Assembly: GCA_002269645.1 (NCBI GenBank) | Contig: NIVC01001605.1 | Location: 29,218-93,217 of the forward strand | DNA length: 64,000 nt | Source: Macrostomum lignano | Lineage: Eukaryota | Direction of reading: 5' to 3' | Part shown: piece by piece, positions 1 to 64,000 of the stretch | Numbering within the stretch: the stretch's first letter is position 1 | Layout of the letters: every line of letters begins with the position of its first letter | Translations under genes and position numbers: made by a program | The notes under the pieces: generated by a model | Told to the model about the DNA's origin: nothing | Seen by the model: the letters and a program-made list of their open reading frames with translations, nothing else | Databases searched by the model: none

Positions 1-329
1 ATCACAGGAAGCTATAGAACGAGAGCTACGGTTGAAAGTATCACTACTTTTTGGACACCCTAAGTAGTCCAAAGTCCTAAGTAGTTTAAGGATTCCTAGC
101 TAGGAGGAGGGCTATTTGATGATTTCAAATGCCTTTTTCGTGTTTCATTGATAAAATAATTTCTTATAATCGATAGTTTGTTTCACATTTACGCAAGCTT
201 GGCACGTTGGGTTTTGGTTATCGACAATGAGTTATAAACAATTTTTGTACGCTTAGATTATGTTTACAATATAGATACGGACCTCAGAGCTTCGATAGTT
301 TTCAGGTTTCTTGTACCACTTTCAACAAG

Positions 330-3018
330 CAGCATAGCTGATTTATCGCAGTTTCCAAGGTGATTGTTAATTCAAGCGGCTGTATATTCTTGGTCAATTT
401 CGTCTACCTGATCGGCATTAATATTCACTACTAACTCGCTCGCTCTGTACGTATATCCACGTTGCGTTGCCCATGAGCTTCGAATGCTATATATGAGCAT
501 TAACTATTTCCCTCCACTGCAGAGCCGTTCTCTCGACCGCCGGGCTGATTGCTTATTCGTATTCTTCGTCATTAGCTCCCTCTCCTCAGTGTTTAGCTAC
601 TTCATTTACAAGAGATGGTTGCGTGAAATCTAAGCGTTCCTCGTTGCTGTGCTATTTGCTACTAATAGAAGCCAAATTCGTTTTTAGTAAATATTTGTTT
701 AACTGTTCTGACAGTTAACAATAATATTCATTTTTGAGTTGAGTTCATTTTTGAACTGTAAAATAATATTTTACTATTAGGTTTGTTATGATGCTGCTAG
801 TTTGTTTTAATTATACATATCTCAAAATTAATATATTGACTAGGTCTTTTGGATAGTATAAATAGATGCGAAGTGGCTAGTGAGCCAACCAACTTGTTGC
901 ACTGAGTATTGTTACCTTGTATCTTGTTTTCAACTTGTTTCAGTTAATCTTTTCAACTGTTTTCAAATAACCCTGAGACTTGGAAATCTTTTCGAAGAAG
1001 GAAATAGAATTAAGGAAGTCATACACTGTATATTCTAATGCCGGCATACATTGCCGGCAGACGTGAGCTTCAGCCTAGCACCAGTCAGCACAAGCCGACG
1101 TTGTGAAGCTCGCCCTACAGTCACCGGGCGGGAAAGCGCAGGGTCCGGACGAGGTGCCCATCGAGGCGCTGCGCATCCACTGTGTGGCCAGTGAGGGCGC
1201 CAGAGTGATGAATCGCGCGCTCTTCGGTGAGGAGGCACACAACAAATGGACCACGGCGCACATCGTCGCAGTTCCTAAGAAGCCGCGGGCACCACGAGGC
1301 TTGATGAGCATCGAGGTATCTGCATCCAGTCCTGCGCTGCGAAGTTGTTCAACCGGATGCTGCTATCGCGGTTGCAGCCCGTGCTGGATCCGTACCTGCG
1401 TTCTGAGCAGAACGGCTTTCGGCCACATCGCGGCACAGTGACGCACATTCTGGCTCTTCGGCGGGTCATCGAGGAAGCGCGGATACGCCAGTTGATCCTG
1501 ATTGTTATCTTCATAGATTTCAAGAAGGCATATTTGACTCGGTCGTCAGGTCTGTGCTTCCAAAGGTGCTCCGTGCGTAAAACGTGCCAGAGCAGCTGAT
1601 TTCCGCCATCATGGCGATGTACCCTGATACGAAAGCTGCTGTTTAAACACCGGACGGCCTATCGGACTTTTATGAGACATCCTCCGGGATGCTTCAGGGA
1701 GATACGCTTGCGCCGTTCCTGTTCGTTCTGGAGCTTGACTGGGTGCTGCGGACCGCTCTTCCTACCAACGACGACGGCTTTCTGTTGCGGCGACGCGTGG
1801 GTCGATGTCAACCGGAGAGGCGGTTTAGCGTGCTTGGCTACGCTGACGACATCGCCCTGCTGTCCTCAACTGTCGAGGGCGCCCAGCGACAAATGGACAA
1901 GCTAGTTGCTGTTGCGGCGAGTGTCGGCGTGGTGGTCATCGGCCTGGTGGACGACATCGAGACAGCGATTTTGTGCCGAGGCGCTGATGGACAGGCGACA
2001 AACTTCCGCGTGTCAGCAGTTCGTCTACCTCGGCGGTCTGGTTCCCGGCGTCTGCGAGGATTTGCGGCGTCGCCGCGGGCTTGCCTGGACTGCCTTTCGT
2101 TTCGCATGATGCTGGTCTGCTGCGCGCCGCCTTCAAGATCGGCTACTAGCGAGTGACCAACACGGCGCCGTCGTGGTCTGTCCAAGCGACCTGTTGCGCC
2201 GTCGGCGACTCCAGCTGGAAGACCACATCATCCACGACGAGTCGTACGCTGCTAACGCTGCTGCAGGCACCCTACCTGCGGGGGCAGGCGCGCACTCGGC
2301 GTTTCCTCGACTGCCCGCTGGCTGACGCCGGCGCCCCGGATTCGGCAGGCGGCGTGGCGTTCATTCGCGACCTGGCCTTGAAGCGCGCCCTGTGACGCTC
2401 ACCGCATATTTTGTTGTTTTTTGTATTTACTAATGATACACAGAATACTAAGGAGATCGAATTGAAACGTAGTCGATCTTAGAAATAAGTATACAGTATT
2501 AAGAAGGCCGTGACCCTCTAATATTCGTAACGACTAAGGACTGGATGATTGAATACTTGGATACGAGCGTATCCACTGGGAAATTCAAAACGAAGAGTTG
2601 TTCCAAGAGACACATTTACATGTGTAAGAACTTTCAGGCCAAATAGTAGACCGCTCGGTTACTAATTACGCTACCAGTAAGGAGTAAGAAATACTAGCTC
2701 AGATATATACTCAGACTTGTTCTCCAGACGTATTAGCCCTTTGATGTTAGCACTCAACTTCTCTATTCCTTTCCTAGTGTCTAGCAACAATGTTTCAATG
2801 GTGTCAATGTTCTGTCACACTCTCCTCCCATTGCTGTTATGCGGCCTATCGATTCTACGATAGGTGTCTCGTATTCTCCTTCATGTCACCTCACAGAGGG
2901 CTTTGCATAGCGTTTCTATTTATAAGCGCTGCCTTTGTTCTATTGTGTCTGAACTGTCGCCTCTCTGACCTCCGAGCGCCTCTGCGCGCCCCGTTCCCAG
3001 CCTGACTCTCTTTCAAAC
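330..3018 (-). mobile_element. LTR-like repeat, interrupted copy (about 330-650 plus 2745-3018) split by a ~2.1 kb nested insertion
   Basis: 470-640 and 2750-3010 align by eye, collinearly, to the contiguous stretch 9450-9950. TATA-like ctatatat motif near 505. Boundaries approximate. Confidence 0.5.
1056..2420 (+). mobile_element. Degenerate 5'-truncated RTE-like non-LTR retrotransposon (RT)
   Basis: Broken ORFs carry RT motifs (QNGFRPHRG, IFIDFKKA, QGDTLAPFLF, YADDIALLS). Ends in a (GTT)n-like tail near 2410. Same family at 32215-34996, 60715 and 63345. Confidence 0.9.
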
Positions 3019-3147
3019 ACCAACTGCATTATAAAACATTGTGTACTTTTTTGGAGGCTGATTTCCTGGGAAAAAACACTGCAGAGATAAGAGAAAATGA
3101 CTTTTTCATTACAGAATCAATACATGCTTACATTTGATGTGGGACAG

Positions 3148-4086
3148 TGTAGAGAGCCGCTAATCATACCGTATTGCACTACTTCAAGTAACATCTAAGA
3201 AAATCAATTAAAACTCGCAATCTATTTTTAGAATGAGTCATCATGCGTCATTCTATTTTAAAATATCTATTTTTAGAATGAGTCATGTGGAAACAGAAGT
3301 GACTCAGAGCCATACGTAGGACCAACGTTTATTTGATCAAGGAACTGGTTCTGGAGAGTTGTATTTGCTTAATTCCATATATGGTGATGATCAAACATTC
3401 ATGACCCCTTAATCAAACACGCATGACCTAAATAAATAACCGGATTTTAAACCAGTTTTCACCAAAATTTTACCATAAATATAAGCGACTCGGAGCGGTC
3501 TCAAGGAAGACTTTGGAATCGTTAACTAAGAAGACCCATCTCTGAGAGAAGAAATCCTCAAAGAGATTGGTAAGCGTTACCCGATTTAGTTCTTTGCTAT
3601 AGCACTAATAAGTTGATTAATTGAGTTTACGAGAGCCACTTGTTGTCGACACATTTGAGAAAGGCCTCCTTGTTTCCTAGGATATATTCCTAGAGGATTA
3701 TTGAGTTGATTTGAGTTATCCGTTACGTTTCGGACGTATCGAAGAAGACGCCCTTCAGGAGGACCTATTACAGAAAGTTAAAGAATTCAATTGTTCATAG
3801 GGGCGCACGTTCTATTGTTAATTCCGAGCTCGAGGACCGTCACAAGAATTCTGATTCGCACTCGTTTTGGTCGACCCACAGATAAAGTTAAGGACTCCAG
3901 GAGACAACACAGCTGTTCACCGGAACCGGCCGCCACCGCTCAGCCAAGTCAGACAGCGCTACACACTACTCGTACAAGACCTCTGCAGTAAGAGTTATTC
4001 GAATTTGAAAATTCCTAGGCACTTGTTCCCCAGTGCCTAGGAGTGGGAGTTTTTGAGTGACTCATCACCACCCAATAAACTCTTCA
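3148..4086 (+). mobile_element. Solo LTR (Gypsy-type)
   Basis: Termini TGTAGAG...CTCTTCA, 4-bp TSD ACAG (3144-3147, 4087-4090), TATA-like ataaatata near 3475. Patchy similarity to 62274-63254. Confidence 0.8.
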
Positions 4087-4419
4087 ACAGTATAAATTAC
4101 CATTCTATTAATTTAGAATGCACACTCCAACCAATAAATTTGCGCTTAAGTTAGCAAAGTTGCAATCGCTGCAATCTTTTCTTCCTTTTTACATCAAGTA
4201 TATTTGTAAAAAAAATTCGCATGCAGGTACTCTTAAGCCATGCAAGAATGCTAGTTATATTAACTAGACTAGAATATTAAATGTAGACAATTTATCAATA
4301 TTGTTTTTCATATTGTTGTTGACCTATAGTCTTTGGAAAGCTTTTAATTTTTGAGCTAGGCCTAGTCCAGATTTTTATTACAAATATACTTGATTTAAAA
4401 AGGAATAAATAAAAAATCA

Positions 4420-5920
<1,501 letters not shown>

Positions 5921-6188
5921 CCTTATTGCCGTAAAGACGAGTTTACCGAATAGAGATCAAATAAAAATCGACAAAGACGCCAAACTTTGCTCGCATTTAA
6001 AGCATGAATGGTTCTGCCGAAACTATATACTAGTTGCAATGGTATTACATGCGTCTGCGACATGCAGAACATGCAGCTTCTTTAAATCTATAAAAACGAA
6101 TAAGGGGGAACAACTGCTGTCCAACTCCAGATAAATCTTTTAGATCGCCATACAACAGCCTGCAACCCCAGCAAAAGTTGTTAGTCTC

Positions 6189-6281
6189 GTTTCCATCGGC
6201 AACTGGTGGCCCAGTAATTGGCCTCACGCCCTGCCGCCAATCCCCCCCCCCCCAGAACAGAAGCAGAGCAGCGGCTATAAA
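6189..6281 (+). promoter_or_regulatory. Promoter of glycine-rich gene 1: X-box-like GTTTCCATCGGCAAC (6189-6203) and TATAAA (6276-6281)
   Basis: Both motifs are conserved in order and at similar spacing in the paralog (14784-14798, 14864-14869). Confidence 0.55.
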
Positions 6282-6364
6282 CCTGTAGCAGCAAAGGCAG
6301 ACAACTCATCTATAAGCTCTTGACTGCTCACACAAGCTCCGGAATCCAAAATCCAAGTTGCACC

Positions 6365-8529
6365 ATGACTGCAGCCCGCAGTGCAGCTCTGCTGGCTCTG
6401 CTGTCCGCCCTCTGCTGCCAGTCTGTCCGCTGCGCCACCTTCACGGTGCCAACTGTCAACCTCTGCGCTATCGAACTGCCCCTTCCAGGTGCAACCAATG
6501 CCACGTTCAAGGAGGTCTCCGGGGTCACGGATTATCGGATCTGCGCAGTGGAATGCGCGGCCAGAGGGCGGCTGAGTTGCTCCGTGTTCCAGATGCTGCA
6601 TCCGGGAGACAAGGTCGGCTCGGTGACGCTGAGCAGCGGAAAGTGCGTGCTCGGCTCCTCGTGCGACCTCACCGATAAGTGGAAGTCGCAGTCGGGCTCG
6701 GGCTGTCTGACACAGCTGCTGGATAACCGGCCTGAATGCAGTGCGACAACAACGAAGACCGATTCGACCACAACTCCGACAACAAAAACCACAACCCCGA
6801 CAACAACGAGAACGACTCTGACAACAACAACGACAACTCCGACAATAACAACGGCCACAACACCGACAACAACGACAACGACTACGACCACCCTGACCAC
6901 AGCTCCGACAACAACAACGACCACAACTCCGACAACAACAAGGACCACAACTCCAACAACAACAACCACCTCAACTTCGATAACAACGCCCACAACTCCG
7001 ACAACAACAAGAAAAACTCCGAAAACAACAACGACAACTCCGACAACAACGACCACAACCCCGACAACAAAAACCGCTACCCCGACAACAACGAGAACGA
7101 CTCCGACAACAAAAACAACCACAACTCCGACAACAACAACGACCACAACACCGACAACAACGACCACAACTCCGACAACAACAACAATCAAAACTCCGAC
7201 AAAAAAAAACAACCACAATTCCAAGAACAACACGAACAACTCCGACAACAACGACCACAACTCCGACAATAAAAACCACAACTCCGACAACAACAACGTC
7301 AACCCCGACAACAATGACCACAACTCCGACAACAACAACGTCAACCCCGACAACAATGACCACAACTCCGACAAGGAAAACAACTCCGACAACAACAACA
7401 ACCACAGCTCAGACAACAACGACCACAACTCCGACAACAACAACGACTACAACTCCGACAACGACGCCCACAACTCTGATAACAACGACAACTCCTACAA
7501 CAACAACAACGACAACTCCGACAACAACAACGACTGCTGCCCCGCAAGTGTTGACCGGTGAGTTATTTTTAGCTTAAGACTCAATTGCGTTTAAAACACA
7601 GAAATATTTTTCTACATGCAAGTTTTGAGGTACAAAGTAGTCGAAATCTCATCGTTGTTTGATCTAATTTAAAAAGCAACCAACTCGCTGAATCCAATGC
7701 AGCCCCGGCCGCTGCGACCACCCAGAGGGGCAGCCTCGTGACCCACTCAATCGACGCTACCGGCTGCTACAAGATCAGCGCTTGGGGCGCTCGAGGCGGC
7801 AGCGCCGGCGGCTCCACGGTCGGCGGCAAGGGCGCCCTCGCATCCGGCCACTTCAGACTGGACGCCGGAGTCACGCTGGCGATTATCGTTGGCAAGGTCG
7901 GCAGCGACAAACTTGGCGGTGGAAATAACGCCGCTGGCGGCGGCGGTGGCACCTTCGTCTATGTCGACGGTAGCGACACGTCGTCAGCACTGCCGCTGGT
8001 TGCGGCCGGCGGCGGCGGCGGCAGCGGCTCCGGTGACGGCTGCGACGGAATCGACGGAAGCAGCGACCAGCCCGGGACGAGCGGCGGCGGCGACGGAGCG
8101 GGCGCTGGCGGCACAGACGGCAACGGTGGCCAAGCGAGGACATCGGGCAGAGGAAACGGCGGCGCCGGCGCCGGTTGGAGATCGGCAGGGGACGACGGCT
8201 CCGGCGGTAAGAAGGGCCACGGCGGTGAGAGCTTCGGCAGCAGCTGGAGCGGCGGCGACGGCGACGACGCGTTTGGCGGCTACGGTGGTGGCGGCGGAGG
8301 CGGCGGCGGCGGCAGCAGCTCGGGCGGTGGCGGAGGCGGCGGCTTCTCGGGCGGCGGCGGCGGCTCCGGCAATTGCGGCGGCGGCGGCGGCGGTGGCAGC
8401 TTCGTGGCTACCGAGGCGACGAGCGTCGTGAAGACGAGCGGAGCGAACTCGGAGCCGAACGGTCGAGCGGAGGTGCAACTGGTTGGTCCGTCCACCGCAC
8501 CGCCGTGTCTGCTCGACGGGTCGACTTGA
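6365..8529 (+). CDS. Secreted protein 1: signal peptide + PAN/apple-like Cys domain + long Thr/Pro mucin + ALK/LTK-type glycine-rich domain. Exons 6365-7557 and 7703-8529; +1 frameshift at A9 run 7201-7209
   Basis: caccATG start; hydrophobic leader MTAARSAALLALLSALCC; 8-Cys domain with CxxxC; GTGAGT donor at 7558 and CAG acceptor at 7702, phase-1 compatible. Exon 2 has GCYKISAWGARGG...LAIIVG...GGGGGTFV...PLVAAGGGG...GGGGGSF. Confidence 0.85.
6740..7535 (+). repeat. Coding Thr-rich tandem repeat (about 21-27 bp, ccgacaacaacgaccacaact-like)
   Basis: Direct inspection; encodes PTTTTTT-type units. Confidence 0.9.
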
Positions 8530-8939
8530 CTCAAGAAAAAGAAGCTGGATGTTCGAGTTTTACAACATCACATCTTCTCGAAAGTGTCAACTAAGCTGCT
8601 TCATACTAATTTACTAAGCTGAACTTTTTAAAGCCAAATAATTACCACCTACCGTTAATAATTTACCGTTTAAGACAAGGACTTTACGACGTGAACGGTT
8701 TAAGACGACAAACTGTTTTGTCGAAAGAAAATAAATAAATAAATAAATGAATAAATAAATAATACACCAGTGCACTAAAAACCCTGCTAATATCCTTACC
8801 TTTGGGTCGCATAAGCTGCCTAAATGATTTCTTATCTGATTAGTTAAAATATTGAAATAAAACTTGCTGTTATTACAATATTTTATGATAAAGCAAAATT
8901 AATATCCCTTTTTTCAGGTAAACAACTCCAAATGTTTCT

Positions 8940-9954
8940 GTGTAATAGTGTCGTCGTACTCAATCTTGTACGTCTTTAGCTTGGCCTCTCGGCTTGAGCG
9001 AGAATAGGAATAAGATCCTAACACTGTCTTCTTGAACAGTATGCATCTTGCTGCTGGAGGTTGGTTGCTGGGTTCCAACTGAGGAGCGCCCTTCATACCC
9101 CAAGCCAGAGGGAGGTTTTAGCTGCGAAGTTATCTTATATTCCTCTTCTCTGGTCAATTTTGTCTACCTTGGCATTAAAAGTGACTGCTAAAACCACTGG
9201 GGAAGACAATTCGATGGATTGTCTTCAGGACTTCTCATCCCGACTCTATTCTTCTAAACTGCAAATAGTTTACGTCGTTTGACAGGTGGAATTCACTGTT
9301 TCCTTTCACGTACATCATGCGCTTCCGAGCAATATAATTTTGTTACATCCACCGTTTCCAAGGTCGTAATTTGTGGAGCTACAATGGGCATTTCTTTCGG
9401 CGCCATTGCTGACTCGTTTGGATCCCAATAAACTCGCTTCCAGAACTGCGTTGCCCTTAGCTTCGAATACTATATTTGAGCATTAACCTTTCCCTCCACT
9501 GCAGAGCGGCTCTCTCGACCATCCGGGTGACTGCTTCTTACCACGTCAGCTCGGCCTCCCTAACCTCAATGTTTACAGTGTACTTCAGTCATGAGAGATA
9601 TATAGTTGCGGGAAATCTTAAGCGTTTCTTGTTAGCACTCAACCTCTCTATTCTTTTCCTAGTGTCTGATAACAATGTTTCTATGGGGTCACTAAGCTGT
9701 CACTCAGTCTCCCATTACTGATATGGCCCTGTCGATTCTTTATCTTTCTTAATTTCTATGGGGTCACTAAGCTGTCACGCAGTCTCCCATTACTGATATG
9801 GCCCTGTCGATTCTATCCTTCAAGTCCCCTCTACAGAGGTTTGCATAGCGTTTCTATTTAAAAGCCCTGCCTTTGTTTTATTGTGTCAGAACTGTCGGCG
9901 CCTCTCTGATCTCCGAGCGCCTCTGTGCCCCCAGTTCCCAGCCTGCCTGAAACA
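8940..9954 (-). mobile_element. LTR-like repeat, contiguous copy
   Basis: Homologous to 330-650 plus 2745-3018. Candidate TG/CA ends but no clean TSD. Confidence 0.45.
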
Positions 9955-10684
9955 TCGTGTCATTTTTGGAGGCCAGTTTCTTTCAAAAACACGGAGGGAT
10001 AAGAAAAAACTATTTCTTCATTACAAAACCAATTCTTTCAATTTAGCATGCACAGCATGTTGTTCTGTAGTATTTTATAGAGATGTGCATTAAAAGTTTC
10101 ATTTTCATATTGATGAATTATGAATTAATTTATATTTTCATAATTCATCAGATTAGCTATCCTGTCCTAATCTCAAGACCTGTCTAAATTATTAAATTAA
10201 TACATGTAAGCTGAGTTCTCAACTGAGCAGCATTAAACAGCCGCCAAACTGTGTACACAACTTTCCTCGAATCTCCCATGCAAGTTTCACTTGCACAGCT
10301 CACACTCGGCACCGTGGGGGCATACATTACATAATCAACAAGCTGAGAAATTGGGTGCAACACAAGAAGGATGATAAAATTGTTTCATTTAGTTTTGTAA
10401 GCCCCACAGCAACATTCGACCTTCGAAACACTGTTGACTCTAGAAAAAGAGTTCTACAATATCACCATCTTCTTCTCCCTGCTAAGTGTCCTTTGGCTTT
10501 AATTTTCAAAGCTAATTAATTACCTGCATGCAGTTACCGTTGAAAACTTTCACCGTTTTAAGAGAGGAACTGTACCTTGAACGGTTCAATCAATATCAAA
10601 TTTCTGCTTTCCACGGGGTATTTCGAAGGAAAATAAGATTCATAAATATACCAGTGCTCTAGAAACCTCGAGAATATTTTACTT

Positions 10685-11530
10685 TTCAGTCACTTGACTT
10701 ACTCGAGCTAGCGAGCTGCAGGGTGGTCCGTAGACTCAGCGGGGAGGTCGCCCATTCCGCTAGCCCCTGAAAGCCCGCAGACAGGCAGAGGGCAGGTCAA
10801 GGTGGTCCCCCGGTCCGTCCTGCAGCGTGATCTTCCGTAGGGGACAAAGTGGCTCGTATTGTCGCCCGAAGCAAACTGGATGAGCCGTGGGATGCTGGCG
10901 GGCTGGCAGACCTCGTCAATGGACGGAATCGGCCCGAGGTAGCGTAGCCGGTCTCTGTTGAAGAAAAAGCTGTCAAAGACAAAGTGCTCAGAACATTCGT
11001 TGTCGTATTCGCAAAAAGGTCAAAGTTCACATTCGAGGTCTCCTTGGATTAAGCAGTGTCTGGAGAGGTAGCCATGACCGGTAAGTGTCATGACCTGAGC
11101 GCGAATGTCCTTCCGGTTTTTGGTTCAGAAGGACCTTTCTGAGCCTGCGGGAGGGGCACGGAGCCGTTGCACGTGATTTCCGGCAGTTCTGGCTGCCCGC
11201 CCATCTGTGCCTGTGAGGGGAATCAGCCCAGTTATTGATCTGACGATTGATGACCGTAGAAGGGATAGGGGAACAGGGCTAGAGAAGGGGCCAGAGCCGC
11301 GTCTCTTGCAAGGGTGTCTGCCAACTCGTTCCTCGAAAACCTGCTTGATCTGGGATCCATTTCAGTCTGACAGTATTGCTACTGGCCAGGAGGTTGAGCT
11401 GCCGGGCGCAGTCAGCGACTATCCGGGACATCGCTGGTTGGCATCCAGCCGGGCTTGTTTCCTGGGGGGAGGGGAGGGGGGCAGGGGTCGCTATGGTTTT
11501 TTTTTTGGACCGACAGCAGCAGCCTCCCAA
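10685..11530 (-). mobile_element. Degenerate RNase H-containing LINE remnant (second copy)
   Basis: RNase H motif VRLKWIP...GFRG (11279-11530) and TLTGHGYLSRH. 3' UTR and tail resemble 4430-4530. Confidence 0.75.
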
Positions 11531-12199
11531 GGTTCCCCTGTAATATCTAACAATAAGTGCTGACTAACAGAACACTGTAATTACTTGAGCAAGTAAGAAT
11601 CTTAACACGACGACTGTGCGTTTCTATTTGCACCAAATAATAAATTACCTCAAGATTGAAAATAAAGAATAATATCTACTTATTCTACATTTGCATATTT
11701 GTTTACTTTTAGTAGAGTAGTCAGAACACTTTGCAAATGCTTACATTTTCATTAATTAGTAAAATACGTCTGGCCGGAGGGCTCGCGGATGCGCGTCCAG
11801 GTTTGTCGCCAGACAAAAGGGCGGCGCTGGCGCCAGAATCACCGGCTGGAGTTGCCGGGGTCCCGGCTTCAGTGGATTACTTGAGGCGGTAAAAAATATT
11901 TCCTATTTCTAAGAAGTATCCTATTTTCAAGAAACATCCCATTTCTAAGAAATATTTCGGCACCATGGCCTGCTGCATGGCACTGATTGGTCTGTCTGGC
12001 ATTCCCTACCTGTCCACCGATCTGCTCACTATTGGCTACAGATTCGCTGGCCTGGGGATGTGTGGCTACGGCCAGTGAATCATCTGGGCATTGCGCCACG
12101 ACTTTCTTTCTTCTTGATGGGACTGTCCAATGGCCTTGACACCGTTTCATGTGTCTGTGCGATAGCTTTTCGTTGGGGTTTCGAGGCCTGGTAGGATGC

Positions 12200-12552
12200 A
12201 GATTTGGGGATGTGCAGATTGAAGAATGTGCAGATTGGGGAATGTGCAGATTGGGGAATGTGCAGATTGGGGAATGTGCAAATTGGGGAATGTGCAGATT
12301 GGGGAATGTGCAGATTGGGGAATGTGCAGATTGGGGAATGTGCAGATTGGGGAATGTGCAGATTGGGGAATGTGCAGATTGGGGAATGTGCAGATTGGGG
12401 AATGTGCAGATTGGGGAATGTGCAGATTGGGGAATGTGCAGATTAGGGAATGTGCAGATTGGGGAATGTGCAGATTGGGGAATGTGCAGATTGGGGAATG
12501 TGCAGATTGGGGAATGTGCAAATTGGGGAATGTGCAGATTGGGGAATGTGCG
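12200..12552. repeat. 16-bp minisatellite (tgtgcagattggggaa), about 22 copies
   Basis: Direct inspection; nearly homogeneous units. Confidence 0.95.
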
Positions 12553-13289
12553 GATTTGACATTCGACTAGCAAAGAGGCGAGCGCACACGCAGCACAGAT
12601 GAGCAAAGAGCAGGGAATGTGCTCACAAAGAGTTCAAGGCAGCTCTGACTGTATCATGTTCAAGTAATGTAGACACTCTGAATAGCCTTCATGTGCACTA
12701 CTCGCGGTGAAAAGTCCCATGTCTTTTTTGTGCGACAGCCTCAAAAAGATTAATGTGGCCGCGCACTTTCAATCTGAGGCATTTTCCAATTTTTCTGCAA
12801 GGAATCTTCGAAAACTTGACTTAAGGCTCCAAATTTAAAAAAAAAACAAGACTATGGATAGCCTTGTCTTTAGAAAGCTATCAATTTTTTAAGCTAAGGC
12901 CTAGCTTAAGGCTAAGAGTACTTGCAGTCAACATTTTTTTACAAATATTCAAGTAGATTCAGGATAGAAGAAGTTTGCAACTTTTGGCTTGGGGTGATGA
13001 AATACTCGTAAATACAACAGATTGGCATGCTTTGCATGTTAAATTAAGACAGATTTCGGCGATTTTTTCACCTCGATGGTCAGATAAAGAATTTAGTTCA
13101 TGGCTGAGAAAGTGGGGGGGAGGGGTATTTACCTTCATCAGAAACACTACACATGTAGCAGGGATTTTGCGTATTATGCTTCATCAATTTTTGTTCCTGT
13201 TCTCTGAAGTTGTTTGATTAAGTTCTCAAGGATTAATAGGGATCGAGCGCGAGCAAATGAAATGCTCAGCAGCATTAAAAGTTGCCACA

Positions 13290-13400
13290 TTTTGCCTCAG
13301 TCACAGACCAATAAGTATTCAGGCATTCAGGTTTCAGCCTTCTTGGATGTGCCGCACACGTTGAAGCTGATTCGAAACCATTGGCAGTCCCTGGCAATAT
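13290..13400 (+). pseudogene. Possible P-element/THAP9-type transposase remnant
   Basis: FLDVPHTLKLIRNHW resembles the DVPHLLKxxRN motif of P/THAP9 transposases. Surrounding frames are broken. Confidence 0.4.
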
Positions 13401-14783
13401 TTTTTCGCCGAACAGAGGAAATAGTGAATGTAAATTTGTGTGGATGCTGCAGCAAGTACAGGAAAGCCACGGACTCAGACTGGGCAATAAGTTTTTCTCA
13501 ACATTTAGGGAGCGGCTGGTGCATGCCGGAGATGGGATAAATTTATATAAATAAATTAATATAATTTATACGCTCGTAGTCTTAGAACCAGGTGAAGGTG
13601 AGCGTAGCTATTCATGTACTCTTATTGGTGTTTGTATTCTATCTGCAACAACAAGAAAGGCCTCATTTTGTCTTACAAGTGTTTATTTTTGTTTTTGATC
13701 AATATGGGTAAACCAATAAAATAATGCTGCCCATTTAAACTGTTTAATTGCACATAAAGTTTGGGATAAATGGTTAGAAATCCATATCCCACGGCAAAAG
13801 GCAACAATAATACAACAGGCCCCATGTTTGAGGGGTAGGAAGCGAAGCCCTTGTTATCGATCGTCAGGAGGTGGGAGCTGGGGTACTTGGTCTGGTTATT
13901 ACTTATTTGTCTGTGGCCTCAGTAAGCAAATTCCCTTGGATCTCCCATGCAAGTTGTAAAACTCACACTTTACACCGCGATGGCCTTTTGTAGGGAGAGC
14001 AGTAGAAAATAGACCAAGAACAACAACTTTTTAAGAAGAATCACACGCAAGTTTTGTAGTTGTTTTCGTAATAAATTGACAGATTGACTAATTGTAGTAA
14101 ATGCCTATAGTTTATATACATATAGCGACACTGTTTTGCGATATTTGAACGTGTCAAATTATGGTTTATAGTTTCATTTAACTGGGAAAGTTTAAATTCA
14201 CGTCTTCATTTAACTTATACATGATCATAATAATGTCAAAGTGCCCAGATTTTGCTCAACGTCGGTCTAACGATTGACTTATAAGGTATTAACCTAGCTA
14301 TTAAAACTCAGAATTACATTACTCTGTAACACTGTTACGATAAAAATAGCCTTAGATAATCAATTAGCACACTGTCTGCTTCCCACTCCGTCACTAAGCC
14401 GTCCAACCCCTCATCAAATTATAAATAAGAAAAAACGACGCACCTAACTTGAATCACCGAGACGCTGCAGGGGTTCATAAAACTTGAATAGAGCTTAGAT
14501 ACATAAAATTATCTCCTAAGCCTTGGGTAAGTGATCGGGGGTAGGGCAGGTCTAGTGCCATGCTTCATCAGGATCTCAGCAAGGGCATTTGTAGCAGCTG
14601 CGAGTATATGACTGCCCCACTGCTGCCAAATGATCCTAACCATCCAATTAGTAGGGGGCTGTCCCACCCCCTAGTCACCGTTGAATACAGGCAAAGCATT
14701 CATATGGCTCCGGTGCTGTTATCTCTCTGCTGTGATGGAGCAGAGAGGCGCGCCCCACCCAGCCGCAATATTTGTTAGTGGCC

Positions 14784-14869
14784 GTTTCCATTGGCAACTG
14801 GTGGCCCAGTGATTTGCCTCACCCCGTGCCGCCAACCCCATGCGCAGAAGCAGGAACCGCCGCTATAAA
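14784..14869 (+). promoter_or_regulatory. Promoter of glycine-rich gene 2: X-box-like GTTTCCATTGGCAAC and TATAAA
   Basis: Conserved with 6189-6281. Confidence 0.55.
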
Positions 14870-14952
14870 CCTGCAGTAAAGACAGGCAACTCATCACAGC
14901 TCTTGACTGCTCACAGAATCTCAACTCCGGAATCCAAAATCCAAGTTGCATC

Positions 14953-16412
14953 ATGACTGCAGCTAGCAGTGCAGCTCTGCTGGCTCTGCTGTCCGCCCTC
15001 TGCTGCCAGTTTGTCCGCTGCGCCACCTTCACGGTGCCGACTGTCAACCTCTGCGCTGTCGAACTGCCCCTTCCAGGTGCAATCAATGCCACGTTCAAGG
15101 AGGTCTCCGGGGTCACGGATTATCGGATCTGCGCCGTGGAATGCGCAGCCAGAGGGCGGCTGAGTTGCTCCGTGTTCCAGATGCTGCATCCGGGAGACAA
15201 GGTCGGCTCGGTGACGCTGAGCAGCGGAAAGTGCGTGCTCGGCTCCTCGTGCGACCTCGCCGACAAGTGGAAGTCGCAGTCGGGCTCGGGCTGTCTGACG
15301 CAGCTGCTGGATAACCGGCCTGAATGTAGTGCGACCACGGCTGCAACAACTGCGACAGCAACGACCGCAACTCCGATTACAGCGATCACAACTTCGACAA
15401 CAACGACCACACCTCCGACAAAAACAACGACTGCTGTCCCACAAGTGTTGACCGGTAAGTTTTTGTTATCTTAATGCACAATTGCTTTTAGATATAACCA
15501 AAACATTTTCCTAGCTCGTACATGCGTGTTAATAAAAAGTAGCTCAAATCTCATTGTCGCTTAATCTCATTTAAAAAGCAACCAATTCGCTGAATCCAAT
15601 GCAGCCCCGGCGGCTGCGACTACCCAGACGGGCAGCCTCGTGACCCATCCGATCGACGCCACCGGCTGCTACAAGATCAGCGCTTGGGGCGCTCGAGGCG
15701 GCAGCGCCGGTGGCTCCACGGTCGGCGGCAAGGGCGCCCTCGCATCCGGCTACTTCAGACTGGACGCCGGAGTCATGCTGGCGATTATCGTTGGGAAGGT
15801 CGGCAGCGACAAGCTTGGCGGTGGAAATGACGCCGCTGGCGGCGGCGGTGGCACCTTCGTCTATGTCGACGGTATCGACACGTCGTCAGCGCTGCCGCTG
15901 GTCGCGGCTGGCGGCGGCAGCGGATCCGGTGACAGCTGCGACGGAATCGACGGAAGCAGCGACCAGCCCGGGACCAGCGGCGGCGGCGACGGAGCGGGCG
16001 CTGGCGGCACAGACGGCAACGGCGGCCAAGCGAGGACATCTGGCAGTGGAAACGGCGGCGCCGGCGCCGGTTGGTGGTCGGCAGGCGACGACGGCTTCGG
16101 TGGAAAGAATGGTCGCGGCGGTAAGAGCTTCGGCAGCAGCTGGAGCGGCGGCGACGGCGACGACGCGTTTGGAGGCTACGGAGGCGGCGGCGGAGGCGGC
16201 GGCGGCGGCAGCAGCTCCGGCGGGGGCGGAGGCGGCGGCTTCTCGGGCGGCGGCGGCGGCTCGGGCAATTGCGGGGTGGCGGCGGCGGCGGCAGCTTCGT
16301 AGCGGCCGAGGCGACGAGCGTCGTGAGGACGAGCGGAGCGAACTCGGAGCCGAACGGTCGAGCGGAGGTGCAGCTGGTTGTGCCGTCCACCGCACTGCTG
16401 TGTGTGCTGTGA
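14953..16412 (+). CDS. Secreted protein 2 (paralog): signal peptide + PAN-like + short Thr stalk + glycine-rich domain. Exons 14953-15454 and 15605-16412; frameshift at G4 run 16273-16276
   Basis: Highly similar to gene 1. GTAAGT donor at 15455, CAG acceptor at 15604. One extra G restores CGGGGGGGSFVAAEATSVV...EVQLV to TGA at 16410-16412. Confidence 0.85.
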
Positions 16413-16879
16413 CGGCTAAACTGCGACTCGATGTACTTCGGACTCTGATCGATTGAAGCTTAAGTGTTTTATCGACCCTACGTACCATATTGAACTGGTG
16501 TTGTGACGTAACCAGGACCCTGGTGGGGCCATTTGAAATACGAGGGGTAAGACCGATCGCCGACAACTAGATCCCGGAAGTTTGGTGCCGCTATTGAACT
16601 GAAAGTTCTTAGATTGTTAACGTTTTCAATGGTTTATCGGAGAATATATTATTTAAATTCGCATATTGGCTTTTTGGTTAGTTGTTTTGATGTCTTTTAG
16701 ATTCTAAAATGCATACTATATTTACAATGCTACTTGCACTGGATCTGCTTAGCTGGGTGCAAGCAAAGCATCGGTTTCCTTTAGTTTAATGGGCATGCAC
16801 GCTCGTGAAAGCAAATACTACATACATGTAGATGACTGTCTGTTCAATCGAGGAAATTGCATAGAAATAAAAGTACAGA

Positions 16880-18060
16880 GACAATCATACGACAATCAAA
16901 GCAATACTGCTCATACTTTTGTGTGGCCGAGCAGCTGTAAAATGGGTGCCGATATTAGCTGGGGTAATTGAGGATGTGTGGCGACCTTCTAGTTCTTGGA
17001 CTGACAGCCGTACGCAGCCTTCAGATGCGCTGCGCAATAGTGGTGGCTGAGCTGTCGTCAATTCAGCATTGCTGAAACTCATAAATCATTTTGTATCCAA
17101 ATTGAATTATATATGGCCGCACCTGTCACTTTTTGAGGGTTGCTGGGAGGAGAGTTGACAGGATCTCTTGGCTTTTTGGTTTGAGTAGCAACAAGCCAAT
17201 CAGAAAATTCAATGTGCGTTTTAACAAAACGGCTCAGCCAAATAGAATCGACGTGTTCCGGTATAACAAAGCACAGGCCACTTTTCGACTATTTAAACTG
17301 CCGGTTTCGACGCACTCAACCGTCTCCTAAGTGAAGACTGGTCTGGAGACCACGGTTCCCCTCCCCGATTGCTGATTCGCCCCATCTTCGGATCGCGACA
17401 TCAAGTTGGAAGGCAGCATCTGCGCCGTCAACTGCCAGAACTTCATCGAGAGTCGGCTGTCACCTGAGCTATCTGAGTCTCGGAACTCTTTGCCTATTTG
17501 CAGTCCGAGTACCTGACTGGTTGGATGAGAGGCTACTTGATCTTGCTTAGCTGGGAGCACTCTTCATCTGTCTCTGTTCTCAGTAGTTTGATTGAGTAGT
17601 ATTGCAATTTACTTGCTTGAATTTTTCTTGTACTTAAGTTTTCAACGTAGAAATCTATTGTTTAATACTAAGAGTAGCTTGTTTGCTCTGAATCAGTTAA
17701 AGCAATCGTGAGCAGAGTGAAAAGGCAAATTTGATCCATAGCTCGTAATTTATTTTATTTGCTTTGTTTTGATTTCTAAACTCCCTAGGGTTGTAATTTT
17801 AGCCTAAAGCGTCGGACTCATAACTGAAAGGTCGGTGATCCGATTATCGACCCAACTTGAGTTGAGCAAGTGCTTTTGAGAAAGACACTCAACTCTGCAG
17901 TGATTCAATTCAGCCATCTGTAAAATGGGTGCCAGCCTTAGCTGGGGTAATTGAGGGTGTGTGGCAACCCCCAGTTCTTGTACTGAACAGCCTTACGCAG
18001 CCTTCAGCTGCGGCTGAGCTGTCGGTTGCACATCTGGTCATATTGGAATGTAAGATTGCA
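16880..18060. repeat. Local direct duplication (about 16930-17070 vs 17915-18040)
   Basis: Shared ctgtaaaatgggtgcc...ttagctggggtaattgagg...cagccttcag. Confidence 0.6.
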
Positions 18061-18784
18061 ACAATAAGAGAATTCACCAGCAAGGATTTCAGAGGGCCAT
18101 GACTGCTCTGCACCAATGCTATTGGAGAGTTCGCAGGCAAGAACCCCCTGCAAAAAGTCCTCTTTGTCCCCGCATGGTCAATGCAATTCCAAGCAGTGTT
18201 TCTTTTACATGTATTACATGTAGCTGTGGCTTCGAGACTGATAGCTAAAAGACGCTGGTTGGTCCAGGACTCCAGAGCATCTTCTAGTCGGAAACCCAAT
18301 TTAGAGAGAGCTGGGTTAATGAGCCATCAGTTCGCACGGGTTGGTGGGGGCATAGGATTATCTCTACCTTTCACACCTTTCAAATTCTTCCCCTGCTCGT
18401 CTCTAGCAGAAAACACGAGTTTAGTCTCAAGCTCAAGTAATATTAAATCATAATTTATTGAAGCCCATTTTTTATTGTCTGATAAGTGCCTGTCTATGGT
18501 CGTTTCCGGATTAAAAATGTACCCTAAAAGTTTGAGCTCAATCAAGTCTATTATGCTGTCTCGCAAAGTAAAAAGCTCAGAGACATTTTAATTATTAAAA
18601 CATAAGCTTGGACAATAGTATTGAATGTTTAATCATGACCAATGCTGTCCATTGGTCAATCGTGTCGATGTAAGTAGCAATGCATCCTGTGACGCCGAAG
18701 TCAACTTCACAAATGCATCACCTAACTGGTAATCAATAACCGAACTCGAGGTGAATAGCATTGACCGCCAATCCAGCGACTTGA

Positions 18785-19846
18785 ATGGGCCGAATTCTGC
18801 AGGACATTGACTTGAAAAACCTGGCCAACCGGCTTCTTACCTTTGATGTTGACGATGTTGAGAATCACGTGCCGCTCACTGCGGCTGAGTGCCTGTCCGT
18901 CTGTCACATGGCCGTCGAGGCTATGAGATCCACAGACATCTGCATCCACATCAAGACGCCAATCAACATTGTGGGCGACTTGCACGGCCAGTTCCACGAT
19001 CTGCTTCGAATATTCGACGCGCTCGGCCAGCCGCCCGAGTCGCGCTTTCTGTTCCTCGGCGACTACATCGACCGAGGCAAGTACTCGCTCGAGGTGATGA
19101 CGCTGCTGTTTGTGCTGATGCTGCTGTATCCGAACTCGGTGTACCTGCTTCGAGGCAACCACGAGACGGCCAACATCTGCTGCAGGTACGGATTCAAAGA
19201 CGAAATCGGGATGCGGTTTATCAAAGCGCAGGCGCACAAAGTGCTTGGTGGATTCGTCAGAACCTTCCAATGGATGTCGATGTGCGCAATTATAGATGGC
19301 CAGATCTTCTGCTGTCACGGCGGCATCTCGCCGAGCTACATGCTGCAACCCTTTAACCTACGAGGCGGACAGCAGGCCAATGTCCAGGCGTTGAACGAGT
19401 CCAAGAAGCCAGTGGAACCGTCTAGACCCAGCGTTTTGTGCGACATCATCTGGGCGGATCCCATGAGCGGCGTAATGAATGTGCAGTTCAGCCCGACGTC
19501 GGAGAGTCTCACTGAGGCCAAGTGGCTGCCAAATAAACGCGGCTGCTCCTTCATGTTCTCGGGCGTAGCATTGGAGGAGGTGATGCGGATGTTCCAGACC
19601 CAAATGCTGATTCGGGGTCACCAAGTCGCACAAAATGGTTTTTTGACGCACCACAATCGACGCTGCGTCACCGTATTTAGCGCGCCAGGCTACTGTGGTG
19701 TCTACAACAACGCGTGCAGCATCCTGCAGGTGGACCGCATGGTAGACAACAATCGACATCCAGGCAGCTTTTTTATTATCAGACCGACGCACAGGGACGC
19801 AGCCGCAATTAACAACCTGTTCTGGACTGAGCTCAGAGACATTTAA
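18785..19846 (+). CDS. Intronless PPP-family (PP1-like) Ser/Thr phosphatase A, 353 aa
   Basis: GDLHGQ, GDYIDRG, LRGNHE, HGGISP, WADP, NKRG, RGHQ and SAPGYC motifs. Confidence 0.95.
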   Translation: MGRILQDIDLKNLANRLLTFDVDDVENHVPLTAAECLSVCHMAVEAMRSTDICIHIKTPINIVGDLHGQFHDLLRIFDALGQPPESRFLFLGDYIDRGKYSLEVMTLLFVLMLLYPNSVYLLRGNHETANICCRYGFKDEIGMRFIKAQAHKVLGGFVRTFQWMSMCAIIDGQIFCCHGGISPSYMLQPFNLRGGQQANVQALNESKKPVEPSRPSVLCDIIWADPMSGVMNVQFSPTSESLTEAKWLPNKRGCSFMFSGVALEEVMRMFQTQMLIRGHQVAQNGFLTHHNRRCVTVFSAPGYCGVYNNACSILQVDRMVDNNRHPGSFFIIRPTHRDAAAINNLFWTELRDI

Positions 19847-21344
19847 CGTCCATGGCTTTAACGTCCTTTGATCAGCGTCTCGGCCCCGTCCACTTGTTAT
19901 ACTCTCTTTCATTTTTTCTCAAAAATTATATAAAGCTACTCTTTCTATGTGTATTCACATCTTTTTAAAAAAAGACTGGCTAAGTCTATAGATTGTACTG
20001 TCGTTCGCAAACCATCCGCTTCATAGTTAACTATGCTGGTTTCCATCGTGGATTTCAAATAGCAAGAACCCAATCAAGCGTACACTTATTTGAGTATTAG
20101 TAGCGCAATTATCAATCTCAAAAGTATCGCTGACAATTTTTAGCTGATGACGACCTGTCAAACTTTTATTGATACGCTAATTAGATAAAAACTTTTTGTA
20201 CAGCATGGTTACTGATAAAAGCCAAAATATTTGAAATGGTCGCTACCTTAGGCGTAAGAAAAAGATCAAGTTCGTCCTAAAAGCTTGTGAAAGTTGGGTC
20301 TTGTGAAATGATCGAATACGAATTGAAGCAACTGTAAACATTTATTCACAGCGACTCTTCACCACATGCAGCCTGGAGTTCTTGGCATCACGTGTTATAA
20401 ATGCTCTTTGTACACATTTGCTCTTTCTCAGCTGGGGCCATGACCGCCGGTACAATTCCGCCAGGCTGGGTAGCATGCAGTCTTAGTGTGACGAAAGGAC
20501 CAACAGGTCCCATATGTGTTTGAAGGTGCATACCATGAAAAAGCGCGGCGGCCACACTCAGTTACCCACGCAAAAGTACACCCGAGGCTAACGAGACGGG
20601 ACTCCATGAGCTATACATGAACGGGCAAAGTTTTAAGGGCCGATCTGGGGACTCTAGCATACATGTACAGCTGTACATACATGCATTGAACAGTTAAGAC
20701 AAATGCTAGAACGGGGGTTTTCGCCTAGGGAATTTTTTAATTTGGGGTGCACAATTCCATAGCATTCGTGGATGATTATTTCCAAGTGAAAGATCTATAT
20801 GTAGCTATAATAATTAAGTTTCCACCCCAAAGAACCGATCATAAAATATATGCTTCGGCCTAGCGAAGCATGGCAACTTCGGTGCTATAATTAAGCGACC
20901 GAGCCTGCCGTTTACTAACCCCAATTCCTAAACAAATGCTTCTTCAGCCAATACCAAAAGAGTTGTAACGCGCACAAACTCCCACGTCGAGATCTCGATG
21001 TGCACAAGTCCTCCGAGAATTGAGACAATTTATCTGCGTTCAACCCAATTAAATTGTTTGTTATTCGATCAGAACAGCAGCTTGTCAAGTCCGTTAGCAT
21101 CTCGACGTCCCAAATGTGAACCATTTCTCAGTCTTGTTTACCTCCTGTTATTCACCTTTGGTGTGACGGCGATGGCTCTACACATGGAATATTTCCATAT
21201 AATTCCCATGTAATTATAGTTCCTGCTGCTAACACCATACATTTCCTGCAGCCTACACTATACTATACTGAGGCTAGAAAAGACGCAGCTACCATATAAA
21301 TTCTACATGTGGATTACATATGTAACTATACTACATAACAAGTT

Positions 21345-22440
21345 TCTTAGACATTGACGTTGACGCCACCGATGAAACTATTTCGACCAGCGTGTATAGG
21401 AAACCTAGCTTTACCGGGCTTATGCTTAGGTTTGACGCCTTGTGCCCTAGACAATGGAAAACCGGATTGATTCGTTGCTTTCTTCACCGGGCTTTTTCCA
21501 CTTGCAGCTCTTGGAGACTTTTCCACAACGAAGTTGAAATCCTCACCAATCTGCTCAGCTACAATGGCTATCCTAAGAACTTTGTGATGAAAATTGTCAA
21601 CTCTTTTCTCAATGACAAACTGACTGAACCTAATCGGATGAAAGTTCGTGATTCCACCTCTGAATGTCCCTTGATCACTTTGCCTTACTTTGGTGTTTGT
21701 TCTATAGAGTTTAAAAAGAAGTTAGAAAAGCTGCTCCGTAAAGACTTAAACACTCAAATCCGTGTTGTGTTTCGCACCGAAAAGATTGCTAAGTTTGTCT
21801 GCAAGTTGAAATCCAGTGTTCCACGTCCTCTCGCGGCTGGTGTCGTGTATAAATTTGTTTGCTCTGAGGACCAGAGCATCTCCTACATAGGAAAAACTAA
21901 ACGACACTTATACACGAGGGTCAGAGAGCACTGGCTAAAAAACTCTGCTATTAACGAACACCTGCTAACCTGCAATTCTTGTTGTGAGGCTGAACCACAC
22001 GAAATGATAAAGGCTATTGATTTTTGTAATAGAGATCACATGCTCTGCCTATTAGAAGCCCTGTACATTAAGACCAAACAGCCCACGTTAAATAACCAAC
22101 TTGCGATGGGTGGGGCTAGCCGTCAACTCAGAATTTTTTAGCTGATTTGTCAATGACCGGACTGGCTTGAAACTGATATGCACTTTACCCAACCAATACT
22201 GTATCAAAAATTGATTACTATGTACAAGTTTTAAACCATCAATTAAAAACTCAATTCAACTACTCTTGTTACTCTCAACTATCTATATATACTGAATATT
22301 CGTTCAAATTGTTTCTCAATAAAAAGACCCTGACGATGTCCTAATGCAAATGGACGAAATGCATCGGCAACTCAAATAATACTTCATGTTGATATTTACC
22401 TTTATTTATCTACTCTTCATCAAGCGAGCCACTTTACCTG
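21345..22440 (+). mobile_element. 5'-truncated Penelope-like element (RT thumb + GIY-YIG endonuclease + 3' pseudo-LTR region)
   Basis: FLDID...TSVYRKPSFTG, VVYKFVC, YIGKTKRHLYTRVREH, LEALYI...PTLN. 10-bp TSD ATAACAAGTT at 21335-21344 and 22441-22450. Confidence 0.92.
22308..22380 (+). ncRNA. Minimal type I hammerhead ribozyme in the Penelope 3' region
   Basis: CTGACGA (22330-22336), T, stem II GTCC/GGAC, GAAA (22356-22359), palindromic ATGCAT stem III, ATC cleavage triplet (cut after 22365), stem I CC/GG extended by ATTGTTT/AAATAAT. Confidence 0.8.
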
Positions 22441-22573
22441 ATAACAAGTTGCTATTATAAAGTATTGATTAAGACATTTTGACGGTCGATTGTGCATGTA
22501 CGCTCGTACTAAAAGCGATAAAAAGTGTGCTTTTTTCTAAAGCTGCGATTGTATCAGACACAATCAAAACAGC

Positions 22574-23634
22574 TGAAATAGATAGCGTTTTTCTCGGGGT
22601 GGCCTGGTAGGTCTTTGAATCCCACCGCTGCCACCAGTGAAGTACAATGGGTTTTCTTCCCGGTTTAGGCCCTTGCGGATTACCTTAATCTTGAGCCTCT
22701 TCAGTGGGAAGTTCTCTCAACTCTCTCAGTAGCGTAGGTAGTGCTGCCACCAGTTCCTTCAGGTCTCGGCCTTCGATAAGGTGAGCTTCCCGTCGGAACG
22801 AAATAAACAAGTCAACGAACTCAGCACAGTGTGCAGATTTGCAGATTAATGAACAAGGCGTCCTGATCAGCAGATCCCCGCCGGGCTCAGGGGTGGCTGG
22901 GAAGGCAGTGTTAGCCTCCCTTAGGCTTGGGCTTTAGTGGGGTCTCAGTCAGACCAGTACAAACGGATTCAGTACGCAAAGGGCACTTAGTTAGACACTG
23001 ACGCACACGGGTTCTTAGTGAATTCTCCGCAGATAAGAAGCCAAAAATCCTTGACGGAAACAAGGGGAGAGGGGTCCTATTTATAGCCGGGAAACACCCA
23101 CGCACAAGACCTCGTGACTTGTTCTATTTTTAGAACTGACGTCACTTGAGATCTCGAGGCAGGGTCTCAGTGCGCGCAAGACCTCGTGACTCGTTCTATT
23201 TTTAGAACTGACGTCACTTGAGGTCTCCGGCCAGAGTACACGCGGCTGTGACTCAGTTGCTATTTTTAGCAACATGAGTCACTCCTCTCCTTAGAGAAGG
23301 GAGGGTTCCGAAAGCACGTGATTCTCCCGGTAAACAGGGCCAACGAGTGCAGTAAACATGTTTACTGCACTTTAGGACTCGAAGAACGCAGAGTCTGTCA
23401 TGTGACTTGCTCACATGACAGAGGAAAACGGGACGGGAACGAAACAGAGACAGCCCACAGCAGAGAAGCTGAGGGCTGAGAACAGAGACGCAGAAGGGCA
23501 GAACAGGCCAAGGGCAGCAACAGACGGGCCAAGGGGGGTGGGAAGCTGACCAGCGGCAGACAGCAACCCAGGGCGAGGGCGAGGGAGACTGCTGACAAAG
23601 TGGGACGCCTAACATCAACTAGCGGATCACTACA
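22574..23634 (-). repeat. 3' LTR of the Gypsy element
   Basis: Matches 30579-31639. Preceded on the sense strand by PPT GAACGGGGAGAG (23635-23646). Confidence 0.95.
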
Positions 23635-24165
23635 CTCTCCCCGTTCAAATGAAGAGGCGGAGTGAAAGCGAAGCGCGCTTTATTTAATAAACAAAATAGT
23701 GATTTTACTAAATAAAATTATTACAAATGCCTGGCAAAAGGATGGCAGTGTCACAAGGCATGCAAATTATTACACGGCTGGGCCAAGGTCAGGATTGTGA
23801 CCCAAAATGGCGAAGCACCAATAGCACCGGTGGGTTGCCCACGCCAAGGCAGAGCCCTAGAAAATCATAAAATCGGAGGGGCTGGCAAGTCCCTCGGGCG
23901 TACGCAGAATCAGGACCTCAGTCCAACAGCGGTTTGGGGGCGCCGGCCCGGAAAATGGGCGCCTAAATATACGGGATACCATAGACAGCCGGCAGAGCCC
24001 GTCACTGGGGAGAAGGGGGATGCAGAACTGCATCAGAGCAACAGCTCACGGGAAGATAAAAGAGTACGCATTGCGGGGGCGCTGGCCTGCTATTGAGGCG
24101 CCACATAAAGTAGAGCAGGGAAAAATCAGAGGGTGCCTGTCAGCACCAAGTCCACAGAGTCAGAG

Positions 24166-27100
24166 TTAATCGCTGCGTTGGGTTGATCGGTGCACGCAGA
24201 TGCGGGCAGTGCGACTAACATACGTCTTGGCCCTAGGATTAATAATTAGCCTCTCAGGCTGCCTACGATTCCTAGCCGGCCTACCGACATCTACAGACCC
24301 TAATGACGCTTCCACCGGAGTGGTGCATAACGACGGCCCAGGGGTCTGGACCACAGAAAAAGCAGCACTGGGAGCGGGAGCAGAAACGGGCGGAAAAGAA
24401 ACAGCAGGCATAGACGCATCAAGAACAGGCTTATGCAGATGACATTCACCATACGGCACTGGCTCACGCCGAAGTGCACTTGCCTGGTTCGCTGGTGTCG
24501 TGACCGGTCCACCTCCTGGCTGCACCTCCGGGATCGCCAAAGGCCGGAAGTGCCATCGGAAGGCCGGCCTTGCGTCGTAGCCGTCATCATCGTCATCGTC
24601 GGGGTCGTCCTGGTCGTCCTCGGGGATTGGCGTCAGGTCGCGGGTCCTGCGCCGTCGGGGACGTCGGGCGGCCGCCGGCGTTTCTTCGGTTTGTCGACTT
24701 CAGGGTCCGAAGTTCTCGTGTAGTCAGCGTCAGGCACGAGCAGAAGGTTCCGGCGATGGACGACTAGTTCGTCTCGTCTAGCTCTCGGGTTTGGCAGTCT
24801 CCGTCGAATCTTGTAGACGACCTCGCCCTTGGGCTCGACGACTTCGTATAGGGCTTTGCGAGGTCGATGAAACTTCGCCGCCTCATCCGGTTCGAGTACC
24901 GGGTTGTTGAGGAAGACCAGATCTCCGGGTTGAAGCTTCTTGGCGACGGGCAGGTTCGAATAGTGCTCGTCTCGCAATTGCTGGTGCAGGTGCAGGCGCT
25001 CCTTGGCCAGCTCAGTCGCCTCGTCCAGGCGACGTTGGAAGTCCTTGACGTAGTCGGGCAGGTCGGCGTACTCGGGCAGCTTCTTCAGCGCGTTGTCGAT
25101 CGGGAGTCGGAAATCACGGCCGAACACCAGGTAGTGAGGCGTGAAGCCGGTCACCGGGTGCACGCTGGAGCGGAGAGCCATCAGACAGGCCGGGAGGAAG
25201 GTGTCCCAGTCGTTGTGGTTGCGCTCGAGCAGACAGGTGAGGACACTCTTCAGCTGTTTGTTGAGGTTCTCGACTTGTCCGTTGGAAGCTGGATTGTACG
25301 GTGTTGTTGTCGTATGCCGAATGCCAAACAGGTCGCAGAACTTCTTGAAGGCTGAGCCGGTGAAGTTGGTGCCTTGGTCAGTGTGGATCCAGCATGGTAC
25401 ACCGAACTCGGGGATGAAGCGCTCCTGCAGAAGCTTGATGACTGTTTTGGCTTTCTGGTTTCTCATCGGGTAGGCGAATGGATACTTCGACGTCGCATCG
25501 CACAAGGTCAGGATGTAGCGGTTGCCGCTCTTGCTCTTCTGCGCGATTGGTCCTACTACATCACAGTGGATTCTACCCAGAACTTCGCAAACTGGGAAGC
25601 TCTGGACCGGAACTCTCTCTCGCCGTCGCGATTTACTTTCAAGGCAAGTGCGGCACTTACTGATGAAGGTCTTGGTAGCACGGGCTAATCCGGGTCTCCA
25701 GAACCGTTCTCGTAGCCGCAGTAACGTCTTCGTCTCGCCGAGGTGTCCACACAGTGGCGAACTGTGGAGCTCCTGGAGCACCTGGGCGTCAAGGGCCTCA
25801 GGCAGAACAACCTTTGGCGGCTGCTGGCCATCGGACAGGTCAATCAGCAGCAGGCCGTTGTCCTCCTGCAGGTTCTCATAGTATCCGAGCAGGTTCCGCT
25901 GCTCCTTCGTCAGGCGCAACCGGGCGTCGAACTCAGGCTTCGGGGCTTCGTTCTTGACCAGGTTGAGCACGTAGCTGATGGCTCGGTCAGCGCGCTGGGC
26001 TTCAACGAACTGTTGGCGAGTCATCGGCAGCTTCAGAAAATCAGTGAGCACAGCGCGGCATGGCTGAGGGGTCCGGATTCCCGCAGTCTCCGCTTTAATG
26101 GCTCCAGGTCGATCACACGGCACCGTCTTGTCGGCGTCAGGATTAGGTCGCTCCGAGGGACTTTGTCTCGCAACGTCGGCGTACGTCCGTTGATCTCGTT
26201 TCGAAGTTCTCATCGTCGCTCTATTGACAGAAAAATCCGCAGATGGAGCAGTGCACATGCCTCCACTGCCTAGCCCAGGCGACTCTTGGCTGTAGGGCGG
26301 GACGCAACACGTGAAGCACGCCTCGTCACTGGCAGCCGTAGCCGTCGGCTCAGTCGTCGTCAAATCTGGGTGAGTCTTCTCCTGCACTGGGCGGTGTCGC
26401 AAAGGGGGAATCGACTTTCCGCACAGGCGATGAGCAGCTGTCTGTCGGCCCGGGGGACAGAGCTTCGACCTTGCAGCTGGCGCGAGATTCTGGCCCCTGT
26501 CAACATGGCGAGAGATCTCAGCGAAAGGCTCAGAAGGGTTGTACTTAGGTTGCTGTCCTGGAGTTGCGTTGCGGGCCGTCATCAGAAGGGCTGCTGGCGC
26601 GGTGGCCTTTGAATCTTGGTCCGTGGGCGTCTCCAGATTCCGAGACCGGAAGTCTTGGGCGTCGTCAAGGAGGTCTGCTTCGGCGGTGGCCTCTAGGACT
26701 TCGTCCAGGTTGGTCTCCAGGTAACGGCAGTCGGCGTGGGCATCGCTGCAGAGGGCTGTCGTCACAGTGGCCTCTGGGTTGTCGTCCAGGCCGATCTCCA
26801 GGCGTTGACTGCAGCGGTGGGCGTCGTGCTGGAAGGCTGCTGGCGCGGTGGCTTCCAGGTCTTCGTCCAGGTCAGTCTCGGCCTCCAGGTAGCGAGGGTG
26901 GACAGTCTTCGGGAGGGCTGCTCTGGCAGTGGCCTCGGGTGTCGCGTCCAAGTCCGTCTCCAGGAAACGTCGGCGCTCAGTCTTGGGGCTGCCGCCGGCA
27001 CCGGGTTGGGCTGTAGAACCAGGTTGCTTTAGCAGTCGGCCATGCTCGAAGTTGATCGGTGGTGTCTCCGGTCTTCTTGACAGGGCGTCGGCGTTGGCGT

Positions 27101-29483
27101 GGTCCTTGCCTTTGCGGTGGTTAAGCTGGAAGCGGAACTCGCTAAGGCGTTCGATCCAGCGGCCTAAAATACCTGTGGCCTGAGTTTGGTTCAGTAACCA
27201 CAGTAAGGCCCGATGATCGGATCGAACTTCAAACTTCTTGCCGATTAAGTAATGACGGAAATGTCGCATAGCGTCCAAAATTGCAAGCAGCTCTTTCTTC
27301 GTGACCGTGTAGCGCTTCTCAGGATCGCGAAGTTTACGGCTAAAGAACGCAATTGGACGTTCGACGCCGTCGGATTGCAGTTGTCCAAGGCAAGCGCCTA
27401 TTCGAATATCAGAGGCATCCGTGTCGAGGACAAACTTCACTGCAGGATCAGAATTAAACTCAGGCAGAGCGAGAACTTCAGTAGAACACAGTTTCTTCTT
27501 CAGAGTGTCGAACGCGTGCTGATGCTCAGGAGTCCAGTGCTGCCGCAGGCTGCCAATGTCCTTTCGCGTCAGGGCATGCAGCGGCGCAGCCACTCCAGCG
27601 TAGCCGTCGACAAACTTGTGGTAGTAATTGGCGAGGCCTAGGAATTGTCTCAGTTGAGTAACGGACTGTGGCACGGGCCAATCACGGATCTGCGCAATCT
27701 TGTCCTCACAGGTCTTCAGGCCGTCGGGAGTCACGACGTGACCTAAATAATGCAGCTCCTTGAGGAACAAATGACACTTCTTCGGTTTCACTTTGAGGTT
27801 GGCTGCGATGATGCGCTGGAGTACAGTTCGCAAGTTATCCAGCTGTTCCTCGAAAGTCACTGAGTGCACCACGATGTCGTCCATGTAGCCAAGCGCAGTC
27901 TTTGGCGTCAGGCCGTCCAGGAGCTTATTGATGCAACGCTGAAAGCTGCCGGGACTATCGTGGAGACCCATCGGTAGAACGTTAAAACAGAATTGGCCGC
28001 GGTCGATTACTGAGAACGCCGTCAGTGCTGGTCGCAGTCCGCAGCGGGATCTGCCAGAATCCTTGAGCAAGGTCCAGCTGGAATACCACTGAGCACCACG
28101 AAGCTTCGCGAAGGTTTCCTGGATGTGCGGCAGCGGATACGGGTGATACACACACCTATCGTTGAGAGCTCTGAAGTCGTGGACTAGTCGGATGTTGCCG
28201 TCCTTCTTGGGCACGATGAGCATTGGCGAATTGTAGCTCGAGTAGGCAGGGCGAATGATGTGCTTCGCCAGCATCTCGTCTAGCAGGGCGTCGAGCTTGT
28301 CCTTCAGATGAGGCGGGATTCGGCGCGGTGGTAGCGCAACTGGTGTCCGGTCCTTCAAGATGATCTCGTGGGTCACCAGGTGAGTCAGGCCGGCGTCTAG
28401 CGAGTGCTTGGAGAAGGCCGTTTGACATTCGACTAGTAGATCTCGCACTCTTTGATGTTGTTCTTTGGACAATTCGCTGTTGATCTCGACTTCATCTAGC
28501 CATGCTGTGCTGGACTCTTCAGAGTTCTTCGGGAGATGTCGCACTTCAGGTTCTGGCGTCTCGCTCAAGTACATCAGGTCGGCAGTTCGGAGTGGCGTCG
28601 CGACACCAACACGGATACCGGCTTGCAGAAACACTTCGCTGTCAGCGGTGTTGACGACCTCAATGTAGCCGCGACCTTCAGGCATCGTCATCAGAGCAGG
28701 CGCTGCTTCCAGAGCGTTGCAGCTGGGATGCAGCCTCGACTTAACCAGCTCGACAATTGATGGCGATCCTCGATTCTCAGGGTGGCCGTCATCCAGTCTG
28801 ACGGCAAGCAACGCTGAACTTCTAGGCGGCAGGGTGCACTTCTCGGAGGTGTACACTCGGCAGTTCTGAAGCTCACGACGCGAATAGCGAACGGGGATGC
28901 ACGCGCCGTTGTTAAACTTCAACATTCCTTGAGCGAAGTCCAAGTTCTGGCAGTGCTCTCGCATAAACGATACGCCAAGCAAGTTTTCACAATCGGAGAC
29001 CGTGACGAGGAATTCGGTGTCCGCGACGACATCACCGAACTCCACCGGAATGGTCACCTTACAAGCAAGTGGGAGCTGCGTCCCATCATACATAGTTACG
29101 CAATCGGGAATAGCATGCGATATAATACAACGAGGCATCCGACGTCTAATAGCGGCCCAGGTTGACGAACCAAGAAAGTTTTTCCGGCTGCCGCTGTCAA
29201 GCAAGAAAGGGACCTCTCGACTCGCAACTCGACCTGTGACGTACGGATCGGCCTCACGCGCATGGATTTTTTGATTCGGGGAGGTGTCCACGAAACCTCC
29301 GCACTCCGCGTCACTTACTGACGAGTGACTGTCGGACTGGGCATTGGCGCCTGCACAGCCGACATTCTCTTCTTCTGGTGACCTCTCGGATTCTGCCAAG
29401 TAGCCTGGGCTTGGACCTCGCGGAGGGCGGTGCCGTTGTCGCTCTCCGCCTGGCCGTTTCCCTGGTTCTGGCGCATCGGGCAC
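24166..29483 (-). CDS. pol: Gypsy Pol (protease, RT, RNase H, ~340-aa insert, integrase), probably extending to 24166 after a 1-bp fix at G4 24657-24660
   Basis: LLDSGS, YMDD, TDASD, RSDHRAL, HSSPLCGH...CRTC, HCDVVG, HTDQG, SNGQVE. The downstream frame gives an acidic tail and RPARNRRQPERL, typical of Gypsy IN C-termini. Confidence 0.93.
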
Positions 29484-30639
29484 TGGGCGTTGCGATGACC
29501 GGGCTGTCCGCAGCTATAGCAGATTATAGCTCTCTTTGGCGGGCTGGCTACCTGCTGTTGGTCACGCTGCACCAGGTGATCCAGCATTCGCTGCTGCTTC
29601 TCATCAAGTCGGTTAGAGTCAGTAAGGCTTGGGCGGTGACGTCGGGTTTCGGGTCGCCGTCCTCCTCCCCGTCCAACATCCTAACCGGGGGTTGAGCAGA
29701 TCGGTGCGCCAATTCTTTGGCGCCTTCTAGTCGTCGTAGCTCTCGAATCGCAGCAAGAAGATTGTTCGGGCGAACCCAGTACAGCCGTTCGCGCAGATCT
29801 GGAGTCGTCCGGATACCAGCAAGAAATTGATCAGTAATCTCCTTCTCGCGGTCTTCAGGATGCATTCGAGGATATGCACGTTCACCCAGAGTTCTCAGGG
29901 CGTCAGCGAACTCTTCTGCTGACTCATTCTTGCCTTGTTGACGACGCCTAAACAGCTCTCTATACTCATCAGCACCACCATGACGGGCAAATCGCTCAAT
30001 CAGACGCTGCTTGACCTCCTCGTAGCTGGCGAAACGCGGGAGTTTCATACTAAGCAAAGAAGGATATGCAGTAGCCAAATCAAGACTCGCAATGAGGTGT
30101 TGCTTCATCTCGAACGGGTCGACGATGCGCTCCATCTCGCAACGCTGCTCGAACGCGGCAAGCCAGACATGAATGTCCTGACTTGGAGTATACTTCACAA
30201 TCTTAACTTGTTTACTCACAGGCCGCTCCATCTGCTGCTGCAGAGCTGCCATCATGGTCCTCTCGTCCTGGTGCGTGATGTTCCGGCCGATGTTGTCCAG
30301 GCCTTGCAGAAGCTCGTCTGGCGGGTCGTCGGACACGTCGCTTCTGGCACCTCGCCTCGGCGTCGGCTGCTGACCAAAGTCGTTGATCGCTGCTGCTGCT
30401 GCGGCGTCCGCTGCCGCAGGCCTCGAACTGCTGATGTGCTGATCCAGCCGGCTGCTGCACCGGCTCTCGTCTCGTTCGTTGAACATGTTGAACTCGTAGT
30501 AGTTACTGGCCGATGTCGTTCTCGAAAGAGCGGTTGGCTTGGGTGTGTCGTAGTCGGATCTCACCGCTGCGTCACCAGTGAAATAGATAGCGTTTTTCTC
30601 GGGGTGGCCTGGTAGGTCTTTGAATCCCACCGCTGCCAC
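29315..30639 (-). CDS. gag: Gypsy Gag with CCHC knuckle; frameshift near 29602; likely ATG at MFNERD
   Basis: WLAAFEQRCEM, FRRRQQGKNESAEEFADALRTL. CYSCGQPGHRNAQC lies in the adjacent frame; one extra G gives LMEKQQRMLDH. Confidence 0.85.
29456..29462 (-). promoter_or_regulatory. -1 ribosomal frameshift slippery site G GGA AAC (gag to pol)
   Basis: X XXY YYZ heptamer in the gag frame just after the knuckle. Pol is in the -1 frame. A downstream GCGGAG/CTCCGC stem follows. Confidence 0.75.
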
Positions 30640-30641
30640 CA
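30556..30641 (-). promoter_or_regulatory. Two tRNA-Leu primer-binding sites: perfect one at 30622-30641 inside the LTR, bulged one at 30556-30577 just outside
   Basis: TGGTGGCAGCGGTGGGATTC is complementary to the conserved tRNA-Leu(AAG/UAG) 3' end GAAUCCCACCGCUGCCACCA. The second site reads TGGTGACGCAGCGGTGAGATCC. Confidence 0.85.
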
Positions 30642-31639
30642 GTGAAGTACAATGGGTTTTCTTCCCGGTTTAGGCCCTTGCGGATTACCTTAATCTTGAG
30701 CCTCTTCAGTGGGAAGTTCTCTCAACTCTCTCAGTAGCGTAGGTAGTGCTGCCACCAGTTCCTTCAGGTCTCGGCCTTCGATAAGGTGAGCTTCCCGTCG
30801 GAACGAAATAAACAAGTCAACGAACTCAGCACAGTGTGCAGATTTGCAGATTAATGAACAAGGCGTCCTGATCAGCAGATCCCCGCCGGGCTCAGGGGTG
30901 GCTGGGAAGGCAGTGTTAGCCTCCCTTAGGCTTGGGCTTTAGTGGGGTCTCAGTCAGACCAGTACAAACGGATTCAGTACGCAAAGGGCACTTAGTTAGA
31001 CACTGACGCACACGGGTTCTTAGTGAATTCTCCGCAGATAAGAAGCCAAAAATCCTTGACGGAAACAAGGGGAGAGGGGTCCTATTTATAGCCGGGAAAC
31101 ACCCACGCACAAGACCTCGTGACTTGTTCTATTTTTAGAACTGACGTCACTTGAGATCTCGAGGCAGGGTCTCAGTGCGCGCAAGACCTCGTGACTCGTT
31201 CTATTTTTAGAACTGACGTCACTTGAGGTCTCCGGCCAGAGTACACGCGGCTGTGACTCAGTTGCTATTTTTAGCAACATGAGTCACTCCTCTCCTTAGA
31301 GAAGGGAGGGTTCCGAAAGCACGTGATTCTCCCGGTAAACAGGGCCAACGAGTGCAGTAAACATGTTTACTGCACTTTAGGACTCGAAGAACGCAGAGTC
31401 TGTCATGTGACTTGCTCACATGACAGAGGAAAACGGGACGGGAACGAAACAGAGACAGCCCACAGCAGAGAAGCTGAGGGCTGAGAACAGAGACGCAGAA
31501 GGGCAGAACAGGCCAAGGGCAGCAACAGACGGGCCAAGGGGGGTGGGAAGCTGACCAGCGGCAGACAGCAACCCAGGGCGAGGGCGAGGGAGACTGCTGA
31601 CAAAGTGGGACGCCTAACATCAACTAGCGGATCACTACA
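30579..31639 (-). repeat. 5' LTR of the Gypsy element
   Basis: Starts TGTAGT, ends ATTTCA, followed by a PBS-like sequence. TATA CTATAAATAG at 31091-31082. Confidence 0.95.
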
Positions 31640-31680
31640 CAGCCTTTAAGTTGCCCATAAGCAATACGCTCATAATTACA

Positions 31681-32188
31681 CAGGGGCGTCGCAATGGATT
31701 TTATGGTGGGGGACAAAGCCAAGAATTGTACATGTACATGTAAAATGACTTAATTCCTAAATGTACAATATTTTTCAAAATCGGTGTTGTCAGCCATCAT
31801 TCAAGCGCCGCAGGCACCATTTTAGCGCAGCAGGCACTCATTTTGGCGCCGCAGGCACTCATTTTAGCGCCACAGGCACTCATTTTAGCACCACATGCAC
31901 TCATTTTATCGCCACAAGCACCATTTTAGCACCGCAGGCACTCATTTTGGCGCCGCAGTCACTTATTTTAGCGCCACAAGCACCATTTTAAGCACACAAG
32001 CATCATTTTAGCGCCGCAGGCACCATTTTGGTCCACAGGCGCTATCTTTTGTCGCTCTGAAGCAAATTTTTTATTTCCATAACAGATCAAGGTAGGGTGG
32101 GGGGACAAAGCATTGGCATGTCCTCCATAACTTTTACTGGGGGGGGGAGACACATATGTCCGTCTGTCCCCCGTTGGCGACGCCCCTG
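31681..32188. mobile_element. MITE with ~14-bp TIR (CAGGGGCGTCGC), 7-bp TSD AATTACA and an internal ~22-bp tandem array (31805-32030)
   Basis: CAGGGGCGTCGCAA ... TTGGCGACGCCCCTG; aattaca on both sides; gcgccgcaggcactcatttt units. Confidence 0.85.
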
Positions 32189-32214
32189 AATTACATGGAA
32201 TATAGTTTCTTCAG

Positions 32215-34996
32215 CAGCTGCTCGGGCACGTTGTACGCGCGGATCACCTTTGGGAGCACAGACCTGACGAGCGACCGAGTCGAATGCCTTCTTGAAATCT
32301 ATGAAGATAACAAAAAGGATCGACTGGCGTATCCATGCTTCCTCGATGACTCGCCGAAGAGCCAGCTAGCTAGGATCTGCGTCACTGTGCCGCGATGGGG
32401 CCGAAGCCGTTCTGTTTATGGCGCAGGTACGGATCCAGCACGGGCTGCAACCGCGATAGCAGCATCTGGTTGAACAACTTCGCAGCGCAGGACTGAATGC
32501 AGATACCTCGATGCTCCTCAAGCCTCGTGGTGCCCGGCTTCTTAGGACTTCAAAGATGTGCGCCGTGGTCCATTCGTTGGTTGCCTCCTCACCGAATAGC
32601 ACGCGATGCATCACTCTGGCAACCTCACTGGCCACTGGCGCAGCGCCTCGATGGGCACATCATCCGGACTGTTGCCTGTTGGGCGAGCCTCACAACGTCG
32701 GCTGTGCTGACTTGTGCTAGACCTAGCTGAAGCTCTCCTCTGCCGGCAACGGCATCTCCGGCGGCAGCGTCAGACTGCCTGGCAGCGGGGGTGGCGGCGC
32801 GTTGACAATGGCTGCGAGGAAGTCGCGCAGCTCGTTCCTGCGCTCGCCTGCAGAGTCGCCCGCCAGGTTTAGCGATATGCGCCGCTTTCGCCCCATCAGA
32901 GCATTGATAGCCGAACAGGCCACGCGACCTATGGAATCGGGCCCGAATGGCGTCATCAACAGCAGCCTGCTGGCACTGCAGATAGACAGCCGTTTAGGCC
33001 TTCGTGTTGGTCGCCTGCTCAAACGGAGTCTCTCCGGCTCTTCCCTCGCTAGCCGAATCGCGGGGTCGTCTTGCCATACCGACTGCTCCCTCCGGGCCGT
33101 TCGCATCAGCGGGACTGCTTGTTCCGCGGCGGCTGGAACTGCAGCGCTCGGCACCTCCACGCTTGCCGCCGAGCGCAGTGATGAAAGCGCTAGCAAAGCG
33201 GCTGTGCGTGTTGGCGTCCCTGAGCGCGCGGTAGTAGCGCCGCGGTGGCCGCTTCGGCGGACGGTAGAGCGGATCTCGAAGACGAAGGTCGCAGACGAGG
33301 AGTCGATGATCAGACCACAGAGCCAGCGGCGTGATGGCGCGGCATTTGACGAAGCGCACCAGCACATGATCGAGCTGTGCCTGCCTCCGTGTTGTGTTCC
33401 CGCCACGCGCGATCCAACGCCTGCGCCTGTAGCCCACAAAAGTTGCGAGCCTGCCCAGCGGCTTGCGGAAGCGGGTGTTGGCCGACACCATGTCCTGCCG
33501 CTCTAGGAAGTCCTCCAGCGCTCCGGTGTTGCCGTTCTCACGCGGTGTGACGAACAGTGACCGTTCGGACCTACGCAAAACCGCATTCAGGTCTCCGAGG
33601 ATTAACACTGTGTCACGCTGCGCCTTTGCCTCCACCTGTAACGAGAGCTGCTCAAAGATTTCTAGAGCCTCGTCAGGTCGGGTGGCAGGAGGCGCGTGCG
33701 CAGAACAGGCGAGCGTTTCGGCCGCGAAGCCGAACGTCGACCCGGAGCAGCCGAGGGGACAGAGAGACGCAGCGACATCTCAGCCGCAGCCTCGGTCCGA
33801 CCAGCGCTCCAACTCCTTCACGGCCTCGTCGTCCGCCGATGTGTAGTACATGTAGAGGGTCCATCCGGCGCCCAGATCCTCACAGTGTAGCCCCGGATCA
33901 GCCTTAATAGACACCTCCTGCAGTGCGATGACGTCACAGCTTTGGTCGAGCGCTAGCTTTGCCAGAGCCCCTCTCTGCCAGACGGCCTTGAGCGTGCGAC
34001 AGTTCCGCAATCACGGCGATGTACCGTGATACGAAAGCTGCTGTTTCAACACCGGACGGCATCGGACTTATTTGAGACATCCTACCGGGGTGCTTCAGGG
34101 AGATGCTCGCGCCGTTCCTGTTCGTTCTGGTGCTTGACTGGGTGCTGCGGACCGCGATCTTCCTACTAACGACGACGGCGTTCTGTTGCGGCGACGCGTG
34201 GGTCGATGTCAACCGGAGAGGCGGCTCAGCGTGCTTGGCTACGCCGACGACATCGCCCTGCTGTCCTCAACTGTCGAGGGTGCCCAGCGACAAGTGGACA
34301 AGCTAGTTGCTGTTGCGGCGAGTGTCGGCCTGGTGGTCATCGGCCTGATGGACGACATCGAGACTGCGATTTTGTGCCGAGGCGCTGATGGATAGGCGAC
34401 AAACTTCCGCGTGTCAGCAGTTCGTCTACCTCGGCGGTCTGGTTCCCGGCGTCTGCGAGGATTTGCGGCGTCGCCGCGGGCTTGCCTGGGCTGCCTTTTG
34501 TTCTGTGAGGCCTGACGTGCAGTCCGAGGTCTTACCTGACCGCCTGAGGGCGGCGTTGTTTCAGGCGGTAATCGAGACCGTCCTGCTGTACAACGCCGAG
34601 ACCTGGACGCTGATGAAGTCGCTCGAGCAACAAGTTGACGCAGCGCACGCTGGCCTGCTGCGCGCTGCCTTCAAGATTGGCTACGAGTGAGTGGCCAACG
34701 CGGCTTTGTATCGCCACGCCGGCCGGGTCCGTCCACAGCGAGCTGTTGCGCCGTCGGCGGCTACAGCTGGAAGGCCACATCATCCGCGCCGAGTCTTACT
34801 GAGCCGGTGCAGGAGCTGTGCAGCGGCCAACGCGCAGTCACCCTACTGGCGGGGGCAGGCGCGCACTCAGCGTTTCGTCGACTGCCTGCTGGCTGACGCT
34901 GGCGCTCTGGATTCGGCCGGCGGCGTGGCGTTTATTCGCGACCTGGCCTTGAAGCGCGCCCTGTGACGCTAAATGCGTATTCTGTTGTTGTTGTTG
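32215..34996. mobile_element. RTE-like LINE with inverted 5' part: APE + RT N-terminus on minus (32215-34010), RT C-terminus + tail on plus (34003-34996)
   Basis: APE motifs DVIALQEV, ILGDLNA, QLDHVLV, SDHRLL on minus. APFLFVLV and YADDIALLS on plus. (GTT)n tail at 34983-34996. Confidence 0.88.
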
Positions 34997-36604
34997 TTAT
35001 AATTTCCTAATCGCGATTACCTAGATCAGAAGGCACAATGTGTTTCTCCCGAAAGCCCCACATATGTAACATTTTACTTTGCATGTTCATGGGCGCGTAA
35101 CATAACATTTATATTATATATACGAGTACTATTGTAGGTGATTGCAACACACATGTATGTAACGCGCTTTACATACGTACATGTATATATCTATTTAATA
35201 CATACATGTATGTATGCTCTCAATCCCGATCACCTTAAAGTTTTAGTTTTATCTATAATTTAAGAAAATTATCCATTAATTCATCAAATAGTCTATGGAT
35301 GGATATACTTATCCAAGAAAGCAAACCATCGTTGCGCCACCATATTTAATTTGCTTCTTCAGTTTTTGACAGCTGGCCTCATCTCTTTTTGCAAGAGATT
35401 ATAATGTGGCAGGAAAAAAATCGAATAAAGGACTCACTTCTTTAAAACTGAGTGAGTTTTGTGTGCAACGAATGCTTCGTTAGAAATTCTTTGGGACTAG
35501 TACTGTGTCTTTGATTTCCAGCTGTATGTCCTTCTTCCTAACGATTTTCACCTGACAAATTAATCCTTAATATAAGTGAATAATGTAATATTTTTGTTTA
35601 CTTTAGAAATACTTTATTATTTTAAACTTAACATATTCTTAGGCAAAAATTGTAAATTATTTTGTTAATCAAAGGTAAAAATACGCTTTGAACATAATTT
35701 TAGCGAGATTTTAAAAGCCACTCTTTTACGACATGTTATATACAAAGCTTACAAACTAACCAATGAAACCGTTAAACGGTTCGCGTCGGTACAGCCACTT
35801 CCCCCAAAATTCCCAATGACCCCTATTCTTTTTGCTCTTTAACAGGTGTTTTAACTAGCGAGCTGCTGGGTTCAGAAAATTAAAACCCTGACGGCCTGAG
35901 GCTTAGAAAATTGCCTCAATTCCCAACTAGGTGTTGAAATCTCACAATAGCATTGAATTGGTACTTCAGCTAGGCCTAAGCCTTAAATCTTATTAACTTA
36001 ATTGTACGATGGTGCTTTATTGATACAATAATTTATTGTTAAAAAGGCTTTTGGAAACTATGGATATGCCTATGGTAGATAGCTGCTCTTATGGCTACGA
36101 CTATGAAAACATGGTAATTGCAGTTGTAGTCACATTCCATAGATTCCTGTAAGTGTAGCCATGCCCTTAGTTTTAAATTTGAAGAATTTCACTAGCAAAT
36201 TCTAACTATTAATGTGAAGAAGTTTAATAATGGTGCTTTCAGTAGTAGGTAGATATGTAATCTTAAAAAGTGCAATTAAAGTGCTTGTTTTAGTTTTTAT
36301 ATTAATTTGCAGTTGTTTAAATGGAGTAATTATAGGCATGGCAGCTGTGTTTATGACTATAATATTGGAGCTTATAGGCACAACAGACGTGTCTATAATA
36401 TTTGAGCTTATAGGCATGGCTTAGGCCTATATTTATAAAAATTGATACAGAATGGATATTCTATAAGGCTGTCTTACAAGCAAATGGTGGCTTTGTGAAC
36501 AGGCCTATGTCACCTGCCTTGTAATGGCATATACTATAGCAAGAAGCAAGGCTCAAATCCCAAGTAGGCAGTCTTTTTTTCAAATTTAAATTTTTTAGTG
36601 AATA

Positions 36605-36725
36605 AAATTTTTTTAATTTAATTTTATTTGAATTTTATTCAAATAAAATTCAAATTCAAATTTTAATTTTATTTGAATTTTATTCAAATAAAATTCAAAT
36701 TCAAATTTTAATTTTATTTGAATAA
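36605..36725. repeat. AT-only 46-bp tandem repeat (about 2.5 copies) with a 13-bp-arm hairpin
   Basis: tttgaattttatt-ca-aataaaattcaaa occurs twice. Confidence 0.85.
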
Positions 36726-36988
36726 GACTAACACTAAATCTTAAGGCTAAGTCAAATTCCAATTATATATATAGCTATATCTGTAAGTATTCAAACTTAT
36801 AGATTATTACAAATTTTATATTATAAGAAGTTTGCCATATTTTTGTTTATGCTCTTCACTTTAGTTATTGCTAGATCACATATTTAATGAGACTATTAAT
36901 GTTTAACTAATTTCAAAATGCAGCCAATCCCTATTGGAATAAATGCTTTAGAAAAAAGTCAAACTATTTTACTGCACTTTAGGATTAT

Positions 36989-37298
36989 TAGAGATGTTCC
37001 AAAAGATCTGCAGTTTCGTCGAAATCAAAATTTGCTAACTTTCCAAAATCAAAATTAAAATTTCCCAAAATCATAATTCAGAAAAACAAAGTTTAGTATG
37101 ATCAGCACTCACTTTTTACTTTCAATTTACTGCTTAAGTATAAGTAATGCATGTATATGTATTAGAAAATAGTTTATTTTTAGCAACTCTTTAGACACTA
37201 CCAAAATTTTCACTTCTAAATTTTTTTTCGAAATTGAAATTTGCTTTAAAAAATTTCAAATTTTGGAAAATTGAAATTGAATTTTTGGAACATCTCTA
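36989..37298. mobile_element. hAT-like MITE
   Basis: Perfect 16-bp TIR TAGAGATGTTCCAAAA / TTTTGGAACATCTCTA. Degenerate 8-bp flanks. Confidence 0.7.
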
Positions 37299-37650
37299 AG
37301 CTTAATAAACTACGAGTGTATAAGCCCCTTCAACAGAGATATTATACCCATTTCCATGTATATATATTTGGCATTTGCTAGAGCAACAGCCAATAAGAAA
37401 GGGCAGCGTGCGCAGGCAATGCGCCTGTGCGCTTTGCGCTTTAGAAAAATTTCAAAAGTGCGCTAGACACTGTCTGTGGTTTTACAACTTTTTCCTATAG
37501 GGCAGCCAATAAGTATAAAAAAATTATTTTTTTAGTAGCTTTTTTTTATTTTCTGCATTATAGACATGGCTGCCCTGATTGCAGCGCATGGGCATTTTGG
37601 CGGAAGGCGTCCGGCGCAGATCAGCCTGCGCGGCGCAGCATTGGTGGTGG

Positions 37651-38780
37651 ACCAGGGGTAAGTCGCAAAAATGCCACCCCATAGAATACAGGCGTAGTAC
37701 TAATTAGATGCCGAGGCATTTAGGCTTGATAAGACAGTCATAGTTACTCTTGCCGTTTACCCAAAACTGCGATAATTTTGCTTTAGGGTTTCTTTCACAG
37801 GTAAGTCATTTCACAGCGTGGCGCAGGTTGTGTAGGCATCTGGCGTACTTAATCCATGCGCTGCAATAGGGATGGCTGCATATCTCTAAGTGTGGCATTG
37901 TTTAAATACTCAAGCCAAGGTTATCTTCCTACATCCCAAATGCCTTTTGGCACCTTTAAGCTTGAGTTTTTGCTTTTTAAATGCATTTTTGTGCCTCTAA
38001 GCTTGATTTTTTGCCCTTTGCATGCATTTTTTGCATCTTTAAGCTTGATTTTTGCCTCACACATGATTTTTTGCACCTCCTAGCTTATAAATTAGTGCTC
38101 TTTATACTCATGTTGGCATCCTAAAACTTTGACTGCCCCCTCCCCCTAAATAAAACTCTAGATCTGCCACTGCTAATAGTTCTAGGCCTACTTCTATAGA
38201 CTCATCTGCCATCTAAACTAGGACATAATGTATGCTACATTTTCTATGGTAGTATAGATAGTATAAACAGTTTTTTTAAAGTGATTTTACAATGACCTAC
38301 AGTGGTATGCATATGCACATTGAACAAAGCTAAGTTTACTATTAATTTTTTGTTGGCTATTAAGATATGGCTAAAGTCTAATCTGGCTACTGTATACCTA
38401 ATCCTAGTAGAACAACTAGAAATTTGTTGAGGGGTAGATTCTGGAAAGTAAAGACCCAAAAGAGGGAGGCAGAAGAATGGCTTGCAAAAATTTGCTTGGT
38501 CCCCCCTTTGATTTTTTCTGGTCTTTGCCTGGGGGGGAGCATACATGCGCAACCTCCAAAATTCAGTCAGCCTTGCGACTTAGTTTTAACAAAAATGCAA
38601 CGTAGTTTTTGGCCAAAAATGCAACTTACATGTAAAAAAACTCTAACAGAAAATTAACGCAACTTTGGGTAAATGGCAAGAGTAACTATGACTGTCTTAT
38701 TAAGTCAAAATGCCTTGTCAGCTACTTAGTACTAATACTTTGGTATTTTTTCGGGTGGGCATTTTTGCAACTTCCTTGGT
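37651..38780. mobile_element. Non-autonomous DNA transposon with ~130-bp imperfect TIRs
   Basis: 37651-37790 is the reverse complement of 38640-38780 (e.g. taagacagtcatagttactcttgcc). Confidence 0.75.
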
Positions 38781-40045
38781 TGGCCAGATCGGCCAACTCG
38801 GCCGATTGTTGCGCATGTATGAGGGGGAGGACAACTGCCCCACTTTCTGTCCCCTCCTTGGCTTTGGTTGTGCCATTATCTAATCCAAATAGGGCCCTGA
38901 GTTATTAGCCAATGGCTTTGAAGCTTAAGCTAAGGCAATTAAAATAACTTGAGCCAAATAGCAATACAAAGCTTTTGAGCAATACTTAGAAAAGGCTAAC
39001 TAAAGGAAGATTATTTAAAGTAAGCTTGATAGCATTCAACATGATATAGCAAAGCAGTAGCAAGCCAAGTTGATAAAGAAAGTAATAATGCCTAACCTAA
39101 GGGATGTTAAATGCTACATTAAGAGGCTTTGCTACAAACTACTATAGTGAAGGTCTAAAATATGCCAATTATCCCCTTTTTCAAGCCAGACACTTTAACC
39201 TTACCCCCTAGGGCATATACATTATATACTCTTGCATAAGCCCTGAACCCTTTCCTTGCATGCATCTTATATTCATCCTATCATATATCCTTGCACTCTC
39301 CAATAGTATACACATACTATTGTGCATACTTAGCCAGGCTGATCTGCAGTAGACACCATCTCCCAATATGCTTATGAGCTGCAATTAGAAAGTTTTTTTG
39401 TTTCATTTATGTAAGCTAATATTTAAACAAATCTTAAAATATGGATACTTTGTCAAGTATGTAAGAACATGGTTCATAGATAAATATTTAATAGAAGTAG
39501 ACTTTTATTCAATTTTAATTTAAGGAATTTTCTTTTTTTAGGGGTTTAAATATGATCTATGCAATCATTATTATTTGGTACACAGATATTGAATATGAAA
39601 AGTGTCTCTTATTTATTAACATCTGTTTATTTATTCTTTTCAGTAATTTCCTTTTGTGCCAAGTAAAGGCTTCTGCTATTGAAACTAACAGTTGGGTATG
39701 CATGCAAGTATTTCACTTGCAGTCATAACATCATGGAGACATTTCTCTGAGTCTGAGTTCTGATTGACTTATAACTTGATAGATTGGTAAGTAAAATTAA
39801 AATTAAAAATGTGTACCTGTTCAATAGTAGAATGTTATGGTTATGCTCGTATTTCTATATGAGTTTACATAGATTGCATAATTATATCTAAATAAGTTTT
39901 TGTGTGCTAAATAGAATGGCTAGATTTTGTGTGTATTTTTAATTAGATTTACTAATAAACCATTGTATTAATATTTCTACTGGCTAAACCCATCTAAAGC
40001 TGTTAGATTAACATTTTTAGTGGTTAGATAGAAGACACAGTTTGG

Positions 40046-40118
40046 TGAATATGATGAACAAAACTAATTGTCTGCATGCAAATTGAAGACGTTTTAATCA
40101 CCAAGATCGCTGAGACTC
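40046..40118 (+). ncRNA. SNORD24: Box C/D snoRNA U24, copy 1
   Basis: Box C ATGATGA 40051, C' TGAAGAC, guide ATCACCAAGATCG, box D CTGA 40110-40113. The guide pairs with LSU rRNA GAUCUUGGUGGU. Confidence 0.85.
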
Positions 40119-40292
40119 ATGATTATGCTAGCCAATATAAATTATTACTTCAGAGTTGCAAATGCATAATTTATTTGTGTTTTCCCTTTCATTTTTTGTC
40201 AGGTCATCTGGTGCTGGTCGAGTCAAGTTTTATGGATTCTCGTGTAAGTTAATTCACATCTTCTACTTCTACTATAAGTAGTTCAATAAGAT

Positions 40293-40366
40293 TTTGAACT
40301 GATGAGAAATTAATAATTGCTTGAGTCGCTATGAAGACTTGTTATCACCAAGATCGCTGATGAAAA
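40293..40366 (+). ncRNA. SNORD24: Box C/D snoRNA U24, copy 2
   Basis: Box C CTGATGA 40299, same guide, box D 40357-40360, terminal ATTTT/AAAAT stem. Confidence 0.85.
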
Positions 40367-40554
40367 TATATAATTGCATTGATGAATTTGTTTTTAAATA
40401 GTTCTGAAATACTTGTGTAACTTTAACAAAATTTCTGTTTTTTTAGAACAGACATGGCCTGGAGATATGTTGATTTGGTAAGTTTTAGATCAATGCTTTT
40501 AGTGTCATTAAAATTCACTCTGTTGTACTTATTTTTGAGTAGTAATTCCAGTAT

Positions 40555-40634
40555 TATTTATGATGAAAATATTAACTGTCTTGAAGTCCGTCAGGTCAAT
40601 GAAGACTGTTTATCACCAAGATCGCTGAAAATAT
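40555..40634 (+). ncRNA. SNORD24: Box C/D snoRNA U24, copy 3
   Basis: Box C ATGATGA 40560, same guide, box D 40625-40628, terminal TATTT/AAATA stem. Confidence 0.85.
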
Positions 40635-40807
40635 TTGTTTCTAAAAAATAAAAAATTCATTTATTTTAGTTAATTTATTTAAACAGTTTAGTTTATTAAA
40701 ATTTTCGTTGCAGATGGAGATTCGCATTAAAACTTGTGCTGCATCACTCATACAAACTAAAGGGTAAGAAATTGAAATTATTTTATTTTTTTATCTTACA
40801 ATTCGCC

Positions 40808-40941
40808 ACAATATGATGCTATACTTGAATTTCTTCACCTGATTAGCAAATAATAAATCGGCAGTTGACACATTTTTAATTCTATTTTTGTGTTTTGTGC
40901 CAATTTATTTTCTGTGAAGAGCATTTTGACATCTGATTATA
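40808..40941 (+). ncRNA. SNORD36: Box C/D snoRNA U36C/snR47-like
   Basis: Box C variant ATGATGC 40813; D' guide TTGAATTTCTTCAC + CTGA (40839-40842), complementary to LSU GUGAAGAAAUUCAA; C' GTGAAGA 40914; box D 40933-40936. Confidence 0.75.
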
Positions 40942-41457
40942 AAATTTTAAACACCTGTTTATACTATTGGAATTTTAATATATTTTATGTCAAATTATTA
41001 CCGTTTCTTCTTACCTTTCATTCTCCAGGCTGTGCATCTTCGGAACGACTGATCTGCTTTATCAGTGTACTGCCAGTGAATTACTGTCTTCACGCCTTTT
41101 TATGGAACAGTATTGTCTATCGCGTCACATATTTAAACTGTCTAATTGCATTTTATCAAATATACTTCGAAAAGAATTTTTATCTTTTCTAAAAAAATTC
41201 CCGAATTGCAATTAGTCTCTTCCTGCAAGCGTTTATTTTTTACAAAGTAGTAAAATTATGATTGAAGGCTCCACACGCCGAGTCGTGGTATAATTATTTA
41301 ATTAAAAACTCATGTCACTTTAAAACACTGAGGTAAATGCCTAGGTGTGTGGGATTACTTTTCTGGGGGTTGGGCAGGTGTTGTGCACTGATATTTTGCA
41401 GCTCGGTGGACACCTGACACCTTAATTGTCCATTCGTTCCTCCATTCTGAAAGAATC

Positions 41458-42160
41458 GCCCCCCCCCATCAAACACCCACCCACCTGCATCAGGAATGGC
41501 CCCATCAGACACCCACCCACCTGCATCAGGAATGGCACCATCAAACACCCACCCACCTGCATCAGGAATGGCCCCATCAAACACCCACCCACCTGCATCA
41601 GGAATGGCCCCATCAAACACCCACCCACCTGCATCAGGAATGGCCCCATCAAACACCCACCCACCTGCATCAGGAATGGCCCCATCAGACACCCACCCAC
41701 CTGCATCAGGAATGGCACCATCAAACACCCACATCTGCATCAGGAATGGCCCCATCAAACACCCACCCACCTGCATCAGGAATGGCACCATCAAACACCC
41801 ACCCACCTGCATCAGGAATGGCCCCATCAGACACCCACCCACCTGCATCAGGAATGGCACCATCAAACACCCACCCACCTGCATCAGGAATGGCCCCATC
41901 AAACACCCACACCTGCATCAGGAATGGCCCCATCAAACACCCACCCACCTGCATCAGGAATGGCACCCTCAAACACCCACACCTGCATCAGGAATGGCCC
42001 CATCATACACCCACCCACCTGCATCAGGAATGGCCCCATCAAACACCCACACCTGCATCAGGAATGGCCCCATCAAACACCCACCCACCTGCATCAGGAA
42101 TGGCACCATCAGACACCCACCCACCTGCATCAGGAATGGCACCATCAAACACCCACCTGT
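41458..42160. repeat. 36-bp minisatellite (with 32-bp variants), about 20 copies
   Basis: Unit cccatcaaacacccacccacctgcatcaggaatggc. Confidence 0.95.
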
Positions 42161-42509
42161 ATCAGCTGTGAGAGTCATCACAAGAAGGGCAGATTAAAAG
42201 CAACGTGTTCTAACCGTTGGCGTCTTACAATGTAAATCACACGGTATATTATTCCCATATTTCGGTATTTTACAACCTACTACAGCCTCGTGTCAAACGC
42301 CTTCAAGACCATTCAACTCCCAGCGATGCAAAAAAATTACCGACTGTCTATTCTGCAGTTTATTAATTTTAGGAAAAAGGCAATTTTATTTCACCAAGTG
42401 AGTACAAACAAATGAACTTTCGTTAGTAAAAAAATAAATAACTTTCTATCGTCTGTGCAGAGATGAGCTGCCGAGCTTTCCCTCACCGTGTCAAATGGAG
42501 TCGTCGCTC

Positions 42510-43571
42510 TTAGATGTCGCGCAGCTCGTTCCAGAACAGGTTTGCCAGCGCAGACGGGTCTCTTTGCATCGGTCGCAGCAGGAAAAAACTGCCAGGGGAT
42601 TTGCTATCATCGTTCAGCCGCTCGATCTGCAGTATGCTGCTGATATTGTTGTAGACGCCGCAGTAGCCAGGCGCGCTGAACACGGTGACGCAGCGTCTGT
42701 TCAACTGTGACTGATAGCCGTTCATAGCCACCTGATGGCCTCTGATCAGCATCTGAGTCTGGAACAGCCGCATCACCTCTTCTAGAGCTTGACCAGAGAA
42801 TGAGAACGAACAGCCGCGCTTGTTTGGCAGCCACTTGGCCTCAGTCAGAGTCTCGTTGCTCTGGCTGAACTGGGCGCTGAACGCGGTGCCAATTGGGTCC
42901 GACCACATGATGTCGCACAGGATGCCGGGCCTGACCGGTTCCACCGGCTTCTTGCACTCGTTCAACGCCTGGACATTGGCCTGCTGCCCGCCTCGAAGGT
43001 TAAATGGTTGCAGCATGAAGTTTGGCGAGATGCCGCCGTGACAGCAGAAGATCTGGCCATCAATGATGGCGCACATCGGCATCCACTGGAAGGTCCTGAC
43101 GAATCCGCCAAGCACTTTGTGTGCCTGAATTCGCACCATTCGTTGGCCGATTTCGTCTTTGAATCCGTACCTGCAGCAGATGTTGGCCGTCTCGTGGTTG
43201 CCTCGGAGCAGGTACACCGAGTTCGGGTACAGCAGCATCAGCACAAACAGCAGCGTCATCACCTCGAGCGAATACTTGCCTCGGTCGATGTAGTCGCCGA
43301 GGAACAGAAAGCGCGACTCGGGCGGCTGGCCGAGCGCGTCGAATATTCGAAGCAGATCGTGGAACTGGCCGTGCAAGTCGCCCACAATGTTGATTGGCGT
43401 CTTGATGTGGATGCAGATGTCTGTGGATCTCATTGCCTCCATGGCCATGTGGCACACTGAAAGGCACTCAGCCGCAGTGAGTGGTACGTGATTTTCAACA
43501 TCCTCAGTGTCAAATGTGAGCAACCGGTTGGCCAGGTCTTTCAGGTCGACGTTCTGAAGCACTCGGGCCAT
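42510..43571 (-). CDS. Intronless PPP-family (PP1-like) phosphatase B, 353 aa, paralog of 18785-19846
   Basis: Same motif set, same length, collinear with A. Confidence 0.95.
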   Translation of the reverse strand: MARVLQNVDLKDLANRLLTFDTEDVENHVPLTAAECLSVCHMAMEAMRSTDICIHIKTPINIVGDLHGQFHDLLRIFDALGQPPESRFLFLGDYIDRGKYSLEVMTLLFVLMLLYPNSVYLLRGNHETANICCRYGFKDEIGQRMVRIQAHKVLGGFVRTFQWMPMCAIIDGQIFCCHGGISPNFMLQPFNLRGGQQANVQALNECKKPVEPVRPGILCDIMWSDPIGTAFSAQFSQSNETLTEAKWLPNKRGCSFSFSGQALEEVMRLFQTQMLIRGHQVAMNGYQSQLNRRCVTVFSAPGYCGVYNNISSILQIERLNDDSKSPGSFFLLRPMQRDPSALANLFWNELRDI

Positions 43572-44443
43572 TTATTGCCGTTTCAATATTCTTCCTTTAT
43601 TCTGGCCAGCCCGGCCAGAATTATCCAGGATTTTATTTCAGGGTTTTTCGCTAAACTCACTTTAGCTTGCAAAATTACACAATAGTGCAAACTGCCAACT
43701 CTGAGGCTACCCCAGTGCAAGCGAGTGAATGTGCCATAGACAGCGCACGAAGTCCGAAGTGAAAAAATCAGGTTAGGTTTATTTTAATTACTGGTATTCG
43801 ATCCGAGCAGTGGCGTTTAAATTGAGTAGCAGATCAATTGACCATTTTTAGTGAAAGTCTATTTCATAATTATTAAGTATTGTCGCGCAGAGTAAAATTT
43901 ATAGAAGCAGAATAGCAAATTGATAAAAAAATAAAATCGCTAAGGATAAAATTATCTTTGATTATACCATATTTTACTGTATCACGGCAAGTCAGAAACA
44001 TAAATCTATCGTCAAATTTGTAATAAACAACTAGAAGAGGAGGCAAGCAAAAAAGTTGCAATATAACAAAGCTTCTGGATAAAAGTCTTCAGTACAGATG
44101 ATTGAAAAAAATATCTAAGAAATCTTATTAAAAATTATAACAAGGCTAAGTTAATAGCATTACAAAAATGGATGCAAGATTAAATTCATCATTAAAAGTT
44201 GTAAAAACTCTTGTAAAACATTTCATATTTGTTTTGGTTAAAGTCTGCAATATGCTAGTACCTATACTCTACGCAAGGGAAAATCACACTGATTTCACAG
44301 GAACGATGGGTTAGTGAAAATCTTATTTTGGCATATCCACGAGTCCCCGAATGTATAGGAATCTAGCAATCAGTTATTGGTGTACTTTGCATATTTATGC
44401 TAACTTATCGTGAAACCATCTTGCTACTAGTCTGGGTGGCGCT

Positions 44444-46318
44444 TCAAGTTGGAGTACTGGAGGGACCCGGTAGATCAGGTATTTCTTGAATATCTCCTCC
44501 GTTATTGTCAGCAGCATCAAGAAGACGAACACTTTCGATGTAGGTCGTATTATCTTGCCTCAATTCCAACTTTGCCAGGTGTCTTCTGATCTCGTCCAGG
44601 CAGCCGACACTGTGGAATCTGTACAATATTGAGTACGGCAAGAAATAAAGGATCTTTGCTCCAAGTGGAATAGATGAACTCCAATCCTTGATAGGATCTG
44701 TGTCGACAATCATTACAAAGCTGGAAAAAGTGAACATCAGCCACTCTGACAAGTTGATCAGCATCATGGCGACAGAACACTGCTTTAACCAGTAAATATT
44801 TGAAGTGGCATGGATTGTCCAGTCGAACGCCAGAGTCAGTGCTAATACTTCTAATTGCAAGAAGGTGTCAATTATACCAAATGGCAGCAGGTCTACCAGA
44901 GCCACAACAAATGGAGCGGAGTTATTGGCGGGTGCACCATTGAAATTAACTTGCGTGGGATCGATAATGCTCTGAACGTTGTATACCAATAAAAAAGAAT
45001 TGGTAAAAAATATGTCAGTACATGCAGTCATGAACAATAGATTGATGTCCACTGCGTGACGTCTTAGCCGCTGTTGATCAACAGGGTTCTGAGGCTGCCT
45101 GCAAAGATAGAGTCTGCCTAAAATATTCAAATTTTGTCTTAGAACATTGGAGTCCGGATTCTGATAGCCAACCCGAAAACAATAAATCAAAGGGAACGCA
45201 TTGGCAATGTGCAAGAACATCATAACAAAGTAGAATAAGATGTACTGTTGCATATGGTTAAGAGACCGGAAATAGAAGATGTAAATGAGAGTAGCTGTCA
45301 GTGGGATCAGGCCAAGCCCCAAGCCGCACCAATACTGGGCCACGGTGTCGGTTTCCACTGCCCGATCGTGCAAATTTTCGTGCAAATTTTGGCTCAGCAA
45401 TCTCTGCAAATCGTCTTCATTTGCGACACGATGCTCTCGAAATAGTTTAGCCAAATGACGAATGTTTATCGCCCAGAAAATGCCGAAAATGGCGCAGAGA
45501 ATGGAATATTCAGCGGTTAACGGAACGATGTATGGCAGAAGTTTGTCTGATGCAGACGATTCGCTTGTTGAATGATTGCTGAACTGTTCAAAGACTTCAG
45601 AGTTAACGCTTAATATCCAAGACACAAGGTTTGTGCTGATTAGATTGGCCATTAGAATAAAGAATAAAATTGAGAATTTATTCGGACTCTGGTTGCCATA
45701 CAATGCAAAGAATATGGTCTGAAGTATAGTAAACGCGACTTGTAGGATTGGAATTAGAAGCTTGTCAAGTATCCACGAGAAACTTGGATGCGAGCTGCAG
45801 TGGATAAGCTGGATAAAACCGTCAATGGATTTTATGCCATTTCCAACGACGACGAACAGGCCCAGCAAAATGCAGGCGGCTAGCAGGAATGTGGAAGGCA
45901 CGAAAGCGTGCTTATCCAGCACAGGAATCCAGTATGAGAGCCCTTGGAGCAACCAATTTTTGCCTTCCACTGACACTCTGACATTGTCAAGCTTCTTTTT
46001 GTTAAACAACCGATACAAACAAAACAGCAAAGACAGTAAGGCCAGAGCCAACAATAAAAGGACTAAACGAAACATTTCCGACCATAATAGCTTGAAGTCA
46101 GCACAATTCTCGTCCCCTCTCTCCATGTTGTTGTCTCTTACCACGAGAAGCGTACTCACCAGTGGTAAGATCACTAGTAAGCTGATGATGATCAAAAAAA
46201 AATATAACAGCTGGAGGAGCTTGCAGTATTTTTTCATCCTGCTGCTTATTAGTGTAACTTCAGTCTGCTCATCCTCACTCCTAAGCAAGCGGTCGGCTTC
46301 GCTTCCACCTGATGACAT
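44444..46318 (-). CDS. otop: Otopetrin-family proton channel, intronless, 624 aa
   Basis: About 12 hydrophobic segments; otopetrin signatures FTILQTIF, STNLVSWI, PYIVPLTAEYSI, INLSEWL, ILYRFHSVGCL. Confidence 0.85.
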   Translation of the reverse strand: MSSGGSEADRLLRSEDEQTEVTLISSRMKKYCKLLQLLYFFLIIISLLVILPLVSTLLVVRDNNMERGDENCADFKLLWSEMFRLVLLLLALALLSLLFCLYRLFNKKKLDNVRVSVEGKNWLLQGLSYWIPVLDKHAFVPSTFLLAACILLGLFVVVGNGIKSIDGFIQLIHCSSHPSFSWILDKLLIPILQVAFTILQTIFFALYGNQSPNKFSILFFILMANLISTNLVSWILSVNSEVFEQFSNHSTSESSASDKLLPYIVPLTAEYSILCAIFGIFWAINIRHLAKLFREHRVANEDDLQRLLSQNLHENLHDRAVETDTVAQYWCGLGLGLIPLTATLIYIFYFRSLNHMQQYILFYFVMMFLHIANAFPLIYCFRVGYQNPDSNVLRQNLNILGRLYLCRQPQNPVDQQRLRRHAVDINLLFMTACTDIFFTNSFLLVYNVQSIIDPTQVNFNGAPANNSAPFVVALVDLLPFGIIDTFLQLEVLALTLAFDWTIHATSNIYWLKQCSVAMMLINLSEWLMFTFSSFVMIVDTDPIKDWSSSIPLGAKILYFLPYSILYRFHSVGCLDEIRRHLAKLELRQDNTTYIESVRLLDAADNNGGDIQEIPDLPGPSSTPT

Positions 46319-47857
46319 GACCGAAAATGCTGCAATAACACTGTGGTGGCTCAGGATATCGCTTAAACAGTTCGTAATTCGTTAAGCTTAGACGAAGCCG
46401 AAGATAAATGAAAATAACAGCTTCTTATAGTAAGGTACTTTGCAAATCTGCCTCTGGTAATTGGATGTCTACTTTTAAAACAAACAATTAAGACGGGGTG
46501 CAGTTAACTAAAAGCAATGCCGCTCAAGACTCAGATTCCATATATTTAATATTTTTTTCTACAATTCTGTGGGGGGCCGGCCCGCGCATCCACCCCTCAG
46601 TTGCCACGCCAGGTTCCTGGGCCAGCGAATTACCGTCTCGCCTTTTGATGTCTGGCTGAAATGGATGAGAGCTGAAGTGTTTGCTGTGCACTGCTTGTAC
46701 TCGTACTATTGTAGACCCCACCCCGCCTGTTAGCCCATTTCTATTGTTCTAGCTCTTACCTTGTGCCTACTCAAATTCCCCTACCTTGCTTCTTGCCCTT
46801 ATAGACTTCATCTGCTTTTGAGTATATTCTTCTAAACTTCTGAGGCCTATATGCAGCGAATGCCCTTTACCCTAGTTCCTCTTTATGTGAATCCTTGCAT
46901 TAGAATAAAAAATGCGAGTATAGCACACAAACGCACTTTCTTAAAAAGAAAATCAGAAGCCACAAGTTTCTATAGTTACGAGTAAAGTTGACTTTTAGAT
47001 TGTTCCGGTTTGCTTGGATCGAAGAAAAAAGTGCCCCAATAATAACAAAATTAATTGTACATGTACAAATATACATGCGCACTGTGCATTGCGAATGCAT
47101 TTGGCATACGGCAGAATGTCCTGCAGATTTAAACTGCATTGCGGACTGAAGTTTACCAAAAAGGCTCCAGAGCAGTAAGGTCTGCTGTGATGAAAATACC
47201 AAGTTCTGTTTCCAAAATGTCTGGCTGCAACAGTAGAATGGATCCAACATGGTGCTGTAATGCTGTAACTTTTATGTATGCGACTGAGTACACATTTTAA
47301 CAAAATCGAATTTCCTAAGTGCTAATAACATTGTTTTTTAGTTTAGTTAGTAAAGATAGATACAAAGAATAATTTTAGTAGTAGAGATAATCAAATATAG
47401 AGACACTGGAAGTAGGAAAATAAAAAAGATACGAAATTATAAACCGTAATGGTGATTTGGTGATTAGTGATTTGCCGACACTGAACTTCGATTGCCTACA
47501 TATTAATTAATAGCACCTACCAAATGCAGCAAACCAGCAAGCAATATTTTATGATTAAGTACAAAAAACAAACGACTATGCAAACAAGAAATGCAGCTTC
47601 ATAGGACAGAATTCACAATAAACTTGGACAATGACAGCCCTTGAGAGATGAGCGAGTAACCGGTTTTATTTTCTCGTTATCTTTTGCTTGCGTGTCAGAA
47701 AGACTCTTAAAACACACTGCTGGCTTACATCTCAAAACTCACAGCCTTAGCCTAAAACTCCAGCTTCGTTATTCTATGAGGTCGGCTGTTTGGATAGCTG
47801 GGGTCAAGACAAGTAGAAGGCTGTTGTTTTTTTCGCTCCGGTGTTGAGCACTTTTCC

Positions 47858-49955
47858 AGTGGCTTCGAGCTCCCGCTCAGAGACAACTTCAATTCAACAA
47901 AATCAGCGAACCGAAACAGCTCAGAGCTGCGTATGAGTGGCCTCTGCGGCTCTGTGCTGCTCAGTAATGCTGGGTTTTAGTTGCTCTTGCTGTTGAATTG
48001 CAGCTTCCATTGTTAATGTGGGGCTGTCGACACTCAAAAAGCTCTAAAAACTTTTTGCCCATTCAATAATTGCTACAGCAATGCCCCAAGCCTGAGACTG
48101 GGTGCGTCATCAACTCCTGCCAATCCTCCATCTCGTGTTTGGACGGTGCGGGGCTGCAACATGATGAGGAAAGAGAAAATAATTTGTTATTCTTGCCTGG
48201 GCAGAGTTGGTCCTGCGGACAATAAGGCTGGGCCAGCGAGAGATCAAATGTACAAGTACAAGCTTGTATGTCTGGCTCAGCTTATTCTTGATAAACTTTA
48301 TAAATGATGCAGAGACTCAGACCTGATTGATGTAGAATATCTGCTCAAAGTAAGATCTGTAACACTGACATATGACCTAGTAACATATCCGAAGTGTGTT
48401 ATGTAGACAGAACCGTGTTTACGAGTATCTAGATGTGTGATATGCAGACGTGTGTTTATGCAGGCAGAAGTGTGTCTATGTAGACAGAATTGTGTTTATG
48501 CAAACAGAAGTGTGTTTATGCCGACAGAAATGTGTTTATGCAAACAGAAGTGTGTTTATGCCGACAGAAATGTGTTTATACAGACAAAAAAGTGTTTATG
48601 CAGACAGAAGTGTGTTTATGTAGACAGAATTGTGTTTATGCAAACAGAAGTGTTTTTATGCCGACAGAAATGTGTTTATACAGACAGAAGTGTGTTTATG
48701 CCGACAGAAATGTGTTTATACAGACAGAATTGTGTTTATGCCGACAGAAATGTGTTTATACAGACAGAAGTGTGTTTATGCAGACAGAAATGTGTTTATA
48801 CAGACGGAAATGTGTTTATACAGACAGAAATGTGTTTATGCAGACAGAAACGTGTTTATACAGACAAAAAAGTGTTTATGCAGACAAAAGTGTGTTTATG
48901 CAGACAGAAGTGTGTTTATGCACAAAGAAGCGTGTTTATACAGACAGAAATGTGTTTATGCAGACAGAAGTGTGTTTATGCAGACAGAAGTGTGTTGATA
49001 TAGACAGAGTTGAATTCTGTTAGCCAGAAGGGATTTTTGACACTGATATTTGATGCTCTGCATTTCAATGGCATCTGCAACAACAGAAAAATCACTTCAC
49101 CCGCCAGCCACGCTGTGGCCAAAAAGGGGTGAGAAGTCAGAGAGCGCATCTCTGGGTCATAGCCCTCAAAACGTCACACCCCCAGATTGGTTTCCGGCGC
49201 CAGCATCGGTCAAAAGCCTGTCAGAATATGGCCATCCAAGCAATCTTTCATGATTAAATACAAATATCTAACAAATATGCAAACACTGGAAAGGTAAGAA
49301 ATGTTGTTGATGGAGAAAAAAGATTCAACTATTCTCAATCTTTATGAAAGAAATAATTCACAGATTCACAGATGAAAGAATTCACAATATATGCGGGGAC
49401 AATGAGAGCCTCTCTGACAGATGAGGCAGAGAGATGAAGCACCCAGTGGCTTGGAGCGGCTGTTCTAAGAAAACTTCAATTCAAAACTGCGTATGAGTGG
49501 CCCCTGCGGCTCTGAGCTGCTCACTGATGCTGGATTTTAATTGCTCCTGCTAATGCAGCGGTTACTATTGCAGCTTCCATTGTTAATGCGAGGCTGTCAA
49601 CCACTCGAAAAGTACTAAAAATGTGGCTCATTAAATCATTAATGCAGTTTATACAGCAACTGCAGAGCTGCTCCATTAGGCCTGAGACTGGGTGCGCCAT
49701 CAACCCCTGTCTCTCCTCCATCTCGTGTTCGACGTGGTGCGGCTCTGCAACGTGAGAAGAGAGAGAGAGAGTTGTTTGTTACTCTTGCCAATCGGTAACT
49801 GTGGGTCAGACTTTGTCGAGAGCTGCTTCTGCGGATAATGGGGCTGGGGCAGCGGGAGATAAAAAAAATGTGTATCATGTCTGGCTCAGCTTATTTTTGA
49901 TGAACTTTAAGCATAAGTGGTGCGGAATGTCTGCAGAGAGTCAGACCTGATCCAC
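47858..49955. repeat. Direct duplication (about 47858-48325 vs 49444-49955)
   Basis: Shared ctgcgtatgagtggcc.ctgcggctctg, cctgagactgggtgcg, tgtctggctcagcttatt blocks. Confidence 0.8.
48420..49005. repeat. 20-bp minisatellite (cagacagaagtgtgtttatg), about 29 copies
   Basis: Direct inspection. Confidence 0.95.
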
Positions 49956-50340
49956 TGACAGATTCGCTACTGACAGATCCCCTACTGACAGATCCCCTAC
50001 TGACAGATCCCCTACTGACAGATCCCCTACTGACAGATCCCCTGCTGACAGATCCCCTACTGACAGATCCCCTGCTGACAGATCCCCTACTGACAGATCC
50101 CCTACTGACAGATCCCCTTCTGACAGATCCCCTACTGACAGATCCCCTGCTGACAGATCCCCTGCTGACAGATCCCCTACTGACAGATCCCCTACTGACA
50201 GATCCCCTACTGACAGATCCCCTACTGACAGATCCCCTACTGACAGATCCCCTACTGACAGATCCCCTACTGACAGATCCCCTACTGACAGATCCCCTAC
50301 TGACAGATCCCCTACTGACAGATCCCCTACTGACAGAACC
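49955..50340. repeat. 15-bp minisatellite (cctactgacagatcc), about 25 copies
   Basis: Direct inspection. Confidence 0.95.
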
Positions 50341-50595
50341 CCTGGCAGATACCTTGTCAATATACATGTATTCTAAATTAATTATCAAGTGCACACGTGC
50401 AGTAAAAGTGCATGAATGGACTCAAAAGTTTTCAAGTCATTTCGACTCATTAAGTAGCCTCAGATGCTGCAGTCGCTGGCACGCAACTCAAATTTGAAAT
50501 AAAATACTCATTTATCACAGACTACTGTTGGTAGGATTGGGTGAGGCCGCCTTCTGGTTCAATATAACAAATTGTTCTTAATCGAGTTGTTAATC

Positions 50596-50609
50596 GTTAC
50601 CATGGCAAC
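50596..50609. promoter_or_regulatory. Canonical RFX X-box GTTACCATGGCAAC
   Basis: Exact fit to the X-box consensus, about 810 bp upstream of the ANK-cGLR ATG. Function not shown. Confidence 0.45.
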
Positions 50610-51422
50610 AGTAGTCCTGGCTTTGAGATGCAAACAAGCAGTAGAAGACGTCTATTTACTGCCGTAATAAAAATTATTTGAAAGAAGTTCTTCACAAGCA
50701 GAGCCGAAGGCCTCAGTGCGGGCCTCTTGGAGACCTCCTGCTGCCATTTTGCCCAAATATTGTGAGCGGCATTTTATAAAAAGTTCACATGAGTAACATT
50801 CGGGTAGAGCCATAGCGGTGTTTTATTCTATACAAACCCATTAGAAACCCTGGTCACTTGGTTCGGAGATGACAGAAATGCCACGATGTCTTTGTGTGGC
50901 ACCTTTATGGCGCCTCACTGCTTCCTGGCGCCTCTGATTACTACACCATAATTTTGGCAAATGTCTTCTGAGTAATTTCCCCTGACAATGAAAGTACTTT
51001 TTTCCCTCTGCAAAGGTCTGCTGTGCTATGCGTGGATTTAGACTCGAAACTCTCTTTGACTGACTTCATTCATTTGATCTCATGAAAGACTGGGCTTTCA
51101 GGTGCAAATCGCAGTAGCCGCATCTCTTCCAGCTGCAGGCGGTTGAATTTACCCCAGCAGTTTCTAATTTTAGCAGCTCGCTCCCACGGATACTACTGAC
51201 CAGCACTGGGCAGCAGTTCCCGAATGAGGTTGAGAAGCGGGAAAAGTTGATTGGCTCTCAGCAGCAAAAGCCTTCAGCGCTGGGGTTAAAATGGACAGCA
51301 GCTCGCTCTGAATGCACTTGGAGAAATATCGTTTATTGTTTGTTTTGCTTATATCGTTTATTCTTTCCAAGTATCGAAAGTACTTTCTTTAGCACTCATT
51401 GCTTTTTGGCTTCATTAGAGCA

Positions 51423-55128
<3,706 letters not shown>

Positions 55129-56689
55129 TGAGAATGTCCTGAACCGAGTGCCAGATGCAGCTCCCGTTGGACCGATGGGTTGCTGCCTTCATGGCCTTGG
55201 CGTCATTATCTACTTTGAGATCGAGCAATTTGATGGATTTTTTACTTATTATTATTTTTCTATCATTGAGCTGATGTCAAATTTGCAGCGAATTTAGGAG
55301 ATTTCTGTTAGCCAAGCAGCCATTTGCCAGCCGGACTTTTTGCATTAAAACTGATGTCTGACTAACCTGACTGTCTGACTGTTGCATGACATTTCCAACC
55401 CAATTTGAATTTGCGACTTCTTCAGGTGCACACAAGTGATGTATATCAGGATAAAAGCCGATGTATAAGTTGGTCACCAATTGAATTTTCATGTAGTTTC
55501 ATAACTTTAGCTTGCACTGCACTTGTACGCTGAGCTGTTCTCCCATGTGTGCCTTGTTTGTGAGTTGTGAGGCTGCGTAATTCATGTCTGGCTGCAACTG
55601 TCTGACTGGCAAACTGGTAGACCCAAGTTCATTCCAACTGACGCTTCAGTTCGATGGTGCTGAGTTTGCTCATCTTTATTTCCCAGCACTGCATGCACTG
55701 CTCCTCCTAAAGAGTCCCATGTAGTCCGAAGCTCATTCCCAAAGAATCTCAAAGTCCTCAGTCAGGGATTCAGGGAGGCAGAGAGGAGTCAAGGAGGCAG
55801 AGAGGAGTCAAGGAGGCAGATAGGAGTCAGTAGTCACCAGAAAATTTTCCTTCAAAATTCGTGCAGATCAATGCGTAGCTGCTGGAACACTCTATCAGGT
55901 TCTTCTCTCCTTTGCATTGGCTTTTTATGCTGACTTGGAAGGTCCTCCTGGCATCTTACACAGTGCTTTGCTAACTTCTCAACGTGGCCTCAGATAATGG
56001 CCTCAGAGACAGTAGTTGTAACCTTGGATTGTCGATCTGGCCTAAAGATGATTCCTTTGCTCATTCGGAAGGAATTCTCCTGGCATATTACTCAGTGCTT
56101 TGCTACATTCTCAATGGCGTTGCCATGGGGCATACTTGGCAGGTGTTCGAGCACCTCTCGTCTCATCTCTCCCGGTATCAATAATCTCTGTCCAACCAGC
56201 ATTAGTTCTTCTTCAACATTGAGCTTCTTACGCAAGCTCTAGTAGGGCTTCAGAGACAGTCGCTGCAACCTTGGGTTGTCGATCTGGTCCAAAGCGTACT
56301 TATTTGAGATCGGCTCCAGCGGTCTGTGTTCGACTACTATTTCGAAGTGTTTCAATCTTTCGAGAAAAAGACGACTTCTCTTTCACTGTCTAAGAAACGG
56401 ACAGCAGTTGAAGCTCGATCGTTGCTTAACGACGCTCGGCCTCCAAAACGAATCTTGAGCCGGCTTGGACACTCGCTCTGGTTCTGCTTCAGGGTAAAGC
56501 GGTCCAGACAGCTTGGTCTGGAAGCATCCGAGTGCAATGCAGATAAGAGAGGTAGATAAGAAGTTGATCATAAGAGGTCATCTTAGGGACACTGCTCAGC
56601 TCCCTTGTCATCTCCCGGAACGCTTCATCATGCTGCTGACTCCAGATGAAGTCATTCTTGGCCTTCAGTAGGTCCCGCAGTGGCTCTCA

Positions 56690-57560
56690 AATGTCTGGCG
56701 GGTAAATGTCTTGCTGGCAAATGTCTGGCAAATGTCTGGCGAGTAAATGCCTAGCTGGCAAATGTCTGGAAAATGTCTGGTGGGTAAACGCCTGGCTGGA
56801 AAATGTCTGGAAAATGTCTGGCGGGTAAATGCCTGGCTGGCAAATGTCTGGCAAATGCCTGGCGAGTAAATGCCTGGCTGGCAAATGTCTGGCAAATGTC
56901 TGGTGGGTAAATGCCTGGCTGGCAAATGTCTGGCAAATGCCTGGCGAGTAAATGCGTGGCTGGCAAATGTCTGGAAAATGTCTGGCGGGTAAGTGCCTGG
57001 CTGGCAAATGTCTGGAAAATGCCTGGCGAGTAAATGCCTAGCTGGCAAATGTCTGGAAAATGTCTGGTGGGTAAATGCCTAGCTGGCAAATGTCTGGAAA
57101 ATGTCTGGTGGGTAAATGCCTGGCTGGCAAATGTCTGGAAAATGCCTGGCGAGTAAATGCGTGGCTGGCAAATGTCTGGAAAATGTCTGGTGGGTAAATG
57201 CCTGGCTGGCAAATGTCTGGAAAATGTCTGGTGGGTAAATGCCTAGCTGGCAAATGTCTGGCAAATGCCTGGCGAGTAAATGCGTGGCTGGCAAATGTCT
57301 GGAAAATGTCTGGTGGGTAAATGCCTGGCTGGCAAATGTCTGGAAAATGTCTGGTGGGTAAATGCCTGGCTGGCAAATGTCTGGAAAATGTCTGGTGGGT
57401 AAATGCCTGGCTGGAAAATGTCTGGCAAATGCCTGGCGAGTAAATGCGTGGCTGGCAAATGTCTGGAAAATGTCTGGTGGGTAAATGCCTGGCTGGCAAA
57501 TGTCTGGAAAATGTCTGGTGGGTAAATGCCTGGCTGGCAAATGTCTGGCAAATGCCTGGC
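56690..57560. repeat. 41-bp minisatellite with 3x41 (123-bp) higher-order structure, about 21 units
   Basis: Unit gcaaatgtctggaaaatgtctggtgggtaaatgcctggctg. The variant gcctggcgagtaaatgcgtgg recurs about every third unit. Confidence 0.92.
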
Positions 57561-57769
57561 GGATAACTGGGAGTAGACCCAATTTTGTTCCCACTGATGC
57601 TTCAGTTCGATCTTTATTGTGCCAATCTTATTCTGCCGATTTTTATCCCCCAGCATTGTATCCGCTGCTCCTCTGTGCTGAGGCCAATTCCCACCTGCTC
57701 ACCTCGCAGCTGTGAGAGCTTTTGATGCAATGATAGAAACAACCTTCTTGGAGGGGAGGCAGAGCTGAA

Positions 57770-58260
57770 GGAGTCCCACTAAGTCCCCAGCTCGGTCCCA
57801 AAGAGTCCCATGGAGTCCCACTGAGTCCGCAGCTCAGTCCTAAAGAGTCCCATGGAGTCCCACTGAGTCCGCAGCTCAGTCCCAAAGAGTCCCATGGAGT
57901 CCCACTGAGTCCGCAGCTCAGTCCCAAAGAGTCCCATGGAGTCCCACTGAGTCCGCAGCTCAGTCCTAAAGAGTCCCATGGAGTCCCACTGAGTCCGCAG
58001 CTCAGTCCCAAAGAGTCCCATGGAGTCCCACTGAGTCCGCAGCTCAGTCCCAAAGAGTCCCATGGAGTCCCACTGAGTCCGCAGCTCAGTCCCAAAGAGT
58101 CCCATGGAGTCCCACTGAGTCCGCAGCTCAGTCCCAAAGAGTCCCATGGAGTCCCACTGAGTCCGCAGCTCAGTCCCAAAGAGTCCCATGGAGTCCCACT
58201 GAGTCCGCAGCTCAGTCCCAAAGAGTCCCATGGAGTCCCACTGAGTCCGCAGCTCAGTTC
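57770..58260. repeat. 42-bp minisatellite, about 11.5 copies
   Basis: Unit gagtcccatggagtcccactgagtccgcagctcagtcccaaa. Confidence 0.95.
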
Positions 58261-58663
58261 AAAGGAGTCAGGGAGGCAGAGAGGAGTCAGGGATGCAGAG
58301 AGGAGTCAGGGATGCAGATAGGAGTCAGGGAGGCAAAGAGGAATCGGTGAACTTTGCACTCCATGCACAAAAGTTTTCCTCAGATACAAAATTCTCGAGC
58401 AGTTGCGCAGCTGTGGCTGAGAAAGCCTTCTCTCTAGCACCAAATATACATTCAAATCTGCAGCATTGATTTACTGAGGGCAGCCCCAAACCAAGTTACA
58501 AACGGTTGAACGCTTCCGGTCAGTCCTGCAGATGGCTAACTTTGATAAAGCAGCGCAGTCTCTTGTTTTGAGATGCAGCAGAAGAACCCGCCGCGATCAG
58601 GGGCATCGCACCAAATGCAGTTTTGTAGCTCTCAGCTTCCGGTTGACCGGAAGTTCAACATCT

Positions 58664-59107
58664 GGGCGGTGTTTTACGAACCAAAGCTCAATCTTAAGAT
58701 GCAAAGGATTCCTCGGGTTTGGCGTCAACCGCTGGGGACGACGTTCATTTCTCAATCTCTTTCTGACTAAAATTAGGTCTTCTTTTATCAGCCATTCGAA
58801 TGTGATTTGCAATGCAAAATAAACTCAATGAACAAGAAGTACTATAAGTCGTGACCGTGTCTCTGCTGGCTAAAATAAGGCATATATAAAACGGCTAAAG
58901 TTTGACGCCACGCGGAATGCGGAATTAGTCCATGGTCAACCCAATCTTAAACTTTCTCGTCCACAACCAAAGCTCGACCTTAGCTAAGATCGAGGTTGGA
59001 AGTGACTCCTAAGTGTTTGTAAAACGCATTTACGGCTCAGTCTTAAGTTCGAGTCTAAGTTGGAACTTACGAGTCAGTCTTAAGACGCAGTTCGTAAAAC
59101 AACTCCC
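58664..59107. mobile_element. PIF/Harbinger-like MITE
   Basis: Imperfect 18-bp TIR GGGCGGTGTTTTACGAAC / GTTCGTAAAACAACTCCC. No clean TSD. Confidence 0.55.
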
Positions 59108-59559
59108 TGAGGTTGAATTTGTTTGGAAAGAGCTGCAGCGCAACAGAGGTGTAGATTGAATCTGATGTGGTCCGTATTGACAGGAGCCACTGTTTTCTGT
59201 TTCTTTCCAAAAGATATTGACTATGCAGCCATTTTCTGTCCGTGGTTGGGTTGTGCGACTGCAGTGTTGCGTTGTAAATATGAAAAATGTAAATATGATT
59301 TTTTAGTTTCTTTAAGTATTTATCTATCCGTAACTTTGCGCACCTGATGGATGCGGTGTGTCTCAATAGAACTCCCAAACTGCCAGATTCCCTACTGACA
59401 AATTCTCTTGTTGCGATGCGAGTTGAGCAAACAGAAAACTTAGCCCTCTCACCTGAGAGCTTGAATCCATTTTTTTAGTTATGTCGTCTAAAAAATACGA
59501 GTAAAACAATGCAAAATCTCACCCTTTTAATTCAGCAGCCCTCATCTCCCCTTATTTAA

Positions 59560-60680
59560 ATCAAATTGTTCACGTAAGCAGTGTAAGACTTTTTGTGAAG
59601 GGTTCGACTTGGATCCTCTCCGGGGTCTCCTGATTCGAGGTTTGTTCTGCTCGATTCCTCTGGACCCTAGCTCTGCGCCCGCCTTGTAGTTCTGGCTTCC
59701 CTTGTCGCTTTTCAACCCTCACTGGCAATCGCCTCGCCAGCAATCTCTGGTTCCTGCACAGGACTCTTCCACTGGTTTGTCCGAATAGGAAGTCATTGTT
59801 CCGCATTAATTCAACGATCATTCCGTTGCGGTCCCACTTCCTGGTCTGTGAGTCTTGAATTGCCACACGGTCAGCCACCTTGAGTTTACGTAACTCCTTT
59901 TCAGATGTTATGCAGTGTTGTTGCCTGGAAAGTGCCCGCCCCTGCTTCTACTCCATTAGCTGCTTTTTGTCATTCCTTGGCAAACGCATGCCTGTGTGAA
60001 CCTGTAAAGTGTCCTTGACCGGTGTTCGAAGACTGTGCTGGTGACTGGCCTTCGTATCGTTGTGAATTGATGTTGATCAGGAGTTGTTTTCTCAGTTTGC
60101 TCCCAGTCTGGCTCACGTAGTCTGGATTCCAGCTGCCTCTCATAAATTTTTCATGGCTTTCACTGCGGCCTCCGCCTTTGAGATGACCGGCTTTGGATAG
60201 CTTGGAGATGACGTCCCACTCGACTTCCCATCGCTCCAGGAATCGCTGGAATGGCTTTGCCGCAAATTGCGGTCCGTTGTCGCTCGAAATGACGTCAGAA
60301 ACTCCTTCTGGTAAAATCGCTGCCTCAAGGAATTTATAATTTTGTATGTTGGCGTGTTATGTTGGCTGTCACCAGGAAATTCTTCCCTACTATGTCGGGC
60401 TCTTCTCTCCTTTGCATTGGTTGCTTCTGTTGACTCGGAAGGTCCTTACATCTTACAAAGTGTTTTGCTACAATCAAAATGTCGTTCTCAATGCCAGGAC
60501 AAAAATGACATGCCCGCTCTCTTTCAGTTTGCTACTCCATGGTGTGTACTTTGCAGGTGTTCGAGCACCTCTCGTCCTATCACTCTCGGTATCAGTAATC
60601 CCTTTCCAACCAGCATTAGTTTTTCATCAAGAGCGTACTTCCATGCTCAGAGGGATACGATTGCGCCGTTTCTGTCCGTC
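59560..60680 (-). mobile_element. Degenerate Gypsy integrase remnant
   Basis: Minus strand SSDNGPQF, SSPSYP..SKAEAAVKAMK, DRVAIQDSQTRKWDRNG...GRVLCRNQRLL. Confidence 0.75.
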
Positions 60681-60714
60681 CTGGTGCCAAGGACTACTTA
60701 AGTAGATATGTTAC

Positions 60715-61325
60715 TTTAGTCGTCCTTGCATGGTGCTTGACTGGGTGCTGCGGACTGCCCTCTCTTCTGACAACGATAGCTTCCTGCTGCAGCGACGCGT
60801 GGGTCGACACCAACCGGAAAGGCGGCTCAGTGTGCTTGGCTACGCCGATGACCTCGCCCTGCTGTCCTCGACTGTCGAGGGCGGCCAACGCCAGCTGGAC
60901 CGGCTAATGAGCGTTGCGGCGAGCGTCGGCCTGGTAGTCAACATACAGAAGACCGTCGTGCTCTGCGTGCCGGACGACATCGAGGTTGCAATTTTCTGCC
61001 GAGGCGTCGACGAGCAGGTGAAAAAGCTTCCGTGCTCTCAGCAGTTTGTCTGGTGCCTGACGTTCGCGAGGACCTGTGACGTCGTAGTGGACTTGCCTGG
61101 GCTGCCTTCCGTTCCGCGAAGGCTGTCCTGCATTCTGAGGCCCTGCCCGACCGCCAGAGGGCGGCGTTGTTACAGGCGGTGATCGAGACCGTTCTGTTGT
61201 ACCTGTAATGTATAACGCCGAGACCTGGATGCTGACAGATTCGCTCGAACAGCTGGTCGATGCAGCACACGCGCCGCCTTCAAGGTCGGCTACAAGCGAG
61301 TACTGCCCACAGCCGGTGCAGGAGG
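60715..61325 (+). mobile_element. RTE-like LINE fragment (RT C-terminus)
   Basis: LDWVLRTAL...YADDLALLSSTVEG. Confidence 0.88.
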
Positions 61326-62273
61326 TATACACATTTTTCTCTGGGGCCTTTGAGTTTGTGTTCTCACTTTCGTAAGATAGATGTCTAGCGGTCTAAGGTT
61401 CTTACAGCTCTAATCTCTTCAATCAGGCCGTCAGAGAAAACCGTATAAACTGACGGGATCTCCTAGTATCTAAGCTGAGTTTGACTCTTTCTCGGATATG
61501 CTCTGCGTGACAATTAAGACAAATAACTGTATTGAAGACTTAGATTTGTGCCAACTGGATAATCCAGAGACCAATTCAAAGGGACCAATTCGAGATCGAA
61601 AACTGCGCAAGAAAAAACGAAGCGCCGCTCCAGTTTGAGATGGGCGTCTATTTATACCAATTAGAATTTTTGACCTCCCCCGCCGCCGGTGGGGTGTCTT
61701 CGCGTGGTTAGCAATGGCGGGGGGGTTTTAAGCAATAAAAATCCGGGACTCAGTCCCCTAGTTGTACACGAATTTAGTTAGTTCTAGTAGGTTGCTAAGT
61801 GTGAGGGTTAGAGTTTACTCGGGGTTTCGCAAATCTATGTGTTGAGTTGGATAAAATTTGGGATAGAAAGATTATAGAAAAAGAGCTTAATTTTCCGTCT
61901 CTTAACTCTGTCCATTGATGATTAAACAGTCCTCTCGGTTGTCAAGCTGTTTGGGGTTGATCTCGCCTTCTTGGGTCGGTTCAGGTTGGGTAGGAATCTG
62001 TAGGTGGGCCTCACGTTTTCTCCCTCAGGGTGCGCCAAAGTCTGCCGCGTGCCGCGTTGTTCTAAGTCAGGCCGCTGCTCAGCTTGCTTCTCCCAGCCGG
62101 TTTGAGCGCCATTGTGCCTGCGGCGGGGTGACGCTACTGACTGGAATGAAAAGGGGCTTTATTAGATTCGGCTATTTAAATTCACTTGACAGTTGATTAA
62201 TTATCTTAAAGCTGCTTCTGTTTGCCCCTCTAATAGCTATCTAGGGGTTCCATTGTGCTCTTCTGCCTCGCCC

Positions 62274-63254
62274 TGTAGAGATCTCCAGAAACAATACAAG
62301 TAGACTACTGTAAGTAGTAACATAAAAATGCGAAAAACTTGAATGTTATAAAAATTGCAAATTTTTATACTCTACTTTAAGACAGTGAATACAACGTACC
62401 ACGAAGCATGAGACAAGTTGCAACTATGGTGAAATACGTTGCAACTATGGTGAAATATGATGAAATAAGTTGAAATCTGATGAAATATGAGTCGCGCTAC
62501 TAAGTATATGCCAAAATTTCGACTATAAATATAAGCGTAAAATCCGAGCTGAAACCTCAGACTCGGAGCAGCCTCAAAAGATCTTGTGGTTAGTTAGAGC
62601 AACTAATCGAGGCTATATCTCTGGAGAGAAGCGTGTCAATTGAGAAGCGTTGTTCAAGTCTTCGTTTTTTTGATTAATTGAGAGCGATTTTATTGCCGGC
62701 CGGCCGTTGTTGATCCGTGACTTTACTGAGACTATTGGAGGCCTCCCATTTTCCTAAGGGATTGGATAGGATCTGGGGACCGATTCCGATACCCTTAGAG
62801 GATTATTGACGGTTGATTTGGATTATCCTAGATTAACCGATAGGAGAACACGACTCCAATTCCGTTAGATCTAGAAGAAGACGCCCCCTTTGGAGGACCT
62901 CGCGTTAGAATTTGAGTTCATTAGGGCGCACTGTTGATATTGATTTGGCACTCGAGGAACGTACTGAATCCCGCACTCGAGGAGTATTTCGACGTCGACA
63001 CTGTTCTGCTCTCACTCTCGGCCGACTTTGGACTTCGAAGACTTCAAGAAGATTCCTCCGGAGAAGAAGAAGATTGGTAGAAGCGAACTCTACAAACGCG
63101 CGCCACAAGGAAGAAACAAGGAACGAGCTCGGAGAACCTGCCCGACACAGAAGAGCCCGCCACAGTAAGTGAACACGTTAAATTTGTTCCCAGGCTAAAG
63201 TGTCTGGAAGTGGGAGTTTTCGGGAGACTGATCACCTCCCGAATCAACTCTTCA
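62274..63254 (+). mobile_element. Solo LTR, related to 3148-4086
   Basis: TGTAGAG...CTCTTCA termini, 4-bp TSD GCCC (62270-62273, 63255-63258), TATA ctataaatata near 62523. Confidence 0.82.
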
Positions 63255-63344
63255 GCCCTTCACTGCGCCTGGGCATTTCATAAATTTCTATCTATCTTCT
63301 AACTTAGGGTTAAAACTTCAGATTTCTAACTCTTATAGGAGGTG

Positions 63345-63535
63345 CTGCTGCTGACGCTGCAGGCACCCTACCGGCGGGGGCAGGCGCGCACTCGGCGTTT
63401 CGTAGACTGCCTGCTGGCTGATGCCGGCGCCCCGGACACTGCCGGCGGTGCGGCCTGCGTTCGCGCCCAGGCCTTGAAACGTACCTTGTGACGTTGTCTG
63501 CTGACTGACTGACAACGTATTTTGTTGTTGTTTTT
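63345..63535 (+). mobile_element. RTE-like LINE extreme 3' fragment
   Basis: Matches 2270-2420 and 34845-34996, including the GTT tail. Confidence 0.8.
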
Positions 63536-63539
63536 CCCA

Positions 63540-64000
63540 TGCTTTCTGCAGTATGGCCTTAGAGACAGTAGCTGCCACTTTGGGTTTTCGATCTGGTCCA
63601 AAGTGTATTTGTTTAAGATCCTTTGAGAAAAAGACATCTCTTTTCACTGCCCAAGCAACAGCCGGCAGTTCAAGCTCGATCATTGCGTAGCGACGCTCGA
63701 TTTCCGATACTAATCTTGAGCCGGCTTGGATGACTCGCGCTCTGCTTCTGCTTCAGGGTAAAGGGGAGACAGTTTGGTCTGTAAGCATCCGTGTGCAATG
63801 CAGATAAGAGAGGTAGATAAGAAGTTGATCATAAAAGGAAATCGTAGGGACACTGCTCAGCTCTCTCGTTATCTTTTGGAACGCTTCATCATGCTGCTGA
63901 CTCCAGACGAAGTCATTCTTGGCCTTCAGTAGGTCCCGCAGTGGCTGTCAAATGTCTGTCTGGCAAATGTCTGTCTGGCAAATGTCCGTCTGGCAAATTT
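63540..64000 (-). mobile_element. Second copy of the degenerate Gypsy RNase H/thumb remnant, followed by the start of a gcaaatgtc-type array
   Basis: IELELPAVAWAVK, NKYTLDQIENPK. 63780-63950 matches 56520-56690. Confidence 0.75.

Follow-up and report, generated by a model that had tools for sequence, protein, structure and literature searches.

Two genes arranged in tandem on the + strand of the Macrostomum lignano genome, without annotation and hereafter called A and B, combine an N-terminal domain with 8 Cys, a Thr/Pro stalk and a glycine-rich domain (GRD) that resembles the ectodomain of the ALK/LTK receptors, and the question is whether such proteins belong to receptor signalling or have another role. 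The answer that we prefer, with a probability of roughly one half, is that they are tandem duplicates encoding secreted bridging or adhesive glycoproteins and not receptors, and that the frame breaks found in both are likely to be assembly errors or very recent.

The two paralogs had been located in the first-pass annotation of the window (the whole 64-kb stretch of DNA that was analysed), and both were confirmed, A at 6365-8529 and B at 14953-16412, with no further copy in the window detected by tblastn. The window belongs to contig NIVC01001605.1 of assembly GCA_002269645.1, and the sequence L002 matches its positions 8785-29846 with 100% identity. Each has two exons and encodes a secreted protein, whose features are given in Table 1. 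In both genes the reading frame begins with an ATG and a hydrophobic stretch, the sole one that Kyte-Doolittle analysis shows in the protein, and 8 Cys occur downstream of the predicted signal-peptide cleavage site together with a single conserved NAT sequon. The introns (145-150 nt) are of the GT..AG type, lie in phase 1 and separate the domains, the product of exon 2 being 275 aa long with 35% Gly. The four-part architecture initially described for both paralogs thus stands with regard to the domain order and the junction, but in the assembly both reading frames are interrupted between ATG and stop, and each needs a 1-nt correction (see below).

Table 1. Features of genes A and B in the window
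Feature	Position	Strand	Remarks
A, conserved 5' flank/putative core promoter	6171-6364	+	TATAAA at 6276-6281; ATTGG (inverted CCAAT) motif
A, exon 1	6365-7557	+	1193 nt as assembled, phase 2
A, signal peptide	6365-6433	+	23 aa, MTAARSAALLALLSALCCQSVRC; cleavage site inferred from sequence
A, 8-Cys domain with conserved NAT sequon	6434-6745	+	PAN/Apple-like, unconfirmed
A, Thr/Pro mucin-like stalk	6746-7557	+	21-nt repeat, ca. 35 copies (TRF 6767-7531, period 21)
A, A9 homopolymer	7201-7209	+	Thr frame lost here, as assembled
A, intron	7558-7702	+	GTGAGT...CAG, phase 1
A, exon 2	7703-8529	+	short Ala/Thr linker, then intact TNF-like/glycine-rich domain; stop 8527-8529
B, conserved 5' flank/putative core promoter	14765-14952	+	TATAAA at 14864-14869
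B, exon 1	14953-15454	+	open, 502 nt, phase 1; ends in short Thr/Ala/Pro stalk
B, signal peptide	14953-15021	+	within exon 1
B, 8-Cys domain	15022-15333	+	within exon 1
B, intron	15455-15604	+	GTAAGT...CAG, phase 1
B, exon 2	15605-16412	+	glycine-rich domain; TAG 16300-16302 as assembled, conserved frame to TGA 16410-16412
B, G4 run	16273-16276	+	frame break; G5 in L003 and L004

The predicted structure of the C-terminal domain combines a TNF-like beta-sandwich with polyglycine, as does the ectodomain of ALK/LTK (Pfam PF12810). The AF2 model of the GRD of gene A (pLDDT 89.7, pTM 0.89) has its strands at residues 11-102 and 240-263, with residues 103-239 confidently placed without helix or strand, and shares with ALK/LTK a beta-sandwich built from the N- and C-terminal strands around a long, strand-free glycine-rich insert. 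When compared to the PDB using Foldseek, the top 21 matches were all ALK/LTK TG/GRD structures (probability 1.00, E down to 2e-9, TM 0.47-0.56) while the next match had an E of ca. 1. This TG domain (PDB 7NX1, 7NX0, 7NWZ, 7LRZ, 7LS0, 7N00 and 7LIR) is the only significant PDB match and is collinear over the whole domain, which bears out the ALK/LTK-type fold proposed beforehand. ALK/LTK also accounted for the eight best phmmer matches among PDB sequences (ca. 20 bits, 21-26% identity). The HMM search suggested in the first-pass annotation had a mixed outcome: PAN was not matched, and the GRD of the window reached 12.7 bits against PF12810 (E = 0.12, gathering score 24.5 bits), aligning collinearly with positions 7-197 of the 243-position model, a shortfall that plausibly reflects the penalty for composition bias, whereas close relatives pass. 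The M. lignano paralog P0136 scored 23.0 bits and P0218, a longer gene model in the same cluster, 24.9 bits for a cutoff of 24.5, and the top homologues of the GRD obtained 58-103 bits (P0063-P0070, 62-103 bits). Since phmmer detected 3091 homologues of the GRD, led by P0063 (E = 1.8e-90) and P0064 (E = 2.3e-70), the domain is a transitive member of PF12810, via significant homology to undisputed members.

The ALK/LTK-type fold, best known from the human receptors, clearly occurs outside receptors as well and is common among surface proteins of bacteria and virion proteins of phages. The GRD of the window is far nearer to choanoflagellate, bacterial and phage non-receptor GRDs than to ALK/LTK: non-receptor PF12810 proteins of bacteria and phages and a multi-GRD receptor kinase of Monosiga brevicollis (XP_001748072.1) were matched with E of 1.8e-90 to 1e-16, i.e. 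more strongly than ALK/LTK, a bacterial PEP-CTERM protein reached 108 bits, and phage relatives in BFVD had a TMq of 0.66-0.73 to the model, above that of ALK. All of these relatives are extracellular, surface or virion proteins. Partner domains are PKD, Ig-like, PEP-CTERM, T9SS tail, Hint and tail collar in those of bacteria and phages, and EGF and kinase in Monosiga, but the 8-Cys domain and the mucin stalk occur in none. To our knowledge, no non-receptor GRD protein has been functionally characterised in any organism.

A signalling receptor of the ALK/LTK kinase family was rejected for A and B because both transmembrane (TM) segment and kinase are missing and the position of the stop is conserved. 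No TM segment beyond the signal peptide was predicted in A or B (Kyte-Doolittle), and Pfam searches of the window proteins returned no match to kinase, EGF, MAM or LDLa. Nothing follows the GRD, the membrane-proximal EGF-like module being absent, and the stop is located at most 12 residues after the last strand and, in all five paralogs, behind the last conserved Cys. Downstream of B, the first gene on the + strand is that of a PP1-type phosphatase and starts at an ATG of its own. The lack of TM segment and kinase initially reported is therefore upheld. Unlike ALK/LTK, the window proteins are secreted and mucin-like, with the GRD as their C-terminal part.

The N-terminal 8-Cys domain of gene A is 54% identical to that of the M. 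lignano protein P0001, with Cys conserved across paralogs. In PAN domains (Pfam PAN_1/PAN_4; PROSITE PS50948), a helix lies against an antiparallel sheet and the core disulfides follow the pattern C-x3-C ... C-x-aromatic ... C-x-L; the 8-Cys domain has a conserved motif CAVEC-x7-CSVFQ ... CVL. Its AF2 model (pLDDT 56.5 overall, 70-77 in the core) has the order strand-helix-strand-strand. UniProt names the paralogs "Apple domain-containing protein", yet the profile match that this implies could not be reproduced with Pfam PAN, by which none of the window domain, P0001, P0089 and P0136 was matched at E <= 10. A profile of the domain family likewise had no match among PDB sequences, Foldseek of the low-pLDDT model returned nothing significant (HGF N-domain structures occurring at E = 3-5 only), and hhalign against five PAN domains gave a probability of 22% in the correct register. 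The PAN assignment made earlier is not sustained by these searches, and a PAN-like identity is weakly supported, as an impression from the motif.

The stalk that follows comprises ca. 270 aa in A (71% Thr and 12% Pro after frame correction) and ca. 40 aa in B (53% Thr), a difference that is due to expansion of the 21-nt repeat in A. Being a tandem-repeat tract dominated by Thr/Ser/Pro, it corresponds to a mucin-like (PTS) region and, given its composition and the secretion of the protein, would be densely O-glycosylated.

A and B belong to a small family of M. lignano paralogs having the Cys-domain plus GRD plan. Three groups of annotated but uncharacterised "Apple domain-containing" proteins were found in UniProt/NCBI, namely A0A1I8IMG2 (P0001), PAA57358.1/A0A267E764 (Mlig028980g1; P0089) and PAA61162.1/PAA91998.1/A0A267H149 (Mlig019850g1/g2; P0136). 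Like the window genes, they encode a signal peptide, the Cys domain and the GRD and end just past the final Cys; unlike them, they have no Thr/Pro stalk and represent divergent paralogs rather than the same genes. P0001 is collinear with the window protein over both domains (38% identity), and an exhaustive HMMER search aligned residues 20-265 of the 275-residue GRD with P0089 (50% identity) and residues 19-266 with P0136 (46% identity). The earlier remark that no characterised protein with this architecture was known remains correct in that none was found characterised, but has to be qualified by these same-species groups. Among other animals, secreted coral proteins named "leukocyte tyrosine kinase receptor-like" (Pocillopora P0016 and Stylophora P0043) are non-kinase and carry a single GRD after small Cys-rich modules. 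They resemble the window proteins weakly (E of ca. 1e-7 to 1e-4); an EGF domain replaces the stalk, and the N-terminal Cys segment is PAN-like by impression only. An analogous layout exists in LET-653 of C. elegans, a secreted apical matrix protein in which a PAN/Apple-type domain is joined by a Ser/Thr-rich mucin linker to a C-terminal ZP polymerising domain. There the C-terminal domain is ZP and not GRD, and, apart from a PAN relationship, which is possible, the likeness is one of analogy and not of homology.

As assembled, neither copy can encode the full protein, each having one 1-nt frame break in a homopolymer. Past A9, the stalk of gene A reads as an N/D/S-rich sequence and exon 1 ends in the phase that puts exon 2 out of frame; removing one A restores an ORF of 672 aa with a phase-1 join to exon 2. 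In gene B, the G4 run leads to a premature TAG and to the loss of the last ca. 45 aa of the glycine-rich domain, and the end coordinate first proposed, 16412, corresponds to the stop of the corrected frame. Intact ORFs of 434 and 440 aa with the same phase-1 junction occur on two other M. lignano contigs (L003 and L004). The L004 copy is 99.2% identical to B over 793 aligned nt of exon 2, the sole gap being one G, and 99.3% identical in the intron; the L003 copy has in-frame indels within the glycine-rich domain. Together with the phase-1 intron of P0089 at the same domain boundary and the collinearity of P0001 across both domains, these ORFs support the splice junction first predicted. The breaks are most likely long-read homopolymer assembly errors or very young null alleles: intact copies of B on two contigs and a dN/dS of ca. 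0.2 point to errors or very recent events, and the position of both breaks in homopolymers, with a single G distinguishing B from the intact copy on L004, argues for the former.

The duplicated unit consists of the gene and ca. 190 nt of putative promoter only (6171-8519 versus 14765-16415). A and B are 94-97% identical in exons and 76% in the intron, while their 3' flanks cannot be aligned. The 5' flank is kept in A, B and two other genomic copies (86% identity between A and B), similarity ending upstream of ca. 6171, and, with its TATA motif, probably represents the promoter. Between A and B, dN/dS was 0.24 for exon 1 and 0.18 for the part of exon 2 upstream of the break in B, values that indicate purifying rather than diversifying selection.

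These data bear on two readings in which the locus would have no function of its own. That A and B are dead tandem duplicates, with functional copies only elsewhere in the polyploid genome, would account for the frame-breaking indel in each copy and for their absence from annotation and protein collections, neither product having an identical transcript or protein in a collection of 15 billion proteins. We consider it unlikely, as each copy has exactly one lesion, both in homopolymers, the conserved frames contain no further stops downstream of the breaks, dN/dS is ca. 0.2, promoter and splice sites are intact and so is the near-identical L004 copy. Chance ORFs in GC-rich or AC-rich simple repeats, which do open in several frames and on both strands, are effectively refuted by the 3091 homologues (E = 1.8e-90), the confident predicted fold, the collinear same-species paralogs, the purifying selection in the Gly frame and the conserved splice sites.

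With regard to function, a mucus or adhesive scaffold component and a ligand decoy were both candidates from the outset, and the former fares better. As a soluble trap, the free GRD would bind an ALKAL/Jeb-like cytokine and modulate ALK-type signalling, for which the fold, that of the ligand-binding TG domain of ALK/LTK, is suggestive. Site-2 residues named for ALK are S737, Y739 and L760 (bioRxiv 10.1101/2024.08.08.607122), and the motif around the first two is retained in the window GRD as S and W; it is, however, a structural motif of the whole family, and L760 aligns to Ser. These residues lie in a beta-strand segment outside the poly-Gly runs, so that the earlier claim of ligand binding by poly-Gly helices was overstated. 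Decoy activity is the weaker of the two candidates because the GRD is far nearer to non-receptor GRDs, strong similarity to the PEP-CTERM protein and to a BFVD viral-library protein (TMq 0.73) contrasting with the marginal similarity to ALK/LTK, and a very improbable one given that the EGF-like module following the GRD in ALK/LTK is absent and that a simple decoy would not be expected to have a long mucin stalk or another domain rich in Cys. Less improbable, though still doubtful, is a role in innate immunity, in which a secreted pattern-recognition or agglutinating protein would bind microbial or foreign glycans via the GRD and/or the Cys domain, and the family would diversify by tandem duplication and changes in stalk length. 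Several paralog groups and a tandem duplication exist, stalk length is highly variable, the in-frame GRD indels of the L003 copy suggest tolerated variation, and phage virion/tail proteins, whose typical task is the recognition of cell surfaces, have the same fold; but selection is purifying and no lectin family was matched in Pfam. Such a role overlaps with an adhesive one; what sets it apart is solely that non-self would be bound instead of the animal's own matrix.

As bridging or adhesive glycoproteins, the products of A and B would act outside the cell, the O-glycosylated stalk serving as a stiff spacer between two globular ends that may function as binding heads. The GRD might be the distal recognition head, by analogy with phage virion/tail and bacterial surface proteins of the same fold; this is suggested by bacterial relatives with PEP-CTERM, T9SS sorting, PKD and Ig-like domains and by phage relatives whose annotation is virion structural protein or tail-collar protein, the likeness to adhesins resting on the database names of these proteins. 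In M. lignano, such glycoproteins may belong to the mucus, to the apical matrix or to the secretion of a gland, or they may coat or agglutinate foreign surfaces.

The tandem arrangement proposed by the first-pass annotation was recovered as two forward-strand paralogs, A and B, that are both real and unannotated; a tblastn search detected no further copies within the window. The duplicated segment comprises only the gene and ca. 190 nt of upstream sequence (6171-8519 versus 14765-16415), and within this upstream block a TATAAA and an inverted CCAAT element are conserved between A, B and the copies of B found on two other M. lignano contigs, L003 (NIVC01001474.1) and L004. Exon 1 encodes, in order, a 23-aa hydrophobic leader, a domain of ca. 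100 aa that has eight Cys and a single NAT sequon, and a Thr/Pro tract which in A is made of ca. 35 copies of a 21-nt repeat (6767-7531). Exon 2 begins in phase 1 after a CAG, at 7703 in A and 15605 in B, and its product is 275 aa long with 35% Gly. Identity between A and B is 94-97% in the exons versus 76% in the intron, the sequence 3' of the stop being unalignable, and dN/dS comes to 0.24 in the Cys domain and 0.18 in exon 2. Sequence comparison indicates that the predicted A/B protein is under purifying selection.

The gene models as first read hold for their exon layout and junctions but not for the coding frames, neither copy being open as assembled, a problem that the first-pass annotation did not mention. 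In A, an A9 run (7201-7209) marks the point where the Thr frame gives way to N/D/S-rich sequence, exon 1 then ending in phase 2 with no productive join to exon 2; deletion of one A from this run gives an ORF of 672 aa, in which the stalk of 270 aa is 71% Thr. An in-frame rescue of assembled A using a downstream AG (7726-7727) and a phase-2 donor was set aside as contrived because the acceptor at 7702 is conserved in all copies. B displays G4 at 16273-16276, where both L003 and L004 have G5, which leads to a stop at 16300-16302 and to the loss of the last strands of the C-terminal glycine-rich domain (GRD); the conserved frame is open as far as 16412. Assembly error would be a more likely cause of these breaks than pseudogenisation, since B and L004 are 99.2% identical across exon 2 with the G-run gap as the single one, and since A and B each carry exactly one lesion, both in homopolymers.

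L003 and L004 are homeologous or allelic copies of the window sequence (93-98% identical); read with the donor and acceptor of the window genes, their gene copies predict uninterrupted proteins of 440 and 434 aa. Such redundancy of the GCA_002269645.1 assembly is shown by the forward-strand phosphatase ORF of the window, which is identically encoded on three contigs, namely the source contig, L003 and L004; the source contig itself is 100% identical to window 8785-29846. In L003 (6154-6905), two in-frame deletions have removed AAGGGSGSG and FSGGGGG from the GRD, which is still open; this copy may be decaying, or else polyglycine elements can be dispensed with. An exact look-up in the protein collection found none of corrected A and B, as-assembled B, the A exon-2 ORF or the L003 and L004 products. 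As this locus illustrates, low-complexity genes bearing homopolymers are easily missing from the annotation of long-read assemblies via single-base frame errors.

Sequence data argue against splicing onward to a transmembrane or kinase exon, on account of the intact L003 and L004 ORFs, the exon conservation and the dN/dS values, together with the annotated paralogs. One paralog, P0001, is collinear with the window protein from the Cys domain into the first part of the GRD (38% identity, E = 8e-26), a second, P0089, carries an intron of phase 1 at the matching domain boundary, and every paralog stops within a few residues of the final conserved Cys. As the leader is also the only hydrophobic segment of the proteins, the absence of a transmembrane segment and kinase reported initially is maintained. 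An onward fusion suggested by P0216, a 1892-aa model containing P0001, was rejected, this model being a chimera joined to a pyruvate kinase and not to a receptor kinase.

Against Pfam PF12810, the window GRD scored 12.7 bits, below the cutoff of 24.5, while in a PDB sequence search the significant matches were all ALK or LTK ectodomains (E 0.0035-0.017). An exhaustive HMMER search returned 3091 GRD relatives, 658 of them with E <= 1e-10, and the best of these passed PF12810 at 58-103 bits. The AlphaFold2 model of the GRD (58 sequences; pLDDT 89.7, pTM 0.89) displays beta strands at 11-102 and 240-263 and a confident middle part without strand or helix. When compared to the PDB with Foldseek, it gave 21 significant matches (E 2e-9 to 4e-5, TM 0.47-0.56), all to the TNF-like plus glycine-rich (TG) region or GRD of ALK/LTK, the next match having an E of ~1. 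The ALK/LTK-type fold put forward by the first-pass annotation is thus upheld by structure comparison of the predicted model, for which ALK/LTK structures were the only significant matches in the PDB, and the GRD assignment is sound.

The first structures of this polyglycine/TNF-like fold, those of ALK and LTK, date from 2021, and the fold is mostly treated as peculiar to those receptors. The window GRD resembles non-receptor GRDs far more than it does ALK/LTK, its closer relatives including bacterial PEP-CTERM and T9SS-sorted surface proteins, viral and phage proteins, and also a multi-GRD receptor kinase of Monosiga. In BFVD, the top two matches of the model were an unnamed entry (TMq 0.73, E = 9e-14) and an uncultured phage protein (TMq 0.66, E = 6e-12), followed at lower scores by cyanophage and Caulobacter-phage proteins, some of which are annotated as virion structural or tail-collar. 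Many phage and giant-virus proteins in BFVD have the GRD fold, and automatic naming in UniProt calls several of them "receptor protein-tyrosine kinase", evidently a wrong label from a rule that the PF12810 domain sets off.

The N-terminal domain is plausibly PAN-like. Its eight Cys and the motif CAVEC-x7-CSVFQ...CVL are kept across paralogs and resemble the PAN core, and the paralogs bear the UniProt name "Apple domain-containing protein". The PAN identity itself was not confirmed: the domain had no match to Pfam PAN, its profile had none among PDB sequences, and hhalign against five PAN domains gave a probability of 22%, with the register as expected. The AlphaFold2 model of this domain was poor (pLDDT 56.5, core 70-77) and in Foldseek it reached HGF N-domain structures at no better than E = 3-5. 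Word-indexed searches with the domain alone or with a five-sequence alignment returned nothing and missed known paralogs too, and are therefore uninformative. The domain ends (6690-6745 and 15278-15333) in C-LTQLL-x5-C, which resembles the C-[VL]-TQL with which the apple domains of factor XI and prekallikrein begin; it could be the remnant of another apple repeat or due to chance.

Overall, sequence and model predict a three-part protein that is secreted, is not membrane-bound and carries a TG fold of ALK/LTK type at the C-terminus; by sequence it belongs to a small protein family of M. lignano. The architecture has precedents: three annotated and uncharacterised paralog groups (P0001, P0089 and P0136) have the same plan of Cys domain and GRD, and corals have secreted proteins combining EGF and GRD. 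A and B belong to an already known, functionally uncharacterised kind of protein in which the new element is the long mucin stalk.

With regard to function, the first-pass annotation had polyglycine helices binding ligand in ALK/LTK, and offered a ligand decoy or a mucus/adhesive scaffold component as candidates. In the literature the ALK GRD appears as fourteen PPII helices in a bundle (PMC11364801). The ALK site-2 residues S737, Y739 and L760 (bioRxiv 10.1101/2024.08.08.607122) map instead to the beta-strand part, outside the polyglycine runs. A decoy acting via the GRD is the less likely explanation, as resemblance to ALK/LTK is marginal, the site-2 residues are retained only in the family-wide S/aromatic motif, and the EGF-like module, which in ALK/LTK forms the ectodomain core with the TNF-like and glycine-rich ones (PMC10605310), is missing from the window proteins. 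In the bridging or coating role proposed here, the Thr/Pro tract would be O-glycosylated and rod-like and both ends of the protein would be binding modules, the GRD acting as a distal recognition head by analogy with surface and virion proteins of the same fold; the surfaces concerned may be those of mucus, apical matrix, a gland secretion or microbes. The literature searched (including PF12810, Macrostomum glycine-rich or Apple/PAN proteins and the paralog accessions) reported no function for any non-receptor GRD, and the sole relevant remark on PF12810 calls its function unknown.

Other features of the window are listed with A and B in the table. The minisatellites, which are numerous, give rise to long spurious ORFs on both strands, and a 16 nt x 22 array sits between A and B. 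The ORFs at 53606-54887, next to the ankyrin-repeat ORF, had no Pfam match.

Coordinates of genes, mobile elements and repeats in the window
Feature	Position	Strand	Remarks
Unassigned ORF	4417-4986	-	transposon remnant
Gene A	6365-8529	+	two exons
Exon 1 end, A	7557/7558	+	G/GTGAGT
Gene B	14953-16412	+	two exons
Exon 1 end, B	15454/15455	+	G/GTAAGT
PP1-type Ser/Thr phosphatase (Metallophos)	18785-19846	+	intronless, 353 aa
GIY-YIG ORF (Penelope-like)	21392-22141	+	transposon remnant
Ty3/gypsy-type LTR retroelement	24633-30639	-	
Retroelement pol-like ORF	24633-29483	-	1616 aa, open
Retroelement gag-like ORF	29548-30639	-	363 aa
Endonuclease/exonuclease/phosphatase fragment (LINE-like)	32994-33635	-	transposon remnant
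Second PP1-type Ser/Thr phosphatase (Metallophos)	42510-43571	-	intronless, 353 aa; orientation opposite to first
Multi-pass membrane protein	44444-46318	-	single ORF, 624 aa; weak Otopetrin match, above cutoff (33.4 bits)
Ankyrin-repeat ORF	51399-52193	+	built on 99-nt tandem repeat, 51709-52263
Minisatellites	12197-12556; 41464-42157; 48445-49008; 49954-50343; 56689-57566; 57770-58269		well conserved, periods 15-42 nt

A broader and rather improbable reading is that the GRD is a recognition head of extracellular proteins, both ancient and mobile, which is present in phage, bacteria, choanoflagellates and animals and was recruited late by ALK/LTK receptors. If true, phage virion or tail, bacterial surface, choanoflagellate receptor and animal secreted proteins would all share this head, the Macrostomum proteins of Cys domain, mucin and GRD would be the first non-receptor GRD proteins available in a genetically tractable animal, and the target of their GRD (for instance a glycan, or a surface of microbes or matrix, and not a cytokine) would point to the ancestral role of the fold in the ALK ectodomain. 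The window copies belong to a small flatworm family, lack annotation and come from a free-living flatworm that serves as a laboratory model; a phenotype or binding partner for them would be, in the literature searched, the first for a non-receptor GRD. They indicate that an animal employs the ALK/LTK fold in ordinary secreted, mucin-like proteins too.

What the first reader, a model, noticed from the sequence alone, without database searches (positions are those of the whole stretch)
39723..41200. Unannotated micro-exon snoRNA host with U24 x3 and U36, one per intron
The host is invisible in the ORF track. Each D box ends 85-92 nt before the 3' splice AG (89, 91, 85, 92), typical of splicing-dependent intronic C/D snoRNAs. 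The guides match the sites of yeast U24 (Cm1437) and snR47/U36 (Am2220). In vertebrates U24 and U36 share RPL7A introns; here the pair appears linked in a host with no RPL7A-like ORF, suggesting ancient linkage surviving loss or change of the coding host.
Basis: partly seen in the sequence, partly recalled or inferred. Interest (0 to 1): 0.75.

Follow-up and report, generated by a model that had tools for sequence, protein, structure and literature searches.

The report
Flatworm non-coding snoRNA host gene
This is a small, apparently non-protein-coding gene, most likely of the flatworm Macrostomum lignano, whose four introns each carry one box C/D snoRNA (three U24-type, one U36-type) that guides ribosomal RNA methylation; it is real but an ordinary kind of locus, and it recalls the vertebrate RPL7A gene, which hosts the same two snoRNAs.

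Summary
Window 39723-41330 (+) has five short exons with GTAAG donors and pyrimidine-tract/AG acceptors. Each of the four introns holds one box C/D snoRNA, whose D box ends 89, 86, 85 and 92 nt before the 3' splice site.

- **U24 copies:** three copies hit Rfam SNORD24 just under threshold (35.6-40.6 vs 41 bits). Their 3' guide pairs with the genome's own 28S at the U24 site (GAUC*UUGG, human Cm2338). Their 5' guides are degenerate.
- **Fourth snoRNA:** its 5' half carries the SNORD36 consensus guide. It forms 14 Watson-Crick pairs with own 28S at the human Am3703 site. It lacks the 18S guide and fails the Rfam threshold.
- **Host:** the spliced RNA has an 86-codon ORF with no homologue, pN/pS above 2 and a premature stop in two of three homeologous copies. 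Exons vary like introns; snoRNAs vary about half as much.
- **RPL7A:** it lies elsewhere, has one detected intron and hosts no snoRNA.

This is a Uhg/GAS5-type snoRNA host, a new member of a known kind. The "ancient U24-U36 linkage" idea remains untested. No expression data were available.

The parts
39300..39722 (+). Upstream region that probably holds the promoter and possibly the true start of exon 1. Pyrimidine tracts lie at 39634-39641 and 39647-39655.
   Evidence: Only 3.1% of sites vary among the three homeologous copies, against 5.9% in intron remainder. There is no E-box and no canonical TATA box. The transcription start site is unknown.
39723..39786 (+). Exon 1 (3' end firm, 5' end uncertain).
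   Evidence: The donor is TTG|GTAAGT at 39787. The AG before 39723 reads CG in the C1474 homeolog, so it is probably not a conserved acceptor. An 8-nt indel and 10.5% variable sites separate the homeologs.
39787..40202 (+). Intron 1 (416 nt).
   Evidence: GTAAGT...TTTTTTGTCAG, conserved in the homeologs.
40046..40117 (+). sno1: U24-type box C/D snoRNA. C box 40052-40057, C' 40084-40089, D box 40110-40113.
   Evidence: SNORD24 35.6 bits here and 42.3 bits for its homeolog orthologues, against a gathering score of 41. The D guide AUCACCAAGAUCG pairs with own 28S and puts C1702 at the 5th position. One variable site in 73.
40203..40243 (+). Exon 2 (41 nt).
   Evidence: Splice sites. A 6-nt indel and 2 substitutions separate the homeologs.
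40244..40446 (+). Intron 2 (203 nt).
   Evidence: GTAAGT...CTGTTTTTTTAG.
40294..40364 (+). sno2: U24-type box C/D snoRNA. C box 40300-40305, C' 40332-40337, D box 40357-40360.
   Evidence: SNORD24 37.8 bits. The D-guide duplex with own 28S at C1702 is 17 bp (13 Watson-Crick, 4 G-U), reached by 0/300 shuffles.
40447..40477 (+). Exon 3 (31 nt). It contains the ATG of the 86-codon ORF.
   Evidence: Invariant among the homeologs.
40478..40713 (+). Intron 3 (236 nt).
   Evidence: GTAAGT...TTTTCGTTGCAG.
40555..40633 (+). sno3: U24-type box C/D snoRNA. C box 40561-40566, C' 40600-40605, D box 40625-40628, with a 5-bp terminal stem UAUUU/AAAUA.
   Evidence: SNORD24 40.6 bits, E 6.6e-5. The D-guide duplex with own 28S at C1702 is 14 bp, reached by 0/300 shuffles.
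40714..40763 (+). Exon 4 (50 nt).
   Evidence: Splice sites. 11.8% of sites vary among the homeologs.
40764..41028 (+). Intron 4 (265 nt).
   Evidence: GTAAGA...CATTCTCCAG.
40807..40941 (+). sno4: long (about 130 nt) box C/D snoRNA with a U36-type 5' domain. C box UGAUGC 40814-40819, D' 40839-40842, C' 40915-40920, D box 40933-40936.
   Evidence: The D' guide UUGAAUUUCUUCAC forms 14 Watson-Crick bp with own 28S and puts A2543 at the 5th position, reached by 0/300 shuffles. The guide is identical to the Rfam SNORD36 consensus 5' guide. The D guide GCAUUUUGACAU forms 11 bp with 28S 2531-2541 and predicts C2535, reached by 4/300 shuffles. Variation among homeologs is confined to the D'-C' spacer. 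The guide plus D' motif occurs only at the three homeologous loci in the genome.
41029..41330 (+). Exon 5 (last exon, 3' end uncertain). ATTAAA lies at 41301.
   Evidence: The acceptor is CTCCAG|G. ATTAAA at 41301 is the only AATAAA/ATTAAA hexamer after the acceptor. 3.5% of sites vary over 41030-41200.

Best explanation
The locus is a dedicated snoRNA host gene of the Uhg/GAS5/SNHG type, most likely in Macrostomum lignano.

**Proposed mechanism (inferred).** RNA polymerase II transcribes a precursor of about 1.6-1.7 kb. The spliceosome removes four introns. Each excised intron is debranched and trimmed by exonucleases down to one box C/D snoRNP.

**Role of the spacing (inferred).** Each D box ends 85-92 nt before the 3' splice site. 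This fits splicing-coupled assembly of the core proteins, including fibrillarin.

**Predicted targets (guide pairings shown, methylation inferred).**
- The three U24-type snoRNAs redundantly direct 2'-O-methylation of own 28S C1702, equivalent to human Cm2338 and yeast Cm1437, through their D-box guide. Their D' guides are decayed.
- The fourth snoRNA uses its D' guide to methylate own 28S A2543, equivalent to human Am3703 and yeast Am2220. This is the job of human U36C.
- Its D guide pairs with an overlapping stretch 8 nt upstream. It either specifies a new Cm2535 or acts as an accessory or alternative pairing.

**Fate of the exons (inferred).** The spliced exons are a by-product and are probably not translated into a functional protein.
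For: **Organism**
- The genome is 764,410,778 b in 5269 contigs. The Mlig_3_7 assembly is 764,424,962 b in 5270 scaffolds.

**snoRNAs**
- Guides pair with rRNA taken from the same genome, and shuffled guides rarely match the scores.
- The sno4 5' domain equals the SNORD36 consensus guide plus D' box.
- Site equivalences come from PMC3511168 and PMC2653536.

**Splicing architecture**
- There are four GTAAG donors and four Y-tract/AG acceptors, one snoRNA per intron, at 85-92 nt spacing.
- All splice sites are conserved in two homeologous copies that are about 93% identical.

**Non-coding host**
- snoRNAs have 2.8% variable sites, against 5.8% in exons and 5.9% in the rest of the introns. Exons 1 and 2 carry 8-nt and 6-nt indels.
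- The only sizeable spliced ORF (86 aa) has pN/pS of 2.0-2.6 and a premature stop in two of three copies. An ORF that long appears in 1.6% of shuffles.
- The ORF has no homologue among 5.8 billion protein clusters and no Pfam family.
- It is preceded by upstream ATGs.
- There is no RPL7A similarity.

**Precedent**
- Drosophila Uhg genes have no ORF and one snoRNA per intron (PMC4430873).
Against: - No transcript, junction, small-RNA or methylation data could be consulted. Expression, splicing and the methylation events are therefore all inferred.
- The three U24 copies fall just below Rfam's gathering score, and sno4 falls far below it for SNORD36.
- The sno4 C box ends in C (UGAUGC), and its terminal stem is weak.
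- The conservation contrast rests on few substitutions (Fisher p = 0.03 for snoRNA vs intron and 0.06 for snoRNA vs exon).
- An 86-codon ORF is somewhat longer than chance predicts.
- The transcript's 5' and 3' ends are not defined.
Confidence: 0.8

Rival explanations
1. The host is a protein-coding gene for a small orphan protein of 86 aa (start codon in exon 3, stop in exon 5). The snoRNAs would then sit in the introns of a coding gene.
For: - An ORF of 86 codons or more appears in only 1.6% of dinucleotide shuffles of the spliced RNA.
- The frame is open for 73-86 codons in all three homeologs.
- The ATG context is GACAUGG.
Against: - pN/pS is 2.0-2.6, with 7-9 non-synonymous changes against 1 synonymous.
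- A nonsense change removes 13 codons in two of three copies.
- No homologue was found and no Pfam family.
- One or two upstream ATGs with short ORFs precede it.
- At 93% DNA identity an ORF survives by default, so its retention proves little.
Confidence: 0.08
2. The "exons" are not real. The four snoRNAs would be cut from an unspliced polycistronic precursor by endo- and exonucleases, as in plants, yeast clusters and trypanosomes, or each would have its own promoter.
For: - No junction reads were available.
- A tandem SNORD36-like cluster elsewhere in this genome shows no obvious exons between its copies, so other expression modes may exist in this species.
Against: - There are exactly four GTAAG[T/A] donors in 1 kb, against a background of 0.39 per kb.
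- Each donor is paired with a Y-tract/AG acceptor that lies 85-92 nt after a D box.
- All eight sites are conserved in both homeologs, while neighbouring intron sequence varies.
Confidence: 0.07
3. The locus is the remnant of the ancestral intron-rich RPL7A gene. Its coding function would have passed to an intron-poor copy, so the U24-U36 pairing would be inherited from the bilaterian ancestor.
For: - The same two snoRNA families share RPL7A in chicken and human, with U24 upstream of U36, the same order as here.
- This genome's RPL7A has only two detected coding exons, one detected intron and no snoRNA. That is what a retro-copy replacement would leave.
Against: - No trace of RPL7A similarity remains in the exons (best tblastn E = 5.4).
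- Sponge U24 is in RPL5.
- Trichoplax snoRNA hosts are not conserved with human.
- Broad surveys find snoRNA positions unstable over deep time.
- Seven metagenomic U24 homologues have no U36 guide nearby.
- With many snoRNA families per genome, some shared co-hosting is expected by chance.
Confidence: 0.12

Closest known systems
Drosophila Uhg1-8 and vertebrate UHG/GAS5/SNHG non-coding snoRNA host genes
   Same: Short, poorly conserved exons with no meaningful ORF. One snoRNA per intron, and several copies or families per gene (PMC4430873).
   Different: - It is smaller, with 4 introns.
- No E-box was found upstream.
- 5'TOP status is unknown.
- An 86-codon ORF is present but unconstrained.
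- The species is a flatworm, in which I found no published description of a snoRNA host.
Vertebrate RPL7A with intronic U24 (SNORD24) and U36A/B/C (SNORD36)
   Same: The same two guide specificities (28S Cm2338 and 28S Am3703) are co-hosted, one per intron, with U24 upstream of U36 (PMC2653536).
   Different: - The host here is not RPL7A.
- U24 is triplicated and U36 is single, the reverse of vertebrates.
- The U24 copies lack the second (5') guide.
- The U36-type RNA lacks the 18S guide and is about 130 nt long.
Human U36C versus U36A (guide functions separated between paralogues)
   Same: In human, the 28S-A3703 and 18S-A668 guides are carried by different paralogues (PMC2653536). Here sno4 has the 28S guide, and the C491/C690/C734 family has the 18S guide.
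   Different: - The two flatworm specialists are at unlinked loci.
- sno4 has acquired a different 3' antisense element, directed against 28S 2531-2541.
Sponge U24 orthologues in RPL5 intron 3
   Same: Only one of the two U24 guides is conserved, and the host differs from vertebrate RPL7A (PMC3412847).
   Different: The sponge host is a ribosomal-protein gene. This host is apparently non-coding.

Membership tests
SNORD24 / U24 (Rfam RF00069) | Score at or above Rfam's gathering threshold (41 bits) | tested here: not met
   The window copies score 40.6, 37.8 and 35.6 bits. The orthologues of sno1 on C1474 and C3194 score 42.3 bits and pass. The shortfall of 0.4-5.4 bits comes mainly from weak terminal stems and diverged 5' halves.
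SNORD24 / U24 (Rfam RF00069) | Box C (RUGAUGA) and box D (CUGA) at the ends, with internal C' | tested here: met
   All three have UGAUGA, UGAAGA (C') and CUGA.
SNORD24 / U24 (Rfam RF00069) | 3' antisense element to 28S that places the human C2338 / yeast C1437 equivalent at the 5th nt from box D | tested here: met
   UCACCAAGAUCG|CUGA pairs with own 28S GAUC*UUGGUGG at C1702 over 14-17 bp. It is identical to the Rfam consensus guide.
SNORD24 / U24 (Rfam RF00069) | Second (5') antisense element to 28S about 12-14 nt downstream (human C2352 / yeast A1449-G1450) | tested here: not met
   No significant D' duplex was found at that site. The guide is carried instead by a separate family on C70/C713/C1301/C2006/C611/C3151. 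I therefore call the window copies U24-type single-guide derivatives, as was reported for sponges.
SNORD36 / U36 (Rfam RF00049; yeast snR47) | Score at or above Rfam's gathering threshold (30 bits) | tested here: not met
   There was no hit in the 2.4-kb scan. A scan of 151 nt gave 18.4 bits (E = 1), aligning only the C box, the 5' guide and D'.
SNORD36 / U36 (Rfam RF00049; yeast snR47) | 5' antisense element to 28S that places the human A3703 / yeast A2220 equivalent at the 5th nt from D' | tested here: met
   14 of 14 Watson-Crick bp with own 28S, A2543 at position 5, reached by 0/300 shuffles. The guide plus D' are identical to the SNORD36 consensus.
SNORD36 / U36 (Rfam RF00049; yeast snR47) | 3' antisense element to 18S (human A668 / yeast A619) | tested here: not met
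   The sno4 D guide pairs with 28S 2531-2541 instead. GAGCUUUUUAACC|CUGA is found only in the C491/C690/C734 family. sno4 therefore works like U36C, but I do not file it as a SNORD36 member.
Non-coding snoRNA host gene (Uhg / GAS5 / SNHG type) | One snoRNA per intron, at a fixed distance upstream of the 3' splice site | tested here: met
   4 of 4 introns qualify, with distances of 89, 86, 85 and 92 nt.
Non-coding snoRNA host gene (Uhg / GAS5 / SNHG type) | Exons without a conserved protein-coding frame and less conserved than the snoRNAs | tested here: met
   Exons vary at 5.8% of sites against 2.8% for snoRNAs. Exons 1 and 2 carry indels of 8 and 6 nt. pN/pS of the only ORF is above 2, with a premature stop in 2 of 3 copies and no homologue. 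Caveat: the comparison spans only about 7% divergence.
Non-coding snoRNA host gene (Uhg / GAS5 / SNHG type) | Spliced, polyadenylated Pol II transcript, often with a 5'TOP start | not testable with these tools
   No RNA data were available. Pyrimidine tracts at 39634-39655 and ATTAAA at 41301 are only suggestive.
RPL7A as host (vertebrate arrangement) | Flanking exons encode ribosomal protein L7a (eL8) | tested here: not met
   The best tblastn match of human RPL7A against 39300-41500 has E = 5.4. The genuine RPL7A lies on C3079/C240/C1179 and has no snoRNA.

The most novel reading that the evidence does not exclude
The co-hosting of U24 and U36, in the same 5'-to-3' order as in vertebrate RPL7A, would be a linkage inherited from the bilaterian ancestor. 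The flatworm locus would be the decayed original RPL7A, whose coding role passed to an intron-poor copy, so the snoRNAs kept the old gene alive as a non-coding host. A second, smaller point is that both ancestral double-guide snoRNAs (U24 and U36) appear to have been split in this lineage into single-guide specialists at unlinked loci.
Probability: 0.12. Interest if true: 0.55.

Novelty: new member of a known kind. Interest (0 to 1): 0.3.

Why it matters
It adds a clear spiralian/flatworm example of a dedicated multi-snoRNA host gene, in a model organism for which I found no published snoRNA annotation. It predicts three rRNA methylation sites that RiboMeth-seq can check: 28S C1702, A2543 and possibly C2535.

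It also gives a tidy case of subfunctionalisation. Ancestral two-guide snoRNAs (U24 and U36) appear to be divided into single-guide copies at separate loci. If the U24-U36 pairing proved ancestral, it would be a rare case of snoRNA linkage outliving its protein-coding host, and it would run against the prevailing "constrained drift" view. As it stands, the locus is a well-behaved member of a known class.

Tried and rejected
- **Rfam at gathering threshold, whole window:** no hit. The E-value mode was needed.
- **My first exon boundaries:** they were off by one base at three junctions and produced a spurious 93-aa ORF. One search corrects this.
- **D' guides of the three U24 copies:** I found only chance-level duplexes of 9-14 bp with odd D' boxes. 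I treat these guides as decayed.
- **Fifth snoRNA at 41245-41335:** the candidate has AUGAUUGA...CUGA. I rejected it because the window copy has a poor C box and the homeologs lack the D box.
- **More snoRNAs upstream (34500-39400):** nothing at E <= 1 except noise.
- **RPL7A relic in the exons:** nothing found.
- **snoRNA in the RPL7A intron:** none by Rfam and none by my own box/guide scan.
- **Transcript evidence through protein look-up of the spliced ORF:** the ORF is absent from the protein collection, so there were no transcript contigs to fetch.
- **Metagenome scan with the U24 guide, to test U24-U36 linkage elsewhere:** it returned 118 stretches, mostly chance matches. About seven were genuine U24 homologues, none with a U36 guide nearby. 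Their taxa are unknown and probably not animal, so this is weak evidence.
- **Papers on Drosophila and nematode U24/U36 hosts:** they could not be retrieved.
Full report
**What is there**

On the + strand between about 39.7 and 41.3 kb lie four box C/D snoRNA-like units:
- sno1: C box UGAUGA at 40052, C' UGAAGA at 40084, D box CUGA at 40110.
- sno2: C 40300, C' 40332, D 40357.
- sno3: C 40561, C' 40600, D 40625.
- sno4: C UGAUGC at 40814, D' 40839, C' 40915, D 40933.

Each sits in its own interval. Each interval starts with a GTAAG[T/A] donor (39787, 40244, 40478, 40764) and ends with a pyrimidine tract plus AG (ending at 40202, 40446, 40713, 41028). These intervals define exons of 41, 31 and 50 nt between a first and a last exon.

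The D boxes end 89, 86, 85 and 92 nt before the acceptor AG. GTAAG[TA] occurs at 0.39 per kb per strand across the window. Here there are exactly four in 1 kb, each ahead of a snoRNA.

**Whose genome**

The window is part of a 764,410,778-base, 5269-contig assembly. The published Macrostomum lignano assembly Mlig_3_7 is 764,424,962 bases in 5270 scaffolds (PMC5730564). I therefore take the organism to be this flatworm, which is an inference.

Two other contigs carry copies of the locus: C1474 at about 119.4-121.5 kb and C3194 at about 27.5-29.6 kb. They are about 93% identical to the window and collinear with it over more than 20 kb. This fits the species' hidden polyploidy.

**Are they snoRNAs, and which ones**

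Rfam at gathering threshold is silent. An E-value scan gives three SNORD24 hits at 40.6, 37.8 and 35.6 bits against a threshold of 41. The homeologous orthologues of sno1 reach 42.3 bits.

I extracted the genome's own rDNA from contig C4853. Rfam placed the 18S, 5.8S and 28S rRNAs in it.

*U24-type copies.* All three D guides (UCACCAAGAUCG|CUGA) pair with 28S GAUC*UUGGUGG. C1702 falls at the fifth position. The duplexes are 14-17 bp long. Shuffled guides reach the score in 0/300 trials for sno2 and sno3, and in 20/300 for sno1.
- This is the conserved 3' guide of U24. Its site is human Cm2338, listed as yeast Cm1435 in PMC3511168 and usually written Cm1437.
- The 5' (D') guides do not match the second U24 site.
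- That second guide, adapted to the flatworm's own 28S sequence (GGUAGUAGCAAUUAC), is carried by a second SNORD24-like family. That family lies on C70/C713/C1301, C2006 and C611/C3151, and its 3' guide is degenerate.

*sno4.* Its D' guide UUGAAUUUCUUCAC|CUGA forms 14 Watson-Crick pairs with 28S GUGAA*GAAAUUCAA. A2543 falls at position 5, and 0/300 shuffles reach the score.
- The guide and D' box are identical to the Rfam SNORD36 consensus 5' guide.
- The site is that of U36: human Am3703, yeast snR47 Am2218/2220.
- sno4 as a whole scores only 18.4 bits against the SNORD36 threshold of 30, because its 3' half is different.
- Downstream of D' there is a spacer of about 70 nt that varies among homeologs. 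After it, the D guide GCAUUUUGACAU|CUGA pairs with 28S 2531-2541 over 11 bp (4/300 shuffles) and predicts C2535.
- That footprint overlaps the D' footprint (2539-2552). C2535 lies 2 nt from the U37 site, human A3697.
- The canonical U36 18S guide (GAGCUUUUUAACC|CUGA) is found only in a tandem family on C491/C690/C734. Members of that family do pass the SNORD36 threshold.
- The sno4 guide plus D' motif occurs nowhere else in the genome except at the two homeologs.

In this lineage, then, both U24 and U36 appear to be split into single-guide specialists. A similar split of U36 functions between paralogues is known in human (PMC2653536).

**Is the host coding**

After I corrected an off-by-one error in my first splice model, the spliced RNA contains one sizeable ORF. 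It is 86 codons long, starts in exon 3 and ends in exon 5.

Evidence against a coding role:
- No homologue among 5.8 billion protein clusters and no Pfam domain.
- It is preceded by upstream ATGs.
- It carries a nonsense change that shortens it to 73 codons in both homeologs.
- It has 7-9 non-synonymous changes against 1 synonymous change, giving pN/pS of 2.0-2.6.

One point on the other side: an ORF this long arises in 1.6% of dinucleotide shuffles, so it is mildly unusual but not compelling.

Variable sites across the three homeologs:

| Feature | Variable sites |
|---|---|
| All four snoRNAs | 2.8% |
| The three U24 copies | 1.4% |
| Exons | 5.8% |
| Rest of the introns | 5.9% |

Exons 1 and 2 also carry 8-nt and 6-nt indels. 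Exons therefore evolve like introns and snoRNAs do not. The numbers are small (Fisher p = 0.03 and 0.06).

No RPL7A similarity is detectable. The real RPL7A lies on C3079/C240/C1179. It has two detected coding exons and one intron of about 390 nt, and that intron holds no snoRNA.

**Context**

| Window position | Feature |
|---|---|
| 24633-29513 (-) | Ty3/Gypsy-type element and other transposon debris |
| 41464-42157 | 36-bp tandem repeat |
| 42510-43571 (-) | PPP-type phosphatase gene |
| 44444-46381 (-) | Otopetrin-like gene |

The host is thus a stand-alone unit. The 420 nt upstream of exon 1 are as conserved as the snoRNAs (3.1% variable sites) and contain pyrimidine tracts at 39634-39655. 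I found no E-box and no clear TATA box. The AG before 39723 is not conserved in C1474, so the true 5' end probably lies upstream. ATTAAA at 41301 may mark the 3' end.

**Mechanism**

*Shown:*
- the box motifs;
- the guide-target complementarity with the organism's own rRNA;
- the splice-site architecture and its conservation;
- the relaxed evolution of the exons.

*Inferred from established snoRNP biology* (PMC8162545; PMC4430873):
- Pol II transcription, followed by splicing;
- snoRNP assembly coupled to splicing, helped by the fixed distance to the 3' splice site;
- debranching and exonucleolytic trimming;
- fibrillarin-mediated 2'-O-methylation of the nucleotide paired to the fifth guide position.

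**Comparison and novelty**

The locus works like Drosophila Uhg genes and vertebrate GAS5/SNHG genes. It co-hosts the same two guide specificities that vertebrates keep in RPL7A, in the same order.

Whether that is inheritance or coincidence cannot be decided here. These points argue against assuming stability:
- sponge U24 lies in RPL5;
- Trichoplax snoRNA hosts are not conserved with human;
- broad surveys find snoRNA positions unstable over deep time;
- seven metagenomic U24 homologues have no nearby U36 guide.

The intron-poor RPL7A of this species is compatible with a host-replacement scenario.

I rate the locus a new member of a known kind. It is a solid annotation with a small evolutionary curiosity attached.

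Noticed in passing
G000 contigs C491, C690 (207984-222933) and C734; loci L011-L020, L050-L052: A tandem family of SNORD36-like snoRNAs, with at least 6 copies in 15 kb on C690 and several at or above Rfam's threshold. They carry only the 18S guide GAGCUUUUUAACC|CUGA. Low-complexity repeats separate the copies and no obvious coding exons lie between them. Their mode of expression is unclear.
   Followed up: partly
G000 contigs C70, C713, C1301, C2006 (two copies), C611, C3151; loci L033-L038: A second SNORD24-like family keeps the U24 5' guide (AAUUGCUACUC|UUGA). The guide is adapted to a substitution in the flatworm's own 28S (GCAAUUAC instead of GCAAAUAU). The family has a degenerate 3' guide, making it the mirror image of the window's three copies.
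   Followed up: partly
window 40921-40932 versus 40825-40838 (sno4 guides): The two antisense elements of sno4 target overlapping stretches of 28S (2531-2541 and 2539-2552), so they cannot both pair with one rRNA molecule at once. In the predicted fold the D' guide also pairs with the snoRNA's own C' and D-guide region.
   Followed up: partly
G000 rDNA contigs (C4853, C4525, C3672, C1212-C1214 and others): Many 28S copies are interrupted exactly at ...CUCUUAAGG|UAGCC..., which from memory is the classical R2 retrotransposon insertion site. My query matched as two halves several kb apart.
   Followed up: no
L042 43-205 and L043 1420-1582 (G000:C4853 rDNA spacer): A full-length U1 snRNA gene (151.7 bits) sits in the intergenic spacer of each rDNA repeat examined.
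   Followed up: no
window 41464-42157: A 36-bp tandem repeat (about 19.5 copies, 93% matches) lies immediately downstream of the host gene. The array appears longer in the two homeologous contigs.
   Followed up: no
window 24633-30669 (-): A Ty3/Gypsy-type LTR retrotransposon with an uninterrupted 1626-aa pol frame (RT, RNase H, integrase) and an adjacent gag-like ORF.
   Followed up: no
window 42510-43571 (-) and 44444-46381 (-): An intronless PPP-type (Metallophos) phosphatase ORF of 353 aa, with an 85%-identical paralogue about 10 kb away on the homeologous contigs. Next to it is a 645-aa single-exon otopetrin-like membrane protein.
   Followed up: no
window 40366-40446 and 40634-40713: The intron segments between the D box and the 3' splice site of introns 2 and 3 are as conserved among homeologs as the snoRNAs (1.2% variable sites). 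This may reflect constraint on spacing or on the branch site, or it may be chance.
   Followed up: no
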